A stretch of 64,000 nt of DNA from Candidatus Hydrothermarchaeum profundi (lineage in GTDB: Archaea > Hydrothermarchaeota > Hydrothermarchaeia > Hydrothermarchaeales > Hydrothermarchaeaceae), in assembly GCA_002011125.2 (NCBI GenBank), contig MTMF02000009.1, positions 579,095-643,094 of the forward strand, in the 5' to 3' direction. The translations under genes and the position numbers were made by a program. Every line of letters starts with the position of its first letter. Within the stretch, counting starts at the first letter, position 1. Shown one piece after another: positions 1 to 64,000 of this stretch. The notes under the pieces are model-generated. The model was not told where the DNA came from and searched no databases. It saw only the letters and a list, made by a program, of their open reading frames with translations.

Positions 1-685
1 CTCCAACGATTACCTTCGTAACTCCAAGATTCTTCATGGCAAAGGCAGCCATATTATCGCATATTAAATCGACTGGAATCTCTTCGGCAACCATTTCAAA
101 CGTTGTCAATCGGGCTCCCTGTAATAATGGCCGAGTTTCATCAGCTATAACTTTTATCTTTTTTCCCTGTTTCCATGCCGTCTTGATTACCCCGAGTGCT
201 GTCCCTATACCGGTTGTAGCTAGTCCTCCTGCATTACAATGAGTAAGAACTACATCTCCATCTTCTAATAAGTCAGCTCCATACTCGCCTATCCGCTTAT
301 CAGATATCTTGGTTTCATCATGAATTCTCAGCGCTTCTTTAACTGTTTCAGCAGCTATATTTTTAGAGGATTCAGCTCTTTTAATCACTCTATCCAGCGC
401 CCAAAATAAGTTTACGGCTGTTGGTCTTGTTTTCTTCAACCTATCGTAGGATTTCTTTAATTCTATGAGAAGGATTTCACTAGGCTTATCTGCATTTTTT
501 ATGGCAGTAATAGCCATACCCAAAGCTGCTGCAACTCCGATAGCAGGAGCTCCTCTTATCCTTAAATTTTCAATAGCTTCAGCAATACATTCTACGTCTT
601 CGCACTCTATATACTTGACCTCAGTAGGGAGGAGCGTTTGGTCTAATATAATAACACTAGAATCTTTTAACTCGATTACTTTCAA
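1..685 (-). CDS. mtnA: S-methyl-5-thioribose-1-phosphate isomerase (eIF-2B family), runs off window start
   Basis: Not in ORF track. Manual minus-strand translation from TTG at 685 gives LKVIELKDSSVIILDQTLLP...LRIRGAPAIGVAAA...TRPTAVNLFWAL...VLTHCNAGGLAT...GTALGVI...DETRPLLQGARLT; GGTGA RBS upstream. Confidence 0.93.
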   Translation of the reverse strand, partial: MKVIELKDSSVIILDQTLLPTEVKYIECEDVECIAEAIENLRIRGAPAIGVAAALGMAITAIKNADKPSEILLIELKKSYDRLKKTRPTAVNLFWALDRVIKRAESSKNIAAETVKEALRIHDETKISDKRIGEYGADLLEDGDVVLTHCNAGGLATTGIGTALGVIKTAWKQGKKIKVIADETRPLLQGARLTTFEMVAEEIPVDLICDNMAAFAMKNLGVTKVIVG

Positions 686-733
686 GCCTATCACCACAAA
701 CCTTTTTTATTGATATCTCTGTATTTATAGGCT

Positions 734-1387
734 ATGGAACTGGTGGGGATATCAGTCTTCGCAGCTGATAGAAAAGGCCTGTTAAGAGACATAACAACGG
801 TAATAGCCAAGCATGGAGGTAATATAAGGTATATACAGCAGTTCCCCATGGATGAGGAAGTGCAAATCTATTTTGAGCTTGAGGATATAAAGGACTTTGA
901 GTCTTTAATCTCAGATCTTAATAAAGTTGAAAGTGTTATCTTGGTAGAAAAGACACGCTCATTTGAAAGCATTTATGGTAAACGAGTGATAGTTATTGGG
1001 GGTGGAGCTCAGGTCGCGCAAGTCGTGCTGGGTGCTGTTAGTGAGGCGGACAGGCATAATATTAGAGGCGAGAGAATAAGCGTAGATACTATACCATTAG
1101 TCGGTGAAGAAAAGCTAGCGGAAGCCATTAGGGCTGTTGGAAGGCTTCATAGGGCGGCTATCCTAGTATTAGCGGGTTCAATAATGGGAGGTGAAGTCAC
1201 TAAAGCTGTGAAAGAACTGCGCGAGGATCATGGCATCCCCGTGATCTCGCTAAATATGGCTGGAGGCGTTACAAAAGTGTGCGACCTTGTTGTCACAGAT
1301 CCGGTCCAAGCAGGAGTTATGGCTGTTATGACAGTAGCTGATACGGCTAGCTTTGATATTAATAAGGTGAGGGGGAAAAAATTCTGA
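734..1387 (+). CDS. ACT domain + DUF5612-type protein
   Basis: N-terminal ACT motif [20 protein letters not shown]; C-terminal [10 protein letters not shown]...[23 protein letters not shown] block typical of this archaeal family. Confidence 0.8.
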
Positions 1388-1398
1388 AGCAAAAACTT

Positions 1399-2169
1399 TT
1401 GAAATGGTTCGAAGATAAAGACGGAGCCGTAATAGCATTCTCTGGCGGGGTAGATAGCTCAGTTGTAGCAAAGGCGGCCAAAGAAGTTTTGGGTGGAAGG
1501 GCTATCGCTGTAACTTCTTTTTCACCTACATTTCCAAAATGGGAAGCAGAGTTAGCTAAAAAAGTTGCCATGGAAATAGGCATTAGATTGGAGATAGTAA
1601 ATGAAAATGAGCTGGAAAACCCGATGTTTGTTAGAAACCCGCCTAATAGGTGTTATTACTGTAGAAAAGGTCTTATCGAGGAGATAAAGAAGGTGGCGGA
1701 TGAGAATGGCATATCTCTAATTGTAGATGGTGCGAATTATGATGATATTAAGGAACATAGACCTGGTTTAAAGGCTATGAGAGAAGCTGGCGTCAGAAGT
1801 CCTCTAATTGAGCTTAAGTTAGGGAAAGAGGAAGTACGGGAGATCGCTAGAGAGTTTGGGCTTTCGGTAATGGATAAGCCTTCAATGGCGTGTCTTGCTT
1901 CTCGTATTCCTTATGGAGAATCTATTACGGGTTTTAAGTTAAAGAGAGTGGAAATGGCGGAGGATTTTTTAAGATCCATGGGAATTAAGCAATTAAGAGT
2001 TCGAAGTCATAAAAATACCGCTAGAATTGAAGTTTCTAATGGAGATGTTCTACGGGTGCTGGAGAATAGAGAAAAGATATTAAATAGGCTAACTCAGCTA
2101 GGTTTTGCCTATGTTACCCTCGATCTTGAAGGATATCGATCTGGCAGTATGGATGAAGTTTTAAAATAA
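1399..2169 (+). CDS. larE: ATP-dependent sulfur transferase LarE family (PP-loop), CxxC...C type
   Basis: SGGVDS PP-loop, NRCYYCR, SMACLASRIPYG, C-terminal GYRSGSM; true start may be ATT 1381 or CTG 1384. Confidence 0.88.
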   Translation: MKWFEDKDGAVIAFSGGVDSSVVAKAAKEVLGGRAIAVTSFSPTFPKWEAELAKKVAMEIGIRLEIVNENELENPMFVRNPPNRCYYCRKGLIEEIKKVADENGISLIVDGANYDDIKEHRPGLKAMREAGVRSPLIELKLGKEEVREIAREFGLSVMDKPSMACLASRIPYGESITGFKLKRVEMAEDFLRSMGIKQLRVRSHKNTARIEVSNGDVLRVLENREKILNRLTQLGFAYVTLDLEGYRSGSMDEVLK

Positions 2170-2322
2170 TTCTACGATAAAATTACAATTTTGCACATGT
2201 TTATTTTTTGTAGTCGAAAATATTCTCAAAATTTCGTTTGGTATTGTTCAACAGAAATAATTTATTACTAGAAATAATATTTTCACCGAAAAATATTTAT
2301 AATAAGACATAAAGCGGTATTA
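2170..2322 (+). promoter_or_regulatory. AT-rich promoter region of the sulfur-relay operon
   Basis: TATA-like TTTATAATA near 2297 after an A-rich BRE; AGAAATAAT occurs twice and CGAAAA(A)TATT twice. Confidence 0.45.
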
Positions 2323-3570
2323 GTGATTCTTATGATCGTCGGATTAAAATGTAGAAATTGCGGTAAGAGGTATCCCGAAGAGCCTGTAAGCATCTGTGAG
2401 GATTGCTTTGGGCCACTAGAGGTTGAATACGACTACGAGAAAATTAAAGAATCTTTGAGTATAGAGAAGATAGAGAAAGGACCTAACACGCTCTGGAGAT
2501 ATAAAGATTTACTACCAGTAAAAAGCAAGGTCGTAGATTTAAAGGCAGGCTTTACGCCTCTTCATAAGGCGGATAATCTTGCTGAAGAACTCGGTTTAAA
2601 AGAGCTTTATATTAAAAATGACTCTGTTAATCCTACTTTTTCATTTAAGGATAGGGTGGTATCAGTCGCAGTTTCTAAAGCCTTAGAGTTTGGTTTCGAT
2701 ACAGTGGGGTGTGCTTCTACAGGGAATCTAGCAAATTCTGTCGCAGCTCATGCAGCGAAAGCTAAGTTAAAATGTTATATTTTTATACCTGCTGATCTGA
2801 ATTTGGGAAAAATTATTCAAACCCTAGTTTACGGTCCGAACTTAATAGGGGTAAAGGGGAATTATGACGAAGTAAACCGACTTTGCACAGAGATCGCAGG
2901 CTATTATGACTGGGGTTTTGTTAATATAAATTTACGGCCCTACTACGCAGAGGGCTCTAAGACATTAGGCTATGAAGTTGCTGAGCAGCTAGGATGGACT
3001 ACTCCAGATAGAATTGTAGTGCCGGTAGCATCAGGGTCTCTCTTAACCAAAATATGGAAAGGTTTCAATGAGTTGGTTGAAGTTGATATCATAGATGAAG
3101 TTAAAACAAGAGTTACGGCTGCACAGGCACAAGGATGTTCTCCAGTGGTTACTGCATTTCTAACAAACAGTGAGGTGAAGCCTGTAAGGCCTAATACTAT
3201 CGAAAAGAGTCTCGCAATAGGTAATCCTGCTGACGGCTATTATGCCGTTAAAGTGCTTAAAGAATCTATGGGCACTGCAGGTGCGGCGTCAGATGAAGAA
3301 ATTATAGATGGTATAAAGCTCTTAGCAAAGACTGAGGGCATATTCACAGAGACGGCCGGGGGAGTCGTTGTAGGCACATTAAAGAAACTTGTTGAAAATG
3401 GTGAAATCGATAAAGATGAGAGAGTTGTAATATACATTACTGGCAATGGGTTAAAGACTCAAGACGTATTGGCAGATTATCTGCCTTCACTTATTAAGAT
3501 AAATCCAGATCTTAATGAATTCAATGAACTTTTGAAAAAAAAGACTACTGTAAAGGAGGTGGCTATTTAA
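2323..3570 (+). CDS. thrC: threonine synthase-like PLP enzyme (fold type II) with N-terminal zinc ribbon; may be sulfur-carrier-dependent
   Basis: CRNC...CEDC, PLP lysine in NPTFSFKDR, ASTGNLA, PVASGSLL, ITGNGLK; stop overlaps start of the MoaD-like gene. Confidence 0.85.
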   Translation: MILMIVGLKCRNCGKRYPEEPVSICEDCFGPLEVEYDYEKIKESLSIEKIEKGPNTLWRYKDLLPVKSKVVDLKAGFTPLHKADNLAEELGLKELYIKNDSVNPTFSFKDRVVSVAVSKALEFGFDTVGCASTGNLANSVAAHAAKAKLKCYIFIPADLNLGKIIQTLVYGPNLIGVKGNYDEVNRLCTEIAGYYDWGFVNINLRPYYAEGSKTLGYEVAEQLGWTTPDRIVVPVASGSLLTKIWKGFNELVEVDIIDEVKTRVTAAQAQGCSPVVTAFLTNSEVKPVRPNTIEKSLAIGNPADGYYAVKVLKESMGTAGAASDEEIIDGIKLLAKTEGIFTETAGGVVVGTLKKLVENGEIDKDERVVIYITGNGLKTQDVLADYLPSLIKINPDLNEFNELLKKKTTVKEVAI

Positions 3571-3839
3571 TGGCTATTGTTAGGCTTGCTACTCCCCTGC
3601 GGAAATATAGTCAGGGAAAGCCTGAGATTACAGCTCCGGGGAAAACTTTGAAAGAGGTTATTATGAACATAGATTCTGCTAGCCCGGGTTTTGCTGAAAA
3701 AATCTTAGAAAATGACGAGATAAAGAGATTTGTAAATATCTATGTGAATAATGAGGATGTAAGGTTAGGGGATGGGTTGAATACAAAAGTGGGAGAAAAA
3801 GATACTATCTCTATACTTCCAGCAGTATCAGGTGGTTAA
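3570..3839 (+). CDS. ubiquitin-like sulfur carrier (MoaD/CysO/SAMP family)
   Basis: 89 aa, RFVNIYVNNEDVR, ends exactly in PAVSGG. Confidence 0.93.
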   Translation: MAIVRLATPLRKYSQGKPEITAPGKTLKEVIMNIDSASPGFAEKILENDEIKRFVNIYVNNEDVRLGDGLNTKVGEKDTISILPAVSGG

Positions 3840-3842
3840 CTA

Positions 3843-4331
3843 ATGGTACTCATTTATAGTACACCTATCGAAAAGTGGGAATGTGCGTATAAGGAATGCG
3901 GAGCCAAATGTTGTACAGGCGGTAGAGAAGTTACTGCCGGGGATATAAGAAGGATAGCAAGGGCTACCGGACTTAAGCCGGAAAAGTTTGTGCATTTAGA
4001 GGATGAGAAAGGACTTTTCAGGTTAAAAAATGGTGATAGATGCGTATTCCTTAATGACGACTACTCGTGCCGTTTGCATAAAAGGGGAGTCAAGCCAATA
4101 TTCTGCCGTATGTACCCCTTTAAATTTGAAGGAGTTATTTATGCGGATGAAATAGTCCTTAAGGTTAAAGTCACGGATAACTGCCCTGGAATCGGTAGGG
4201 GACATAAGATTGGGGAAGATTTGGAGGCTACTATAGAAGAACTTGGGAATAAATTTGTAAACGAGATAAAAGATTTCTTAAGATTAAAGGGAGAAGGGTT
4301 GTCAAATGAGTCTATCATTGGAAGAGATTAA
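3843..4331 (+). CDS. YkgJ-family cysteine cluster protein
   Basis: ECAYKECGAKCC, CVFL...CRLH...KPIFCRMYPF, CPGIG. Confidence 0.85.
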   Translation: MVLIYSTPIEKWECAYKECGAKCCTGGREVTAGDIRRIARATGLKPEKFVHLEDEKGLFRLKNGDRCVFLNDDYSCRLHKRGVKPIFCRMYPFKFEGVIYADEIVLKVKVTDNCPGIGRGHKIGEDLEATIEELGNKFVNEIKDFLRLKGEGLSNESIIGRD

Positions 4332-5103
4332 AAGGTATAGCAGGCAACTCGTGTTGCCGGACTTTGGTAGTAGAGAGCAGAATAGGCTTAAAAAAGCCAA
4401 GGTAGCTGTTACTGGCGCTGGAGGACTTGGATGCCCGATATCAACTTACTTGACCTTAGCAGGCGTAGGAAGAATCGACATAATTGACATGGATAAGCTA
4501 GATCTTACTAATTTGAACAGACAATTTCTGTATAGTGTTGAGGATATAGGAAAGCCTAAGGCTGAACTGGCTGCTAAGCGTTTGAGCGAGATAAATCCAG
4601 AGATAGAAATCAATGGTATCACAGAAATGATAACGTACGATAACGCGTTTGACCTCCTTAAAGGATACGATGCGGTAGTTGATGGAACAGATAATTTTCC
4701 GGTTAGATATGCGGTTAATGATGCGTGTGCGGTTAACAGAGTACCTCTCTTCCATGGAGCAGTGCTGATGTATGAGGGCCGGGCTATGAGCATAATTCCT
4801 AAGGAAACTGCATGTTTTAGATGCGTTTTTCCAGAAGCACCGCCTGCAGGTACAGTGCCCACTTGTAGGGAAGCCGGCGTTATAGGCGCAATGACAGGAA
4901 TGGTTGGAGCTATTCAAGCATTAGAGGCGATAAGATATCTTGCTGGAAAAGAGATAGCCCTTAAGAATACACTATTGGTTATAAATGCCGATACTATGGA
5001 TTTCGATAAGATCAAGGTAACTAGAAAGGAAGATTGTACTGCATGCGGCGAGAAATTTATCGCTAAGCCTGTAGTTTATGTTTGCGAAGATGAGGGAAAC
5101 TAA
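4306..5103 (+). CDS. moeB: HesA/MoeB/ThiF E1-like adenylyltransferase, no rhodanese domain
   Basis: RYSRQL, GAGGLG, TNLNRQ, DGTDNF, CFRC, PTCREAG, CTAC. Confidence 0.92.
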   Translation: MSLSLEEIKRYSRQLVLPDFGSREQNRLKKAKVAVTGAGGLGCPISTYLTLAGVGRIDIIDMDKLDLTNLNRQFLYSVEDIGKPKAELAAKRLSEINPEIEINGITEMITYDNAFDLLKGYDAVVDGTDNFPVRYAVNDACAVNRVPLFHGAVLMYEGRAMSIIPKETACFRCVFPEAPPAGTVPTCREAGVIGAMTGMVGAIQALEAIRYLAGKEIALKNTLLVINADTMDFDKIKVTRKEDCTACGEKFIAKPVVYVCEDEGN

Positions 5104-5104
5104 A

Positions 5105-5350
5105 ATGGAGCCTGAAGTCTTTGACCTTAGAGGGGAAAAATGCCCGGATACCTTCGTTTACACAAAAGTGAAGTTAGAAGAGCTGGCGTACTCTGGCGGT
5201 GGTCTTTTAAAGGTTATCGTAGATTATCCGCCGGCAGCTGAGAATATCCCTAGGAGTCTGAAGGAGGAGAAAATAAAGTACGAGGTTTTAGATGTTAAAA
5301 AAGTTGGAGATAAGACCTACGAATTGCTAATAAAAGCTCCTCCGGTATGA
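5105..5350 (+). CDS. tusA: TusA/SirA-family sulfurtransferase
   Basis: FDLRGEKCPDT motif, LKVIVDYPPAAENIP; ATG at 5105 after GAGG. Confidence 0.88.
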   Translation: MEPEVFDLRGEKCPDTFVYTKVKLEELAYSGGGLLKVIVDYPPAAENIPRSLKEEKIKYEVLDVKKVGDKTYELLIKAPPV

Positions 5351-6279
5351 TGATTATGGAAAACATAAGAGCACATTTAGGGATGAAGTACAACTTAGTT
5401 GGGGTTAAAATCCTCAAGGAAAAACCAGTAGATATAGAAAAGCCTACTAGAAAGCTTCGTTACTGTGAGATGGTAAGAAAAGCTGCTAATGGCGAAGTGA
5501 TTACTGCGGAGCATGAGGATATAGCATGCCCCAATGCTGAGGTAACCCTCGGTTTTGTTGAGCCTGTGTATGTTGACATACAGCCACGTATTTCTCCAGC
5601 GGAAACTAAAGTGGTTAAGGTTGGTCCATTAGATAAAATTCGAGATCCTGATATCATACTAGCGATTCTTAATCCGAGGCAGGCAATGGAGGTTGCGTCC
5701 ATAATGGACGGCCTTGAAGCAAAGTTTGCGGGCAGTATGGCGGTTTGCGGAGAGGCTACCGCTAAGCCATATATGGAGAAAAAAAGTAATGTAACGATGC
5801 TTTGCGGTGGAGCGAGGACTTTTGCGGATTTCAGGGATTCAGATCTGATAGTAGGAGGTCCCCCTGAGTTTTTTGAAGAACTGTCAAAGAGAATATCTGC
5901 TCTTTCAAAGACCTGCGTGGCTCTTTGCGGTTGCAAAACAAGTGACCTCTCTCCACGTATAATTGAGAGCTTTAGGAAGATAGGCTTCGAGAAGGGAACT
6001 GACTATTTCTTTGGCAAGGTTGATGGTACAAATGTTAGGATATATTTAAACAAAGACACGCATGGTAAGATAAAGTACATAACTGTGCATATACCCCTTA
6101 GGGGAGTTGAAGTAAAAGCAAAAGAACCTTTGATAGTCAAGAAGAGGGGAAATTGGACAGATGTGGCGATGACCTTCGGTTTAGGCGAGGCGATTGATTT
6201 AAACACTGGCAGGGGACTCAAAGAGGCTATTATGGATATACTCAAAAAGGTTAGTGATTCAAAGGTAATAGCCAGATGA
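5347..6279 (+). CDS. DUF169-family protein with extra C-terminal domain
   Basis: RYCEMV, IACPNA, MAVCGE, LCGGAR Cys pattern; then CVALCGC and about 120 unassigned residues. Confidence 0.7.
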   Translation: MMIMENIRAHLGMKYNLVGVKILKEKPVDIEKPTRKLRYCEMVRKAANGEVITAEHEDIACPNAEVTLGFVEPVYVDIQPRISPAETKVVKVGPLDKIRDPDIILAILNPRQAMEVASIMDGLEAKFAGSMAVCGEATAKPYMEKKSNVTMLCGGARTFADFRDSDLIVGGPPEFFEELSKRISALSKTCVALCGCKTSDLSPRIIESFRKIGFEKGTDYFFGKVDGTNVRIYLNKDTHGKIKYITVHIPLRGVEVKAKEPLIVKKRGNWTDVAMTFGLGEAIDLNTGRGLKEAIMDILKKVSDSKVIAR

Positions 6280-7460
6280 GTGTATCACCCGAGTTTTCTG
6301 CTATGGATGTGGGTAATTTGAGTTACAGGTATAAAGACTTCATAATAATAAATCCGCTGATGAGGGGGGGAATAGTGCCTAAGAGTGTTACTGAGAGGCT
6401 CTGTGATGAAGGATGGTTAGAAGTAGGGTATAATCTCTGCCACGATTGCATTGAAGGTAGATCGAGTCTAATAACAAAGCCGAATGTGAAGGAATTTCTT
6501 TCGGAGATAGCTGTATTTTTTGGTGGTGACGAGGCAGAGCATACCTTTGGATGTAGGGCAGCGCAGTTTGCAGTCATGAAAACCATATCAGAGGTATCTC
6601 CGGATGGGGTAGTTTTATCGGATCCTAACAGCCACTACTCTACGAACATAGCTGCGGAGATGTGTGGTCTGAAAGTCGTTGAGTCACCGCATACGGGATA
6701 TCCTGAATATAAAGTTGAGGTGGACTCCGTTATTGAGAAGATAGAGGAGATAGGTAATCCTGCTCTTGTGGTAATGACTCATGCTGATCCGTATTATGGG
6801 AACCTAGCTCCAGTTAAAGAAATAGGTAAAGTATGTGCTGAGAAAGAGATACCTTATATGGTGAACTCCGCTTATACTGGCGGTGTAATGCCTATCAATA
6901 TGAAGGATTTAAACGCCGACTTCTTGACTTTATCCGCTCATAAGTCGATGGCGTCTATTGGTCCTCTAGGATTTCTAGTCACAACTTATGAGTGGTCTAG
7001 AAAGGTATTTGCGCTTTCTAAGTCTAAGCCGGATTGGACTGGCAGGGCGTTTGGTAAAAAAATCCCTAATGTCTTTGGCTGCAGTATTGGCGGCCTCCCC
7101 TTGGTCTGTGCAATGAATTCATTCCCCTATGTTAAGGAGAGAGTCAAAAAATGGGACGAGGAGATAAATAAAACCAATAAGTTTATTGATGCAATGGAGG
7201 ACCTGGGAGATATAATGCTTCTGGGTGAGCGGCCTCATAGGCATCATCTTCTTCATTTTGAGACGCCTCTCTTCTGGGAGATATCTAAAAAGCATAGGCG
7301 GAAAGGATTCTTCCTTGCGGAAGAAATGATAAAACGAGGCATTGTTGGCCTGCACAAGGGTCTAAGCAAGCATATAAAGCTGTCGGTATATGGGCTCAGC
7401 GATGAAGAGGTCAGCAAGGTGTTAGAGGCGTTTAAAGAGGTTGCTGAAATATCAGCTTAA
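6276..7460 (+). CDS. pscS: O-phospho-L-seryl-tRNA:Cys-tRNA synthase (SepCysS), divergent
   Basis: INPLMRGG, GYNLCHDC, PLP lysine in SAHKSMAS, FGCS, RRKGFFL, IKLSVYGL. Confidence 0.88.
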   Translation: MSVSPEFSAMDVGNLSYRYKDFIIINPLMRGGIVPKSVTERLCDEGWLEVGYNLCHDCIEGRSSLITKPNVKEFLSEIAVFFGGDEAEHTFGCRAAQFAVMKTISEVSPDGVVLSDPNSHYSTNIAAEMCGLKVVESPHTGYPEYKVEVDSVIEKIEEIGNPALVVMTHADPYYGNLAPVKEIGKVCAEKEIPYMVNSAYTGGVMPINMKDLNADFLTLSAHKSMASIGPLGFLVTTYEWSRKVFALSKSKPDWTGRAFGKKIPNVFGCSIGGLPLVCAMNSFPYVKERVKKWDEEINKTNKFIDAMEDLGDIMLLGERPHRHHLLHFETPLFWEISKKHRRKGFFLAEEMIKRGIVGLHKGLSKHIKLSVYGLSDEEVSKVLEAFKEVAEISA

Positions 7461-7711
7461 TCACTAAATCCTCTGATTAAGACCTCAACGTTGGCGTCTT
7501 TTACTCCTTCAATTTTTTTAATTTCTCTCTCACCTCTAACGGCTAGCACGAAATTATATGGGCAGCTGCTCAAGATGCCTCGCATCTTAACATTTACCAC
7601 TTCACCCTCTATTTTTACTTCTTCTATGAGGCCTAGGTCAACTATGTTGCTGCCTGCCCTTATGCTGTGCACTCTTCTTAGTGCTCCTAATACTTCTTCC
7701 TCCGTTACCAT
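7457..7711 (-). CDS. DUF59/SufT-like metal-sulfur cluster assembly factor
   Basis: VTEEEVLGALRRV...NIVDLGLI...SCP motif. Confidence 0.8.
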   Translation of the reverse strand: MVTEEEVLGALRRVHSIRAGSNIVDLGLIEEVKIEGEVVNVKMRGILSSCPYNFVLAVRGEREIKKIEGVKDANVEVLIRGFSD

Positions 7712-8526
7712 ATTACCCTTAAGCTCATGTCAAGCCATTTACTGGCGGTAGTTAGTGATCCCATGGAGATTATATCCGGCTTTAACTTTATGTAGGAGTC
7801 TATATTCTTCTCAGTGATTCCTCCGGAGATCTCTATTTTTACCTTTTTCCTATATCCTTTTTCTTTTATCTTCTCTATTATTTTTTCTGCTTTATCAGGT
7901 GTCATATTATCAAGCATTATTATATCAACTCCTAACTCGCAGGCTGTGAGGGCTTCTTCAGCGTTCTTAACCTCAACTTCTAATGTCTTGGATTTATTTT
8001 TACTTCTTGCTTTTTTTATAGCCTCTTCTAATCCTACGATAGCAATATGATTATCCTTGATTAAATATGCTTCATCCAAAGTATTTCTATGAGGCCATCC
8101 TCCTCCGACTTTTATGGCTTTTTTCTCGAAGTATCTAAACCCTGGGGTGGTCTTCCTAGTGCCCGCTATGATAACACCATAGGCTGAGCTTTTTTTTACA
8201 AGCATGTGGGTATAGGTGGCGATCCCACTCATCCTCATAAGTATATTGAGGAGGACTCTTTCGATCGTTAGAATATTCCTGGCGTTGCCGTTAATCTTGA
8301 GAATGACATCTCCTTTTCCAATGGCATCACCGTCTTTCAGGCTTGACTCATATTTAAGGCCGAAATGTTCTAAGAGCAGTATTGATTCTTCTAGGCCAGC
8401 TAGAACCCCATCTTCTTTAGCGATTACTTCTGCGCTTATTTTTTGGTTCTTAGGTATAGTAGCCTGCGTAGTAATATCCTCTTTCCCTATATCTTCTTTT
8501 AAAAAATCTAATAATTTAGAAATCAT
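7705..8526 (-). CDS. nadC: nicotinate-nucleotide pyrophosphorylase (carboxylating)
   Basis: EDIGKEDIT, TRKTTPG, IKDNH, EVEV, IMLDN, SGGI. Confidence 0.96.
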   Translation of the reverse strand: MISKLLDFLKEDIGKEDITTQATIPKNQKISAEVIAKEDGVLAGLEESILLLEHFGLKYESSLKDGDAIGKGDVILKINGNARNILTIERVLLNILMRMSGIATYTHMLVKKSSAYGVIIAGTRKTTPGFRYFEKKAIKVGGGWPHRNTLDEAYLIKDNHIAIVGLEEAIKKARSKNKSKTLEVEVKNAEEALTACELGVDIIMLDNMTPDKAEKIIEKIKEKGYRKKVKIEISGGITEKNIDSYIKLKPDIISMGSLTTASKWLDMSLRVIW

Positions 8527-8570
8527 GCTATTGAAATTATTTATACACGGCATATAACTATTAATTTTTT

Positions 8571-9089
8571 ATGCGTGCTCTATTGGTAATCGATATGCTA
8601 AACGACTTCGTAAGAGAGGATGGGGCGCTTCCAGTGCCGGGCGCTAACAAGCTAATAGAGCCTATAAACAAATTAATTGGGGAATTTCGGGAGAGAAAGG
8701 AGCCAATAATCTTCGTACAGGATTCCCATGATGAGGATGACAGGGAATTCAAGGCATGGCCTAAGCATGCGGTAGAGGGAACTGAAGGGGCTGAGGTAAT
8801 AAAGGAGCTGGATAAAAGGCCAGAGGATATAGTGGTTAAAAAGAAGAGGTACTCTGCCTTCTACAATACTGATCTAGATGATATATTGAGAGAGAAGGGC
8901 GTTGACACGCTCGTGTTGACCGGAGTGCTCACAGATATTTGTGTGATGCATACTGCTACCGATGCAGCCATGAGGAATTATAAGATAATTGTGCCTGAAA
9001 ATTGCGTAGCATCATCTACCGAGGAAAACCATAAGTGGGCGATAAAGCACATGAAGGAAATCCTCCTTGAAGTCGAAGTCATTGCCTGA
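8571..9089 (+). CDS. pncA: nicotinamidase (isochorismatase family)
   Basis: VIDMLNDF, DSH, WPKHAV, KKRYSAF, GVLTDICV; NAD gene context. Confidence 0.85.
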   Translation: MRALLVIDMLNDFVREDGALPVPGANKLIEPINKLIGEFRERKEPIIFVQDSHDEDDREFKAWPKHAVEGTEGAEVIKELDKRPEDIVVKKKRYSAFYNTDLDDILREKGVDTLVLTGVLTDICVMHTATDAAMRNYKIIVPENCVASSTEENHKWAIKHMKEILLEVEVIA

Positions 9090-9500
9090 TCCTTCCCAAA
9101 GCGTCCACAACGATTCCTTCATGTAGCCATAGTAGGGCGTGTACTCTCTATTATCTTTTACGTAGGTATAAGTCAGGGCAGGGTTATGGTCTAACTGCTT
9201 TTGAAAGGATGACTATCTCCTCAGGGATAATATTAGGGGCTCCTTCGTCGGCGAAGACCTCGCTTATGAAGCTGAAGATGTGTCCCATGAGTTATCCTTC
9301 TTGACGGCGGATTACCCTGTTTTATCTTAGGCTTTTCCTTGGGGTAGCTTGTCCTTGGCTTTATCTTCTTTCCCTTACTAGTCCTGGTTGGCAACTCTTT
9401 TGGGATATTGACCTCCTACCTTTTAGCTTTTTGCCGTCTCCTCTAAGGCTATGTTGAGTTCTGTCAGCTGTGTATAATTCCTGAAAGTTGCTGATTTCCA
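9090..9500 (-). pseudogene. possible decayed gene relic
   Basis: Unusually long gap with short protein-like minus-strand fragments (MGHIFSFISEVFADEGAPNIIPEEIVILSKAVRP; YTPYYGYMKESLWTLWE) broken by stops. Confidence 0.3.
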
Positions 9501-9630
9501 ATATAGGAATTATAGCGGTACTTGTTTTATACTTTATTAGAAAAATTTCTTTTTAATGATTTTATTGTAAAATGATAAGATTTTTCTAATGTGCCTTGAA
9601 AATAATATGGATAACTGGGGGTAATCGTTT

Positions 9631-10005
9631 TTGGCGGAGATTATTGTAACTATCGGCGGCAAAATAATTGAAGTAGAGCTTTGCGAGTCTCTTATATGTT
9701 CAAAAATACTAGATGCCTTGCCTATCCGCTCAAAGGCAAGTAGATGGGGTGATGAGGTTTATTTTTCAATACCGGTTGAGGCAAGCTCAGATGAAAATAA
9801 AAAAGAAATTCTTGAGATAGGAGATGTTTGTTACTGGGAAGCAGGGAGAGCAATCGCTATATTCTTCGGCCCAACTCCAGTAAGCGAGGGCGATGAATGC
9901 AGGGCATATGAACCCGTTAGTGTAATAGGAAAGGTGGTTAAAGGCATTGAGCTGTTAAAGTCGGTAAAAGACGGAGATGAGGTTAAAGTTGAGTTAGCAA
10001 GGTGA
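9631..10005 (+). CDS. cyclophilin-like fold protein (DUF369/TM1367 type)
   Basis: RWGDEVYF, GDVCYW, AIAIFFGPTP. Confidence 0.85.
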   Translation: MAEIIVTIGGKIIEVELCESLICSKILDALPIRSKASRWGDEVYFSIPVEASSDENKKEILEIGDVCYWEAGRAIAIFFGPTPVSEGDECRAYEPVSVIGKVVKGIELLKSVKDGDEVKVELAR

Positions 10006-10011
10006 AAAAAT

Positions 10012-10152
10012 ATGAAGATCAAAGATGTGGTATGTGATTGCGAGGTTGATAAAAACAAGGCATTTAAAAAAGAGTATAAAGGCAAAATCTATTTCTTCTG
10101 CACCCCAACATGCCGGGTAGCATTTGAGGATAATCCAGAGAAATACATCTAA
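10012..10152 (+). CDS. small YHS/TRASH metal-binding protein, 46 aa
   Basis: Below ORF-track cutoff: MKIKDVVCDCEVDKNKAFKKEYKGKIYFFCTPTCRVAFEDNPEKYI; GGTGA RBS at 10001. Confidence 0.88.
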   Translation: MKIKDVVCDCEVDKNKAFKKEYKGKIYFFCTPTCRVAFEDNPEKYI

Positions 10153-10155
10153 GAT

Positions 10156-10398
10156 TTATCTCATCTCTTTAGAGATCTGTGCAAGAGTCTTTATACCGTC
10201 CTCTGTGAGAAAGTAGCTATCTTCACGCTTTTCTACTAAACCCTTTTTTGAAAGCTCCTCAAGCGATTTATTCACCCTTGGGAGACTTATCCTGAGTTTG
10301 TGGGAAATAGCCTTAGGCGTTGCTTCAGATTTAAGTACCTCCATTATTCTCAGCCTATACTTATCTGCTTTAACAAACCCTATTATCGAAACATCCAT
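10156..10398 (-). CDS. small winged-helix DNA-binding protein
   Basis: RLRIMEVL..ATPKAISHKL.IS...VNKSLEEL..KGLV....Y.LTEDG. Confidence 0.8.
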   Translation of the reverse strand: MDVSIIGFVKADKYRLRIMEVLKSEATPKAISHKLRISLPRVNKSLEELSKKGLVEKREDSYFLTEDGIKTLAQISKEMR

Positions 10399-10400
10399 AA

Positions 10401-11558
10401 CTACACCTCAAGCTTTTTCAACTGCTCAAGAGTATAATCTCTGATCTCATCCACCGAGGGTAAATCTCTAACTATCTTCCCACCCCTAATAAGAGGAGTT
10501 AGCATACTTTTCATTTCCACTTTACAGCTATCGCATATTACACTTTTAGAGCCGTTGCTTGGCATAATTTTATCCTTAAGGCAATTAGGGCACCGGTAGA
10601 CCTCCTTCTTTCCACCGTATTTACCCCTTTTAGCAACAGGCTTTCCTTCCATTTCAACAATATCCATGGCGAAGTCTATAGTCTTAGAGTTGCTTATACT
10701 CGTCCCAATACCAAAGCCGTCTGCATTTGTGAACTCGACTATATTATTCTCGTCAACTCCACCTGACACAAAAATCATTACGTCCTTGTACCCCCTCAAA
10801 TCCAGTTCCCAACGGACTTCATCAATTATCTTCTTCATATTACCCCTCCTAGATCCAGGAGTATCAAGACGTACCCCTTTAAGCCCTTTGACGGCTTCAG
10901 CTGCCATTATTGACTCGATTTTCTCATCATAATAGGTGTCAACTAGAGCGATCCTTGGCACATCCTTGTCAACTACCTCGTCAAAGTACCTCCAAGCTGT
11001 AACTTGGTCTCCTACAACAATAATTAGTGCATGAGGCATAGTACCAGAAGCTCTCTTGCCGATGATTTTTTCTGCAGCAACGCAAGAAAATCCATCTAAG
11101 CCTCCTATATAAGCAGCTCTATCTATCATTGGCGCAAGGATTGGATGCATCCTACGAACTCCAAAGCTCAGTATAGTCTTATCGCCTGCAAGCTTTTTCA
11201 GCCTCGCTGATTTAGTTGTTATTCCTGAAGCCTGGCAAATTAATCCTAGCATGGGCGTTTCAAGCTCGCAAAACTCGGAGTACATTCCCTCAATCCTTAC
11301 AACGGGTTCAATAGGATAAAACACGCTTCCTTCAGGGAATGTATCTATGTTAACATTATATCCCTCAAATAAATATGCCAGCTCTTCTATTCCGGATAAT
11401 ATGCCCCATTTATAGTTCAGGGGTAGGGAGCTAGTAGTGCATTCTGCGATAACTCTTTTATCAATGCCCTTCTTTTTAATGACTTCTCTAGCCCTAACGA
11501 AATAGATATCTGTGGTTCTACCTTTCTTTACCTCGTCTTCAGATGCTGTATGAAACAT
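10401..11558 (-). CDS. pncB: nicotinate phosphoribosyltransferase
   Basis: TTDIYF, SFGVRR, GTMPHAL, LVDT, VRLDTP, SGG, GFGIGT, C-terminal zinc ribbon. Confidence 0.95.
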   Translation of the reverse strand: MFHTASEDEVKKGRTTDIYFVRAREVIKKKGIDKRVIAECTTSSLPLNYKWGILSGIEELAYLFEGYNVNIDTFPEGSVFYPIEPVVRIEGMYSEFCELETPMLGLICQASGITTKSARLKKLAGDKTILSFGVRRMHPILAPMIDRAAYIGGLDGFSCVAAEKIIGKRASGTMPHALIIVVGDQVTAWRYFDEVVDKDVPRIALVDTYYDEKIESIMAAEAVKGLKGVRLDTPGSRRGNMKKIIDEVRWELDLRGYKDVMIFVSGGVDENNIVEFTNADGFGIGTSISNSKTIDFAMDIVEMEGKPVAKRGKYGGKKEVYRCPNCLKDKIMPSNGSKSVICDSCKVEMKSMLTPLIRGGKIVRDLPSVDEIRDYTLEQLKKLEV

Positions 11559-11599
11559 GAGAATAGTATATAACCTATTATGTTTAAAAAGTTGTCTTC

Positions 11600-12415
11600 A
11601 TGGAGACGGCTTTAATTGGATGTGGAGCCATAGGAAATGTACTGGCAAGAGGTATTGCTGAGAAAATCGTTGACGCTACCTTGGAGGTAGTATACGATAA
11701 TAATCATGAGAAAGCCTTAAGCCTACTGGAGTTCTTTCAGATTAAGCCGAAGGTTGCGAAGGACATAAATGAGATCTTAGAATCAGAAGTAGATTTAGTA
11801 ATAGAAGCAGCTTCCATAGAAGCCGTAAAGCAATACGGTCCAAGAATATTGAGGTCAGGTAAAAATCTTATGGCCATGAGCGTAGGAGCATTTGCTGATG
11901 TGTCTTTCGCAAGCGAGATGGAGAAACTAGCAAGAGAAAACAAAGTCAAAATATATCTACCCTCCGGAGCCATAGGGGGGCTAGATGCTCTAAAGTCCGC
12001 AGCAGCTGGCAAGATATATAAAGTTACTTTGAGAACCACAAAGCCTCCTAAGGCGTTAGAGAACGCTCCTTATCTTAAAGAGAAGAATATTAGTCTGAAA
12101 GATCTAAAAGAGAAGAAGTTGGTATTCCAGGGTAATGCCCTTCAAGCGATCAGAGGTTTTCCGGCAAATGTCAATACAGCAGTAGCAGTAAGTCTTGCAG
12201 GAATAGGAGCTGAAAAAACAACTGTGGAGATAGTGGCAGATCCGCAGTCTACGAGAAATATCCATGAGATATCAGCAGAGGGAGAATTTGGAAAATTATA
12301 TTTTAAAGTAGAAAACCTACCTTCGCCAGAGAATCCACGGACCAGCTTACTCGCAGCATTCTCCGCTATAGCAACATTAAAATCTATTACAAAGCCGATG
12401 GTGATAGGGACATAA
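11600..12415 (+). CDS. nadX: L-aspartate dehydrogenase
   Basis: GCGAIG, SGAIGGLD, FPANVN, NPRTS. Confidence 0.95.
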   Translation: METALIGCGAIGNVLARGIAEKIVDATLEVVYDNNHEKALSLLEFFQIKPKVAKDINEILESEVDLVIEAASIEAVKQYGPRILRSGKNLMAMSVGAFADVSFASEMEKLARENKVKIYLPSGAIGGLDALKSAAAGKIYKVTLRTTKPPKALENAPYLKEKNISLKDLKEKKLVFQGNALQAIRGFPANVNTAVAVSLAGIGAEKTTVEIVADPQSTRNIHEISAEGEFGKLYFKVENLPSPENPRTSLLAAFSAIATLKSITKPMVIGT

Positions 12416-12461
12416 ACTTCATAAATTTTTTCATACGCTCAGGATTCCTTACGGTGATGTT

Positions 12462-13364
12462 ATGGGTGAATTGAGAGAAATCGAAGAGCTTAAAAAAGAC
12501 TGCATAGTTCTAGCTCATAATTACCAGATACCACGTATCCAAGATGTAGCCGATTTTGTAGGAGACTCGCTTGGCTTGTGTCAGAGGGCAACCAAGGTAG
12601 ATAAGCCTTATATCTTATTTTGCGGTGTTGACTTTATGGCCGAGTCAGCAGCGATGTTAAATCCTGATAAGACAGTGCTGATGCCTGAATTCATGGCTAA
12701 GTGTCCGATGGCTGCCCAGCTTCCGGCTGAAAAAGTACGAGAGGCTAGGAGAAAATATCCCGACGCCGCAGTTGTTTTATATATTAATACAAGGCTTGAA
12801 GCTAGAGCTGAGGCAGATATAGTTTGCACCTCAGCTAACGCAGTGAAGATAATAAAATCACTGCCTGAGAAAGAGATAATCTTTGGGCCTGACTGGGCTT
12901 TGGCTTGGCATGTGCAAAGGAATGTGCCTGAGAAAAAAATAATTACAATACCTGCCCAGGGAGCATGCCGCACGCATCTTTTATTCAAGCCGGAGCACAT
13001 TCTAGAGGCTAGGGAGAAGTATCCTAATGCCGAGGTTTTAGTTCACCCAGAGTGCAAACCAGAAGTGCAACTATTAGCTGATAAAATATGCAGTACTGAA
13101 CAAATGATACGATGGGCGAAAGAATCAAACAGTAGAGAGTTTATAATAGCAACTGAGATCGGCTTATTACATCGGTTGAAAAAAGAGAATCCGGGAAAAA
13201 CATTTATTCCTGCATATAAAAGAGCAGTCTGCATTAGTATGAAGAAAAACACTTGGGAAAAATTTATGGAAGAGCTGAGAGGAAGAAAGAATGTAGTAAA
13301 GATAGACCCAGTTATAGCAGAAAAGGCACGGAAATCTTTGGATAGGATGCTTAAAGCGGTATAA
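12462..13364 (+). CDS. nadA: quinolinate synthase A
   Basis: LAHNYQ, GDSL, CGVDFMAE, CPMA, CTSANA, HPEC, C.SMK. Confidence 0.96.
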   Translation: MGELREIEELKKDCIVLAHNYQIPRIQDVADFVGDSLGLCQRATKVDKPYILFCGVDFMAESAAMLNPDKTVLMPEFMAKCPMAAQLPAEKVREARRKYPDAAVVLYINTRLEARAEADIVCTSANAVKIIKSLPEKEIIFGPDWALAWHVQRNVPEKKIITIPAQGACRTHLLFKPEHILEAREKYPNAEVLVHPECKPEVQLLADKICSTEQMIRWAKESNSREFIIATEIGLLHRLKKENPGKTFIPAYKRAVCISMKKNTWEKFMEELRGRKNVVKIDPVIAEKARKSLDRMLKAV

Positions 13365-13394
13365 TTAAATAGAGAGGATAAAAAAAAAGTAAAT

Positions 13395-13727
13395 ATGCCT
13401 ATTGAGAATGTCGTAATTTTTATGGGGGGGATTCTTCTAACTTACCTTTGGATTAAAAGTATGAGAAACATTCTATCTGCTAAAGGAGAGGGGGCAAGAA
13501 GGAGGTCTTATCTGGAGGATAATTTGGTAAGAGAGTTGAAGGATGCTATAGGCAGGAAGGGAGAGGATTTGGATAAGTCAGATATTGCGGGAATACTTGT
13601 AGAAGTATATGATGACCTGTACTCCAGAATATCAGAAGAGGAAGAGAAAAGGAAAAAAGAGATATCCGCTATTAGAGCTGAAATAGAAGACTTGAAATCT
13701 AAACTTAGGTCCCTCAAAGAGAGATAA
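13395..13727 (+). CDS. hypothetical protein, N-terminal TM helix + coiled coil
   Basis: Hydrophobic N-terminus, charged heptad C-terminus, sits 1 nt before the pfkB gene. Confidence 0.65.
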   Translation: MPIENVVIFMGGILLTYLWIKSMRNILSAKGEGARRRSYLEDNLVRELKDAIGRKGEDLDKSDIAGILVEVYDDLYSRISEEEEKRKKEISAIRAEIEDLKSKLRSLKER

Positions 13728-13728
13728 T

Positions 13729-14628
13729 ATGGAAGTAATAGGGATAGGAGCCCTAAACGTAGACAAGCTGTTTTTTGTCGAAAGAATAGCTGGAGCCGGA
13801 GATGAAGTACCAGTAAATCGCTGGGTTAGAGCACCTGGCGGTTCTGCAGCAAACACTATAATAGGGCTAGCAAGGTTAGGGGTTAAAACCGGTTTTATCG
13901 GGAATGTCGGTTATGATGATGATGGGACTTACCTTCTAAACGACATGGAAAAGGAAAATGTAGATACCGGTGGAATAAAGAGAATTAAAGGTTCAACAGG
14001 GATAATTTTAGGATTTGTAGATAAAAAAGGTGAGAGAGCTCTATACGCATATCCTGGAGTAAATAATACCGTGGAAATAAGCCCTGATATTTTAGAATAT
14101 GCAAAAAAAGCTAAAATGTTGCATCTATCCTCTTTTGTTGGAGAAAGAGCTTATGAGGCTCAGAGAAGGCTTTTAAAAGAGTTATCAGATATTGAAATAA
14201 GTTTTGCTCCCGGTGCCTTATATGTTAGAAAAAAAATTAAGGCATTGGAGCTGATGATACGTAAGAGTTCTGTGATTTTCCTTAATAAAAGCGAGGTTGA
14301 AATATTAACCGGTAAAGAATATAAGAAAGGTGTATACGAGCTGCTTAAAAAAGGCGCAGGCATAGTAGCTGTGACTTTAGGGGAAGCAGGTTGTTATATT
14401 GCTGATAACCGGGAGAACCATAGGATTAATGCCTATAAAACACAGGTAGTAGATACAACAGGAGCTGGAGATGCTTTCGCAGCCGGGTTTTTATATGGTT
14501 ATCTCAGGGGCAAGACTCTTATTGAGTGCGGTAAACTAGGAAATTGGGTTGCCTCGAGATGCATCTCACGAGTTGGCGCTAGAAGCGGTCTACCCTATGC
14601 CAGCGATCTAGATTCTGCGAACCTCTAA
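13729..14628 (+). CDS. PfkB-family carbohydrate/nucleoside kinase
   Basis: PGGSAANT, VDTTGAGDAFAAG. Confidence 0.93.
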   Translation: MEVIGIGALNVDKLFFVERIAGAGDEVPVNRWVRAPGGSAANTIIGLARLGVKTGFIGNVGYDDDGTYLLNDMEKENVDTGGIKRIKGSTGIILGFVDKKGERALYAYPGVNNTVEISPDILEYAKKAKMLHLSSFVGERAYEAQRRLLKELSDIEISFAPGALYVRKKIKALELMIRKSSVIFLNKSEVEILTGKEYKKGVYELLKKGAGIVAVTLGEAGCYIADNRENHRINAYKTQVVDTTGAGDAFAAGFLYGYLRGKTLIECGKLGNWVASRCISRVGARSGLPYASDLDSANL

Positions 14629-14636
14629 AAAATAAT

Positions 14637-15041
14637 TCATTTCTTATTGGGTATGTTAGATTCATAATTTTTTAAAAACATTTCAAAGCTTTTTATAAAA
14701 GTATTTATTTTCTGTAGTTCATATCTCAACGTTTCTGTCTCATTTTCCCATAATAACTGTAGGTACTCAATCTTGTCTTCAATCTGCTTCAATTCATTAT
14801 GTAGTTCCTGTTGGCCTTCCCACATCGCTGATTCCACTTCTTCCCTTATTAGAGTTTTTCTATCTTTTACCCCTTGCAGGTCTATAGCCTCTTTGACTCT
14901 ACCTAACATAGAGATTGCCATTTCATTGGGCATTCCAGCCTTTTCCAGTACATCTACTATATCGTCGTCGGCCATACCCTGTAATTTCATGCCTCTTACA
15001 AAATCCCTTGCAAGGAAATCTTGACTTGATTTTTTAAACAT
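14637..15041 (-). CDS. hypothetical protein with C-terminal coiled coil
   Basis: 134-aa ORF 6 nt downstream of the adjacent minus-strand gene. Confidence 0.6.
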   Translation of the reverse strand: MFKKSSQDFLARDFVRGMKLQGMADDDIVDVLEKAGMPNEMAISMLGRVKEAIDLQGVKDRKTLIREEVESAMWEGQQELHNELKQIEDKIEYLQLLWENETETLRYELQKINTFIKSFEMFLKNYESNIPNKK

Positions 15042-15047
15042 TCCTTG

Positions 15048-16592
15048 TCACTCCAGTATATCGAATCCTACGAATAAGTTGAGTATTAGGAAAGCAGAGG
15101 CTATCACAGTTGAGTATAATATTAAGTTTACTATTCCTGAGGGTATCATTCCTCCAACCAATAGTTTTTCTTCATGGAATATTCGAAACTTCCCGAATTG
15201 AGAGTGGTTTAGATCCATAACTAATTTTAGCTGATACTCACCGATTTTATCGGGAGTAATTGCCTTGAAAACCTCAAATTCATATTTGCTTTTTCCGGCT
15301 ATATAGATACTTGAACTGTTAATTTCGATATCTTTCCAGTTTTTATCACATAGTAGTGAGATATTATTAATCTGAACAGGCGTTATCCCTTCATTTTCCA
15401 CCGATAAAAGGAATTTTTGTGAGACATTTCTTTTAAGCTTTTTAGGATAAAGTTCAAATTTAATAGGGGTCTGCTGTAGTTTGATTAGTCCTTCTGCACT
15501 AGTAGAGTAGTTTTTTCCAGATTCTACGGCATATCTTGCATAGGCTTTTAGAGTGTATGTACCCTCTCTTTCCCCAATAAGAAAATCTGTTAAAATCTTT
15601 TTTCCTTTTCCTCTGCCGAGGTGACCCATATCAACCGATTTTTCAATCTCAAAAGCCGGAATCTCAACTACTACCTCTAGATCCTCTATATCCAGAAAAC
15701 CCTGGTTTTCTAATTTTACGATAATGTTAACTAAACTTCCAGCAATATATCTTTCTTTTAATGTAAATACCTCTAAAGATATCCTTGGTCTAATAGCAAT
15801 CAAATGAAACTCCCTACTTAGAGCCGTTAATGCCAAAGCCGTAGCTAGGGGCTCTCCCTCTGAACTTGAACTCCAACTTCCATCACTATTCTGTCTTTTT
15901 AGGAGTTTCATCTGCGAATCTTGATAAGAAGCTTTCAAACTCTCCGTCTGCAACAAGCTGTATAAGAGCTTATAGACTAGTACCATGTTGTTTATGGTGT
16001 AAAAGTCATCATGCTTGCTTTCTTCTAACCATTTTTTACCTTTTAACGCAGCTAAAAGATATCTGTCTTCTCTGGTATAATTATACAAACGCAATAATGC
16101 GTAAACGCAATTTGAAGTTATCAGCGAACTATTACTCCATTCGCCACTATCTTCTTGAAGCCTGATTAGAAAGTCCCCACCAAGCTTTGCAGAAGTAAGG
16201 TTCGAGTCTAACTGGGATATAAGGGACACACTAGTATACCACGGAGTGCTCTTATGGCTATCTGTTTTACCCCATCCACCGTCATTGTTTTGCCGTTGGT
16301 TCAACACTCTTCCTTGCTTATGTATTACTTCTGAAGATTTTGCTAGAGCAGCTGTATCGTAGGGTTCCACACCGCTGATCCAATAGAGGCTTTTATTGAT
16401 TTTGACACCATTTTCTTCTAGTGCTTGGATAACTATCGAGGTAGAGTATATTCTTGAATCTATTCCATCTGACAATTTACCCCAGCTTCCATCAGGGTTT
16501 TGATGATTTATTAGCCATGTTACGGCATCATTACTTCTATCAGCGAAAACAACAGAGGGAAGGAAAAGAGCCATTATTAAAATAGCCTTCAT
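15048..16592 (-). CDS. secreted, membrane-anchored protein with prenyltransferase/squalene-cyclase-like (QW) repeats and CARDB/Ig-like domains
   Basis: Signal peptide; WLINHQNPDGSW, RQNNDGGW, LQEDSGEW, RQNSDGSW; V.LENQG and VENEG beta-sandwich motifs; C-terminal TM helix. Confidence 0.75.
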   Translation of the reverse strand: MKAILIMALFLPSVVFADRSNDAVTWLINHQNPDGSWGKLSDGIDSRIYSTSIVIQALEENGVKINKSLYWISGVEPYDTAALAKSSEVIHKQGRVLNQRQNNDGGWGKTDSHKSTPWYTSVSLISQLDSNLTSAKLGGDFLIRLQEDSGEWSNSSLITSNCVYALLRLYNYTREDRYLLAALKGKKWLEESKHDDFYTINNMVLVYKLLYSLLQTESLKASYQDSQMKLLKRQNSDGSWSSSSEGEPLATALALTALSREFHLIAIRPRISLEVFTLKERYIAGSLVNIIVKLENQGFLDIEDLEVVVEIPAFEIEKSVDMGHLGRGKGKKILTDFLIGEREGTYTLKAYARYAVESGKNYSTSAEGLIKLQQTPIKFELYPKKLKRNVSQKFLLSVENEGITPVQINNISLLCDKNWKDIEINSSSIYIAGKSKYEFEVFKAITPDKIGEYQLKLVMDLNHSQFGKFRIFHEEKLLVGGMIPSGIVNLILYSTVIASAFLILNLFVGFDILE

Positions 16593-16680
16593 ATTCCAAA
16601 AAAGTTAAATTATATTTTTTTATTACCTTTGAAAATCGGAATAATTACCAAAAATATTATAAGTTGTTATAGGATTGGTT

Positions 16681-17589
16681 ATGGCTATGGAGAATGATGT
16701 GAAAGCTGAAGTAACTCCCAAGGCTAGGGATGAAGCCGGGTTCATAATGACCCGGAAGGGAGATGTTATATCTTTTGAAAGAGAAACTCAGAAGCAAACT
16801 AGAACTGTAATTTATGAGCCGGCAAAATGTACTGGGTGCGGGCTATGCTATGAGGCATGTCCTATGAATGCTATCGAGCTTGGACCTGTAGGAGCAGTTA
16901 CGACTCATCAGCTGGAAGGAACCCAGATAACGATAGATCCTCATAAATGTGTTCTATGTGGCATATGCAGTGAAGTATGCATGTTTGGGACAATTGATAT
17001 GCGAATAAACGGCGAGTCAATAAAAAATTCTAGTGATTATCTCAAATATGCTCGTGTATTTGAATTTTATCAGGATAAGTGTAAGATGAAAGATGAAGAA
17101 AAGGGCGTAATGTGTAAAGACTGTGAAGAAGTATGCCCTCGCGAAGCTATTGAAGCAAAGCTGATTGAAAAAAATGGTAAAACTATTAATTCAATAGATC
17201 ATTTCAGCGATAAATGCATATATTGTTCTACTTGTGCAAGAGCATGTCCGCAGGATGCCATAATAGTTAAAAAAGCTTTTGAAGGAAAGACGGAAGTAGA
17301 TCTTGATAAATGCCAGGGATGCGGAGTATGTTACGAGGTATGTCCTTCAAAGGCTATTTCGATGCCTAAACCTAGTGTTCCTGGAGAGAAGGTGGATAAA
17401 ATCGTAATCGATAATGAGGTATGTATTTTTTGCAGCGCCTGCGAAAAAGCATGTCCGGTTGATGCTATCACAGTAAATAGGACCGAGGTTCATTATGTGA
17501 AAAGAAAAGAAAAATCATGGATTAAGAGATGGGAGGAAGCCTTCAATAAACTCAAAAAAGTAAAGGAAGAGGGAATTTCAGATGTTTAA
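16681..17589 (+). CDS. fwdF: formylmethanofuran dehydrogenase polyferredoxin subunit F
   Basis: Multiple CxxCxxCxxxCP motifs; first gene of the fwd operon. Confidence 0.85.
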   Translation: MAMENDVKAEVTPKARDEAGFIMTRKGDVISFERETQKQTRTVIYEPAKCTGCGLCYEACPMNAIELGPVGAVTTHQLEGTQITIDPHKCVLCGICSEVCMFGTIDMRINGESIKNSSDYLKYARVFEFYQDKCKMKDEEKGVMCKDCEEVCPREAIEAKLIEKNGKTINSIDHFSDKCIYCSTCARACPQDAIIVKKAFEGKTEVDLDKCQGCGVCYEVCPSKAISMPKPSVPGEKVDKIVIDNEVCIFCSACEKACPVDAITVNRTEVHYVKRKEKSWIKRWEEAFNKLKKVKEEGISDV

Positions 17590-18238
17590 ATTAGAGATCG
17601 ATAAGGACAATTGTACTGGATGCGGGAATTGTATAATAGTTTGTCCTGTTAATTCAATGAGCAATGATGACGTTTCAGGCGGTAAAGGTTCGCCCATAGA
17701 GATCAATATGGGAGTAACACTAGGCGCGGTAGATGTATATGAAGATTTTTGCAGGGGATGCGGTAGGTGTATGGCGGCATGCGCTTACGATGCTATCAAG
17801 GTAATACCTATTGAACAAAAAGAAGACCTTAGGCTCCAAAAGGCTGAAGAATTTCTCTACGGGAAAAAGAGAGACATATATGAACTTATAAAATCCAATG
17901 GTCCGATGACAATACCCCAGATTTCTGAAAAAATCAATATGCCCAGAAGAGAGGCATATAAGTTAGTATTCGCTCTTAAAAATGATGGTAAGCTTTTTGA
18001 ATATGAAAAAATAAATGGGATGTTCACTTATTTCATTGAGCCCTTAAAGAAAAAAGAAGAGAAAAAGGAAAAGACTGAGGAAGTAATCGTAGAGGTTCCA
18101 CCAGAGGTCGTAAATAAGATTAAGAATCAGATTAACTCGATGATGGAGTTATTTAAGAAACCTAAAATTCGCCTGTTCATAGAAATGGAGAAATTGGACA
18201 AAGCAAAGGAAGCATTATTAAAAAAGGGTGAGAAATGA
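17582..18238 (+). CDS. fwdG: FwdG-like 2x[4Fe-4S] ferredoxin fused to a winged-helix-like domain
   Basis: CTGCGNCIIVCPVN...SGGKG...CRGCGRCMAAC, then IYELIKSNGPMTIPQISEKINMPRREAYKLVFALKNDGKL. Confidence 0.75.
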   Translation: MFKLEIDKDNCTGCGNCIIVCPVNSMSNDDVSGGKGSPIEINMGVTLGAVDVYEDFCRGCGRCMAACAYDAIKVIPIEQKEDLRLQKAEEFLYGKKRDIYELIKSNGPMTIPQISEKINMPRREAYKLVFALKNDGKLFEYEKINGMFTYFIEPLKKKEEKKEKTEEVIVEVPPEVVNKIKNQINSMMELFKKPKIRLFIEMEKLDKAKEALLKKGEK

Positions 18239-18636
18239 GCCTGGAAGTTAAGCTTATTACTGGTAGAACTCTCCATCAAGGAGCATCAATGGAGAGACTA
18301 GGTAAAGAAAGTGAGGAATACACGAAGTCTGTAGCAGTTTGTGAAATGGACCCTGCAGATATGGAAAAACTTGGGGTTAAGGAAGGAGATATCGTGAAAG
18401 TGGCAACCGATTCAGGGGAAGTTTTTTTGTGGGCTGCTAAGTCGCGACAAGCTCCGCATGAAGGGACAATTTTTATTCCTATGGGGCCTTGGGCGAATGC
18501 GCTGGTTGATGCTGGAACTAATTCGACCGGGATGCCCGATTTTAAGGGCGTGAAAGCAAGGGTTGAGCCAGCTCCAGAAGGAAAAGTATTGAACGCAGTT
18601 GAACTGGTAAGGGAGATATATGGCTACAATTACTGA
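18235..18636 (+). CDS. fwdD: formylmethanofuran dehydrogenase subunit D
   Basis: LITGRTLHQG, FIPMGPWAN, TGMPDFKG. Confidence 0.95.
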   Translation: MSLEVKLITGRTLHQGASMERLGKESEEYTKSVAVCEMDPADMEKLGVKEGDIVKVATDSGEVFLWAAKSRQAPHEGTIFIPMGPWANALVDAGTNSTGMPDFKGVKARVEPAPEGKVLNAVELVREIYGYNY

Positions 18637-19918
18637 TGTGATTTGCCCATTCTGTGGTACTCTTTGCGACGACATAGAGGTCGTGGTTAATGGCAGTAAG
18701 ATTGAGAGTGCAAGGCATGCATGTAAAATTGGGAATTCTAAGTTCCTTAGTATAAATGACATTCCCAGACCTATAAAGCCATTAATAAGAGAAAATGGCG
18801 CTTCGAGAGAAGCCAGCATAGATGAAGCTATCGCTAAGGCAGCTGAGATATTGAGTAACTCAAAGAGAGCTTTACTATTTGGCTGGTCAAGTACAAGTTG
18901 TGAGGCAACAGCAGTAGGTATCGAGATAGCTGAAGAAATAGGCGGGTTAATAGATGGAACTACAACAGTTTGCCATGGACCGACGGTAATGGCTGTTCAA
19001 TATGTTGGTTTACCGTCAGTTACCCTTGGCGAAATTAAAAACAGAGCTGACTTAGTGATTTACTGGGGAGCTAATCCCATGCATGCTCATCCTAGACATC
19101 TTTCTAGATATAGCATTTTTCCAAGGGGCTACTTTAGAGAGAGAGGCCAGCAAGACAGGGAGTTAATAGTAGTGGATGTAAGGAAAACCGATACAGCTAA
19201 AATAGCGAATCACTTCATCCAAGTAGAGTTTGGTAAAGATTATGAACTCTTAAGTGCTCTGCGGATGATAGTAAATGGGGGCGAACTCGAAGAAGAAGAG
19301 GTAGCTGGAGTGCCAAAAGAGAAGATCATCGAATTAGCAGATAAGATGATGAACTGCCAGTTTGGGATACTATTTTTCGGGATGGGTCTAACTATGAGCC
19401 CAGGAAAGCATAGGAACATTGACAATGCTATTTCCCTAGTCAAAAACCTGAATAGGCATACAAAATTTTCTATAATGCCAATGAGGGGGCATTGGAATGT
19501 TACTGGATTTGGGGAAGTGATGACTTGGCAAACTGGATATCCTTTCGCTGTTGACTTTTCAAGGGGCTATGCTAGATATAATCCCGGTGAAACTTCAGCT
19601 AATGATGTCCTTCAGAGAGAGGAAGTAGATGCAGTGTTAGTGGTTGCCTCTGATCCTGTGGCTCACTTTCCAAGAAAGTCTGTTGCCCACCTCGCTAGAG
19701 TCCCTATGATTACAATAGCTCCCCATCACTCTTTGACAACGGAACTTTCTGAGATATTCATACCTAGCTCTATGGTAGGGATTGAAGAAGAAGGAACCGC
19801 TTATCGTATGGACACTGTTCCATTGTTCACTAGAAAAGTGATAGATCCTCCACAAGGAGTCCTCTCTGATGTTGAGATTCTTAAAAGAATTTTAGAAAAA
19901 ATAAGGGAAATGAGATGA
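18620..19918 (+). CDS. fwdB: formylmethanofuran dehydrogenase subunit B (Cys ligand)
   Basis: CPFCGTLCDD, TVCHGP, NPMHAHPRH, MRGHWNV. Confidence 0.96.
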   Translation: MATITDVICPFCGTLCDDIEVVVNGSKIESARHACKIGNSKFLSINDIPRPIKPLIRENGASREASIDEAIAKAAEILSNSKRALLFGWSSTSCEATAVGIEIAEEIGGLIDGTTTVCHGPTVMAVQYVGLPSVTLGEIKNRADLVIYWGANPMHAHPRHLSRYSIFPRGYFRERGQQDRELIVVDVRKTDTAKIANHFIQVEFGKDYELLSALRMIVNGGELEEEEVAGVPKEKIIELADKMMNCQFGILFFGMGLTMSPGKHRNIDNAISLVKNLNRHTKFSIMPMRGHWNVTGFGEVMTWQTGYPFAVDFSRGYARYNPGETSANDVLQREEVDAVLVVASDPVAHFPRKSVAHLARVPMITIAPHHSLTTELSEIFIPSSMVGIEEEGTAYRMDTVPLFTRKVIDPPQGVLSDVEILKRILEKIREMR

Positions 19919-19919
19919 A

Positions 19920-21623
19920 ATGAGCGAACTAGTCCTTAAAAACGGCATAGTATATGATCCAATCAACAATGTGAACGGAGAAAAGATGGATATATTAGTT
20001 AAAGATGGAAAAATAGTGGAAAAATTAAACGGAAACGCTAAAACTATCGACTGTTCGGGTAAAATAGTTATGCCGGGGGGAATAGAGATTCACAGTCATA
20101 TGGCTGGGGGGAAAGTCAATGGCGGGAGATTATTCCAACCCGAGGATCATGTCAGGTTTGCTATGCCTAAAACAAAAGTTACACGATCTGGCACCGGATT
20201 TTCGACTCCAACTACCTTCTTGACTGGGTACTTATATTCAAAAATGGGTTATACAACCGGCATGACAGCTGCTATGCCTCCTTTAATGGCAAGACATACC
20301 CATGAGGAGCTTAAGGATATACCTATGATTGATAAGGGCGCATATTGTCTAACCGATGGTAACTGGTTCATAATGAAGTACCTTAAAAATGGTGAGATAG
20401 AAAAATGTGCTGCTTATGTTTCATGGCTTTTAAAGGCAACCAAAGGCTATGTAGTTAAGATAACCAATCCTTGTGGTACAGAGGCATGGGGTTGGGGTAA
20501 GAATTGTAGATCCTTAGATGACCCCGCACCATACTTTGATATAACTCCTCGAGAGTTAGTTAAAGGACTTGTAGAGGTAAACGAGATTCTAAAGCTACCT
20601 CATTCAGTTCATCTTCATGCTAATAACTGTGGAAGGCTAGGTAATTTTGTTACAACCTTAGAGACTTTTAAGGTTCCGAATGGAACAAAGCCTGCTGCTA
20701 AGAGACAAATTATGCATGCGACGCATATTCAGTTTCATAGTTACGGGGGGGATACTTGGCATAACTTCGAGTCTAAAGCAGATGAAATTGCAAAGGCTGT
20801 AAATAGCAATAAAAATATTGTGATAGATACCGGTACTGTAACATTAGATCACACTACCACCATGACGGCAGATGGGCCACTGGAATATTACCTTCAGAGT
20901 CTAACTCATCTTAAATGGATGAATAGGAACGTGGAAATGGAAACTTCTCCGGGTATAACTCCTTTCATATATTCTCGGAAGATGCCTACTGCCTCTATCC
21001 AATGGGCTATAGGACTTGAGTTATCTTTACTTATTAAAGATCCATGGCAGGTTCTAATGACAACCGATCATCCAAATGCAGGACCTTTTATACGTTATCC
21101 TAGGATAATAGCGTGGTTGATGAGTAGGAAATATAGGGAAGAGACTGCATCTAAAGTTCATAAAGTAATTTATGATAGAAGCACTATAGATGGTATAGAT
21201 AGAGAATACTCGTTTTATGATATAGCGATCGTCACAAGAGCTGGGGAGGCCAAGGCATTAGGATTGAGCGACAGAAAAGGCCATCTTGGGGTAGGGGCTG
21301 ATGCTGACATAGCGGTTTATGATATTAATCCTTCAGAGATTGATCCAAGCAGGGATTACAAAGAGATTGAGAAGAAATTCTCATCTGCGGCATATACTAT
21401 AAAAGATGGAGAAATACTTGTGAAAAATGGAGAGATTGTGCAAACGCGATATGGTAGAACACTATGGGTAAATTCAAAAGTTGACGGAGAATTAGAGAAA
21501 GAAGTTATGAAGGATATAGAATACAATTTCAAGCGCTATTATTCTGTTAATCTTGCAAATTATCCGGTTAGAGAAGAAGTTCTTACAAGATCTACTGAAG
21601 TAACTAGATCTGCGAGTGTGTGA
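19920..21623 (+). CDS. fwdA: formylmethanofuran dehydrogenase subunit A
   Basis: PGGIEIHSH, HSVHLH, TTDHPNAGPF, GHLGVGADAD. Confidence 0.96.
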   Translation: MSELVLKNGIVYDPINNVNGEKMDILVKDGKIVEKLNGNAKTIDCSGKIVMPGGIEIHSHMAGGKVNGGRLFQPEDHVRFAMPKTKVTRSGTGFSTPTTFLTGYLYSKMGYTTGMTAAMPPLMARHTHEELKDIPMIDKGAYCLTDGNWFIMKYLKNGEIEKCAAYVSWLLKATKGYVVKITNPCGTEAWGWGKNCRSLDDPAPYFDITPRELVKGLVEVNEILKLPHSVHLHANNCGRLGNFVTTLETFKVPNGTKPAAKRQIMHATHIQFHSYGGDTWHNFESKADEIAKAVNSNKNIVIDTGTVTLDHTTTMTADGPLEYYLQSLTHLKWMNRNVEMETSPGITPFIYSRKMPTASIQWAIGLELSLLIKDPWQVLMTTDHPNAGPFIRYPRIIAWLMSRKYREETASKVHKVIYDRSTIDGIDREYSFYDIAIVTRAGEAKALGLSDRKGHLGVGADADIAVYDINPSEIDPSRDYKEIEKKFSSAAYTIKDGEILVKNGEIVQTRYGRTLWVNSKVDGELEKEVMKDIEYNFKRYYSVNLANYPVREEVLTRSTEVTRSASV

Positions 21624-22417
21624 TGATGACTGACGTGATTCTAGTACCGAAAGTCCAGCATAAAATAAGCCTCGAGGCCGAGGTTATAAAGCCTGATGAA
21701 TTCGCTGGTAAGACTATTGAAGAAATAAAAGAACTCCCGGTTTATTTTGGAAATACAGTTCAAAAACTGGGGGATTTCTTTGAAGTATCCGGGTCTGCAG
21801 AGGAAAATGCTGAGAATTTAAGAATAGTCGTTGAGGGGGATGTTTCTAGGGTAAAAAGAATAGGCGAGGGTATGACGACAGGTGAAATCCTAGTTAAAGG
21901 CGATGTGGACATGTATTTGGGAGCTAGGATGAAGGGGGGCAGAATAGTTGTAGAGGGCTCTGTGGACTCTTTTGCAGGACAGCAGATGAGGGGCGGAGAA
22001 ATAGAAATAAAAGGAAATGCAAAAGATTATTTAGGGGGGTCCTACAGGGGTGATTGGAGAGGAATGAGAGGGGGCCGAATTATTGTTGAGGGAAATGCTG
22101 GGAAGGAAGTAGCAGAATTCATGAGAGGTGGAGAGATAATAATAAAAGGAAACTGTGATTCATTCGCAGGAGTCCATATGAAGAAAGGCCTAGTGATAAT
22201 AGAGGGCTCGGTGGCTGAAAGAGTTGGAGCAGAAATGGTAGGTGGCAGTATAATTGTGCTTGGAGAGATGGCTAATCTTCTTCCTAGTTTTAAAATCGGG
22301 GAGGTAGTAGAAGGACTAAAGATAGACGGACGAGAATTTCCAGGTAAGTTTAGAAAGTATATTGGAGATTTTGCGGAAGGCCCCAGCGTAAAAGGGGTAA
22401 TTTATAAAAGATTATAA
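21620..22417 (+). CDS. fwdC: formylmethanofuran dehydrogenase subunit C
   Basis: GxxMxGGxIxVxG beta-helix repeats, YRGDWRGM. Confidence 0.96.
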   Translation: MMMTDVILVPKVQHKISLEAEVIKPDEFAGKTIEEIKELPVYFGNTVQKLGDFFEVSGSAEENAENLRIVVEGDVSRVKRIGEGMTTGEILVKGDVDMYLGARMKGGRIVVEGSVDSFAGQQMRGGEIEIKGNAKDYLGGSYRGDWRGMRGGRIIVEGNAGKEVAEFMRGGEIIIKGNCDSFAGVHMKKGLVIIEGSVAERVGAEMVGGSIIVLGEMANLLPSFKIGEVVEGLKIDGREFPGKFRKYIGDFAEGPSVKGVIYKRL

Positions 22418-23020
22418 ATCCTTAACCGATTCCCAAAGGCTTAACTTTTCTTTCAACTTTTCTACTTTTTGTTTTAGCTCTTCGTTTTCCTCCTTTAGCT
22501 TTGAGATTGCCTCTTTAGTTTTCTCCTTTAGTTCTGCTTTTAATGCTTCCAGTTTCTCCTTCTCTGTAGAAAGTTCTTTTTCTTGAAGCCGTGATAAATT
22601 ATTTAATCTATTTTGCAAGTCTCTTTTCTCGGTTTCAAGGACCCCTATCTTAATCCGATGCATTTCTAGGGATTCTTCCATAGCCTTTATTTTTTTAAGT
22701 TTCTCTTCTAGTTCTTTAGCATCTTTTTCAATTTGGGTCTTCTCTTCTTCAAGTTTTTTAAATTTCTCTGAATATTCTGCTTCAATTTCTTGAAACCTTT
22801 GTTTTAATGAGTTATTTTCTTCTTCTAATGCTTTTACTTTTGAATAAATTTCTGCTTTTTCTCTATCAGATTCGTCTAAGTTTTTTTGAAGCAAGTCGCA
22901 CTTCTTTTTTTCTCCTCTCCATTTTGAGATAGTGATGATAGTCATTATGAGTAATATGCCGATTATTCCTAAATGCACTACGCCGAAGGTTACTCCATAT
23001 ACATTAAATTCTGTGGCCAT
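22412..23020 (-). CDS. single-TM long coiled-coil protein
   Basis: N-terminal hydrophobic helix followed by about 165 aa of E/K/L heptads. Confidence 0.75.
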   Translation of the reverse strand: MATEFNVYGVTFGVVHLGIIGILLIMTIITISKWRGEKKKCDLLQKNLDESDREKAEIYSKVKALEEENNSLKQRFQEIEAEYSEKFKKLEEEKTQIEKDAKELEEKLKKIKAMEESLEMHRIKIGVLETEKRDLQNRLNNLSRLQEKELSTEKEKLEALKAELKEKTKEAISKLKEENEELKQKVEKLKEKLSLWESVKDL

Positions 23021-23030
23021 CTTACTCTCC

Positions 23031-23939
23031 CTATAGTTTCTCTACTTCTAGTATTCTTATTTTTTCTCGTAGTCTCTCTATTTCATCTTTGAGACTGGAA
23101 TTTTCCTTTTCAAGTTTTCTTATTAAATCTTCTTTTTCATCTATAATTTTCTGTATGGTCTCTTTAGTCTTGGTTTTGACTTCTAATATGCGATCCTCGT
23201 ATTTCTGTGTCGTCTCTCTCAATTCAGTTTCAAATTCTTCAACAAGTTTCTTTTTCTCCATTTCATGGGAGTTTTTTAGCTCGTTTATTTTTAGCTCATA
23301 TTCTTTGAGCATTGATTCGTATCTCTTTTTTTGAGCCTCCAGTTCGTCTTCAAATTTATTTATTAATTCCTCTTTTTTCTTCTCAGCGTCTGCTAGTAGC
23401 CTTTCCTTTTCAGCTTTATGACCTGTTTTCAGCGATTCTATTTCTGCCTGAAGCTTCTCAAGTTCAGATTCATGTTTTTTCTTCTCTTCATTTAATTTTG
23501 CTTCTGCCTCTCGTCTTACTTTTTCAGTCTCGGTGTCTAACTTTTTCTCTAGCTCTTTTTTCTCAGAATCAAGCTCTCCGAGCCTTTTACTTAACATATC
23601 TACTTCATCGCGCAGAGCAGTGACCTTTAATAACTCGCTTTCTAGGTCTTTATCACGCTTCTTAGCTTGGGCTTCTTGGGCTCTCAGCTTCTCTCGCTCA
23701 AGTTTTAGTGAAGCAGTAAGTTGCTCAACTCTCTCCTTATATCTGTCCCTTTCCTCTTTTAGTCTCCTTATATTCTCATTTTGCATCGATGTTTCTTCTT
23801 TTAAAGTCTCCCTATGACTAAACTCGATTTCGCTTGAATTACTACGTCTTCTGCCTCTCACCTTGGATATTATCACAATAACTACTAGAAGTAGTAGTAT
23901 TGCGATTCCACCAGCTGCATAGACAGTATATTCTAGCAT
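23031..23939 (-). CDS. single-TM long coiled-coil protein
   Basis: N-terminal TM helix, basic RGRRR stop-transfer, about 260 aa of heptads. Confidence 0.75.
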   Translation of the reverse strand: MLEYTVYAAGGIAILLLLVVIVIISKVRGRRRSNSSEIEFSHRETLKEETSMQNENIRRLKEERDRYKERVEQLTASLKLEREKLRAQEAQAKKRDKDLESELLKVTALRDEVDMLSKRLGELDSEKKELEKKLDTETEKVRREAEAKLNEEKKKHESELEKLQAEIESLKTGHKAEKERLLADAEKKKEELINKFEDELEAQKKRYESMLKEYELKINELKNSHEMEKKKLVEEFETELRETTQKYEDRILEVKTKTKETIQKIIDEKEDLIRKLEKENSSLKDEIERLREKIRILEVEKL

Positions 23940-24509
23940 TTATTTTCCCTTCTCAATCAACTTCAATATATCCGCCTTTGTAATAATACCAACTATTTTA
24001 CCTTTCACTGTTACTAATACTGCAGGATTAAACTTCATCAATCGTGAAATGACTTTTAGGTCGGTGTTTTCACCAACTGTGGGAAACACATCATTCATTA
24101 ATTCCTCTATCTTCTTTTTTGAAACTAAGGATAAATCTTTTTCCATGTTCATCTCTTTTATCAGCTTTGATTCAGAGATAGCACCTACTTGGACACCATT
24201 CTTTAATACAGGCAGCTGTGAGATGCCATACTTTTCCATTAATCTATAGGCATGTCCTACAGTATCACTTGGGCGTATAAAAATCACTGGAGATTTCATT
24301 ATGTGTTTAGCTTTTATTTCTTTCTCCTTCTCCTCTTTAAGAGCGGTTACTATTTTTCTCAAGGTTGATAGTCTAGGATCTATATCGCCTGATTCAATTC
24401 TTGCAATTAACGATTGGCTAACTCCCGCCCTTTTTGCTAACTCAGTCTGTGTTAGTCGCAACTCCAGTCTGTATCTACGTAAGTCTTCATGCGTAGGGAG
24501 GTCAAGCAT
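23940..24509 (-). CDS. XRE-type HTH + tandem CBS transcriptional regulator
   Basis: LTQTELAKRAGVSQSLIARIESG.IDPRLSTL; two CBS domains. Confidence 0.92.
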   Translation of the reverse strand: MLDLPTHEDLRRYRLELRLTQTELAKRAGVSQSLIARIESGDIDPRLSTLRKIVTALKEEKEKEIKAKHIMKSPVIFIRPSDTVGHAYRLMEKYGISQLPVLKNGVQVGAISESKLIKEMNMEKDLSLVSKKKIEELMNDVFPTVGENTDLKVISRLMKFNPAVLVTVKGKIVGIITKADILKLIEKGK

Positions 24510-24534
24510 AAATAGGCAATTACTTTTAGTAATA

Positions 24535-25296
24535 TTATAAACTTTTCGCCATCTGTCGGTGTTTCTTGCAGAATTCTGGTTCAGTAAACTGTGAATTAAT
24601 TACTTCTTCTTGCCAATGAGAATTATAAAGCCTGCATATTTTATTATCACAAAAAGCTTCATTAAACACCTGATAAAATACCGCCTGCATTGCGTAGCCC
24701 TTCAACACTTCCTCCATTCTTGGATCTCCATGATCAATAAATCTCCCTCTAAACTGTTCTTTAATTTCCTCATATGCCAAAGGATCATGTCCAAGCAATA
24801 TTTTTTGTATATAAAATTCTCTGGGTTTTGCAGGAGCCTCGACTATACCGGTAGTGGAAATTAAGGAGGGGTATCCTAGAAGTATAACTCTACTGTGATA
24901 TCTCCTATCTACTTCGTCAAAAGTTCCAAAAAGGCGATCTGTGAATATTATATGAACCTGCTCTAATGATCTTTTATCCAGGGGTATTAGTTCCCGGTAA
25001 ATGTACTGAAGCATAAAGCCATCATATAGAATTCCATGGGGAGATATTTTTCTTTCTAAAACCTTTTTTTCAAACTGAATCTCTCCATAGGTGACATCAT
25101 TATACTCAAATTCTTTATTAGGGTTTAGTACTCTTATTCTTGCAATCTCGTGAGAAAGTCTGTCGATATTTGAGGGGGGATATTTCTCCAGGAAGTCGCC
25201 TGCAAATTCTACACAATGTTGCTTGATTTTTTTAGAGAGATATTCTACTACTTCGGAGACTTTAATTGTGGGTTTCGCATATAAGATAACTCTCAT
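24535..25296 (-). CDS. conserved archaeal putative metallopeptidase (DUF6775-like)
   Basis: [19 protein letters not shown]....[12 protein letters not shown]-terminal FCKKH. Confidence 0.7.
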
Positions 25297-26081
25297 TTCC
25301 CAAGGAGATCCAATGCTATTTCAGCGGCTCTTTTCCCGGAAAGGAGCATAGCTCCGAAAGTTGGACCCATTCTCGGTAACCCATAAACAGTTGATACAGC
25401 CATTCCCATCACTATTAATCCCGGATGTGCCTCCCCAGTATGTTCTACAACGGCGTCCTCGCTCTTTTCGACCCACATGGCTCCATATCCTTTAATTTTC
25501 ATCAAACCTCTCCTTACAAGAGCTTGGACTACCTCTGCGTCATGGCCGGTGCCATCTATTACTAATTTAGACTCTAAAGCGACAGGATCTACACAGGTTA
25601 TCTCCCTTGGTAGTGCAGATATGGGAGTCCAATTAACCACCACTCCTGCTACCCGGTTATTCTCTCTCAGAACTACGTCATCAACACGTGTCATGCTTAA
25701 AATCTTCGTTCCTGCGTCACAAGCTGCTGCGATCAATTTTGAGCAAGCATGTGGGCCAGATGTCACATATAATCCAGAAGAATATTTCTGTAAAGGCACT
25801 CCTATTTCTTCTAGAATCTTATGTGCAGGAACTCTCACCGTGACCTTGTTCATCAAATATCCGCCGATCCAAAATCCTCCGCCGAGGTAATTGTTCCGTT
25901 CTATCAATAGTGTTTTGACGCCTCTACTAGCTAGTTCTTTTGCTGCCATTAAACCGCTTGGCCCACCTCCGACTATTATTACATCGCTTTCTGCGCTCTC
26001 TTGAAATTCTTTCGAGAAACTTTCCATTATGGCCCGAGTAACGTCTTTTTCGTCTACTTTATCGAACATTGGAATCACCAT
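25293..26081 (-). CDS. thi4: thiazole synthase Thi4 (Cys-type active site)
   Basis: [39 protein letters not shown]. Confidence 0.95.
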
Positions 26082-26099
26082 ACTTTCTATTAGTTTAAC

Positions 26100-26117
26100 T
26101 TAGATAACATTATCTAA
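26100..26117. promoter_or_regulatory. palindromic operator upstream of thi4 (candidate ThiR site)
   Basis: Perfect inverted repeat TTAGATAA-CA-TTATCTAA in the 48-bp gap between cgi121 and thi4. Confidence 0.7.
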
Positions 26118-26129
26118 ATTTCCTATTGG

Positions 26130-26627
26130 TTAGAGAGTAGGGATAAGAGCTATCCTCTCTTTAATTATCTCTACCAAGGCTTTTTTCTTCTCTTCAAATC
26201 CTTCTCCCGCAACAGCGCTAATCTCTTCATCACCTATATCGTAGATTTTCTTCAGCCTTTCAAATTTTTGTCCGTCTAATGAAAGGATTTCACTTCTACG
26301 ACATTTATATTCTTGCATCATTTTTCTAGGTATTTTTTCGCATACTGCAATAACTTTTCTGGATTTCTTTAGTCCCAATAGTTCAAGAGCTTTCTTTATT
26401 TGTCTCTGAGCAGAGGCTCTTACTAATACCTCAACTAAAAAATTATTGCTGAGATTTTCTTTTCTCTCAAAGGCCTTATATGCTTGATCTATTGCAAATT
26501 TTATTTGCTCTACTGAGGCTATATTCGAGGGGTCAATAAATTGAATATCTGGATACTTTTTTAAAGCTTCAGGCCCAATCTCTCTGTTACAGCACAATTG
26601 AAATATATGGATTTTTTTATTTCGCAT
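26130..26627 (-). CDS. cgi121: KEOPS complex subunit Cgi121
   Basis: FAIDQAYKAF...NLSNNFLVEVLVRASAQRQIKKALELLG; C-terminal IKERIAL. Confidence 0.85.
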   Translation of the reverse strand: MRNKKIHIFQLCCNREIGPEALKKYPDIQFIDPSNIASVEQIKFAIDQAYKAFERKENLSNNFLVEVLVRASAQRQIKKALELLGLKKSRKVIAVCEKIPRKMMQEYKCRRSEILSLDGQKFERLKKIYDIGDEEISAVAGEGFEEKKKALVEIIKERIALIPTL

Positions 26628-27396
26628 TCACTTTCGCACCCTCAAGTGCTCTAGCACATCGACATTCTCGTTCTTTTGGAAGAATCTCTATTGCCTTTAT
26701 TATTATATTTTTAAGTTTTTCTTCGTTTTCTTTTACTACCTCAATCACTTCAGTGGCAGTTAATTTATCTTCACTTATACCTGCTGCATAGTTTGTTACT
26801 GTACATAATGCTGCATAACAAATTTCCTGTTCTCTCGCTAAAACTACTTCGGGATAGCCTGTCATACCAACAAGGTCACAACCTAGCTTTGATAGCATTC
26901 TTATCTCAGCTGGCGTTTCAAATCTAGGTCCTTCTGTACAAGCGTATACTGCATTGGTGTAAACGCGGGGATATACATTAGCTGCATCAGCTAAAGCCTT
27001 CATTATTTCCGGGCAATAAGGCCGGGATAGATCTATATGAACGACTTCCTCGTCGTAGAAAGTTTGTTCTCTGCTCTTAGTAAAATCTATAAGATCGTGG
27101 GGAATTACTACATCGCCAGGTTTTAATGTTTTATTAATCCCCCCCACAGAATTAGTAGCTATTATTCTTTCTACCCCTAGCATCTTTAACCCATAAATAT
27201 TTGCCTTATAATTCACTTTATGCGGAGGAAGTTCATGGTGTTTTCCATGCCTAGGGAGAAAAAAAATCTTATCTCCTTTAAATTTCCCCACACTTATCTC
27301 TGGAGTAGGCCCATAAGGTGTTTCTAACTTTATATTTTCTACTTTTTTAAAGATTCTTGGGTCGTAGATCCCCGTTCCTCCAATGATAGCGATCAT
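26617..27396 (-). CDS. mtnP: S-methyl-5'-thioadenosine/thioinosine phosphorylase
   Basis: IIGGTG, PRHG...PPHKVNY, EGPRFETPAE, VGMT, VTNYAAG. Confidence 0.92.
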   Translation of the reverse strand: MIAIIGGTGIYDPRIFKKVENIKLETPYGPTPEISVGKFKGDKIFFLPRHGKHHELPPHKVNYKANIYGLKMLGVERIIATNSVGGINKTLKPGDVVIPHDLIDFTKSREQTFYDEEVVHIDLSRPYCPEIMKALADAANVYPRVYTNAVYACTEGPRFETPAEIRMLSKLGCDLVGMTGYPEVVLAREQEICYAALCTVTNYAAGISEDKLTATEVIEVVKENEEKLKNIIIKAIEILPKERECRCARALEGAKVNAK

Positions 27397-27439
27397 TAAC
27401 CTAAAGTGTTTTATAACTCTTATTATAGATTTCTGTCTG

Positions 27440-28801
27440 GTGGTAGGTATAGTACTCTCAGAAAACTTTATACAAAAGCTAAAAAAACTTATTTCAGTAA
27501 AAAACTGGAAAATTTTTAATAAAGAGGTTAAAAAACTTCATCCGTATGATTTATCAGAATTTATAGAGGATTTAGAAGAAAAAAAACGAAAAGAAGTATT
27601 ATCTAATCTTAATAATGATATTTTATCTCAAATTTTGCCAGAATTGCCAGATGAGATTAGATTAGATTTCATAAAATCTCTTACTCCAAAAAAGGCAGCG
27701 GATCTCCTCTTAAAGCTTCCGCCTGACGAAACTGCAGATATTCTCAGAGACTTACATAGAGACTTTAGACGTGGGATTCTAAGATATTTCGCATTGAAAG
27801 ATGCGGAGGAAGTCAGAAAGCTTCTGAAGCATCCCTCAGATACTGCTGGAGGATTGATGACTCCTGAGGTCATATCCCTTCCGATGGATATGACAGTAAA
27901 AGACTCTATTGAATATATAAGGAAGAAAGCTACTGAGGTTGAAACTATTTACTATTTGTATGTAGTTGATGAAAACAATAAATTAGTTGGGGTTTTGTCC
28001 CTTAGAGATCTAGTACTAGCAGCGCCTGAAAAAAAACTCTCAGAAATAATGAACCCTGATGTAATTAAAGTGCCTGCAGATATGGATCAAGAAGAAGTTG
28101 CTAGAATAACAGCAGATTATGATTTACCAGTAGTGCCTGTTGTAGATAAGGATGATAGGTTAATCGGTATAGTTACGGTAGATGATGTCATTGATGTGAT
28201 AGAGGAGGAAGTTTCAGAAGATTTTGGATATCTTGCAGGCGCTGGAGAGAAGATAGATAAACTTATAGATGCACCAGTATTATCGGTTGTGAAATATCGT
28301 TTGCCTTGGTTATGTTTTGCATTAATTGGGGATGGATTAGTAGCAGCTTATGTTTTAAAATTATTCGAAAGAACTTTAGCGTCGGCAGTGGCTCTTGCCC
28401 TCTTTATACCGGTAATAATGACAATGGGAGGCGGGGTTGGAGTTCAGTCTTCTACCATTTTCGTTAGGGGCTTGGCGACGAAAGAGATAGAGGATTCGTG
28501 GAGATACTTTCTTAAGGAAATAAAGGTGGGGTTTACGATGGGGATAGTCGTGGGACTAGGTGTAACTTTAGTTGCTCAAATAGTAGTAGGAGAACCTATC
28601 TTAGGCCTTATTGTGGGAACTAGCATGTTTATTACAATGACATTGGCAAGTGCAACAGGCATACTAATCCCGAAGCTGTTTCACCGTGTAGGGATAGATC
28701 CAGCCGTTTCGTCCAATCCATTTATTACAACAACTCAAGACATTACAGGACTTTTTATCTATTTTAGTCTCGCCACTTTAATGATACATTATTTTGTATA
28801 A
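27440..28801 (+). CDS. mgtE: magnesium transporter MgtE
   Basis: MgtE_N repeats, TAGGLMT CBS pair, RLPWL, IDPAVSSNPFITTTQD; start uncertain (track start 27383 overlaps mtnP). Confidence 0.94.
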   Translation: MVGIVLSENFIQKLKKLISVKNWKIFNKEVKKLHPYDLSEFIEDLEEKKRKEVLSNLNNDILSQILPELPDEIRLDFIKSLTPKKAADLLLKLPPDETADILRDLHRDFRRGILRYFALKDAEEVRKLLKHPSDTAGGLMTPEVISLPMDMTVKDSIEYIRKKATEVETIYYLYVVDENNKLVGVLSLRDLVLAAPEKKLSEIMNPDVIKVPADMDQEEVARITADYDLPVVPVVDKDDRLIGIVTVDDVIDVIEEEVSEDFGYLAGAGEKIDKLIDAPVLSVVKYRLPWLCFALIGDGLVAAYVLKLFERTLASAVALALFIPVIMTMGGGVGVQSSTIFVRGLATKEIEDSWRYFLKEIKVGFTMGIVVGLGVTLVAQIVVGEPILGLIVGTSMFITMTLASATGILIPKLFHRVGIDPAVSSNPFITTTQDITGLFIYFSLATLMIHYFV

Positions 28802-28883
28802 TTTTTTAAGTAAGTATATTTTCGTTTGATAATTAATCTGGACTTCTCTGAGTGTAAATCTAGACATGTTTAGCTAAGGATAG

Positions 28884-29942
28884 TTATTCTGTAATGGCTG
28901 CTTTTCCAGATCTTATTGACAAAAAAGTAAACATAGATAAAGTTAAACCTAAAATTATCCAAAGGGCAAGTTCCATTTCTCTGATTTCTCCTAGGATATA
29001 AAGACTTATTGCATCTACTATTATCCTAAGAGCAAGTACGAAAAAAATCATAACTATATATTTCGATATTCCTAGCCCCTCTATTAATGAATCGATTATT
29101 TTACCTCCTAACGGAACAAGAACAGCAAACATCAAAAGATCAATTGAGCTAGAAATAAAAATAGGTAAAGCTTCTAGCAGTTTTCCGTGAGTTATATTAG
29201 CTTTACTTACGGCATCCATACCTGTTATAATCCCGACAGTTCCTAAAAGAAATCCGACCGCATATGCGAAGAAAGTTATTCTGCCCGTTATAAAAGATGA
29301 TTTAATTTCTTGATAGAATTTATGAACATCACTTTCTAGACCGAACCCCTTTATAATTAAAAATACTCCTATAATGCCAACAGTCAGCCTCCACCCATGC
29401 ACTCCGAGAAGCATATAAAGTACTGCCGCTATACCTGGAAGTCCAACAATAATTCTAGATAGTTTAGGGTCTCTGACTATCTCTTTTAAGAATTCTTGCA
29501 TCACAAAATAAGTACTTTCAAGATTCTCACTTTGTCTCACCACAACACGTTTTAATGAAATTACATTAACTTTAGACTGGACAATTGGAAGTATGTATTC
29601 GTCTTCAGCGCCGTCTGTTACGACTATTACTCCCTCCGGACTAAACTCCGATAGTACTTCCTCCAGCTGTCTTGAGATTTCAGCGTCTGATTCCACTCCG
29701 ACATTCTCTTTACCAACTACAACAGAGACCATTACCTCCTTTCCTTCTTCTTTAAGCTTGTCACCTATTCGTACAGCTTCGAAAAGTGCATTTGCATCGG
29801 ATTCTGATGGGTCAGCTAAGGCTAGTTTTATCGCGGTGTCAAGGGTTTTTTGCCTCCCCATTATAGGTCCAGGTTCGCCCGTTTTTCTGAGGATATCAGC
29901 GTCCCTGTCTACTCCTAGAACAAGTATTTTTTTATATTTCAT
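28884..29942 (-). CDS. DUF373-family membrane protein
   Basis: VDRDADI, DPSESDAN, VTDGAEDE, RVVVRQSENLESTY, C-terminal TM helices. Confidence 0.9.
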   Translation of the reverse strand: MKYKKILVLGVDRDADILRKTGEPGPIMGRQKTLDTAIKLALADPSESDANALFEAVRIGDKLKEEGKEVMVSVVVGKENVGVESDAEISRQLEEVLSEFSPEGVIVVTDGAEDEYILPIVQSKVNVISLKRVVVRQSENLESTYFVMQEFLKEIVRDPKLSRIIVGLPGIAAVLYMLLGVHGWRLTVGIIGVFLIIKGFGLESDVHKFYQEIKSSFITGRITFFAYAVGFLLGTVGIITGMDAVSKANITHGKLLEALPIFISSSIDLLMFAVLVPLGGKIIDSLIEGLGISKYIVMIFFVLALRIIVDAISLYILGEIREMELALWIILGLTLSMFTFLSIRSGKAAITE

Positions 29943-30769
29943 ACCAAATTGAATCTCCTAAGGAGGTAGATATCGTCGAGATTAAGCTTTTCACCGTTTT
30001 TAAATCTTTCATAGATAATCTCGGCGCGCTCCTTTAACTCCTCCTCAGATACTTCATATTCAGCTTCAGCTTCTAACTCAAGTTTTCGAAGCTTATCTTC
30101 AACTTCTCTTAGTCGAGCTTTTTTTTCCTCCAACTCCTCCTTCTTCTTATCTATTTGAGGACCGATCTCCGCTATCTCCTTGTTTATTTCATCTATTTTA
30201 GCTTCTAATTCTTTTATTTTTTCAACAGCGGCTAGGAATTTCTCATGATGGGTTTGAGATTCCTCTGAGAGATTAAGGATTTTTTCATGTATTCTCTTTG
30301 ATATCTTTCTCTGGTTATCTATCTTTTTAGAAAGTTCGAGTAGGTCTTTATGTTCTTCAAGTTCTTTTCTCAGGTTTTCAATTTTTTCTACTAATTTATC
30401 TTCCTTATGGATTTCCATTACACTTGTCTGAAGTTTCCATTCTAATGCCTTAAGTTCTTTCTCCATTTTCTTGAAATTTACTTTTGGGGCGCCCTCTCGA
30501 AGTTTTTTGTACTGCGCGACCAGCTCCTTAACTGTGTTATTTGCTTGTTCACGTTCCTTTTTTAACCTTTTTATTTTTAAGTTGATTTGCTCTCTAAGCT
30601 CTCTCTGCTTATTGGCCTCGCTATTCTTTATTTTAATGGAATTTATAATATCCCGTTTCCTTAGATTATGTTTCCGTAAGAGTGCCTTACTCTGGGATAT
30701 CTCGTTCTTGAGCTGTCTTATACTAATCTTCAGCTCGTTTCTCTCTCTAAGTATCTCTTTGATGTTCAT
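29939..30769 (-). CDS. archaeal coiled-coil protein (COG1340-like)
   Basis: LEWKLQTSVMEIHKEDKLV, ESQTHHE, C-terminal ERFKNGEKLNLDDI. Confidence 0.85.
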   Translation of the reverse strand: MNIKEILRERNELKISIRQLKNEISQSKALLRKHNLRKRDIINSIKIKNSEANKQRELREQINLKIKRLKKEREQANNTVKELVAQYKKLREGAPKVNFKKMEKELKALEWKLQTSVMEIHKEDKLVEKIENLRKELEEHKDLLELSKKIDNQRKISKRIHEKILNLSEESQTHHEKFLAAVEKIKELEAKIDEINKEIAEIGPQIDKKKEELEEKKARLREVEDKLRKLELEAEAEYEVSEEELKERAEIIYERFKNGEKLNLDDIYLLRRFNLV

Positions 30770-30798
30770 TTCTTGTTGCATATTCTAAACCCTTATCC

Positions 30799-32070
30799 TC
30801 AAAAACAAAATTTAACTTCTTGAAATCCGTCCTTTAACTCTATTACGTAGTTTTTAATATTTTCGGCATCTTCCTTATTTAAAGCTAGTTTTGCCATTAA
30901 TTCTGCAATCTCTGTCATCTCACTTTCCCGCATACCATATCTAGTAACTTCCGGAACTCCAATTCTAATACCCGATGGGTTTGCTGTTCTCTCCAGAGAA
31001 TCCCATGGTAATAAGTTTTTATTAACGATGATATTTGCCTGCTCAAAAAGTTCTGCAATCTCTTTGCCTCCACCAAGATTTGATACATCTACTACTACCT
31101 GATGGCTTTCAGTAAATCCTTTTTCCTCACATAGAACATTAAATCCTCTCTCATATAGAGCCTGAGCTAAGGCCTTTGAATTTTTTATCATCTGCTTGGC
31201 ATAGTCTCTGCCAAACTTTTTCATTTCTTCCGCTGAGATCGCAAAGCCGACCACATGGTGTAAGTGGTGGTTGCTCATAAGACCGGGAAAGGCGGCTCTA
31301 TCTATTTTTTCAGCAAGATAATTCTTGCATAGCACCATGCCACCCTGAGGACCAGGGAAGGTTTTATGAGTACTTGAAGTTATTACATCTGCTCCTTCAG
31401 AAAAAGGATCCTGAAATTGTTTCCCAGCTATTAAACCTGCCACGTGTGCTGCATCATATACGATATAGGCATCAATTTCATCTGCAATCTCTTTTAACTC
31501 TTTAACGGGGTGGGGAAATAAAAATAAGCTTCCACCAAATAACATCAGTTTAGGTTTTTTCTCTAGTATCAGTTTTTTTGCTTTATCTACATCTATGTTC
31601 ATTTCTTCATAGTTAAAGGGGTACGGAAAATCTTTCAACCCTCTTATTCCTGCAGCACTAATATGTGTATGACTTATATGCCCCCCGCATTGAATACTCA
31701 GCCCAGTTATTGTATCACCATACTCTGCTAATGCAAAATATGCAGTTAAATTTGCAACCGCACCAGATATAGGTACGAGATTTGCATGATCTGCGCCAAA
31801 AAGCTCCTCAGCGGATTTCATTGCTATTGCTTCTATTTGATCGTAAAACTTCGTTCCTTGGTAGAATCTTTGGAAAATTTGAAAGCCTTCTTCATCCCTA
31901 CCACCTAAGAGACCCTCGGCATATCTATGCCCGAAATCACTTGCAAGGGCTTTTCTAACCGCAGGAGAGGTTATGTTTTCGCTAGCTATCATATTAAGGC
32001 AATGTCCTCTCCATTCTTCTTGTTTATTTATCAGGGCTAATATTCTCTCGTACAATCTTATATCACCCAT
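30799..32070 (-). CDS. glyA: serine hydroxymethyltransferase (archaeal type)
   Basis: NMIASEN, RYAEG, GGHISH, YDAAHV, STHKTFPGPQGG, SGIRIG. Confidence 0.96.
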   Translation of the reverse strand: MGDIRLYERILALINKQEEWRGHCLNMIASENITSPAVRKALASDFGHRYAEGLLGGRDEEGFQIFQRFYQGTKFYDQIEAIAMKSAEELFGADHANLVPISGAVANLTAYFALAEYGDTITGLSIQCGGHISHTHISAAGIRGLKDFPYPFNYEEMNIDVDKAKKLILEKKPKLMLFGGSLFLFPHPVKELKEIADEIDAYIVYDAAHVAGLIAGKQFQDPFSEGADVITSSTHKTFPGPQGGMVLCKNYLAEKIDRAAFPGLMSNHHLHHVVGFAISAEEMKKFGRDYAKQMIKNSKALAQALYERGFNVLCEEKGFTESHQVVVDVSNLGGGKEIAELFEQANIIVNKNLLPWDSLERTANPSGIRIGVPEVTRYGMRESEMTEIAELMAKLALNKEDAENIKNYVIELKDGFQEVKFCF

Positions 32071-33008
32071 AGGTCTTCTAGGATTACATTTCTAGCTAAT
32101 GAGGTCCTTGTAGTCCTTACGTAGTCTTGATTTCTAATAGTCCCCATTATATCTCTAAGCTTAGCGATATTCTCAACTTCACACTCCACTAACATACCGT
32201 ACTGACTGTAGGGTATTTGAACCATTGCGCGAATCTCTTTTGAATATTCTTTTTCAAGCAATGAATAAAGGTCGTTAAATTTTGCATATAGCGCGTCAAC
32301 TTGTATAAAAGCCTTAATAAAATTCCACTCTCTACTTGGATATACATTTGGCTTAATTACGACCGAATAACCTCTAATTACCCCTTTTTCTTCGAGATCT
32401 TTAACGTCTAACCTATTTACCTTCCGTGGATCTTTTTGTAATTTTACTAGGACCTGCCTATCAAATTTTACTTTTTCAAGTTCAGCGGCTCTTTCTTCGA
32501 AGTCCTCAGAATCGAAAGTAGAATTCCAGAATTTTTTTATGCATCTCGGTATTTCAACCTGTGTCGTGAGATAATTATGGATTTTTTCTCCTCCCATCTT
32601 TGTTAAAACACGGTGGACAAACTCTTCAGCAAGTCTCCCCCTAGTGCCTTCAGTTAGACCTATTAAAATAAAATCGGGTTTTCCTATTAAATCATAAACT
32701 GCCAATAGATTCCTCCCTGATACTTTTCCAATATTTTCATTTATTGAATCAGTTACGCGTTTGAAATTTTCTCTCACATTGATGAACGCATAAAAAGGCG
32801 TCAAACCCTTAAGCGCAGGGTCGATAACCGCAGAATACCTGTCTATTATGAAATCTACTTTTTTTCGCTCCCGCTTAAAATCTTCTACCTCGATTTCTGG
32901 AATATGCTTTTTAATACTTTCGAAAATCTCTTCATCAGATTTAAGGGAATAGTTTCTAAGTTCCCTTAGGATATAAAAATCAATTTCATGTGTGCATACG
33001 TCGGTCAT
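32058..33008 (-). CDS. putative tandem Lrp/AsnC-like protein
   Basis: Two halves: IDFYILREL...IIDRYSAVIDP and FDRQVLVKLQ...LEEKGVIRGYSVVI, each followed by a RAM-like domain. Confidence 0.55.
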   Translation of the reverse strand: MTDVCTHEIDFYILRELRNYSLKSDEEIFESIKKHIPEIEVEDFKRERKKVDFIIDRYSAVIDPALKGLTPFYAFINVRENFKRVTDSINENIGKVSGRNLLAVYDLIGKPDFILIGLTEGTRGRLAEEFVHRVLTKMGGEKIHNYLTTQVEIPRCIKKFWNSTFDSEDFEERAAELEKVKFDRQVLVKLQKDPRKVNRLDVKDLEEKGVIRGYSVVIKPNVYPSREWNFIKAFIQVDALYAKFNDLYSLLEKEYSKEIRAMVQIPYSQYGMLVECEVENIAKLRDIMGTIRNQDYVRTTRTSLARNVILEDLWVI

Positions 33009-33120
33009 AAATTACACCTCAAAATGTTAAGCCCAAAATTTTGTAAAAGGGCGTTTATTTTTTTACCAAAATGTATTAATATAGGTTTATTAATATTACC
33101 ATGCTATTCGAGGGATAGCT

Positions 33121-34545
33121 ATGTATCTTATTCTCGGTTGTGGGACAGCAGGTTATTTAGTTGCTAATAGATTACATGAGCAAAAAAAAGACATAGTGAT
33201 TGTTGATAAAAGTCCAGAGAGAGTGAAAGGTCTAAAAGAGATGGGGTTTAGGAAAGTTATCGAGGGGGACATGACGTCTACCGAAACTCTAGCTGAGGCG
33301 AAAATAGGTAAGGCCGAGGCGGTTTTAATTCTCACCACAGATGTCGACTTGAATAAAAAAGCCATAAAGGCAGTTAAAAAAGTTAACCCAGAAGTTCCAG
33401 TAATTGTTAGAGCCGGGGTATATAGTACTGAAGAGGATTTTAAAGAGGATGAAGCTGAGGTTGTGATATATCCCACGGACGTGGTTGCAGAATATGCGCT
33501 ATCTAGCTTAGAAAAAATAGAGTTTAAAAAGAAGATGAAAAAACTTAAAAAAATAATAAAGGAAGCAGATAAAGGAGTCGCTATTGTGACTCAAGATAAT
33601 CCAGATCCAGATGCAATTGCAAGCGCACTAACATTAAAAAGAATCATTGAAGCCGAAGGTAAGAGAGCTGATATTATTTACGGTGGAGAAATCGGCCATG
33701 AAGAAAATAGAGCTCTAGTTAATTTGTTAGGGATACATTTAGTTCCATATTCAGATGTTAGAGATCTAAGGGACTACTCAAAAATTGCTTTGATCGAGGC
33801 CTCTATTCCGGGGGAAAATAATCCCTTAAATCCCGAGATAGCGCCAGATATAATCATTGATCATCATCAAGTTGATATGAAAATGGTAAAAGGCGATTAC
33901 ATAGACATCCGGCCTGAATTAGGTGCAAGTTCAACTATACTAACCCAATATCTCGTTAATATGGGCTATGAGTTAACAGAGGAGCTTGCCACTGTCCTTT
34001 TATACGGAATAAAGACGGATACTCAAAACTTTACTAGAGGTACAACTCCAGCGGATCTCAATTCAGTAGCATTGTTATATCCGAAGGCTGATCACGATTT
34101 ATTAGCTAAGATAGAAACTCCTCTAATGTCGACTGAAACATTAGATGTTCTTGGGCAAGCTATTATCAATAAAAAAATATATGGTAGTTACCTGCTTTCA
34201 AATGTGGGGTTCATAAGGGATAGAGATACACTTCCTCAGGCAGCGGATTATTTATTGAAACTTGAGGGTATTTCGACTGTGCTAGTTTATGGTATAGGTA
34301 AGGATGTTATCCACATTTCAGCGAGGAATAGAGATATTAGAATAAATCTTGGCGAAGTCATGCAAAAAGCCTTTGGGGATATAGGTCAAGCAGGAGGACA
34401 TGCCACGGCTGCTGCAGCAAAGATATCCCTAGGTCTCTTTCAAAACGTTAAGGATAAATCATCGTTATTGAACTTGGCAACCGAAGCCGTCACCGATAGG
34501 TTTCTTAATGCTGTAGGAGCGAAAGAAAAGGAAGAAAATAAATAA
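33121..34545 (+). CDS. TrkA-N (RCK) + DHH/DHHA1 phosphoesterase
   Basis: ILGCGTAG, NPDPDAIAS, IIDHH, GIKTDT, ISAR, AGGH. Confidence 0.92.
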   Translation: MYLILGCGTAGYLVANRLHEQKKDIVIVDKSPERVKGLKEMGFRKVIEGDMTSTETLAEAKIGKAEAVLILTTDVDLNKKAIKAVKKVNPEVPVIVRAGVYSTEEDFKEDEAEVVIYPTDVVAEYALSSLEKIEFKKKMKKLKKIIKEADKGVAIVTQDNPDPDAIASALTLKRIIEAEGKRADIIYGGEIGHEENRALVNLLGIHLVPYSDVRDLRDYSKIALIEASIPGENNPLNPEIAPDIIIDHHQVDMKMVKGDYIDIRPELGASSTILTQYLVNMGYELTEELATVLLYGIKTDTQNFTRGTTPADLNSVALLYPKADHDLLAKIETPLMSTETLDVLGQAIINKKIYGSYLLSNVGFIRDRDTLPQAADYLLKLEGISTVLVYGIGKDVIHISARNRDIRINLGEVMQKAFGDIGQAGGHATAAAAKISLGLFQNVKDKSSLLNLATEAVTDRFLNAVGAKEKEENK

Positions 34546-35336
34546 TGATAGAGGAACTGAATTCTGCGATTACCCGCTCTGTTTTAAGGCAAGTTGAAAA
34601 TGTGGCGAAATTCGGAATTTTATTTTCTGGTGGGATAGATAGTGCTTTAATTGCTCAGATATGTCAAAATTCTGGGTTAAACGGTGAATTGTATACAGTA
34701 GGGGCAAAAGGCTCCCATGATCTTGAGGTTATAGAGCTAGTGAGAGAGCATTTCATGTTGAAAATAAGGACGAAAGTATTGGAGGAAAGCGATATAGAAG
34801 CTTATGCGGCTAAGGTGATGAGAATCACCGGCTTTCATGATCCTGTGAATGTTGGTATAGGCATCCCTTTGCTTGCTGGATTTGAGTTAGCTGCTAAAAA
34901 TGGTAAAAGAGTTGTTTTAGCTGGGCAAGGCGCAGATGAGCTTTTTGGGGGATATTATAGATATTTGAAATTTTCGGACATAGATTTTCTTAAGGAAACG
35001 GAGAAAGATATAAAGCAGCTTCCGTATATTTTAAAAAAGAGGGACTATGCATTAGCAAGAGCGAATTCTATTGAATTGAGACTACCGTATTTGGATCCCT
35101 CTATAATGCAGATTGCTTCTCAAATTCCTGTGGATTTTAAAATAAGAAACGGAGTTAGAAAATATATTCTGCGAGAAATAGCAAAATTGCAGGGAGTGCC
35201 GATCGAGATAATCCAGAAGGAAAAAAAGGCAGTACAGTACTCGAGTGGAGTAACAAAGGTATTACGAAAACTAGCTAAGAAAAAAGGTAAAAAGTTGAGG
35301 GAATATTTAATAAGTATATATTTTAAAGGCACGTGA
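34545..35336 (+). CDS. asparagine synthase-like PP-loop domain lacking the glutaminase domain
   Basis: FSGGIDS, GQGADELFGGY, LRLPYLD, RKYILR; only 263 aa. Confidence 0.88.
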   Translation: MIEELNSAITRSVLRQVENVAKFGILFSGGIDSALIAQICQNSGLNGELYTVGAKGSHDLEVIELVREHFMLKIRTKVLEESDIEAYAAKVMRITGFHDPVNVGIGIPLLAGFELAAKNGKRVVLAGQGADELFGGYYRYLKFSDIDFLKETEKDIKQLPYILKKRDYALARANSIELRLPYLDPSIMQIASQIPVDFKIRNGVRKYILREIAKLQGVPIEIIQKEKKAVQYSSGVTKVLRKLAKKKGKKLREYLISIYFKGT

Positions 35337-35337
35337 T

Positions 35338-35568
35338 ATGGTGGAAGAAATTGAAAGAGAAGCGGAAAAGGTTTTGAGAGAGCTTTCTCAGGTATTGGGA
35401 GAGGTGGACCTCGAGGAAACATACTATGTAGTGGAAGAAATCAACGTAACGAGAAACGACGAAAATCCGGATTTAGATAATGAATTCATAGAAATTTCAA
35501 AGAAAAACGCACCCCGGGTCGATGAGGAAGGGTATTTTATTACGGAGGTAGGTCGTTGGGTGGAATAA
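35338..35568 (+). CDS. gatC: Asp/Glu-tRNA amidotransferase subunit C
   Basis: EETYYV...NVTRND...KNAP..DEEGYF; directly before gatA. Confidence 0.85.
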   Translation: MVEEIEREAEKVLRELSQVLGEVDLEETYYVVEEINVTRNDENPDLDNEFIEISKKNAPRVDEEGYFITEVGRWVE

Positions 35569-36875
35569 ATGCCGTTCAACGAACTTCGACTTACTTAGAA
35601 AAAGTTGAAGAAAAAGACCCAGAAATAAATTCATTCATAGAGATTAATCCTAAAGCAATAAAGGAAGCAAAGCAAGTTGATGAAGGAAAAAGGAAAGGCA
35701 GGCTAGCGGGTCTGGTGGTTGGAGTAAAGTCGAATATAAATGTAAAAGGTCTAAGAGCTACCTGTGCATCCAAAACGCTAGAAAACTACATTTCGCCGTA
35801 TGATGCGACGGTGATTGAGCGAGTAAAGGCGGAGGGAGGGGTGATAATAGGTATGACCAATATGGATGAATTTGCTTGCGGTAGTTCTGGTGAGACGTCC
35901 TATTTTGGGGAAACTAATAATCCTGCAGCATTGGGGAGAATCCCAGGAGGTTCTTCTTCAGGATCTGCAGCTGCAGTGGCGGCGGGTTTTTGTGATGTGG
36001 CCTTAGGTTCAGATACAGGTGGATCTATTAGAAATCCTTCATCTCATTGTGGCGTAGTAGGACTTAAACCTACTTATGGCCTAGTTCCCAGATATGGTCT
36101 AATTGATTTAGCTATGAGTCTTGATCAGATAGGACCTATCTCGAGGGATGTATATACTCTTGCATTAATGCTGGAAGTAATTGCTGGTTACAATCCGAAA
36201 GAAGCAACAACATTGAAAGTCTCAAAAAAAGAATATTCTAAGCACCTCAACAGCGATATCTCGGGATATAAAATCGGAGTGGCAAAGGAGTTTGAAAAAG
36301 TTACTGATCCTAGAATAATGAAGATAATAAAAAAGTCGTTAAAAGTTTTAGAAAGTAGGGGCGCAGAAATAAAAGAAATATTCCTACCAAACTTGGAAAA
36401 AGGTCTTCCAACATACTATCTATGCGTATTCGTCGAATTTTTTTCAGCGACCCGTAAATTTGATGGAAGGAGATATGGCTATAGGATAGAAGAAGTATGT
36501 GGTAAAGAGGTTCTGAGAAGAATACTCTTGGGGAAGTACATTAGTCAGAAAGAGTATTCAGGCAAATATTACAAAAGGGCTCTACAGTTTAGGTCCCTCA
36601 TAAAAGAAGAGTTGCTTAAAGCATTGGAGGGCGTAGATGTAATTGTAGGTCCGACTGTGCCAAAACTTCCACACAAACTTGGAACAGAAATTGAGGATCC
36701 ATTGGTCATGTATGGATATGATCTACTAACTGTTCCTGCGAACTTGGCCGGGATACCAGCTGGTGTTATAAAATCTGGGGAAGTAGGCGGGGTACCTGTT
36801 GGACTTCAAATTCAAGCAAAGCCCTTAGACGAACAGAAGATTCTAAACGTAATGTTTGCACTAGAAAATAGCTAA
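35556..36875 (+). CDS. gatA: Asp/Glu-tRNA amidotransferase subunit A
   Basis: NMDEFACG, PGGSSSGS, GSDTGGSIR amidase signature. Confidence 0.95.
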   Translation: MGGINAVQRTSTYLEKVEEKDPEINSFIEINPKAIKEAKQVDEGKRKGRLAGLVVGVKSNINVKGLRATCASKTLENYISPYDATVIERVKAEGGVIIGMTNMDEFACGSSGETSYFGETNNPAALGRIPGGSSSGSAAAVAAGFCDVALGSDTGGSIRNPSSHCGVVGLKPTYGLVPRYGLIDLAMSLDQIGPISRDVYTLALMLEVIAGYNPKEATTLKVSKKEYSKHLNSDISGYKIGVAKEFEKVTDPRIMKIIKKSLKVLESRGAEIKEIFLPNLEKGLPTYYLCVFVEFFSATRKFDGRRYGYRIEEVCGKEVLRRILLGKYISQKEYSGKYYKRALQFRSLIKEELLKALEGVDVIVGPTVPKLPHKLGTEIEDPLVMYGYDLLTVPANLAGIPAGVIKSGEVGGVPVGLQIQAKPLDEQKILNVMFALENS

Positions 36876-36901
36876 ATTACCAAAAGGTTAGGTTGTGACC
36901 T

Positions 36902-38272
36902 ATGAGGACAGATATAGGTTTTGAAATTCATGAGCAGTTAAATACGGCTACAAAATTATACTGTGATTGCCCCACAGACTATAGGAACGCTAAGCCTAAT
37001 ACAAATATTTGTGAAGTTTGCGTTGGTATACCGGGAGCTAAACCTTTTCCTGTTAATCAGGTAGCTATAGATTCGGTAATTGAGATCGCTCTGATGCTTA
37101 ATTGTGAAATTGTTAGAGAGCCGATCTATATCCAAAGGAAACATTATGATTATCCGGATCTGCCTTCGGGATATCAGAGAACTTCTTTACCTATAGGTAA
37201 GAATGGGAATTTGCTGGGAGTAGGCATCTGGGAGGTTCATTTAGAGGAAGATCCCGGGAAATATGATCCGACGAGTGGGAAGGTAGATTATAACCGGTCC
37301 GGTGTGCCCCTAGTTGAAATTGTAACTGCACCTGACTTGCATACGCCGGAAGAAGCAAGAAACTTTCTTAAAGAGCTAACAAAGGTTTTAAGTTATACCG
37401 GGAAGGTTAGATCAGAAGGCGGCACTATGAGGATGGATACCAATATTTCCATTGAAGGTGGTGCCCGAGTAGAAATAAAGAATATAAACTCGATTAAGGG
37501 GGCCTATCGGGCACTAAAGTTTGAGATAACTCGCCAGAAAAATTTGATGAAAAAAGGTAGAGCGGTAAAAAGAGAGACAAGAGCTTTCTTGGAAGCCCAG
37601 ATGATAACTAAGACCATGAGGGTCAAGGAGGAGGCAGAAGACTATAGGTATATCCCTGATCCCGATCTGCCTCCACTTCTAATATCTCAGGAAAAGATAG
37701 CTAAGATAAGAGAAATAATGCCCGAGGCACCTCATTTAAAGCTTGAGAGGTTTATGAAACAATATGAGATAGGAAGAGATGATGCATGGGCAATAACAAG
37801 TGAGATTGAGATGGCCGATTCATTTGAGGAGGTCTGCAAGTCTATGCCCGAGATAGATCCGAAATATATTGCATCTTTCTTCCGTCATTTAATTAAGAAA
37901 AAATTGAATTACGATAATATAAGTTTCCGTGAAAGTGGTTTGACATCAGAAGATATTAAAACTATAATTTCCAAATTAAATTCAAAAGAGATAACTTCTA
38001 GTGGAGCGGAGCTTGCAATAAGAGGGGTAATTGAAGAAAAAAAACCAGCTTCTGTAATAATAAATGAAAAAGGGCTTACAAGAATTGAAGAGGAAGATGT
38101 TGTTGTTAAAGCCATTGAAGAAGCTATAAAGGAAAATCCTCAGGCAGTAAGTGACTATCTGGGAGGGAAGACTGAGGCATTAAATTATATCGTGGGACAA
38201 GTTATGAAGAAGACTCGGGGTAGGGCAGATCCTGCAGAGGTATTAAAAGCGTTAAAGGCTCGTTTAAAATGA
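36902..38272 (+). CDS. gatB: Asp/Glu-tRNA amidotransferase subunit B
   Basis: GFEIHEQL, RKHYDYPDLP, HLEED, DYRYIPDPDLP, GQVMKKTRGRADP. Confidence 0.96.
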   Translation: MRTDIGFEIHEQLNTATKLYCDCPTDYRNAKPNTNICEVCVGIPGAKPFPVNQVAIDSVIEIALMLNCEIVREPIYIQRKHYDYPDLPSGYQRTSLPIGKNGNLLGVGIWEVHLEEDPGKYDPTSGKVDYNRSGVPLVEIVTAPDLHTPEEARNFLKELTKVLSYTGKVRSEGGTMRMDTNISIEGGARVEIKNINSIKGAYRALKFEITRQKNLMKKGRAVKRETRAFLEAQMITKTMRVKEEAEDYRYIPDPDLPPLLISQEKIAKIREIMPEAPHLKLERFMKQYEIGRDDAWAITSEIEMADSFEEVCKSMPEIDPKYIASFFRHLIKKKLNYDNISFRESGLTSEDIKTIISKLNSKEITSSGAELAIRGVIEEKKPASVIINEKGLTRIEEEDVVVKAIEEAIKENPQAVSDYLGGKTEALNYIVGQVMKKTRGRADPAEVLKALKARLK

Positions 38273-39198
38273 GGAAAGTACTTAAAACTACTCTTGGAAT
38301 AAAAAAGAGAGAGACTGTGCTGATAGTTACCGATGATAATAAGGTAGAAGTCGCTAGTATTATTGAGAGAGCAACTAAAAGCTTGAGTGATGAGGTTTTA
38401 ACTATTAAAATGATGCCCCGAAGTAGGCATGCAGAAGAACCGCCGAGGGCTGTGTCAGAGGCTATGAAAGTTAGTGATGTAGTGATAATGCCTACTACTA
38501 TGTCGCTGACGCATACCAATGCTAGAAAGAAGGCTTGTGAGGAGGGTGCCCGGATTGCCTCTATGCCTGGCATAACTCTTGAGATGCTAACTAAGGGGGG
38601 AATGAGAGCGGACTACAAAAAAGTTAAGAAGATCTCAGATAAATTAACTGAACTTCTAACAATTTCTAACTCAATAAAAATAGAATCGTCTCTAGGAACT
38701 AGCCTTACAGCTAGCTTAAAAGGTAGAAAAGGCATATCAGATAGCGGTATATTTACTGAAAAAGGTGCATTCGGTAATCTTCCAGCTGGTGAAGGTTTTA
38801 TTGCTCCGGTTGAATCTGAGTCTGAAGGTACTATAGTTTTTGACGGTTCTATAGCTGGTGTAGGAGTACTAGACTCTTTAGTTGAAGTTTCAATTCAAGA
38901 TGGAAGAGTAGTAAAAGTGCGGGGAGATAAGGGTAAGCTAGGTAGGATGCTCAGAAAATATAAGAACGCAGACCACATTGCTGAGATTGGTATAGGCGCG
39001 AATCCTAAAGCCAGAATTATAGGTAATGTGCTGGAAGACGAAAAAGTTTTAGGGACTGCACATATTGCTTTTGGAGATAATCATACTTTCGGTGGGAATA
39101 TTAGTGCAGAAGTCCACATAGACGGTATAATAAAAAGCCCTACTATTTGGCTTGATGACAGGCTCATAATGTTGGAGGGAAAATTACGCTGCCTGTAA
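38269..39198 (+). CDS. M29-like (thermophilic) aminopeptidase
   Basis: GNLPAGE, AEIGIGANP, EDEK..GTAHIAFGDN, HID. Confidence 0.85.
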   Translation: MRKVLKTTLGIKKRETVLIVTDDNKVEVASIIERATKSLSDEVLTIKMMPRSRHAEEPPRAVSEAMKVSDVVIMPTTMSLTHTNARKKACEEGARIASMPGITLEMLTKGGMRADYKKVKKISDKLTELLTISNSIKIESSLGTSLTASLKGRKGISDSGIFTEKGAFGNLPAGEGFIAPVESESEGTIVFDGSIAGVGVLDSLVEVSIQDGRVVKVRGDKGKLGRMLRKYKNADHIAEIGIGANPKARIIGNVLEDEKVLGTAHIAFGDNHTFGGNISAEVHIDGIIKSPTIWLDDRLIMLEGKLRCL

Positions 39199-39818
39199 TC
39201 TTGAATGTTAAGGGGAAAAAGGCAATAGTATTTGGTGGTGGAAGAGTAGCTTCTAGGAGAACAGCTAAGCTTTTAGATGCTGGCGCAAAAGTTAAGGTGG
39301 TAGCTAAAACATTTTCTGAAAGCATTAGAAAAATGAGTAGCAAGAATCTTCAAATGGTGGAAGAAGATTTAAATAATATAAATATTAGCAATTTGATAAA
39401 GGAAGGAGACTTGATTTTTATTTCTACTAATGATAGAAATCTTAATGATAAAATAGAAAAAGAAGCGAGAAGACAGCGGAAGCTCGTAAATAGAGCTGAT
39501 GGAGTTAGTGATTTTGTGATCCCAGCAAGTCTAAAGGTTGGTGATGTTTTGATATCTATTTCTACTGAGGGTAAGAGCCCAGCCGTAGCTAAAGCCCTTA
39601 AAAAACGCATTAAGAAAACAATTACACAGGAAGATATTATGTTGGTAGAGTTGCAAGAATTTGCTAGGAGTATTCTTAAGAGAAAATTTAAAGACCAGCA
39701 ATTGAGAGAGAGTATACTACGGGAAATCATTAGCATGCCTGAAATATTAGAATACCTCAAAATCGGTGATACTGCAAAAGCTAAAAGATTAGTTTTAGAT
39801 CATTTGGAGGAGGCATAA
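39189..39818 (+). CDS. sirC: precorrin-2 dehydrogenase / sirohydrochlorin ferrochelatase
   Basis: GGGRVASRR, VNRAD...DFVIPA, ISTEGKSP; probable CTG start at 39189 (track start TTG 39201). Confidence 0.9.
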   Translation: MPVILNVKGKKAIVFGGGRVASRRTAKLLDAGAKVKVVAKTFSESIRKMSSKNLQMVEEDLNNINISNLIKEGDLIFISTNDRNLNDKIEKEARRQRKLVNRADGVSDFVIPASLKVGDVLISISTEGKSPAVAKALKKRIKKTITQEDIMLVELQEFARSILKRKFKDQQLRESILREIISMPEILEYLKIGDTAKAKRLVLDHLEEA

Positions 39819-41197
39819 TGCACACGGTAAATATGAGGGTTACTCATCATACAGCCGATATACCTACTCTAGAGCTCTTTGCATTTAAAGATGTCAAAAA
39901 AGCTTTGGAGGACCTAATTTCTTTACCTTCCATTAAAGAATGTGTGATCATCCAAACATGTAACCGAGTTGAGATTTTTGCCGCAGGAGATGATATCGAT
40001 GATGTTTGGCATGATTTAAGGGACTATGTAAGTAGAGATGTTATACTGAAAATGAAGGAGAAACTGGAAGTCTCCCATGGGCTACCTCCAGAAAGTATCG
40101 TAGAACATGTGAAAATGATGTCTAAGAAGTATCACGAAATAATTGAAACAGAATTTCATACATCTGCGTTAAGACATCTTCTAAGATTAACTTCTGGCAT
40201 TGAGTCGATGATAGTTGGTGAAGATCAAATACTAGGGCAGGTAAGAGAAGCATTTAATCTTGCAAAAGAAACCGGTACAGTAGGGCCTCATTTTGATAAC
40301 ATATTCACTAAGGCTATAAATGTTGGAAAATTGGTTAGGAATAGGACTCAAATAAATAGAGGAGCTGTATCAATAGGCAGCGCAGCGGTTGAATTAGCTG
40401 AATCGACGTTAGGAACCTTAGAAGGAAAGAGCGTGCTCCTTACGGGAGCGGGTAAAATGGGTAAACTTGTTACAAAGTCTTTAAAGGAAAAAAATCTGGC
40501 TAGGACGTATGTAGTTAATAGGACTTACGAAAGGGCAGTTAAAGTCGCTAAAGAATTGGGAGGAGAAGCGCTACCCTTCTCTGAATTAGAAAGAGGTATA
40601 AGAGAAGTAGACTTAGTTATAACAGCTACTTCTGCTCCCGGAGTACTCTTAACCAAAGAGATGGTATCCAACGCGTTAAAAGAAAGAAGAAAAAAAGGCA
40701 TCGTTATAATAGATGTTGCTATTCCAAGAGATGTTGATGAAGAAGTTGGAAAGCTGAGGGGTGTTAAGCTTTTTAACATCGATGGGCTTAGAGAAATTGC
40801 AACAAAAAATAGGATAAAAAGAGAAAAGGAAGTAATAAAAGTTGAAAAAATCATTGAAAAAGAACTATCCCTATTGATAAAGCAGGTTTACAGACTAGAC
40901 ATAGAAGATGTGGTTAAAGTGCTTTTTGAGAAAGCTGAAAAAATTCGTAGAAGGGAACTAGATAAGGCATTAAGAATGCTGGGGAATGGTATAGGTGAAA
41001 GAGAGAAAAAGATAGTTGATGATTTAACAAAGGTAATAATAAAAAGGACGATCTCTCCTATTGCAGATAATGTTAGGAGGGCAGCGGAGGTAGGGGACTC
41101 AGATGCTGTTGCATTTGCTCAAAAGTGGTTTGCAGAGGATGTTCATCATCACTACAGGAGGAAGCATGTTTCCGGTAAAAAGAATGAGAAGGCTTAG
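39818..41197 (+). CDS. hemA: glutamyl-tRNA reductase
   Basis: [36 protein letters not shown]. Confidence 0.96.
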
Positions 41198-42137
41198 GAG
41201 AACAAGTAAGATTCGTGAAATGGTTAGAGAAACAAGTCTAACCAAGAATGATTTAATCTATCCTATTTTTATAGATGAAACAATTGACGAGAAAACCGAA
41301 ATAAAAGCTATGCCCGGCCAATATCGCCTTCCTTTACAAGAAGTTAGAGATGAAGCCCTAGAATTAGTTAGTTTGGGGATACCCGCAGTTATTTTATTTG
41401 GTATACCCAGAAAAAAAGATGCGTTAGGCTCAGAGGCATATAATTCTAATGGGATAATCCAAAAAGCCATCAAAGAAATAAAAGATGAAGTAGGGGATGA
41501 CCTAGTTTTAATCACTGATGTATGCCTCTGTGAATATACCGATCATGGGCACTGTGGTATAGTTAAAGGAGAAAAAGTCTTGAACGACCCTACTTTAGAT
41601 TTATTAGCTAAAATGGCTGTGACACATGCAGAAGCCGGAGCGGATATCGTAGCTCCGAGTGATATGATGGACGGCAGGGTTTCTGCGGTAAGAAATGCTT
41701 TAGATGATGCAGGGTTTACTGAAACTATTATAATGTCTTATGCCGCTAAATATGCTTCTGCTTTTTATGGACCTTTTAGAGAAGCAGCTTCTTCTACGCC
41801 TGCTTTCGGAGATAGAAAGTCCTACCAGATGGATTGTGGGAATTCGGATGAAGCCTTATTGGAAGTTAAAATGGACTTAGAAGAAGGAGCGGATATTGTG
41901 ATGGTGAAACCGGCTCTTTCCTACTTGGATATAATTTACAGAGTAAAAAATGAATTTAAAGTACCAGTTGCCGCCTATAATGTTAGCGGTGAATATTCTA
42001 TGATAAAAGCAGCATCTGAGGAAGGTTTTATTGATGAGAGAAAGATAGCTTTGGAGGTTCTCACTTCAATAAAGCGTGCTGGAGCAGATTTTATTCTCAC
42101 TTACTTTGCAAAGGATGCCTCTAGGTGGCTTGAGTAA
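41166..42137 (+). CDS. hemB: porphobilinogen synthase
   Basis: [34 protein letters not shown]; ATG at 41166. Confidence 0.97.
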
Positions 42138-42162
42138 TATTCAAAGTTTTAAGGGAGTAGTT

Positions 42163-43425
42163 ATGAGGTCTAAGGAATTCTTCGAAGAAGCTAAAAAAGT
42201 CCTCGTGGGCGGTGTCAACTCTCCAGTTAGAGCTATGAAACCTTATCCTTTTTTTACCGGGAGAGGAGAAGGATGCCGTATTTTTGATGTTGACGGAAAA
42301 AGTTATATAGATTATTGCTTGGCGTATGGGCCTTTAATATTGGGACATGCGTATCCTAAGATAGTTAATGAGCTTAAGGAGCAGTTGAAAAAGGGTACCG
42401 TCTATGGTACTCCCACAGAGCTGGAGATAAGGTTTGCTGAAAAAATTGTTAAACTTGTTCCTAGTGCGGAGATGGTAAGGTTTGTAAACACGGGTACTGA
42501 AGCTACTATGGCCGCTATTAGACTTGCTAGGGGATATACTGGGAGAAGGAAGATAGTTAAATTCGAGGGAGCTTTTCATGGTGCACATGACTATGTCCTT
42601 GTTAAAGCGGGAAGTGGTGCAACGACTCATGGGGTGCCTGATTCTTATGGCATTCCAGAGGAGACTACAAGGAATACTATAGTAGTGCCCTTTAATAACC
42701 CGGATGCTATCGAGAAGATAGTTAAAGATAAAGATGTTGCAGCTATTATACTAGAGCCTATAATTGGGAATTCTGGATGTATCCTTCCTAAGGAGGGATA
42801 TCTAGAGTTTCTTAGAGAAGTCACCCAAGAAAATGGTATTCTGCTCATATTTGATGAAGTAATTACAGGTTTTAGGGTATCTTTAGGAGGCGCTCAGAAG
42901 TATTATAATGTGTTGCCTGACATTACTACACTAGGCAAAATTTTAGGGGGGGGATTACCTATTGGAGCAATAACTGCCAGTAGAGAAATCATGGAATATT
43001 TTTCTCCACTGGGTAAAGTATACCAGGCTGGAACATTTAATGGGAATCCTCTCTCTATGGTGGCAGGGTATACAGCTATTAGCGAGCTTGAAGATGGACA
43101 GGTTCATAAAAAATTGGAAAAACTAGGAAATAAAATGCGTGAGGGACTTGAAGAGATATGCGATGACCTTAGGATAGATGCAAGGATCTATGGGATAGCC
43201 TCAATGTTTCAAATTTACTTTACAGACAAGGATGTAGTTGATTATAGAACTGCTCTATCTGCTGACAAGGAATTATTTTTAGAGTTCCAAAGAAAGCTGC
43301 TTGAAAATGGCGTATTTTTCCCTCCTTCACAGTTTGAGTGTAATTTTATCTCCTATGCGCATAGGGATGAAGAAATAGAACAAACTTTAAGTGCTGTCAG
43401 TCAGGCGTTAAAAGAGTTAAAATGA
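42163..43425 (+). CDS. hemL: glutamate-1-semialdehyde 2,1-aminomutase
   Basis: GGVNSPVRA, GTEATM, FDEVITGFR, GKILGGG, QAGTFNGNP. Confidence 0.96.
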   Translation: MRSKEFFEEAKKVLVGGVNSPVRAMKPYPFFTGRGEGCRIFDVDGKSYIDYCLAYGPLILGHAYPKIVNELKEQLKKGTVYGTPTELEIRFAEKIVKLVPSAEMVRFVNTGTEATMAAIRLARGYTGRRKIVKFEGAFHGAHDYVLVKAGSGATTHGVPDSYGIPEETTRNTIVVPFNNPDAIEKIVKDKDVAAIILEPIIGNSGCILPKEGYLEFLREVTQENGILLIFDEVITGFRVSLGGAQKYYNVLPDITTLGKILGGGLPIGAITASREIMEYFSPLGKVYQAGTFNGNPLSMVAGYTAISELEDGQVHKKLEKLGNKMREGLEEICDDLRIDARIYGIASMFQIYFTDKDVVDYRTALSADKELFLEFQRKLLENGVFFPPSQFECNFISYAHRDEEIEQTLSAVSQALKELK

Positions 43426-44336
43426 AACTAATTATTGGTACTAGAGGAAGTAAGCTCGCACTTCGGCAAAGTGATCTTGTTGTATCTCTGTTAATAGAAA
43501 AATTCCCAGAGCTTACTTTTGAAAAAAAGATTATAAAAACAACTGGAGACAAGATTACTGATGCTCCTCTAGCAAGAATAGGGGGGAAAGGTCTTTTTGT
43601 TAAGGAGATTGATGAAGCGGTTGCTAAGGGAGAAGTTAGTTTTGCAGTTCACAGCATGAAAGACGTTCCTGTAGACCTTATAGATGGTTTGGAAATCGTC
43701 TGTGTACCGAGGAGAGAAGAAGTTAATGATGCTTTGATCTCTAAGAAGGGATTAAGGATAGATGAGTTGCCTAGCGGGTCTACTATAGGTACAAGTAGTT
43801 TGAGAAGGAAGGCCGAAGTCTTAAATTATAGGAAAGATCTTGTAGTAAAGGACCTGAGGGGAAATGTCGATACACGCATACGGAAATTAAAGGAAGGACA
43901 ATATGATGCCATCATAATGGCTAAAGCGGGATTGAAAAGAATGGGACTTGATAGGTATATTACGCAGGACTTACCTCTGAAGCATTTTTATCCTTCAATA
44001 GGGCAGGGTGCTATTGCGGTTGTAGCGAAAAAAGATTTTGGAGCTAAAGGATATTTGGAATCGATAAATCACAAAGAAAGCATGTTCGCAGTTATTGCTG
44101 AAAGAGCCTTATTAAAGGAACTGGGAGGAGGGTGCCAGGTTCCTATAGGTGCGGTTACGTGTGTTAACGCTAGGTTAGAACTTAATGCAGCTGTTTTTTC
44201 ACCTGATGGGAAAAAGAAAATTGAGGTAACGTTACTTGGTAAGTTGAAGGATGCCGAAGATATAGGCAAGAAGGCGGCTAGACTTCTTATCGAAAAAGGA
44301 GCAGATAATATTTTGAAACAAATATATAAGAAATGA
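43422..44336 (+). CDS. hemC: hydroxymethylbilane synthase
   Basis: GTRGSKLA, GKGLFVKE, VHSMKD, GTSSLRR, RGNVDTR, GGCQVP. Confidence 0.97.
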   Translation: MKLIIGTRGSKLALRQSDLVVSLLIEKFPELTFEKKIIKTTGDKITDAPLARIGGKGLFVKEIDEAVAKGEVSFAVHSMKDVPVDLIDGLEIVCVPRREEVNDALISKKGLRIDELPSGSTIGTSSLRRKAEVLNYRKDLVVKDLRGNVDTRIRKLKEGQYDAIIMAKAGLKRMGLDRYITQDLPLKHFYPSIGQGAIAVVAKKDFGAKGYLESINHKESMFAVIAERALLKELGGGCQVPIGAVTCVNARLELNAAVFSPDGKKKIEVTLLGKLKDAEDIGKKAARLLIEKGADNILKQIYKK

Positions 44337-44393
44337 TTTACATGTTAGAAAAAATTTATATCCAAGTTTTATTAAAGAAAAAGGTGATTAATA

Positions 44394-44771
44394 ATGGCTC
44401 TTTGGCAGGGAAGATCTACTAGGAAGATAACTGGAGGACGTCTTAGGCGACATAGAAAAAAGAGAAAAAGGGAGATGGGGCGAGAACAAATTGAAATAAA
44501 ATTAGGTGAATCTAAATCCAAAAAGATTAAAGCTCGAGGTAATAATTATAAGATAAGGTTGATTAATGCCGAATATGCAGAGATAGTGGATCCTAAAACT
44601 AAAAAAAGTGAAAAAGTTAAAATATTATCCGTAATCGAGAACACAGCAAACCCTCACTATGTAAGGAGGAATGTTATAACCAAAGGGGCGATAATTGAAA
44701 CCGAAAAAGGTAAAGCTAGAGTAACCTCTCGCCCTGGTCAAGAGGGAAGCGTAAGCGCCGTCCTACTTTAG
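44394..44771 (+). CDS. rps8e: 30S ribosomal protein S8e
   Basis: [27 protein letters not shown]. Confidence 0.97.
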
Positions 44772-44786
44772 GAGGATAAATAAAAG

Positions 44787-46031
44787 GTGCCAGATTGGCT
44801 TATAATCTTTGAATTTGTGGTATTAGTAGTTTTGATATTGCTTTCAGGCGTTTTTTCAGGAGCTGAGATTGCTCTTTTCTCGCTTAATAAAATAAAAATC
44901 AAAAAATTAGCTGAAGATGGAAATAAGAACGCTATTTTAATAGAAGATCTTTTGAGCCGTCCGAATAGATTGCTTGCAACGATTTTAATTGGTAATAACT
45001 TGATCAATATATCAGCTGCCGCTATCGCGACCTCGCTTGCCATCAAATATATGGGTAGTAAAGGTATAGGTTTAGCCACCGGGCTAGTTACTTTATTTGT
45101 GTTAATCTTTGGGGAAATAACACCTAAAGGCATTGCAACCAAAAACGCTGAAAAAATATCGTTGTTTTTATCGAGACCAATATATATGCTTGTAAAAGTT
45201 TCTTATCCTTTGGTCAAACTATTAACTTTAATCACTCGTCCTTTGATTAATCTTTTTGGAGGAGAGTCTAAAAGCCCATTTATCACTGAGGGAGAAATAA
45301 AAATGTTAGTTGAGCTAGGTGAGAGGGAGGGAGTCATAGAGAAAGAAGAAAAAGAAATGATAAAAGGAATATTTGAGTTCGGTGAAACTACGGCAAAGGA
45401 AGTCATGGTTCCTCGAATAGATATGCGGTGCATTGAAGCAAATAAAACTATAAGTGATGCTATTAAACTTGTGTTAGAAACTGGGCATTCTCGTATCCCT
45501 GTTTATGAAGGAAGTATAGATAACATCATTGGAATACTATATACAAAAGACATATTCAATTATCTCGATAAAATGGAGCTTCAAGTTAAACACCTTGTAA
45601 GAACTGCTTACTTTGTTCCAGAATCTAAAAAATTAGATGAAATATTAAGGGAGATGCAGGATAAAAAAATCCAGATCGCGATAGTTGTTGATGAATATGG
45701 TGGTGTAGCAGGGTTATTAACATTAGAGGATGTTATTGAAGAAATTGTTGGAGAGATTTGGGAAGAGCATGAAGTGGTAGAAAAGCCTATTCAAGAGATT
45801 GATAGTAAATCTGCTATAGTGCTATCTACAGCAAGTATAGAAGATGTCAATGAAGCGCTTGGCCTTTATCTTCCAGAAGGAGAATTTGAAACAATAGGTG
45901 GACTTTTTTTTAACGCATTAGGTAAAGTTCCTGTAGTGGGCGACGTTGTGGAAATAAATGGAGTGAAACTAATAGTAGAAAAGATGAGAGGTAGGAGGAT
46001 TTTAAGTTTAAAAGTAATTAAAGAAGCATAA
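44787..46031 (+). CDS. CNNM/CorB (DUF21-CBS-CorC) Mg2+ transporter family
   Basis: FSGAEIA, ILIGNN, GEITPK, HSRIPVY, VDEYGG...EDVIEEIVGEI. Confidence 0.93.
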   Translation: MPDWLIIFEFVVLVVLILLSGVFSGAEIALFSLNKIKIKKLAEDGNKNAILIEDLLSRPNRLLATILIGNNLINISAAAIATSLAIKYMGSKGIGLATGLVTLFVLIFGEITPKGIATKNAEKISLFLSRPIYMLVKVSYPLVKLLTLITRPLINLFGGESKSPFITEGEIKMLVELGEREGVIEKEEKEMIKGIFEFGETTAKEVMVPRIDMRCIEANKTISDAIKLVLETGHSRIPVYEGSIDNIIGILYTKDIFNYLDKMELQVKHLVRTAYFVPESKKLDEILREMQDKKIQIAIVVDEYGGVAGLLTLEDVIEEIVGEIWEEHEVVEKPIQEIDSKSAIVLSTASIEDVNEALGLYLPEGEFETIGGLFFNALGKVPVVGDVVEINGVKLIVEKMRGRRILSLKVIKEA

Positions 46032-46032
46032 A

Positions 46033-46803
46033 GTGGAAAACTTTAAATCAGGAGGATTACGCTCTAATTTTAATATGAGGAAACTCCCTGACCCTCTTGT
46101 TCACACCATCATGGTGCTTGCATTTTTAATGATGTTTTTTAATGTTGTGTTTGTTGAGGATGAGAATATCTATAGGGGGGTAACGTTTCTTTTCCTTTTT
46201 ATATTCGGCTTTTTGATTTTTAATCAACTTTATGGAAAGATTGATGAAGGAAGAATTGGACCAAGAAAAAAAGTACTTTTGTATTCTGAACTCCTAGGAA
46301 AAAGTGTATTGATTAAATACACCCCTTTAAGCCACTACGAGCAAATTATATCTGAAATCGTTGAACATTTTGTAGAAAAGATTCCTATTTTAATAATATC
46401 CACTTTACCTAAATCTAATTTATATTTCGAAGCTTTTGAAAGAGAGATCAAGAAAGGAAAAGTTAAGCTGGTAGAAATCACGATAACTGGAACCCGCTCA
46501 GCAAATACAACTCCAATGAAACTCCCTATTTCGGAACTTGATTGGTTGAGAGAAGTTTATGCTGAGATACCTAAAGGGGGCATAATAATATTTGAACCCT
46601 TATCTGATACTATAATTAACCTAGGTTATTTGCCAAGTTATAAATTAGTGAGGCATTGGATTGAGATGTGTTCAGAAAAAAATCTGAGTTTTATAGCCTT
46701 ATTAAACTACACCTCACATCACAAGGAGACAATAAGTGCTTTCGAAGGGCTGTTTCTTACGGTTGCTCTTGTCGAAGACAAAAAATTGCTCAAAGTGAGA
46801 TAA
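46033..46803 (+). CDS. two-TM membrane protein with a DUF835-like degenerate KaiC/RecA-fold domain
   Basis: Two N-terminal TM helices; alpha/beta domain (SVLIKY, ILIIST, GIIIFEPLSD, FIALLN, AFEGLF) with no intact Walker A; start may be ATG 46075. Confidence 0.55.
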   Translation: MENFKSGGLRSNFNMRKLPDPLVHTIMVLAFLMMFFNVVFVEDENIYRGVTFLFLFIFGFLIFNQLYGKIDEGRIGPRKKVLLYSELLGKSVLIKYTPLSHYEQIISEIVEHFVEKIPILIISTLPKSNLYFEAFEREIKKGKVKLVEITITGTRSANTTPMKLPISELDWLREVYAEIPKGGIIIFEPLSDTIINLGYLPSYKLVRHWIEMCSEKNLSFIALLNYTSHHKETISAFEGLFLTVALVEDKKLLKVR

Positions 46804-47563
46804 GACTTTCGAGCGTTTCTTTACTTTTTACTGCAGAGGGTTCATTCTTAGATTCTATCATGATATATTCATATTTTTTAAAGTAGGGGATCAAGTTTTT
46901 AATATTCATTGTTCCTTTTCCGATTTCCATATGCATGTCACTTTTCCCATCATTATCATGAAGATGTAAGTGCCGTATCCGAGTATTTAGTTTTCTAAAA
47001 TATTCTATTACATCACCACATGTGTGGGCGTGGCCTACATCAAGCGTTAAAAAAAGCCGACCGTCTTCATTTAAAACGCTCTGGATCTCATCTAATGATG
47101 AAAACATCGATCCATAGAAGTTTGGAGAGTTTTCTACACAAAGCGTTAGGTTATAGTTTGAAGCATAATCTAGTATCGCCTTTAGGCTTTCTATTTGGGT
47201 CTCTCTTGCCTTATCAGGAAAAAACATGCCTAGAGGGGATATTCTGCCAGGATGTATGTTTATGAGAAGTGCATCCAGAACTCTCGAGATTTCAATAGCG
47301 TCATAAATCTGATTCAATGTTTCTTGTCTAATTTTTTCATTAAGGCTCGCGATATTCAAATCTGAAAAGGGAGCATGAATAAATATAGGCAAAGAATATG
47401 AACTTAACAAGTTTTTAAAATTTCTATAGTTGTTTCTATAATGTTTCCCTTCAAGTACAATTTCCCAAGCTTCAAAACCTATTTCATTAATTCTCCGTAG
47501 AGCGTTTTCTAAAGAATAATTAAAAAATGCAAGAGAAGAGGCTCCTATCTTCATAGTGAACAA
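46790..47563 (-). CDS. sugar phosphate isomerase/epimerase (AP endonuclease 2 TIM barrel)
   Basis: HAPFSDLNIAS, IHPG, CVEN, LDVGHA, HLHDNDG..D.H...G.G. Confidence 0.9.
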   Translation of the reverse strand: MFTMKIGASSLAFFNYSLENALRRINEIGFEAWEIVLEGKHYRNNYRNFKNLLSSYSLPIFIHAPFSDLNIASLNEKIRQETLNQIYDAIEISRVLDALLINIHPGRISPLGMFFPDKARETQIESLKAILDYASNYNLTLCVENSPNFYGSMFSSLDEIQSVLNEDGRLFLTLDVGHAHTCGDVIEYFRKLNTRIRHLHLHDNDGKSDMHMEIGKGTMNIKNLIPYFKKYEYIMIESKNEPSAVKSKETLESLISL

Positions 47564-47585
47564 TCAGACCCAAGATTAATAAAAA

Positions 47586-48575
47586 TTATGCATCAGCCAT
47601 GCTGTTTACTTTTCGAAAAATAAGTGCGGTTGCCTCTAGGGTTACTGATAATTCTGTGTCTGGCTTCCATAGAAGATTAGAGGAACACTTAGGACATTTA
47701 TAATCTAACTTAAAAATCTCTTCGAATGATAGTATATAATTATCTTTTTCGCAAATAAAATAGCCATCTTCAATCTCATTTACTAATTTCATAAGTTTTT
47801 CCGCATTTTTTTGGCAAATTTTCTTTAATAAAAATTTTATTCTTTCTCTATTTATTGAACACTTTATATTTTCTTGTTTTAAGGCTATATTGTCAGTATA
47901 CGGGATTTTAATAGAAATAAATCCTTTATCGTAGAGTGAATGTAATATCTCATTAGCCTTTTTAGGGTCCTTCCCAGTTTTTTGGATGAGTTCAGTATAT
48001 TTAATTTCTCGGTCAATAGCCTTCAATATTCTTTTTTCGTCCTCGCTTTCTACTAGTTCAACAATGTCAATAGTTCCCCCGTTTCGGTAGGCATTAAAGC
48101 AGTATTCTAAAAATTTCTTATTAATATTACATTTGGTGGAGATAGTGAAAATTATATCCCTAATTTTCTCTTCTTTCATGGTTTTTATACACATTTTTTT
48201 GCTATGAGCCCTTCTCTCCCTTAGCGGAGTATTTTCCCATTTCTTTAAACTTAAATTCTTAAAATAATCTTTTCCAAAAATTTCTTTCTTTTTTTTGGTC
48301 GCTTGGAGGTGATATTTTAGCTCTTTTTGTCCATCTACAAATACTTCGATATTGTCTTTTATACTTTCATAATCTATTTTAGTTTTTTTAAGAATTATAT
48401 CTAAACTTTTCTTTGGAATCCAATTTGATGTTTTACCTATCCTCCTAAATGTATGGAAAGGTACGCCGCAGTTGGAAGCCGCCATTTTGTGGCTTTTAAA
48501 ATTCTTTACATATCTTTCTTTTATTTCAAACCAAACATCACTATCTTTAAAGTATACCCAAACTTGGGTTGACAT
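47586..48575 (-). CDS. TFE-alpha/TFIIE-alpha-like protein with long N-terminal extension
   Basis: wHTH (RILKAIDREIKYTELIQKTGKDPKKANEILHSLYDKGFI), linker helix, zinc ribbon FICEKDNYILSFEEIFKLDYKCPKCSSNL. Confidence 0.6.
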   Translation of the reverse strand: MSTQVWVYFKDSDVWFEIKERYVKNFKSHKMAASNCGVPFHTFRRIGKTSNWIPKKSLDIILKKTKIDYESIKDNIEVFVDGQKELKYHLQATKKKKEIFGKDYFKNLSLKKWENTPLRERRAHSKKMCIKTMKEEKIRDIIFTISTKCNINKKFLEYCFNAYRNGGTIDIVELVESEDEKRILKAIDREIKYTELIQKTGKDPKKANEILHSLYDKGFISIKIPYTDNIALKQENIKCSINRERIKFLLKKICQKNAEKLMKLVNEIEDGYFICEKDNYILSFEEIFKLDYKCPKCSSNLLWKPDTELSVTLEATALIFRKVNSMADA

Positions 48576-48592
48576 TTTCTCAATTATAATTT

Positions 48593-48626
48593 AATTATGT
48601 GCATATACTTGTAAATTATGTGCATA
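48593..48626. promoter_or_regulatory. 13-bp direct repeat operator between divergent genes
   Basis: AATTATGTGCATA at 48593-48605 and 48614-48626, 21-bp period; core TATG-TG-CATA is itself an inverted repeat. Confidence 0.7.
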
Positions 48627-48639
48627 AAATTTTTATTCT

Positions 48640-49506
48640 ATGGAAAAATATAAGATATCTATGAAAAAAAAGAGGATTCACACTACACTTAGTGAAGAAG
48701 CGTATAGGATACTTCAAAAATTTGAAGGTGAGGCGGGAGGTAAAAATGCAGTATTGGAAAAAGCATTGCATAATTTAGATAAAACACGTTATAAAGCAAA
48801 AATATCTTTAAGAAGTTTCATATCTACTATCAGAAGGATTGAGAGCGGTACACCCGGATTTGATAACTTAATTGAAGGAGGTATCCCAGAAGGATCTGTA
48901 GTAGTTATTACAGGACCTCCAGGAACCGGAAAAACAACATTTTCTTTACAGTTCCTGAAAAGAGGAGCTGAACTAAAAGAAAAAGGGTTATATTTCTCAT
49001 TTGAAGAAGATGCCGAGCAACTAGTGCAACAGTGTTTTAGATTTGGATGGAACTTAAGCAAGTATGTTGAAGATGGTATAATAGAAATTTTCGGTTTTTC
49101 ATTATTAACTTCCGAAGAAATTGCAGATATTTTGGAGAGTTATAACCCAAAGCGCGTAGTTTTTGATTCTATAAATATTTTTTCAAACATGCAGGATTTC
49201 AGGAAAAGCTCCTCATGGAGGGCGGTTCTTAAAACTTTAAAGAAAAACAAGATTACTAGCTTTATGATAACTGAAAAGCAATATGGTTTAGAGGCCAAGA
49301 GATTCGATAATTTTGATTTTATGGGAGATGGCCTAGTCTTTATGGACAGAGTTGTAAGTGAAAAAGAGGATATCTTCTTAATTGCTGTAAAAAAGATGAG
49401 AGGTACTAAAATAGATGGAAGACCAAAACTTTTCAGGTTTAGTGAGAAGGGAATTGAAGTGAGTGACATATCCCCTATAGGTTTTACGATTTTCAAAGTC
49501 GGATGA
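48640..49506 (+). CDS. KaiC/RAD55-family ATPase with N-terminal RHH-like segment
   Basis: N-terminal KKRIHTTLSEEAYRIL; SGTPGFD, GPPGTGKT, SFEE, VFDS, KKMRG. Confidence 0.88.
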   Translation: MEKYKISMKKKRIHTTLSEEAYRILQKFEGEAGGKNAVLEKALHNLDKTRYKAKISLRSFISTIRRIESGTPGFDNLIEGGIPEGSVVVITGPPGTGKTTFSLQFLKRGAELKEKGLYFSFEEDAEQLVQQCFRFGWNLSKYVEDGIIEIFGFSLLTSEEIADILESYNPKRVVFDSINIFSNMQDFRKSSSWRAVLKTLKKNKITSFMITEKQYGLEAKRFDNFDFMGDGLVFMDRVVSEKEDIFLIAVKKMRGTKIDGRPKLFRFSEKGIEVSDISPIGFTIFKVG

Positions 49507-49509
49507 AAT

Positions 49510-49914
49510 TTAGATTGTTGAGGGTGCTAGCCAATCAATAAGTTTGTCTATTTCCTTATCTCTAATCTCTACTCTTATTGACCCTAAAAGGTGAGATTTT
49601 GAAATATCATCTTGGGAAGTCTTTAAAAAATTAACAATACCCATATATGCAGCTTGCTTATTAAGTTCAAAGACGACTTTTTCTTTGTCTATCGAGGATT
49701 TTAAAATTTTTCTCGCTGAATCTAGGATATACTGGCTACGTATTAAGCTATAAAGTTTATTTAAACTTTTTTTGTTTTTTGCAGAACCAATAACAGATGT
49801 TTTGCCGTCTTTTTTCACAAGTTGGACTTCTAAATCGAATAAATTTGAAACTGCTTTCTTAACTCTCTCAGGATCCTCAGTAGGAAAAAGCTCTGCACTA
49901 ACTATGACTTCCAT
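49510..49914 (-). CDS. UPF0201/DUF54 RNA-binding-fold protein
   Basis: PTEDPERVKKAVSNLF, ILDSAR, LNKQAAY, IDWLAP. Confidence 0.9.
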   Translation of the reverse strand: MEVIVSAELFPTEDPERVKKAVSNLFDLEVQLVKKDGKTSVIGSAKNKKSLNKLYSLIRSQYILDSARKILKSSIDKEKVVFELNKQAAYMGIVNFLKTSQDDISKSHLLGSIRVEIRDKEIDKLIDWLAPSTI

Positions 49915-49977
49915 ATAAAAAGCTTGATAAAGGCAATTTTATATATTTTGGTGGATTTCATTTGATAAGGTGAAAAA

Positions 49978-51207
49978 ATGTTAAATGTCGAACAATCTTG
50001 GGTAGGGCAAGCAGTCTGGATGGCTTTATTTTTCGTATTTATAATGATCTATCCTAAGTATCTATTATACAGAATGATAGCGGATATGGAGGAAGTCGCG
50101 GCAACCTTGGAAGAATATACTAAAGATGCTATTAATCTTATCATCGAATCCGCAAAAAAAAGAGGTAAACCCGAGGGGGATATAAGGAGAACTGTAGAAA
50201 ATGCCATGGAATTTTTCTTGATACCTCCTGTTGACTTAGACCCGTATGGGATATTAGTCAAAGTAGAACATCTAGTGGATAAGGCAGAGGATAGGTTTAA
50301 CTCTATTGCTGAATCAATAGCTCCAGAAGCAGATTCGGTCTGGAAATCTAACATAGTTTCTCTAGTTAAAGGCGGAGTTGGATTAAACAATATCGCTAAA
50401 ATCGTTCGCCATTATGTGGAGTTTGTTAAGAAGTTCAATAACCTCCAAATGGCTATGATTATGCAGATGCAGCTTCCTATAATAAAGAAGATAGCTAAGG
50501 CACAGAAAAAAGGGATCGAAGCTATCTCTGAGGGCAAACCTATTGGAGATGGGGTAGGGCCTCTAGTTGCTGCTACCCTGGTAAAGGACGGTAACTCCTA
50601 CGAAATAGCTAAGGATGTAATATGTAGCGAGGTAAATATTGACAGCAAAAAAGTTTATGTAATAAAGGCGAATGGTCCTGGAGCTAATCTAGGTAAATTG
50701 GGAGATGCTGTAAAAAAGCTATGTGAAAAAAACAATGTAGCGAAAATAATTACAGTAGATGCTAGCTTAAAGCTTGAAGGAGAAAAAACGGGTAAAGTTA
50801 CGGAAGGTATCGGTGCTGCAATTGGGGATCCTGGTCCAGAGAAAGCCAAGATGGAAGAGATTGCTGCAAAGAAAAATATTCCACTAGAAGCTTATGCGAT
50901 TAAAATGTCCCTTGAAGAAGCTATTTCTCCAATGACGAAGGATATAGGCGATGCTGTACCTCGGGCTGTGGAATTTATCGAAGATAGTATAAAAAGGGCA
51001 AAGAGCGACAGCGGTGTTATTGTAGTGGGGGTTGGAAATACATGCGGCATTGGAAATTCTTATAGTTCGGTAAAAGACCTACAATTGCCTGAAAAGGAGG
51101 AAGAAGAAGAAAAGATTCCTACCATAGATAGATTTATCAAAACTTTAGTGAAGAAACCGAAAAAACCTGAGGAAAAGCCGCAAGAGAAAGTAAAGGTAGG
51201 CAACTAA
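49978..51207 (+). CDS. DUF1512-family protein
   Basis: FLIPPVDLDPYGI, PIGDGVGPLVA, VDASLKLEGEKTG...EGIGAAIG, VGVGNTCGIG. Confidence 0.88.
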   Translation: MLNVEQSWVGQAVWMALFFVFIMIYPKYLLYRMIADMEEVAATLEEYTKDAINLIIESAKKRGKPEGDIRRTVENAMEFFLIPPVDLDPYGILVKVEHLVDKAEDRFNSIAESIAPEADSVWKSNIVSLVKGGVGLNNIAKIVRHYVEFVKKFNNLQMAMIMQMQLPIIKKIAKAQKKGIEAISEGKPIGDGVGPLVAATLVKDGNSYEIAKDVICSEVNIDSKKVYVIKANGPGANLGKLGDAVKKLCEKNNVAKIITVDASLKLEGEKTGKVTEGIGAAIGDPGPEKAKMEEIAAKKNIPLEAYAIKMSLEEAISPMTKDIGDAVPRAVEFIEDSIKRAKSDSGVIVVGVGNTCGIGNSYSSVKDLQLPEKEEEEEKIPTIDRFIKTLVKKPKKPEEKPQEKVKVGN

Positions 51208-51244
51208 TTATAGGGGAGTTTATAGAGAGCTATCTTTAATTATT

Positions 51245-52093
51245 ATGAGCAAACAAGTAACCCTACTTATAATATTATTAATGTTTTCTATTACCCAGTT
51301 GCTTGGAACTTTTTTTCAGCTCACTATATTTGAAATAGAGAAACGGGATAATCCGCATTTTACAAAGCAGACTTCTGAAAGTCTGTCACCATATAGAGGT
51401 TCTAATATACCTCTTTTCCTATTGCCGATAGCTTTTGTTATTATGCTAAACGTATACCTTTTCCTCTTCAGATTTTCTTTGATATTGAAGTTAGCTAAAG
51501 CCTACATTTACATCTTTTCAATAATATGTTTCGCTATCACAACGCAGATAATCGGAGCCTATATACTCACACCCTACCTTCAAAACATCAATCTAATATT
51601 ATCGCTATTAGTGCCATCTTTCCTACTAGTTTTAGGTAAATTAAAAAACATAGTAAATAACATATTAGGGATAAGTCTCTGCGGTATTACAGGTAGTTTT
51701 TTGGCTTCTTTTTTTACTGTAAATAGCATGTTGGCGTTGTTAGGTATTATTTCTTTTTTAGATTATTATTTTGTTATCCGTGAAAAGAAGATTCCTAGAA
51801 TAGTTGAAACTTTGAGTGATTACGAAATACCTCTCGCAATAAGTTACTCCTCAAAGTCGATAGAATACCAGCTTGGGTATGGGGATTTAATTTTTGCTAC
51901 AGGTATTACGGTAGCTTTTTTTATAGATATAGATTTATTATCGGCTATTAGGACTATAGCATTTACTACGCTTTTTCTAATGCTCTATATAATTTCGTTA
52001 TCCAAGAAAGAAGGAGGTAAACCTTATCCAGCGATACCAGCCATATTCGCTGGTGGAGTAGTTAGCGCTATTTTTGGCGTGCTGCTGCTCTAA
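51245..52093 (+). CDS. presenilin/SPP-like GxGD intramembrane aspartyl protease
   Basis: Multi-TM protein; FLDYY, LGYGD, YPAIP. Confidence 0.75.
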
Positions 52094-52493
52094 GAGGGCT
52101 TGGACCTATTTTCTTAATAGTATTAGTAAATTCCTTTACGATAGTAGCAAACTTCTCTCCCTCCGCTGCAGAAACCCAATCGAGCATCAGTCTCTCTTTT
52201 TCAATACCCATATTCTCAAGGATTTCGTGTACGAGGGTCACTCTTCTCTTTGCTTTATAGTTTCCTGCTACATAGTGACAGTCACCAGGATGGCATCCTG
52301 CTACCATAACTCCATCTGCACCCTCTGAGAAAGCTTTTAAAATAAACTGAGGGTCCATCCGCGCCGTGCACATCACTCTTATTGCCCGGATAGATGGGGG
52401 ATACTGGATCCTGCTGGTACCTGCTAAGTCCGATCCGGCGTAAGAGCACCAATTACACAAGAAAGCCAAGATTTTAGGTTCAAACTCTGCCAT
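52068..52493 (-). CDS. mvhD: hydrogenase/Hdr iron-sulfur subunit MvhD
   Basis: [25 protein letters not shown]. Confidence 0.96.
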
Positions 52494-52495
52494 TT

Positions 52496-54454
52496 TCAAT
52501 CTTCCTTGAATGCTGCATGAATCATAGCCATTATTTGATTATCACTAAAATGCTTTATTTGCATCGCTCCAGTGGGACATGCTCCTGCACAACCTCCACA
52601 TCCTTTGCATAAGGCTTGATTAACCCTCGCTTTTCTTTCCACGATCTGAATTGCACCAAAGTCACAGACTCTTTCACATATCCTACATCCGATGCATTTC
52701 TCAGGATCAGCCTCAGCTAATATAGGCTCTATTTCTACTTCTCCCTTAGACATGGGAATAGCAGCTCTAGCTGCAGCGGCACTACCCTGTGCTACAGTAT
52801 CAGGAATATCTTTAGGCCCCTGTGCAGTCCCCGCTAGAAAGACTCCCTCTGTTAGGGTATCTATGGGCCTTAATTTTGGATGAGCTTCCAAAAAGAAGCC
52901 ATCTGCACCTCTTGATATACGCAGGATTTTTTGAAGCTTTTCTGCATCCTTAGGAGGTTCCATACCCACTGAAAGAACTACAAGATCGAGATCGACTTCT
53001 ATAGTTTCTCCTAACAAAGTGTCTTCAACTCGCAGTATTAAGTTCTTAGTTTGTGGGTCCTCTAATATCTCTCCAGGACGCCCTCTTATAAATTTTATAC
53101 CGTATTCATCTTGAGCAATTTTATAAAACTCTTCATAGCCCTTCCCAAAAGCTCTGATATCCATATAAAATATGTAGATATCAGTTTCAGGATGCTTCTC
53201 CTTGTATAGCCTAGCATTTTTTATGGCGTACATGCAACAAACTCTTGAACAGTATTTATTAGTCGCTTCATCTCTAGAGCCTACGCACTGGATAAAGCCT
53301 ATGCTTTTAGGCTCTTTCCCATCAGATGGTCTGAGAAGCTTTCCACCTGAAGGACCTGAAGCATTTATGAGCCTCTCAAATTCTAGACCATTTATGACAT
53401 TGTCGTATATCCCATACCCATATTCCTCTTTTCTCCGAGCATCAAATATATCAAAGCCAGTAGCAACGATAATTGTGCCAACCTCGATCTCTATTTCTTC
53501 TGGTCCAGAGTCGAAATTAATAGCGTCAGGATCACATACATTCAGGCACATTCCGCATCCTACACAATTTTCTTGGTCTATAGTATAAATGAGAGGTACT
53601 GCCTGTGGAAAGGGTACGTAGATGGCTTTCCGTGTGCCTAATCCTAGATCAAATTCGTTTGGCACTTCAACAGGGCATACATCAGCGCAAATCCCGCAAC
53701 CTGTACAGTCATCTGTCACGAAACGCGGTTTCTTCTCTACTTTAACCTTAAAGTTTCCTATGAAACCGTCTATTTCTTTAACCTCTGAGTACGTAAGTAA
53801 TTCAATATTTGGATGTCTTGCTACATCTACCATCTTTGGAGTTAGGATGCAAGCCGAGCAGTCCATAGTTGGGAAGGTTTTATCTAGCATGGCCATTTTT
53901 CCGCCTATTGTCGGGCTCTTCTCCACTAAATAAACCTTAAACCCTTGATCAGCAAGGTCTAAGGAGGCCTGAATACCAGCTATACCCCCACCAATCACTA
54001 GTGCCTTATCTGTTACTTTTACTTTCGGTTTTTCTAAAGGCTCCAATAGCCGGGCCTTTGCTACCGCCATCCTCACTAAGTCTTTTGCTTTCTCCGTAGC
54101 TTTTTCGGGCTCTTTCATATGGACCCAAGACGAATGTTCTCTAATGTTAGACATCTCCATCAAGAAAGGATTAATGCCCGCTTCTTCGCATGCCGCTCTA
54201 AAAGTAGGCTCGTGCATTCTAGGAGAACATGCGGCAACTACTATCCTATTAAGATTATGTTCTTTTATGTCTTTTATTATCATTTCTTGCCCAGGATCTG
54301 AGCACATATATTTGTAATCCTTCGAAAGGACTACGTTCTTTAGTGTTCCAGCATACTTGGCGACCTCTTCAACATCAATCACTCCAGCGATGTTTATGCC
54401 ACAGTGGCAAATATAAACTCCTATCCTTGGTTCTTCCTTATTTCCCTCTACCAT
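52496..54454 (-). CDS. hdrA: heterodisulfide reductase subunit A
   Basis: [48 protein letters not shown], ferredoxin inserts. Confidence 0.97.
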
Positions 54455-54525
54455 TTAAGCACCTTCATTATCAGTCATTCAAGATTTTTTATAAATATTA
54501 CTGTCTATAAAAAATTTAGAAAATC

Positions 54526-55257
54526 CTATTTCTTCTCTAATCTTAAAGATATAGTTATCCTATATATTTTCTTTCCATTTTTATCGATACCGCTCAATGT
54601 TGGCGATATCTTTAACTCTCCTTCATATTTTTTCTTAAGAATTTTAGCTATTTTTTTAGCTACTTTTGATGAACCAAAATAGATGTCAATTCCTTTTTTA
54701 AGTTTTTTGACTTTTGTGATGAATGCTTTGCTCTCTTTTTTAGCATAAGCATCAGTAATCTCTTCTACTTCTTCTAAGATGCCAATAGGAATTTCGTTCC
54801 TTATCTGTAAAATAGCTTCGTAGTAGCCTCCATGCATTCGGGAACAATCTTTGCACAGCTCGGTTATCACATTTACTTCTATATTCTTTGAGTCTTCAAA
54901 GGTTTCTCCTTCAATGCATCCTTTAACTCTAAGCAGCAGTGATACTTCATATCTATTCTTTGATTTCTGCTTTATTTTCTCTACGCTTATTATTTGCTCC
55001 GGGTCCTTCAGATCTAATATAGTTATAGAATTTTGTAAAGAGACTATAGATGCGCTTTCCAGCACTTCTCCTAGTTCGTTACCGATATATTTCCAATTTC
55101 CCTTTTCATAATATCTTAGGCAATTACCACATATCTTTACTTCTATTTTATTCGGAACCCTTAGAATCTCTTTTTCCTTTATAAAACAGTCAAAGCATTT
55201 ACCTTCTACTAAATTGTTAGTAATTTTTCCACAGATATAACAAAAACGTTTTGGCAT
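54526..55257 (-). CDS. nmd3: NMD3-family ribosome biogenesis protein
   Basis: FCYICG, CFDC, CGNC, CKDCSR..GGYYEAILQIR. Confidence 0.9.
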   Translation of the reverse strand: MPKRFCYICGKITNNLVEGKCFDCFIKEKEILRVPNKIEVKICGNCLRYYEKGNWKYIGNELGEVLESASIVSLQNSITILDLKDPEQIISVEKIKQKSKNRYEVSLLLRVKGCIEGETFEDSKNIEVNVITELCKDCSRMHGGYYEAILQIRNEIPIGILEEVEEITDAYAKKESKAFITKVKKLKKGIDIYFGSSKVAKKIAKILKKKYEGELKISPTLSGIDKNGKKIYRITISLRLEKK

Positions 55258-55261
55258 AATT

Positions 55262-55558
55262 TTACATGATTGCCATTTGGGCGTGGGATACTCCTTTGAT
55301 TTTCAATACGTTTTCTGAGTCAATTATTCCTTCTTCAATGGCTAACTTCACTATATTATTGCCTACTAAATTTGCAATCGTTGCAGTCGATAAATGATGA
55401 CGCATCTCTTCTTCTCCTACTATCTCTCCACCATAAAATTCCTCTGTAATTTTGAGGATAAGTTCTCCATCCTCCAGAATCTTTCCACACAAATCCTTAT
55501 CACACGCTGCTACGATTATTTCGTTTTCGACTCTATATATCTTAGTATAAAATTTCAT
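55262..55558 (-). CDS. DUF424-family protein
   Basis: VAACD..L.GK, FYGG, ATIANLVG. Confidence 0.9.
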   Translation of the reverse strand: MKFYTKIYRVENEIIVAACDKDLCGKILEDGELILKITEEFYGGEIVGEEEMRHHLSTATIANLVGNNIVKLAIEEGIIDSENVLKIKGVSHAQMAIM

Positions 55559-55587
55559 AAATGCGGCCTGCTTTAAATTCTATTAAA

Positions 55588-56247
55588 CTAAATTTTCTTA
55601 AACCTGCCAATTTTAGGCTCGTATATCTCTCCATCACCCATAAGTTCTCCCAAAACTTCTTCAAGGTCTTCGTCATTAAGATTACTTTCATTCAACAAAG
55701 TTATATATTTTACTCCCTCTCCCTCATCTAGTTCTTCTATTAAATTCAAAACAAGCATTTTTTTATCAGTTATAGCAGATTCCTCTTCAATTTTCTCAGA
55801 CACCTTTTCATGCTCACTTTTTTCTTTTTCCCCTCCTAACTTATGAACTTTTAAAAGTAACTCAAGTTTTCTAACTAGCTCCCAATTAGGGTCGTCTATT
55901 TTTCGAACAGACTCAACATTAATGTATTTTTCACCCTCGTATTCTTTTATTTTACCAACTATATCTACAATATCCCCCTCATTCACATTTTTGACAAATT
56001 CCACATCGCCCCTAAAAGCTCTACACGCTATCGTGTCAGTACCGTCGTCCAAGGTTAAAGCTCCAAAATTTTCTTCTTCATTTATATATTTTGATACTAC
56101 TGTGCCCATAATCCTAACTCTTGAAATTTCTTCTCCTAAAGGCGTAATTAAAAGATTTGGATCAAGCCTACCCTCGCCTTTGATAAAGTCACCGCCGATT
56201 ATATCTTTTATTCTAACTTTTGAGGCTATGCTTCTCTGCAATACCAT
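55588..56247 (-). CDS. RPA32-like single-stranded DNA-binding subunit (OB fold + C-terminal wHTH)
   Basis: SRVRIMGTVV, LDDGTDTI, DPNWEL, GEIYEPKIG; directly downstream of mcm. Confidence 0.8.
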   Translation of the reverse strand: MVLQRSIASKVRIKDIIGGDFIKGEGRLDPNLLITPLGEEISRVRIMGTVVSKYINEEENFGALTLDDGTDTIACRAFRGDVEFVKNVNEGDIVDIVGKIKEYEGEKYINVESVRKIDDPNWELVRKLELLLKVHKLGGEKEKSEHEKVSEKIEEESAITDKKMLVLNLIEELDEGEGVKYITLLNESNLNDEDLEEVLGELMGDGEIYEPKIGRFKKI

Positions 56248-58293
56248 TTATACCACCTTATACCTATCATTTCGCTTTGGATCATAAATGTAGCCATCTA
56301 ATTTCAATCTTTCAATAGCTTTTTCAACTTCTTTTTCTGGGATTCCATATTTTCCGGCTCTCTCTATTATTTCAGATTTCTTTACAGGGGCGTTGAGTTC
56401 ATTTTCTAGCTCCTTAATTATATCTAGTACCTGAGTGAGGCGCTCTCTTTGGGATTTAGTTACTCCCACCATTATTTTATCTATATCATATTTACCCGTC
56501 TCTAAGTCAAGTCCAGCTTGTTTTAAAGATTCTGTAATAAGCCTAATAGCTCGATTTACGTCCTCTACATCTGTCTGTTGAGATAGCCGAACTCTAGCTG
56601 AAGCCCGTGCTATTCTTATGATGGCCCAAAGCTGTCTAGCCGTGAGAGGTATGGGTACTCCTTCTGCCTCCTTAGCGGCTTCTCTCATTTCCACATAAAA
56701 TTCTTCTATCTTTTTTTTAGCATCCTCGGTCAGAAGAGGATAGCAATTTTGCCGTGCATATGCAATATATTTTCTCAGGAGATCTGTAGGTATTCTTGGG
56801 CCTATCTGGGTTGGCGATGTAACGGTATTCAGTATATGCTTTGCTACTTCTCTGGTTTCCTCTAATTCATCTCTTACAAAAAATATTAGATCAAACCTTG
56901 ATAATATGGTAGGAGGGAGATTAATTTGCTCCGATATAGATCTGTATTCGTCAAATCTCCCATATTTAGGATTTGCAGCAGCTAATATGGAACATCTAGC
57001 TCTAAAAGTCGCTAATAAACCCGCTTTCGCTATACTAACAGTTTGCTGTTCCATGGTTTCATGCATTCCCGCTCTGTCATTAGGCTCCATTTTCTCGAAT
57101 TCATCTATGCACGCAATCCCTTTATCAGCCATTACCAAAGCGCCGGCTTCAAGACTCCATCCACCATCACCAAATTCATCCTTTACTGCGGCAGCTGTTA
57201 ATCCTGCCGCAGAAGCTCCCTTTCCTGAAGCATACACTCCTCTTGGTGCAAGTTCTTTTGCAACGTATTGCAGAATCTCTGATTTTCCGGTGGCAGGCTC
57301 ACCTATGATTATTATATGACTATCGCCCCGAATTCTGCCTCCATCCGGTAACTTGAGTGCAGGAGAAGAAAATAGCTGGTACATTATTGCCTCTTTAATG
57401 TCATTGTATCCGAAAATATGTGGAGCTATGCTGTCTCTAATCTTCTCATAAATTAGAGGGTCTTTAGAAAGTTCTTTTATTTTTTCCTCATCTTCCTTAC
57501 TTATCTCAAGCTCTTCAAATTCCATTTCTATTGTTCTAACAGAATTTGCTTCCAAATAAATTTCAAATACCCTAGAGTTTTTTTCTTTGTACTTTTTTTT
57601 AATGGCTCTAAGTATACCAACAACTTCAATCTTATCTCCAGGCGTGATTCTCCCGGTTATATCGTCTTCTAGATAGATAGATATCTGTTTAGGATGCTCA
57701 CCTCCGCGAAGGTCTTCCAAGGACTCTTGAATCAATATTTTTTGAGAATCTATTAGAACCGACTCGGAGATTTTCAACTTAAAGGGCCCCCGAGTTTCGC
57801 AATTTTCACAGAGAAAAGGTTGCTTTATTCTTTCTCCTTCTTGATCTACAAGTGTAACATCTCCGCATCGTTGACATTCAAAAGCTCCAACAACTAGTTT
57901 AGGTCTAACGTCGGTTGATTTCCTCACAATCCCCTCTACCATTAGGAGCTTTCCGACATCTTCGCTTCGAAGGTCGCGAATCATCATTTTATGGGTCTGG
58001 GGGAGATTCACGAACCTAACGTTTATTTTAACAGTTTCATGGTCTAATGGTAGATCAATATTTTTTAGAGCTTTCTCCATACTTGATATAAGATAGTCTG
58101 GGTTAACGATAAGTTCATCTGCTAGAGTCATATCGAACTTATCAAGGTCGTTGAAATCAATGTGAAGGCTCCGGATTTCTGGGTAACTCTCGGATACCTT
58201 TAATATTTCCCTCGTATAATAGGTCCTCAAGAATCTCTCCAATTTTGTTTCTAGGTCTACTATTCCGGTGCTCTTTGTTTCTGTATCATCCAT
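56248..58293 (-). CDS. mcm: replicative helicase MCM, no intein
   Basis: CQRC/CENC zinc finger, GEPATGKS, LEAGALV, CIDEFEK, SRFD, TARQ. Confidence 0.97.
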   Translation of the reverse strand: MDDTETKSTGIVDLETKLERFLRTYYTREILKVSESYPEIRSLHIDFNDLDKFDMTLADELIVNPDYLISSMEKALKNIDLPLDHETVKINVRFVNLPQTHKMMIRDLRSEDVGKLLMVEGIVRKSTDVRPKLVVGAFECQRCGDVTLVDQEGERIKQPFLCENCETRGPFKLKISESVLIDSQKILIQESLEDLRGGEHPKQISIYLEDDITGRITPGDKIEVVGILRAIKKKYKEKNSRVFEIYLEANSVRTIEMEFEELEISKEDEEKIKELSKDPLIYEKIRDSIAPHIFGYNDIKEAIMYQLFSSPALKLPDGGRIRGDSHIIIIGEPATGKSEILQYVAKELAPRGVYASGKGASAAGLTAAAVKDEFGDGGWSLEAGALVMADKGIACIDEFEKMEPNDRAGMHETMEQQTVSIAKAGLLATFRARCSILAAANPKYGRFDEYRSISEQINLPPTILSRFDLIFFVRDELEETREVAKHILNTVTSPTQIGPRIPTDLLRKYIAYARQNCYPLLTEDAKKKIEEFYVEMREAAKEAEGVPIPLTARQLWAIIRIARASARVRLSQQTDVEDVNRAIRLITESLKQAGLDLETGKYDIDKIMVGVTKSQRERLTQVLDIIKELENELNAPVKKSEIIERAGKYGIPEKEVEKAIERLKLDGYIYDPKRNDRYKVV

Positions 58294-58406
58294 AAATAAC
58301 CCACGACCTTTTACTTAATTCTAATATAACCGCATTTCTATTTACGAAGGATAGCTTCTTTGGTGGACGTCTTCCTTTGAAAGACTCTCCTCGTAATAAG
58401 GGGGCA

Positions 58407-58427
58407 TCCAATAGAAATAATGGGGGG
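58407..58427 (+). promoter_or_regulatory. ORB-like box (possible Orc1/Cdc6 site) upstream of mcm
   Basis: TCCAATAGAAATAATGGGGGG resembles TCCAnnnGAAAY followed by a G-string. Confidence 0.35.
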
Positions 58428-58488
58428 ATACTACTTCTTCTTTATCCGAGAGAGCATAGGAAAAGTGCCACTTTACTTCCACTACATT

Positions 58489-59383
58489 TTAGTAATCTAA
58501 ACTAATGCCATAGGCATGCTCAATATTGTCTTTATGTATCTTCCAAAGGTCTTCTTCGTTTATTACTCCTCTTTCATATAGCAAGCGGCTTATTCTAGGA
58601 ACACTTTTGGGACCTACTACAGCTCCGGGTCGTGATAGGTCGTCAATATAATCGCTTTCCATTAAGAACCTATTACCCTCCCTTACAGCTCTCGCTATAT
58701 TCTCTTTAGATGCAATTAATGATGGCAATATTCCGGTCTTTTCTCCGGCCTTTATAAGGGGTGGAGAGTAGTGTTTTATCACTTTATAGGGTTTCAAGCC
58801 AGCTTGCAGGGCCATTTCTCTAAACTCAGTGAAATGTGTATCCGTGACGGTTTCGGTATGTAATTGTACTGCGCAATTTATATCTGCTGCAGTCTCCATA
58901 ATTTTTAAAAGGAAGTCATTGCATGCTTCATAGACTTCATTTTCTACCTCGAAGTGTGGCCTACCTACTTCTCCTAGGGCTATTGCTTCTTCATTAACTA
59001 TTTTTTTCCCCATCTTTTCTATGACTTTAAATCCTATTTCTTTGGCTGCTTTAATTGAGAATCTATTACACATTAAAACAAAGTCAGCAGGATGGATACC
59101 TATAACAGGAAATGACTTCACATTCGTTTCTTTGTTAATAGTTTTAGAGATCGAGATTGTCTTGTCTGATAGTTTTAAAAGTCCCTCTTCAGTAGGTTGG
59201 AGTTTCCAGTCGGCAGTAGTTTTACACACCAAAAAGATAAATCTACCTCCAGCGTGTTCAAACTTCTTAACTGCATTTAACCCCTCCCCATTAATAGGGT
59301 CAATATGTATATGGTTGTCCGTATAGCCTTCAATGGGAATTTTTCTTGGGATTTCCTTATATACCGTATTTGAATAAAGGACT

Positions 59384-59403
<20 letters not shown>
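58489..59403 (-). CDS. TatD-related amidohydrolase-fold protein
   Basis: TDNHIH, GIHP, GEVGRPH, QLHTE, MESDYIDD..RPGAV.GPK.VP; start uncertain. Confidence 0.9.
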
Positions 59404-61403
<2,000 letters not shown>

Positions 61404-61554
61404 ATAATATTTTTGAACTGCTCACATTTTTTAGCTTCCCTTAAAGAGCTGAAAAAGGGGTTCTCTGATTTTATTCCTCACGCTATTAAGGGCTTTAAGT
61501 AATTGGCAGCAGCGTGCTTGCATAAACTTTAAATAAGAGCACCGCTACTCTGAA

Positions 61555-61590
61555 TGAGCATAAATGTTCATTAATGTATAAAAATATACA
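61555..61590. promoter_or_regulatory. four TRP-box-like hexamers (candidate TrpY operator)
   Basis: TGAGCA-taaa-TGTTCA-ttaa-TGTATA-aaaa-TATACA with 10-bp period, each close to TGTACA, just upstream of trpC. Confidence 0.78.
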
Positions 61591-61602
61591 TTGTGCATGT
61601 GT

Positions 61603-62349
61603 ATGAATTTTAAAACGATTCTCGAAGATTGCAAATCCCGTTATAAGGGCTTTGACCAAAAAGTAGTGCAAACTAGAAAACCTAGAGATTTTGTCACTTC
61701 AATTTTACAAGCAAAGAAATATGGATTAAACCCCATTATTTCAGAGATTAAGCCAGCTTCGCCTAGTGGAGTGTTAAGGGAGATAAACAATGTTAGGGAA
61801 TTAGCTCTAGAGATGACCGCAGGGGGGGCATGCGGAGTATCGGTTCTTACAGAGGAAAAATATTTTCAGGGGGCTCTCGGAAATCTAAAAGCAGTTTCGG
61901 AAGTTTCTAATATTCCTGTTCTGAGAAAGGATTTCATTTTCGATGAAGCTCAGATAGATGAGTCTTATTATTATGGCGCGGATTCTCTACTATTAATATC
62001 CAGCTTTTTAAAAAAAGACCATTTAAAAAAGTTTATTGCGAGAGCTAGGGGTTATGGGATGGAACCATTAGTGGAGATCCATTCTCTAAGGGATGTCAAA
62101 AAAGCTAAAGTTGCGGGAGCTAAAGTTTTTGTTATTAACAATAGAGACAAAGATACTCTGAAAATAGACCTAGGGAAGAGTAAGAGTCTTTCTAAATATA
62201 TTGAAGGGATAAAAATTAGCGCTTCAGGCATTAAAAATCTAGACGATTTGAATTTTGTGCTTGAGTATTGCGATGCAGCATTAATAGGTACGTCCATCAT
62301 GAAGGCAGATAATATTCTAGAAAAGGTGAAGGAATTTGTTCGCGCTTGA
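61603..62349 (+). CDS. trpC: indole-3-glycerol phosphate synthase
   Basis: ISEIKPASPS, SVLTE, LRKDFI, LVEIH, INNR, SGI. Confidence 0.95.
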   Translation: MNFKTILEDCKSRYKGFDQKVVQTRKPRDFVTSILQAKKYGLNPIISEIKPASPSGVLREINNVRELALEMTAGGACGVSVLTEEKYFQGALGNLKAVSEVSNIPVLRKDFIFDEAQIDESYYYGADSLLLISSFLKKDHLKKFIARARGYGMEPLVEIHSLRDVKKAKVAGAKVFVINNRDKDTLKIDLGKSKSLSKYIEGIKISASGIKNLDDLNFVLEYCDAALIGTSIMKADNILEKVKEFVRA

Positions 62350-63784
62350 GGAAGTCTACGATATAGCGGAAGAGTTAGGATACCCCTGTGTTATACCTCT
62401 TGTTAAGACCATAAAAAAAATTAGATTAAAGCCTACTGATGTATATGCTTCTCTAAAAGACAGTGATTATTCATTCTTGCTAGAATCAGCGATCGTAGGA
62501 GAAAAAGTTGCAAGATACTCTTTTCTGGGAAAGGAGCCTTTGGATGTTATTAAAATTAAAGATGGAGTATTGTATACCAATAAAGACAAAAGGGTATTTT
62601 CAAATCCAATAGAACTGCTCAGAAAATTCATAGCTCGGTATAATGTCTACGAGAATAGACTACCCCGCTTTTTTGGGGGGCTTTTAGGCTATTTTTCTTA
62701 TGATTTCATAAGATATTTTGAGGAAATTGGAAATTCTTCTAAACCAGATTTAATAAACGACGCCGAGTTCATGTTTGTAAAGGATTTAATAGTGTTCGAT
62801 CACTGGAGGGATGAGATTCTATTGATTTCAAATCTACTAATAGAGGAGGAAAGGGAAATAAGGCCTAAATTCAAAATAGCTCAAGAAATAATAAGAGAGC
62901 TACAGCAAATAGTAGGAGTTTCTAAGCCCTATAAAATAGAATTTAACGGCCAGGAAGTAGATGTAGAAAGCAATTTCAAAAAGGAAGAGTTTGAAGATGC
63001 AGTATATAAAGCAAAAGAATATATTTACGCTGGAGATATCTTTCAAGTCGTTCTTTCTCAAAGATTTTCATGTAAGACAGATGCTGACCCTTTCCATGTA
63101 TACTTGGCTTTAAAGGAGATAAATCCTTCGCCTTATATGTACTTTCTCAAATTTGGTGATTTGAATATTATAGGTTCTAGCCCTGAGATCCTTGTGAAGA
63201 CAGAAAGGTCTAAAGTCATCCTGAGGCCTATAGCAGGTACAAGACCTAGGGGGAGGGATATAGTTGAAGATGAAGCGTTAGGAAGGGAGATGGTAAATGA
63301 TCCTAAAGAGAGGGCAGAACATGTTATGCTAGTGGACTTGGGTAGAAATGACATCGGCAAAGTCTCGAAATTTGGAACTGTGCATGTGAATGAGTTCATG
63401 GCTATTGAGAAGTATTCTCATGTGCAGCATATAGTTAGTAATGTGGTAGGCGAGTTGAGAGAGGGTATGGATTCTTACGACGCCCTACAAGCCACTTTTC
63501 CAGCAGGAACAGTGAGTGGGGCTCCAAAGATTAGGGCGATGCAAATAATAGAGGAGCTGGAGCCAGTGAGACGGGGTATCTATGCGGGTGCAGTGGGATA
63601 TTTTTCATTTAATGGAGATATGGATTTCGCAATCACAATACGTACAATAGTTATGTACGGCAAGGATGCACAGGTACAAGTAGGGGCAGGAATAGTAGTG
63701 GACTCGAATCCTGAAAGAGAATATCAGGAGACGGTTAACAAAGGAAAAGCTATGTTAAAAGCTATAGAGATGGTGAACAAATGA
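62336..63784 (+). CDS. trpE: anthranilate synthase component I
   Basis: LLES, GDIFQVVLS, NPSPYM, SSPE, PIAGT, KERAEH.MLVDLGRND, FPAGTVSGAPK. Confidence 0.96.
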   Translation: MFALEEVYDIAEELGYPCVIPLVKTIKKIRLKPTDVYASLKDSDYSFLLESAIVGEKVARYSFLGKEPLDVIKIKDGVLYTNKDKRVFSNPIELLRKFIARYNVYENRLPRFFGGLLGYFSYDFIRYFEEIGNSSKPDLINDAEFMFVKDLIVFDHWRDEILLISNLLIEEEREIRPKFKIAQEIIRELQQIVGVSKPYKIEFNGQEVDVESNFKKEEFEDAVYKAKEYIYAGDIFQVVLSQRFSCKTDADPFHVYLALKEINPSPYMYFLKFGDLNIIGSSPEILVKTERSKVILRPIAGTRPRGRDIVEDEALGREMVNDPKERAEHVMLVDLGRNDIGKVSKFGTVHVNEFMAIEKYSHVQHIVSNVVGELREGMDSYDALQATFPAGTVSGAPKIRAMQIIEELEPVRRGIYAGAVGYFSFNGDMDFAITIRTIVMYGKDAQVQVGAGIVVDSNPEREYQETVNKGKAMLKAIEMVNK

Positions 63785-64000
63785 AAGTTCTAATTATCGA
63801 TAACATGGACTCATTTGTTTATAATCTGTATCAGTATATTGGGGAACTTGGAGCAGATGTAGAGGTAAGGAGAAATCACATAACGATTGAGGAAGTATTT
63901 AGAATTGACCCTGATAAAATAATAATAAGTCCCGGACCTGGAGTGCCTGAAAAAGCAGGAAGTAGTGTTGGAATAGTGAGAAGGTTTGGCCAAAATACGC
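63781..64000 (+). CDS. trpG: anthranilate synthase component II, partial
   Basis: Manual translation MKVLIIDNMDSFVYNLYQYIGELG...IIISPGPG; runs off window end. Confidence 0.95.
   Translation, partial: MKVLIIDNMDSFVYNLYQYIGELGADVEVRRNHITIEEVFRIDPDKIIISPGPGVPEKAGSSVGIVRRFGQNT

What the first reader, a model, noticed from the sequence alone, without database searches (positions are those of the whole stretch)
2323..7460. Seven-gene ubiquitin-like sulfur-relay operon joining a ThrC-like enzyme and SepCysS
Seen: seven co-oriented genes that overlap or lie within a few nt: thrC-like, Gly-Gly carrier, YkgJ, E1 (MoeB), TusA, DUF169, SepCysS. Known: E1 plus a persulfide donor makes a carrier thiocarboxylate that PLP enzymes use to replace a phosphate (mycobacterial CysM/CysO on phosphoserine; the Streptomyces ThrC-like MetM with carrier MetO on O-phosphohomoserine). 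SepCysS replaces phosphate on Sep-tRNA, and its physiological sulfur donor is unsettled. Methanogens usually pair SepCysS with the DUF39-type homocysteine system. Inference: one relay (TusA to E1 to carrier-COSH) supplies both homocysteine and Cys-tRNA synthesis from O-phospho-amino acids. I know of no description of this as a single archaeal system.
Basis: partly seen in the sequence, partly recalled or inferred. Interest (0 to 1): 0.85.

Follow-up and report, generated by a model that had tools for sequence, protein, structure and literature searches.

The report
Archaeal sulfur-amino-acid operon: MetM-like plus SepCysS
One tightly packed archaeal operon joins a homocysteine-making enzyme pair of the bacterial MetM/MetO type to the tRNA-dependent cysteine enzyme SepCysS, and it shows that an uncharacterised protein (long-form DUF169) almost always sits beside this kind of SepCysS, which gives a concrete lead on where SepCysS gets its sulfur.

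Summary
Seven co-oriented, overlapping or abutting genes (2323-7460) encode a ThrC-like PLP enzyme, a Gly-Gly ThiS-like carrier, YkgJ, an E1 without a rhodanese domain, TusA, DUF169 and SepCysS.

- **Module A, ThrC-like plus carrier.** This belongs to a clade separate from canonical ThrC (SH-aLRT 100). In bacteria the clade nearly always has a carrier gene next door, and 10 of 22 loci tested have a SAM riboswitch directly upstream. It is therefore a MetM/MetO-type homocysteine synthase. The genome has a second canonical thrC, a separate cysteate synthase, and no DUF39 or MetY-type enzyme.
- **Module B, (E1)-TusA-DUF169-SepCysS.** This recurs in several other archaeal families. Outside this order, 18 of 19 strong long-form DUF169 hits lie beside a SepCysS. 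I found no paper that names this pairing.

A shared relay is plausible. The operon holds the genome's only E1 and only TusA, and SepCysS genes of two different clades sit in it. It is not shown, however. SepCysS lies elsewhere in some relatives, and sulfur-using genes such as Thi4 and ThiI also join these clusters, so co-regulation alone remains a live rival. I rate it a new variant of a known kind.

The parts
1399..2169 (+). LarE-like PP-loop ATP-dependent sulfur transferase. It lies upstream and is separated from the operon by a 153-nt AT-rich spacer, so it is a likely neighbour rather than an operon member.
   Evidence: TIGR00268 310.7 bits against a cut-off of 150. It lies upstream of the ThrC-like gene in 4 of 30 relative loci: L050, L056, L061 and L079.
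2170..2322 (+). AT-rich intergenic spacer, presumed to be the promoter region of the operon.
   Evidence: Sequence read. No promoter was shown. The sigma-70 scan gave no signal above shuffles.
2323..3570 (+). ThrC-like PLP enzyme of the carrier-linked (MetM-type) clade. It has an N-terminal CxxC...CxxC zinc ribbon and an SFKDR lysine motif. The predicted function is O-phosphohomoserine-dependent homocysteine synthesis using the carrier thiocarboxylate.
   Evidence: The clade is separate from canonical ThrC with SH-aLRT 100. Bacterial clade members are 56-65% identical, carry a carrier gene next door and have SAM riboswitches upstream.
3570..3839 (+). ThiS/MoaD/SAMP1-like sulfur carrier of 89 aa ending in Gly-Gly (MetO-like).
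   Evidence: PF02597 47.8 bits; NF041918 SAMP1 51.7 bits, below its cut-off of 60. The C-terminus reads SGG. It is 30-51% identical to the carriers beside bacterial ThrC-like genes, yet gives no BLAST hit to the genome's own MoaD or TtuB-like genes at E<=0.01.
3843..4331 (+). YkgJ/UPF0153-type CxxCxxCC protein, a putative Zn or Fe-S binder of unknown role. It is specific to this order's version of the cluster.
   Evidence: PF03692 34.2 bits. Present in 22 of 27 informative relative loci. Not detected in the 20 loci L171-L190, except L190, which belongs to the order.
4306..5103 (+). E1-like adenylyltransferase of the MoeB/ThiF/UbaA type, with two CxxC pairs and no rhodanese domain. It is the only ThiF-family gene found in the genome.
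   Evidence: PF00899 279.9 bits. The whole-genome search found a single match. The genome also holds a MoaD next to MoaE and a TtuB-like carrier next to a TtuA-like gene.
5078..5350 (+). TusA/SirA-family sulfur transferase with a conserved Cys-Pro motif. It is presumed to carry the persulfide in place of the missing rhodanese domain.
   Evidence: PF01206 56 bits. Single copy by tblastn. E1 lacking rhodanese together with SirA is a known operon type (passages in PMC1779556).
5347..6279 (+). Long-form DUF169: an N-terminal DUF169 domain plus a C-terminal extension of about 110 aa, with invariant Cys40, Cys153, Cys194 and Cys196. It is a conserved neighbour of SepCysS, and its biochemical role is unknown.
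   Evidence: PF02596 112.4 bits. Alignment A2. Model with pLDDT 85.4. The C-terminal part resembles the YbjN/secretion-chaperone fold at a middling Z of 8.2. Adjacency to SepCysS is shown.
6276..7460 (+). SepCysS (Sep-tRNA:Cys-tRNA synthase), the only copy in the genome. It belongs to a divergent clade.
   Evidence: TIGR02539 365.9 bits against 365.25. The only match over the cut-off in the genome. It aligns to M. jannaschii SepCysS 3WKR at 296 bits. Cys55, Cys58, Cys269, Lys223, Arg94, His120 and Tyr121 are invariant in the 26 sequences of A3.

Best explanation
This is a sulfur-amino-acid operon built from two modules that are probably fed by one sulfur-activation hub.

**Module A: ThrC-like enzyme plus Gly-Gly carrier, with YkgJ in this order.**
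1. The E1 adenylates the carrier's C-terminal glycine.
2. Sulfur is added to give carrier-COSH. The source is most likely a TusA persulfide loaded by the genome's NifS, or sulfide itself.
3. The ThrC-like PLP enzyme replaces the phosphate of O-phosphohomoserine with this thiocarboxylate.
4. A hydrolase releases homocysteine. The genome's single JAMM protein, encoded elsewhere, is the candidate.
This is the MetM/MetO chemistry known from Streptomyces.

**Module B: TusA, long-form DUF169 and SepCysS.** SepCysS converts Sep-tRNACys to Cys-tRNACys. DUF169 is a dedicated partner of this SepCysS clade. With its four invariant cysteines, it most likely helps to deliver or reduce sulfur, or a metal or Fe-S centre, for SepCysS. 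TusA is the likely upstream carrier.

**What is shown:** the gene identities, the clade membership, the SAM-riboswitch control of bacterial clade members, the conservation and co-occurrence, and the single E1 and single TusA.

**What is inferred:** all of the chemistry, the role of DUF169, and the sharing of the relay.
For: **Module A.**
- The ThrC-like protein groups with 108 other sequences (25 from the order, 4 from other archaea, 79 from bacteria) on one side of a branch with SH-aLRT 100. On the other side are 26 canonical or second-copy ThrCs.
- In the 80 best loci of the genome-contig scan, 71 show a ThiS-like carrier hit downstream of the ThrC-like gene, and many also have an E1.
- A SAM-I riboswitch (RF00162) lies directly upstream on the same strand in 10 of 22 bacterial loci tested. 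A further locus has a T-box there.
- The Actinomycetes loci L090, L148, L135 and L111 have the riboswitch-enzyme-carrier layout reported for S. albulus metM-metO (passages in PMC12172450; table in PMC13759103).
- The own genome is 97.65% complete. It has a canonical thrC, a separate cysteate synthase and a proposed homoserine kinase (TIGR02535, 561 bits).
- It has no DUF39 and no convincing Cys_Met_Meta_PP enzyme. The best hit there scores 26.8 bits and is an ordinary aminotransferase.

**Hub.**
- There is one E1 for three carriers, one TusA, and a NifS at 595.6 bits.
- An E1 without rhodanese paired with SirA/TusA is a described operon type for sulfur assimilation.

**Module B.**
- SepCysS is the sole copy, its catalytic residues are conserved, and SepRS is present.
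- Outside the order, 18 of 19 DUF169 hits of 97 bits or more in 401 archaeal genomes lie beside a SepCysS (confirmed on fetched DNA).
- The two genes overlap by 4 nt in both gene orders.
- Order members whose SepCysS belongs to another clade (G006, G008, G012, G016) have no DUF169 hit.
- In the 20 fetched DUF169-centred loci, TusA lies in 14 and E1 in 12.

**Link between the modules.**
- L183 has ThrC-like, carrier, E1, TusA, SepCysS and DUF169 on one strand, in an unrelated family.
- Members of families f28, f51 and f22 hold both modules within about 10 kb.
- 15 of 18 non-order genomes with the DUF169-SepCysS pair also have the ThrC-like gene.
- G006 carries a SepCysS of a different clade (572 bits) directly after the E1 of the same operon.
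Against: **Against module A.**
- The protein passes the thrC equivalog cut-off (312.5 against 167.1).
- A cyanobacterial clade member made threonine and acted as a threonine deaminase in vitro, and did not behave as MetM in cells (passages in PMC12172450). Function within the clade may therefore not be uniform.
- No JAMM hydrolase lies in the cluster. The only one is about 280 kb away.
- No MetE (PF01717) or MetH (PF02574) was found, so the step from homocysteine to methionine is unidentified. The M. acetivorans control rings in neither family either.
- The ThrC-like gene coexists with DUF39 in families f10, f18, f22, f28 and f51.

**Against a shared relay.**
- SepCysS is absent from the cluster in five order genomes.
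- In family f8 the two modules lie apart: the ThrC-like locus L064 is about 26 kb from the E1-TusA-DUF169-SepCysS locus L188 on one contig of G025, and L066 and L187 lie on different contigs of G010.
- Other sulfur-using genes also sit in these clusters: Thi4, ThiI, a thioredoxin-like gene and a LarE-like gene. This fits plain co-regulation.
- A thiocarboxylate attacking the aminoacrylyl-tRNA would leave an N-acylated Cys-tRNA that needs hydrolysis (my own reasoning).

**On DUF169.** It has no solved relative for its N-terminal domain and no known chemistry.
Confidence: 0.62

Rival explanations
1. This is co-regulation only. The operon gathers enzymes that consume reduced sulfur (homocysteine synthesis, Cys-tRNA synthesis, and in relatives Thi4 and ThiI) under one promoter. 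SepCysS takes sulfide or its own persulfide or Fe-S sulfur independently. Only the ThrC-like enzyme uses the E1/TusA/carrier relay.
For: - Thi4 is inserted between the carrier and YkgJ in six relative loci: L061, L062, L063, L064, L066 and L077. Two of these were confirmed by Pfam; the rest are inferred from matching ORF size and position.
- ThiI follows SepCysS-DUF169 in L180, and a thioredoxin-like gene follows it in L172.
- A LarE-like gene lies upstream here.
- In other archaea SepCysS also lies within about 2-6 kb of DUF39 homocysteine genes: G198, G236, G312, G053, G369, G255, G051 and G293.
- SepCysS is the least constant member of the cluster, present in 10 of 27 loci.
Against: - E1 and TusA stay beside SepCysS-DUF169 even where the ThrC-like gene and carrier are elsewhere. 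Examples are L172 and L173, where the ThrC-like gene is on another contig, and L187-L189.
- The operon kept a SepCysS slot after the E1 through a swap of SepCysS clade in G006.
Confidence: 0.3
2. The ThrC-like enzyme is a second threonine synthase, or works on O-phosphoserine to make cysteine in the manner of CysM/CysO. It is not a homocysteine synthase.
For: - It scores above the thrC equivalog cut-off.
- A cyanobacterial clade member showed threonine synthase and deaminase activity (PMC12172450 passages).
- The organism handles phosphoserine, since SepRS is present.
- No methionine synthase was recognised.
Against: - A canonical thrC is present.
- The clade is separate from canonical ThrC with SH-aLRT 100.
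- SAM riboswitches, not threonine or cysteine signals, precede 10 of 22 bacterial members tested.
- A carrier gene is nearly always adjacent.
- No other homocysteine route was found in this genome.
Confidence: 0.08

Closest known systems
MetM/MetO (with MoeZ and Mec) homocysteine pathway of Streptomyces albulus. Source: Hasebe et al., as cited in PMC12172450 and PMC13759103. I did not see the original paper.
   Same: A ThrC-family PLP enzyme sits next to a Gly-Gly ThiS-like carrier, and an E1 activates the carrier. The window's enzyme falls in one well-supported clade with bacterial enzyme-carrier pairs that have a SAM riboswitch upstream, as reported for metM.
   Different: - The host is archaeal.
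- The E1 lacks a rhodanese domain and is paired with TusA instead.
- The operon adds YkgJ, DUF169 and SepCysS.
- No hydrolase lies in the cluster.
- There is no riboswitch, and nothing is known of its regulation here.
- Direct sequence comparison with S. albulus MetM was not possible.
HcyS/HcyF/HcyD/MetY protein-thiocarboxylate methionine pathway of Wolinella succinogenes. Source: Krishnamoorthy and Begley 2011, seen only as a reference in PMC5764234. The matching operon type is 4e of Iyer et al. 2006 (PMC1779556, passages).
   Same: The operon combines a carrier, an E1 without rhodanese and a SirA/TusA protein, and is devoted to homocysteine synthesis.
   Different: The sulfur-accepting enzyme there is an O-acetylhomoserine sulfhydrylase, not a ThrC-like enzyme. 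A JAB hydrolase and sulfate-reduction genes are in that operon. It has no SepCysS or DUF169.
CysO/CysM/MoeZ/Mec cysteine pathway of Mycobacterium tuberculosis. Named from my own recall; the operon type with cysteine synthase is 4c/4d in PMC1779556.
   Same: A carrier thiocarboxylate replaces the phosphate of an O-phospho-amino acid on a PLP enzyme.
   Different: The PLP enzyme belongs to a different family (CysM), the substrate is free O-phosphoserine, and the product is free cysteine.
SepRS-SepCysS(-SepCysE) tRNA-dependent cysteine synthesis of methanogens and Archaeoglobus (PDB 3WKR, 5X6B, 2E7I).
   Same: SepCysS here keeps the PLP lysine, the three cysteines and the phosphate-binding residues. 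SepRS is in the genome next to a translin-family gene, as described in PMC5424206.
   Different: The SepCysS clade is divergent, scoring just at the TIGR02539 cut-off. It sits in an operon with E1, TusA and DUF169. I did not look for SepCysE or SepCysSn, and no tRNA gene lies in window 1-14000.
DUF39 (COG1900) / NIL-ferredoxin / COG2122 homocysteine system of methanogens and Desulfovibrio (passages in PMC5764234).
   Same: It co-occurs and often clusters with SepCysS. COG2122 was proposed to supply persulfide to both DUF39 and SepCysS, which is the same idea of one donor for both amino acids.
   Different: The proteins are unrelated and the substrate is aspartate semialdehyde rather than O-phosphohomoserine. 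DUF39 was not found in this genome. Only a weak COG2122-like hit exists (57.7 bits against a cut-off of 271).
UbaA/SAMP of Haloferax and TtuC/TtuB/TtuA of Thermus, where one E1 serves several carriers. Named from my own recall; reviews appeared in the listings.
   Same: A single E1 serves MoaD, a tRNA-thiolation carrier and a third carrier.
   Different: Here the E1 gene is embedded in the amino-acid operon and is followed by TusA.

Membership tests
MetM-type (carrier-dependent) homocysteine synthase | ThrC-fold PLP enzyme with the Schiff-base lysine | tested here: met
   PALP 235 bits and thrC 312.5 bits. The SFKDR motif is invariant in A1.
MetM-type (carrier-dependent) homocysteine synthase | Orthology group distinct from canonical threonine synthase | tested here: met
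   109 carrier-linked sequences separate from 26 canonical or second-copy ThrCs with SH-aLRT 100. This is a quick IQ-TREE run with LG+G4 and no bootstraps.
MetM-type (carrier-dependent) homocysteine synthase | Adjacent Gly-Gly ThiS-like carrier (MetO) | tested here: met
   The window carrier ends in SGG. A carrier is present in 26 of 27 informative relative loci and 71 of 80 genome-contig loci.
MetM-type (carrier-dependent) homocysteine synthase | Methionine-pathway regulation (SAM riboswitch upstream, as reported for S. albulus metM) | tested here: met
   Met for bacterial clade members: 10 of 22 loci. It is not applicable to the archaeal operon itself, where no RNA element was sought.
MetM-type (carrier-dependent) homocysteine synthase | Sequence identity to the characterised S. 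albulus MetM | not tested
   The reference sequence could not be obtained with the tools. The link is indirect, through Actinomycetes and cyanobacterial clade members.
MetM-type (carrier-dependent) homocysteine synthase | O-phosphohomoserine plus carrier-COSH gives homocysteine | not testable with these tools
   This needs a biochemical assay.
Canonical threonine synthase (ThrC) | Passes the equivalog model and is the genome's threonine synthase | tested here: inconclusive
   It passes TIGR00260 (312.5 against 167.1). A better-scoring canonical copy exists (376.7 bits), and the two fall in different clades.
Cysteate synthase | TIGR03844 over its cut-off | tested here: not met
   71 bits against a cut-off of 324.9. 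A separate gene at G000:C9:1574338-1575594 scores 495.4 bits.
SepCysS | Equivalog model over its cut-off | tested here: met
   365.9 against 365.25, which is marginal; PRK09331 394 against 301.
SepCysS | PLP lysine, three catalytic cysteines, and Arg/His/Tyr phosphate-binding residues | tested here: met
   Alignment to 3WKR. Cys55, Cys58, Cys269, Lys223, Arg94, His120 and Tyr121 are invariant in A3. Which residues are catalytic is from my own recall.
SepCysS | SepRS partner in the genome | tested here: met
   TIGR00470 749.6 bits against a cut-off of 380.65.
E1-like adenylyltransferase (MoeB/ThiF/UbaA) | Full ThiF domain with Zn-binding CxxC pairs | tested here: met
   PF00899 279.9 bits, covering positions 1-237 of 238. 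CFRC and CTAC motifs are in the sequence.
TusA/SirA | TusA domain with the conserved Cys | tested here: met
   PF01206 56 bits. A GEKCPDT motif is in the sequence.
DUF169 (COG2043) | Pfam PF02596 over its cut-off | tested here: met
   112.4 bits against 27. The family has no known function.

The most novel reading that the evidence does not exclude
The long-sought physiological sulfur supply of SepCysS, at least for this clade, is a protein relay. TusA persulfide is handed to SepCysS through its dedicated partner, long-form DUF169, or the E1-made carrier thiocarboxylate delivers sulfur to the SepCysS Fe-S/cysteine site in the way TtuB serves TtuA. The same E1/TusA hub makes the thiocarboxylate for MetM-type homocysteine synthesis. 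Both sulfur amino acids would then be built from O-phospho precursors by one ubiquitin-like relay in diverse archaea.
Probability: 0.33. Interest if true: 0.85.

Novelty: new variant of a known kind. Interest (0 to 1): 0.72.

Why it matters
In Methanosarcina a COG2122 protein has been proposed to supply its persulfide (passage in PMC5764234). This operon and its relatives name three specific candidate partners: TusA, long-form DUF169, and the E1/carrier pair. All three can be expressed and tested directly.

The finding also extends the MetM/MetO homocysteine route to archaea. In this genome I found neither the DUF39 route nor a MetY-type route. It gives a first functional context to the long form of DUF169. 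It also shows that annotation pipelines will call this homocysteine-pathway enzyme 'threonine synthase'.

Tried and rejected
**Hypotheses rejected.**
- Cysteate synthase as the identity of the ThrC-like gene: rejected on score, and a separate copy exists.
- A GHMP homoserine kinase: the only thrB-like hit is mevalonate kinase. A proposed homoserine kinase, TIGR02535, is present instead.

**Searches that found nothing useful.**
- Bacterial-type promoter and terminator scan: no signal above shuffles, and unsuited to archaea.
- tRNA genes in window 1-14000: none.
- PDB by sequence for DUF169: no hit at E<=1.
- Fold searches for DUF169: only the C-terminal 110 aa matches a common YbjN/secretion-chaperone-like fold, at a middling Z of 8.2 or less. 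Residues 12-174 give only one weak row (Z 4.0, 9ry8_A). I did not fold that domain alone.
- ESM Atlas: scores of 0.80 are at chance level. The structure rows show DUF169 fused to 4Fe-4S ferredoxin domains in bacteria. This is a lead only.
- Fused DUF169 forms longer than 544 aa: none found, which is weak evidence.
- RNA evidence: no RNA holder was listed, so co-transcription was not tested. The runs laid were contigs only.

**Profile of DUF39 against the ThrC-like gene.** There is no clean complementarity. f6 has DUF39 only, most of the order has the ThrC-like gene only, and f10, f18, f22, f28 and f51 have both.

**Literature.**
- Searches found no paper in the held library that describes SepCysS with DUF169, TusA, an E1 or a thiocarboxylate carrier as one system.
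- Only PMC8762117 holds both 'SepCysS' and 'DUF169', and it says that DUF169 occasionally flanks SepRS.
[quoted passage not shown] S2. I could not see that figure because supplements are closed, and it may already show part of this neighbourhood.
- The original MetM paper (Hasebe et al.) and the Rauch/Perona papers are not in the library. I know them through citing passages and from recall.

**Limits of the counts.** The adjacency counts were made by hand from the printed rows. One search left 20 matches unlisted, so a few order genomes could not be scored (G021, G022, G030, G018, G034).

Full report
**Observation.**

One search lists seven + strand ORFs at exactly the stated coordinates. The junctions are a 1-nt overlap, a 3-nt gap, then overlaps of 26, 26, 4 and 4 nt. 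Such tight spacing suggests that they form one operon.

Pfam and NCBIfam identify them as follows.
- A ThrC-family PLP enzyme: PALP 235 bits, TIGR00260 312.5 bits.
- A ThiS/SAMP1-like carrier whose sequence ends in SGG.
- A YkgJ-type CxxCxxCC protein.
- A ThiF/MoeB-type E1 of 265 aa without a rhodanese domain.
- TusA.
- DUF169.
- SepCysS: TIGR02539 365.9 bits against a cut-off of 365.25, and PRK09331 394 bits.

Upstream lie an ACT-DUF5612 protein and a LarE-like PP-loop sulfur transferase. Downstream, on the opposite strand, lie a DUF59 Fe-S assembly protein and an NAD-synthesis cluster.

**The genome.**

The window lies in G000, which has 2.19 Mb in 19 contigs and is 97.65% complete.
- It has a second, better-scoring thrC (376.7 bits), 43% identical to the ThrC-like protein.
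- It has a separate cysteate synthase at 495 bits.
- The SepCysS in the operon is the only one.
- It has SepRS at 749.6 bits, next to a translin-family gene.
- It has a CysRS plus a shorter CysRS-like gene.
- It has a NifS cysteine desulfurase and a proposed homoserine kinase.
- No mcrA was found.
- DUF39/HcyBio was not found. No convincing Cys_Met_Meta_PP enzyme was found.
- It has one JAMM protein, elsewhere in the genome.
- The operon's E1 is the only ThiF-family gene.
- The genome holds two further carriers: a MoaD beside MoaE, and a TtuB-like carrier beside a TtuA-like PP-loop enzyme.
- TusA, DUF169 and the carrier have no second BLAST-detectable copy at E<=0.01.

MetE (PF01717) and MetH (PF02574) were not found. 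The M. acetivorans control rings in neither family, so these two models do not cover all archaeal methionine synthases.

**Conservation in relatives.**

A search of 41 genomes including G000 found orthologues of the ThrC-like protein at 66-83% identity in most members of the order. These sit alongside a canonical ThrC that is 37-45% identical to the query.

I fetched 30 loci. Three are cut off at the gene itself. Of the 27 informative loci, 26 have the carrier, 22 YkgJ, 22 E1, 19 TusA, 16 DUF169 and 10 SepCysS.

Variants teach something.
- In families f7, f8 and f9 a Thi4 thiazole synthase is inserted between the carrier and YkgJ.
- In f8 the cluster splits into ThrC-like, carrier, Thi4 and YkgJ at one place and E1-TusA-DUF169-SepCysS at another (L187-L189).
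- In G006 the operon reads ThrC-like, carrier, YkgJ, a different E1, then a SepCysS of another clade (572 bits). There is no TusA or DUF169.
- In five genomes of two genera, SepCysS lies on another contig.

The only named order member in the genome-contig scan is labelled 'Candidatus Hydrothermarchaeota archaeon'.

**What the ThrC-like enzyme is.**

The 79 other best loci of the genome-contig scan are bacterial. They come from Chloroflexota, Nitrospirota, Aquificota, Planctomycetota, Actinomycetota, cyanobacteria and others, and are 56-65% identical to the window protein. That is far closer than the window protein is to its own genome's ThrC.

In 71 of the 80 loci a ThiS-like carrier hit lies downstream, often with an E1.

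A tree of 135 sequences puts all 109 carrier-linked proteins on one side of a branch with SH-aLRT 100. The canonical archaeal ThrCs and the second ThrC copies of Nitrospirota loci are on the other side. This was a quick search without bootstraps.

Rfam finds a SAM-I riboswitch directly upstream, on the same strand, in 10 of 22 bacterial loci tested. One more locus has a T-box.

Passages in PMC12172450 state three things. S. albulus metM has an upstream SAM riboswitch and an adjacent metO. A cyanobacterial homologue is 51.6% identical to MetM and sits beside a metO-like gene. That cyanobacterial enzyme also made threonine and acted as a deaminase in vitro.

PMC13759103 lists MetM, MetO, MoeZ and Mec as an experimentally supported methionine route.

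Together these place the window enzyme in the MetM-type family. The caveats are that I could not align it to the characterised protein, and that activity within the clade may vary.

**The E1-TusA hub.**

Iyer et al. (PMC1779556, passages) described sulfur-assimilation operons in which an E1 lacking the rhodanese domain is always accompanied by SirA. Those operons also hold a carrier, a JAB peptidase and O-acetylhomoserine sulfhydrylase. The TusA-to-E1-to-carrier part of the reading therefore follows an established pattern.

**The new element: DUF169 with SepCysS.**

I searched 401 archaeal genomes with the window's DUF169 and with the SepCysS family model.
- Outside the order, 18 of 19 DUF169 hits of 97 bits or more lie directly beside a SepCysS. 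The exception is G233.
- Inside the order, at least 17 are adjacent and 5 are not.
- On fetched DNA, 19 of 20 DUF169-centred loci show SepCysS next door. TusA lies in 14 of them and E1 in 12.
- The pair overlaps by 4 nt in both gene orders.
- The DUF169-linked SepCysS forms its own score class: about 490-530 bits outside the order and 350-375 bits inside. In genomes with three SepCysS copies, it is always this class that carries DUF169.
- Order members whose SepCysS is of another class (G006, G008, G012, G016) have no DUF169 hit.

The 25-sequence alignment A2 has four invariant cysteines: Cys40, Cys153, Cys194 and Cys196. The model is confident, with pLDDT 85.4. Only the C-terminal extension finds a fold match, and it is a common one at Z 8.2.

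**Link between the two modules.**

- L183 carries ThrC-like, carrier, E1, TusA, SepCysS and DUF169 on one strand, in a family related to this one only at domain level.
- L178 and L179 carry TusA, a carrier-E1 fusion and the ThrC-like gene beside SepCysS-DUF169.
- In G154, G250, G269, G345 and G307 the ThrC-like gene lies 6-9 kb from the pair.
- Of 18 non-order genomes with the pair, 15 have the ThrC-like gene.
- Of the 22 non-order genomes with the ThrC-like gene, eight belong to a family with no SepCysS at all (f14). There the gene is followed, at least in G039, by a carrier-E1 fusion.

**What argues for caution.**

- DUF39 coexists with the ThrC-like gene in several families, and it also clusters with SepCysS in others.
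- Thi4, ThiI and thioredoxin-like genes join these clusters. A general 'sulfur-consuming genes together' rule would explain much of this.

**Novelty.**

Nine literature searches found no description of SepCysS with DUF169, TusA, an E1 or a carrier as one system. The nearest statements are three.
- DUF169 occasionally flanks SepRS (PMC8762117).
[quoted passage not shown] The figure is in a supplement that I could not read.
- COG2122 may supply persulfide to both DUF39 and SepCysS in Methanosarcina (PMC5764234).

**Verdict.**

- The homocysteine module is a new, archaeal member of the MetM/MetO kind.
- Its union with E1-TusA-DUF169-SepCysS, and the DUF169-SepCysS pairing, are a new variant worth experimental follow-up.

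Noticed in passing
window 7457-7711 (-), 7705-8553 (-), 8571-9089 (+), 10401-11558 (-), 11600-12415 (+): A DUF59/FeS_assembly_P protein of 84 aa converges on the end of SepCysS. It is followed by an NAD-synthesis cluster: nadC, an isochorismatase/nicotinamidase-like gene, a NAPRTase-like gene and aspartate dehydrogenase.
   Followed up: partly
window 734-1387 (+) and 1399-2169 (+): An ACT-DUF5612 protein and a LarE-like PP-loop sulfur transferase lie just upstream. The LarE-like gene also precedes the ThrC-like gene in L050, L056, L061 and L079. I did not look for LarB or LarC.
   Followed up: partly
L061:8121-8921, L066:8602-9435 (and L062, L063, L064, L077): A Thi4 thiazole synthase gene is inserted between the carrier and YkgJ in relatives of families f7, f8 and f9.
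   Followed up: partly
G000:C11:70-2689 (L210): A weak COG2122/UPF0280-like ORF (57.7 bits against a cut-off of 271) lies beside a 584-aa protein that has a weak N-terminal ThiS hit and two 4Fe-4S motifs. An AA_synth (PF06684) gene and an aldehyde dehydrogenase follow.
   Followed up: partly
G000:C9:444530-445765 (L013): A second, shorter CysRS-like gene of 411 aa covers model positions 1-400 of 466 and scores 377.7 bits. It lies beside nothing that I examined.
   Followed up: no
G198:C45, G236:C5, G312:C35, G053:C14, G369:C2, G255:C16, G051:C24, G293:C12: In other archaea, DUF39/HcyBio genes lie within about 2-6 kb of a SepCysS gene. SepCysS therefore tends to sit next to whichever homocysteine system is present.
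   Followed up: no
L093:7667-7921: A T-box leader, rather than a SAM riboswitch, lies directly upstream of the ThrC-like gene in one Actinobacteria MAG. I did not read its specifier codon.
   Followed up: no
L082, L085, L103 (Aquificota): The ThrC-like genes of Aquificota loci show no adjacent carrier by tblastn, unlike most other phyla. PMC5764234 lists Aquifex as lacking all then-known homocysteine routes.
   Followed up: no
L075:7374-8699 (G039) and L178:2706-3809 (G198): Carrier-E1 fusion proteins (ThiS plus ThiF domains in one ORF) lie directly after the ThrC-like gene in two unrelated archaeal families.
   Followed up: partly
window 4300-7800: A 7699-nt contig from a run of a different study (X2, labelled marine metagenome) matches this stretch with 0 differences. 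The same strain therefore occurs in a second data set.
   Followed up: yes
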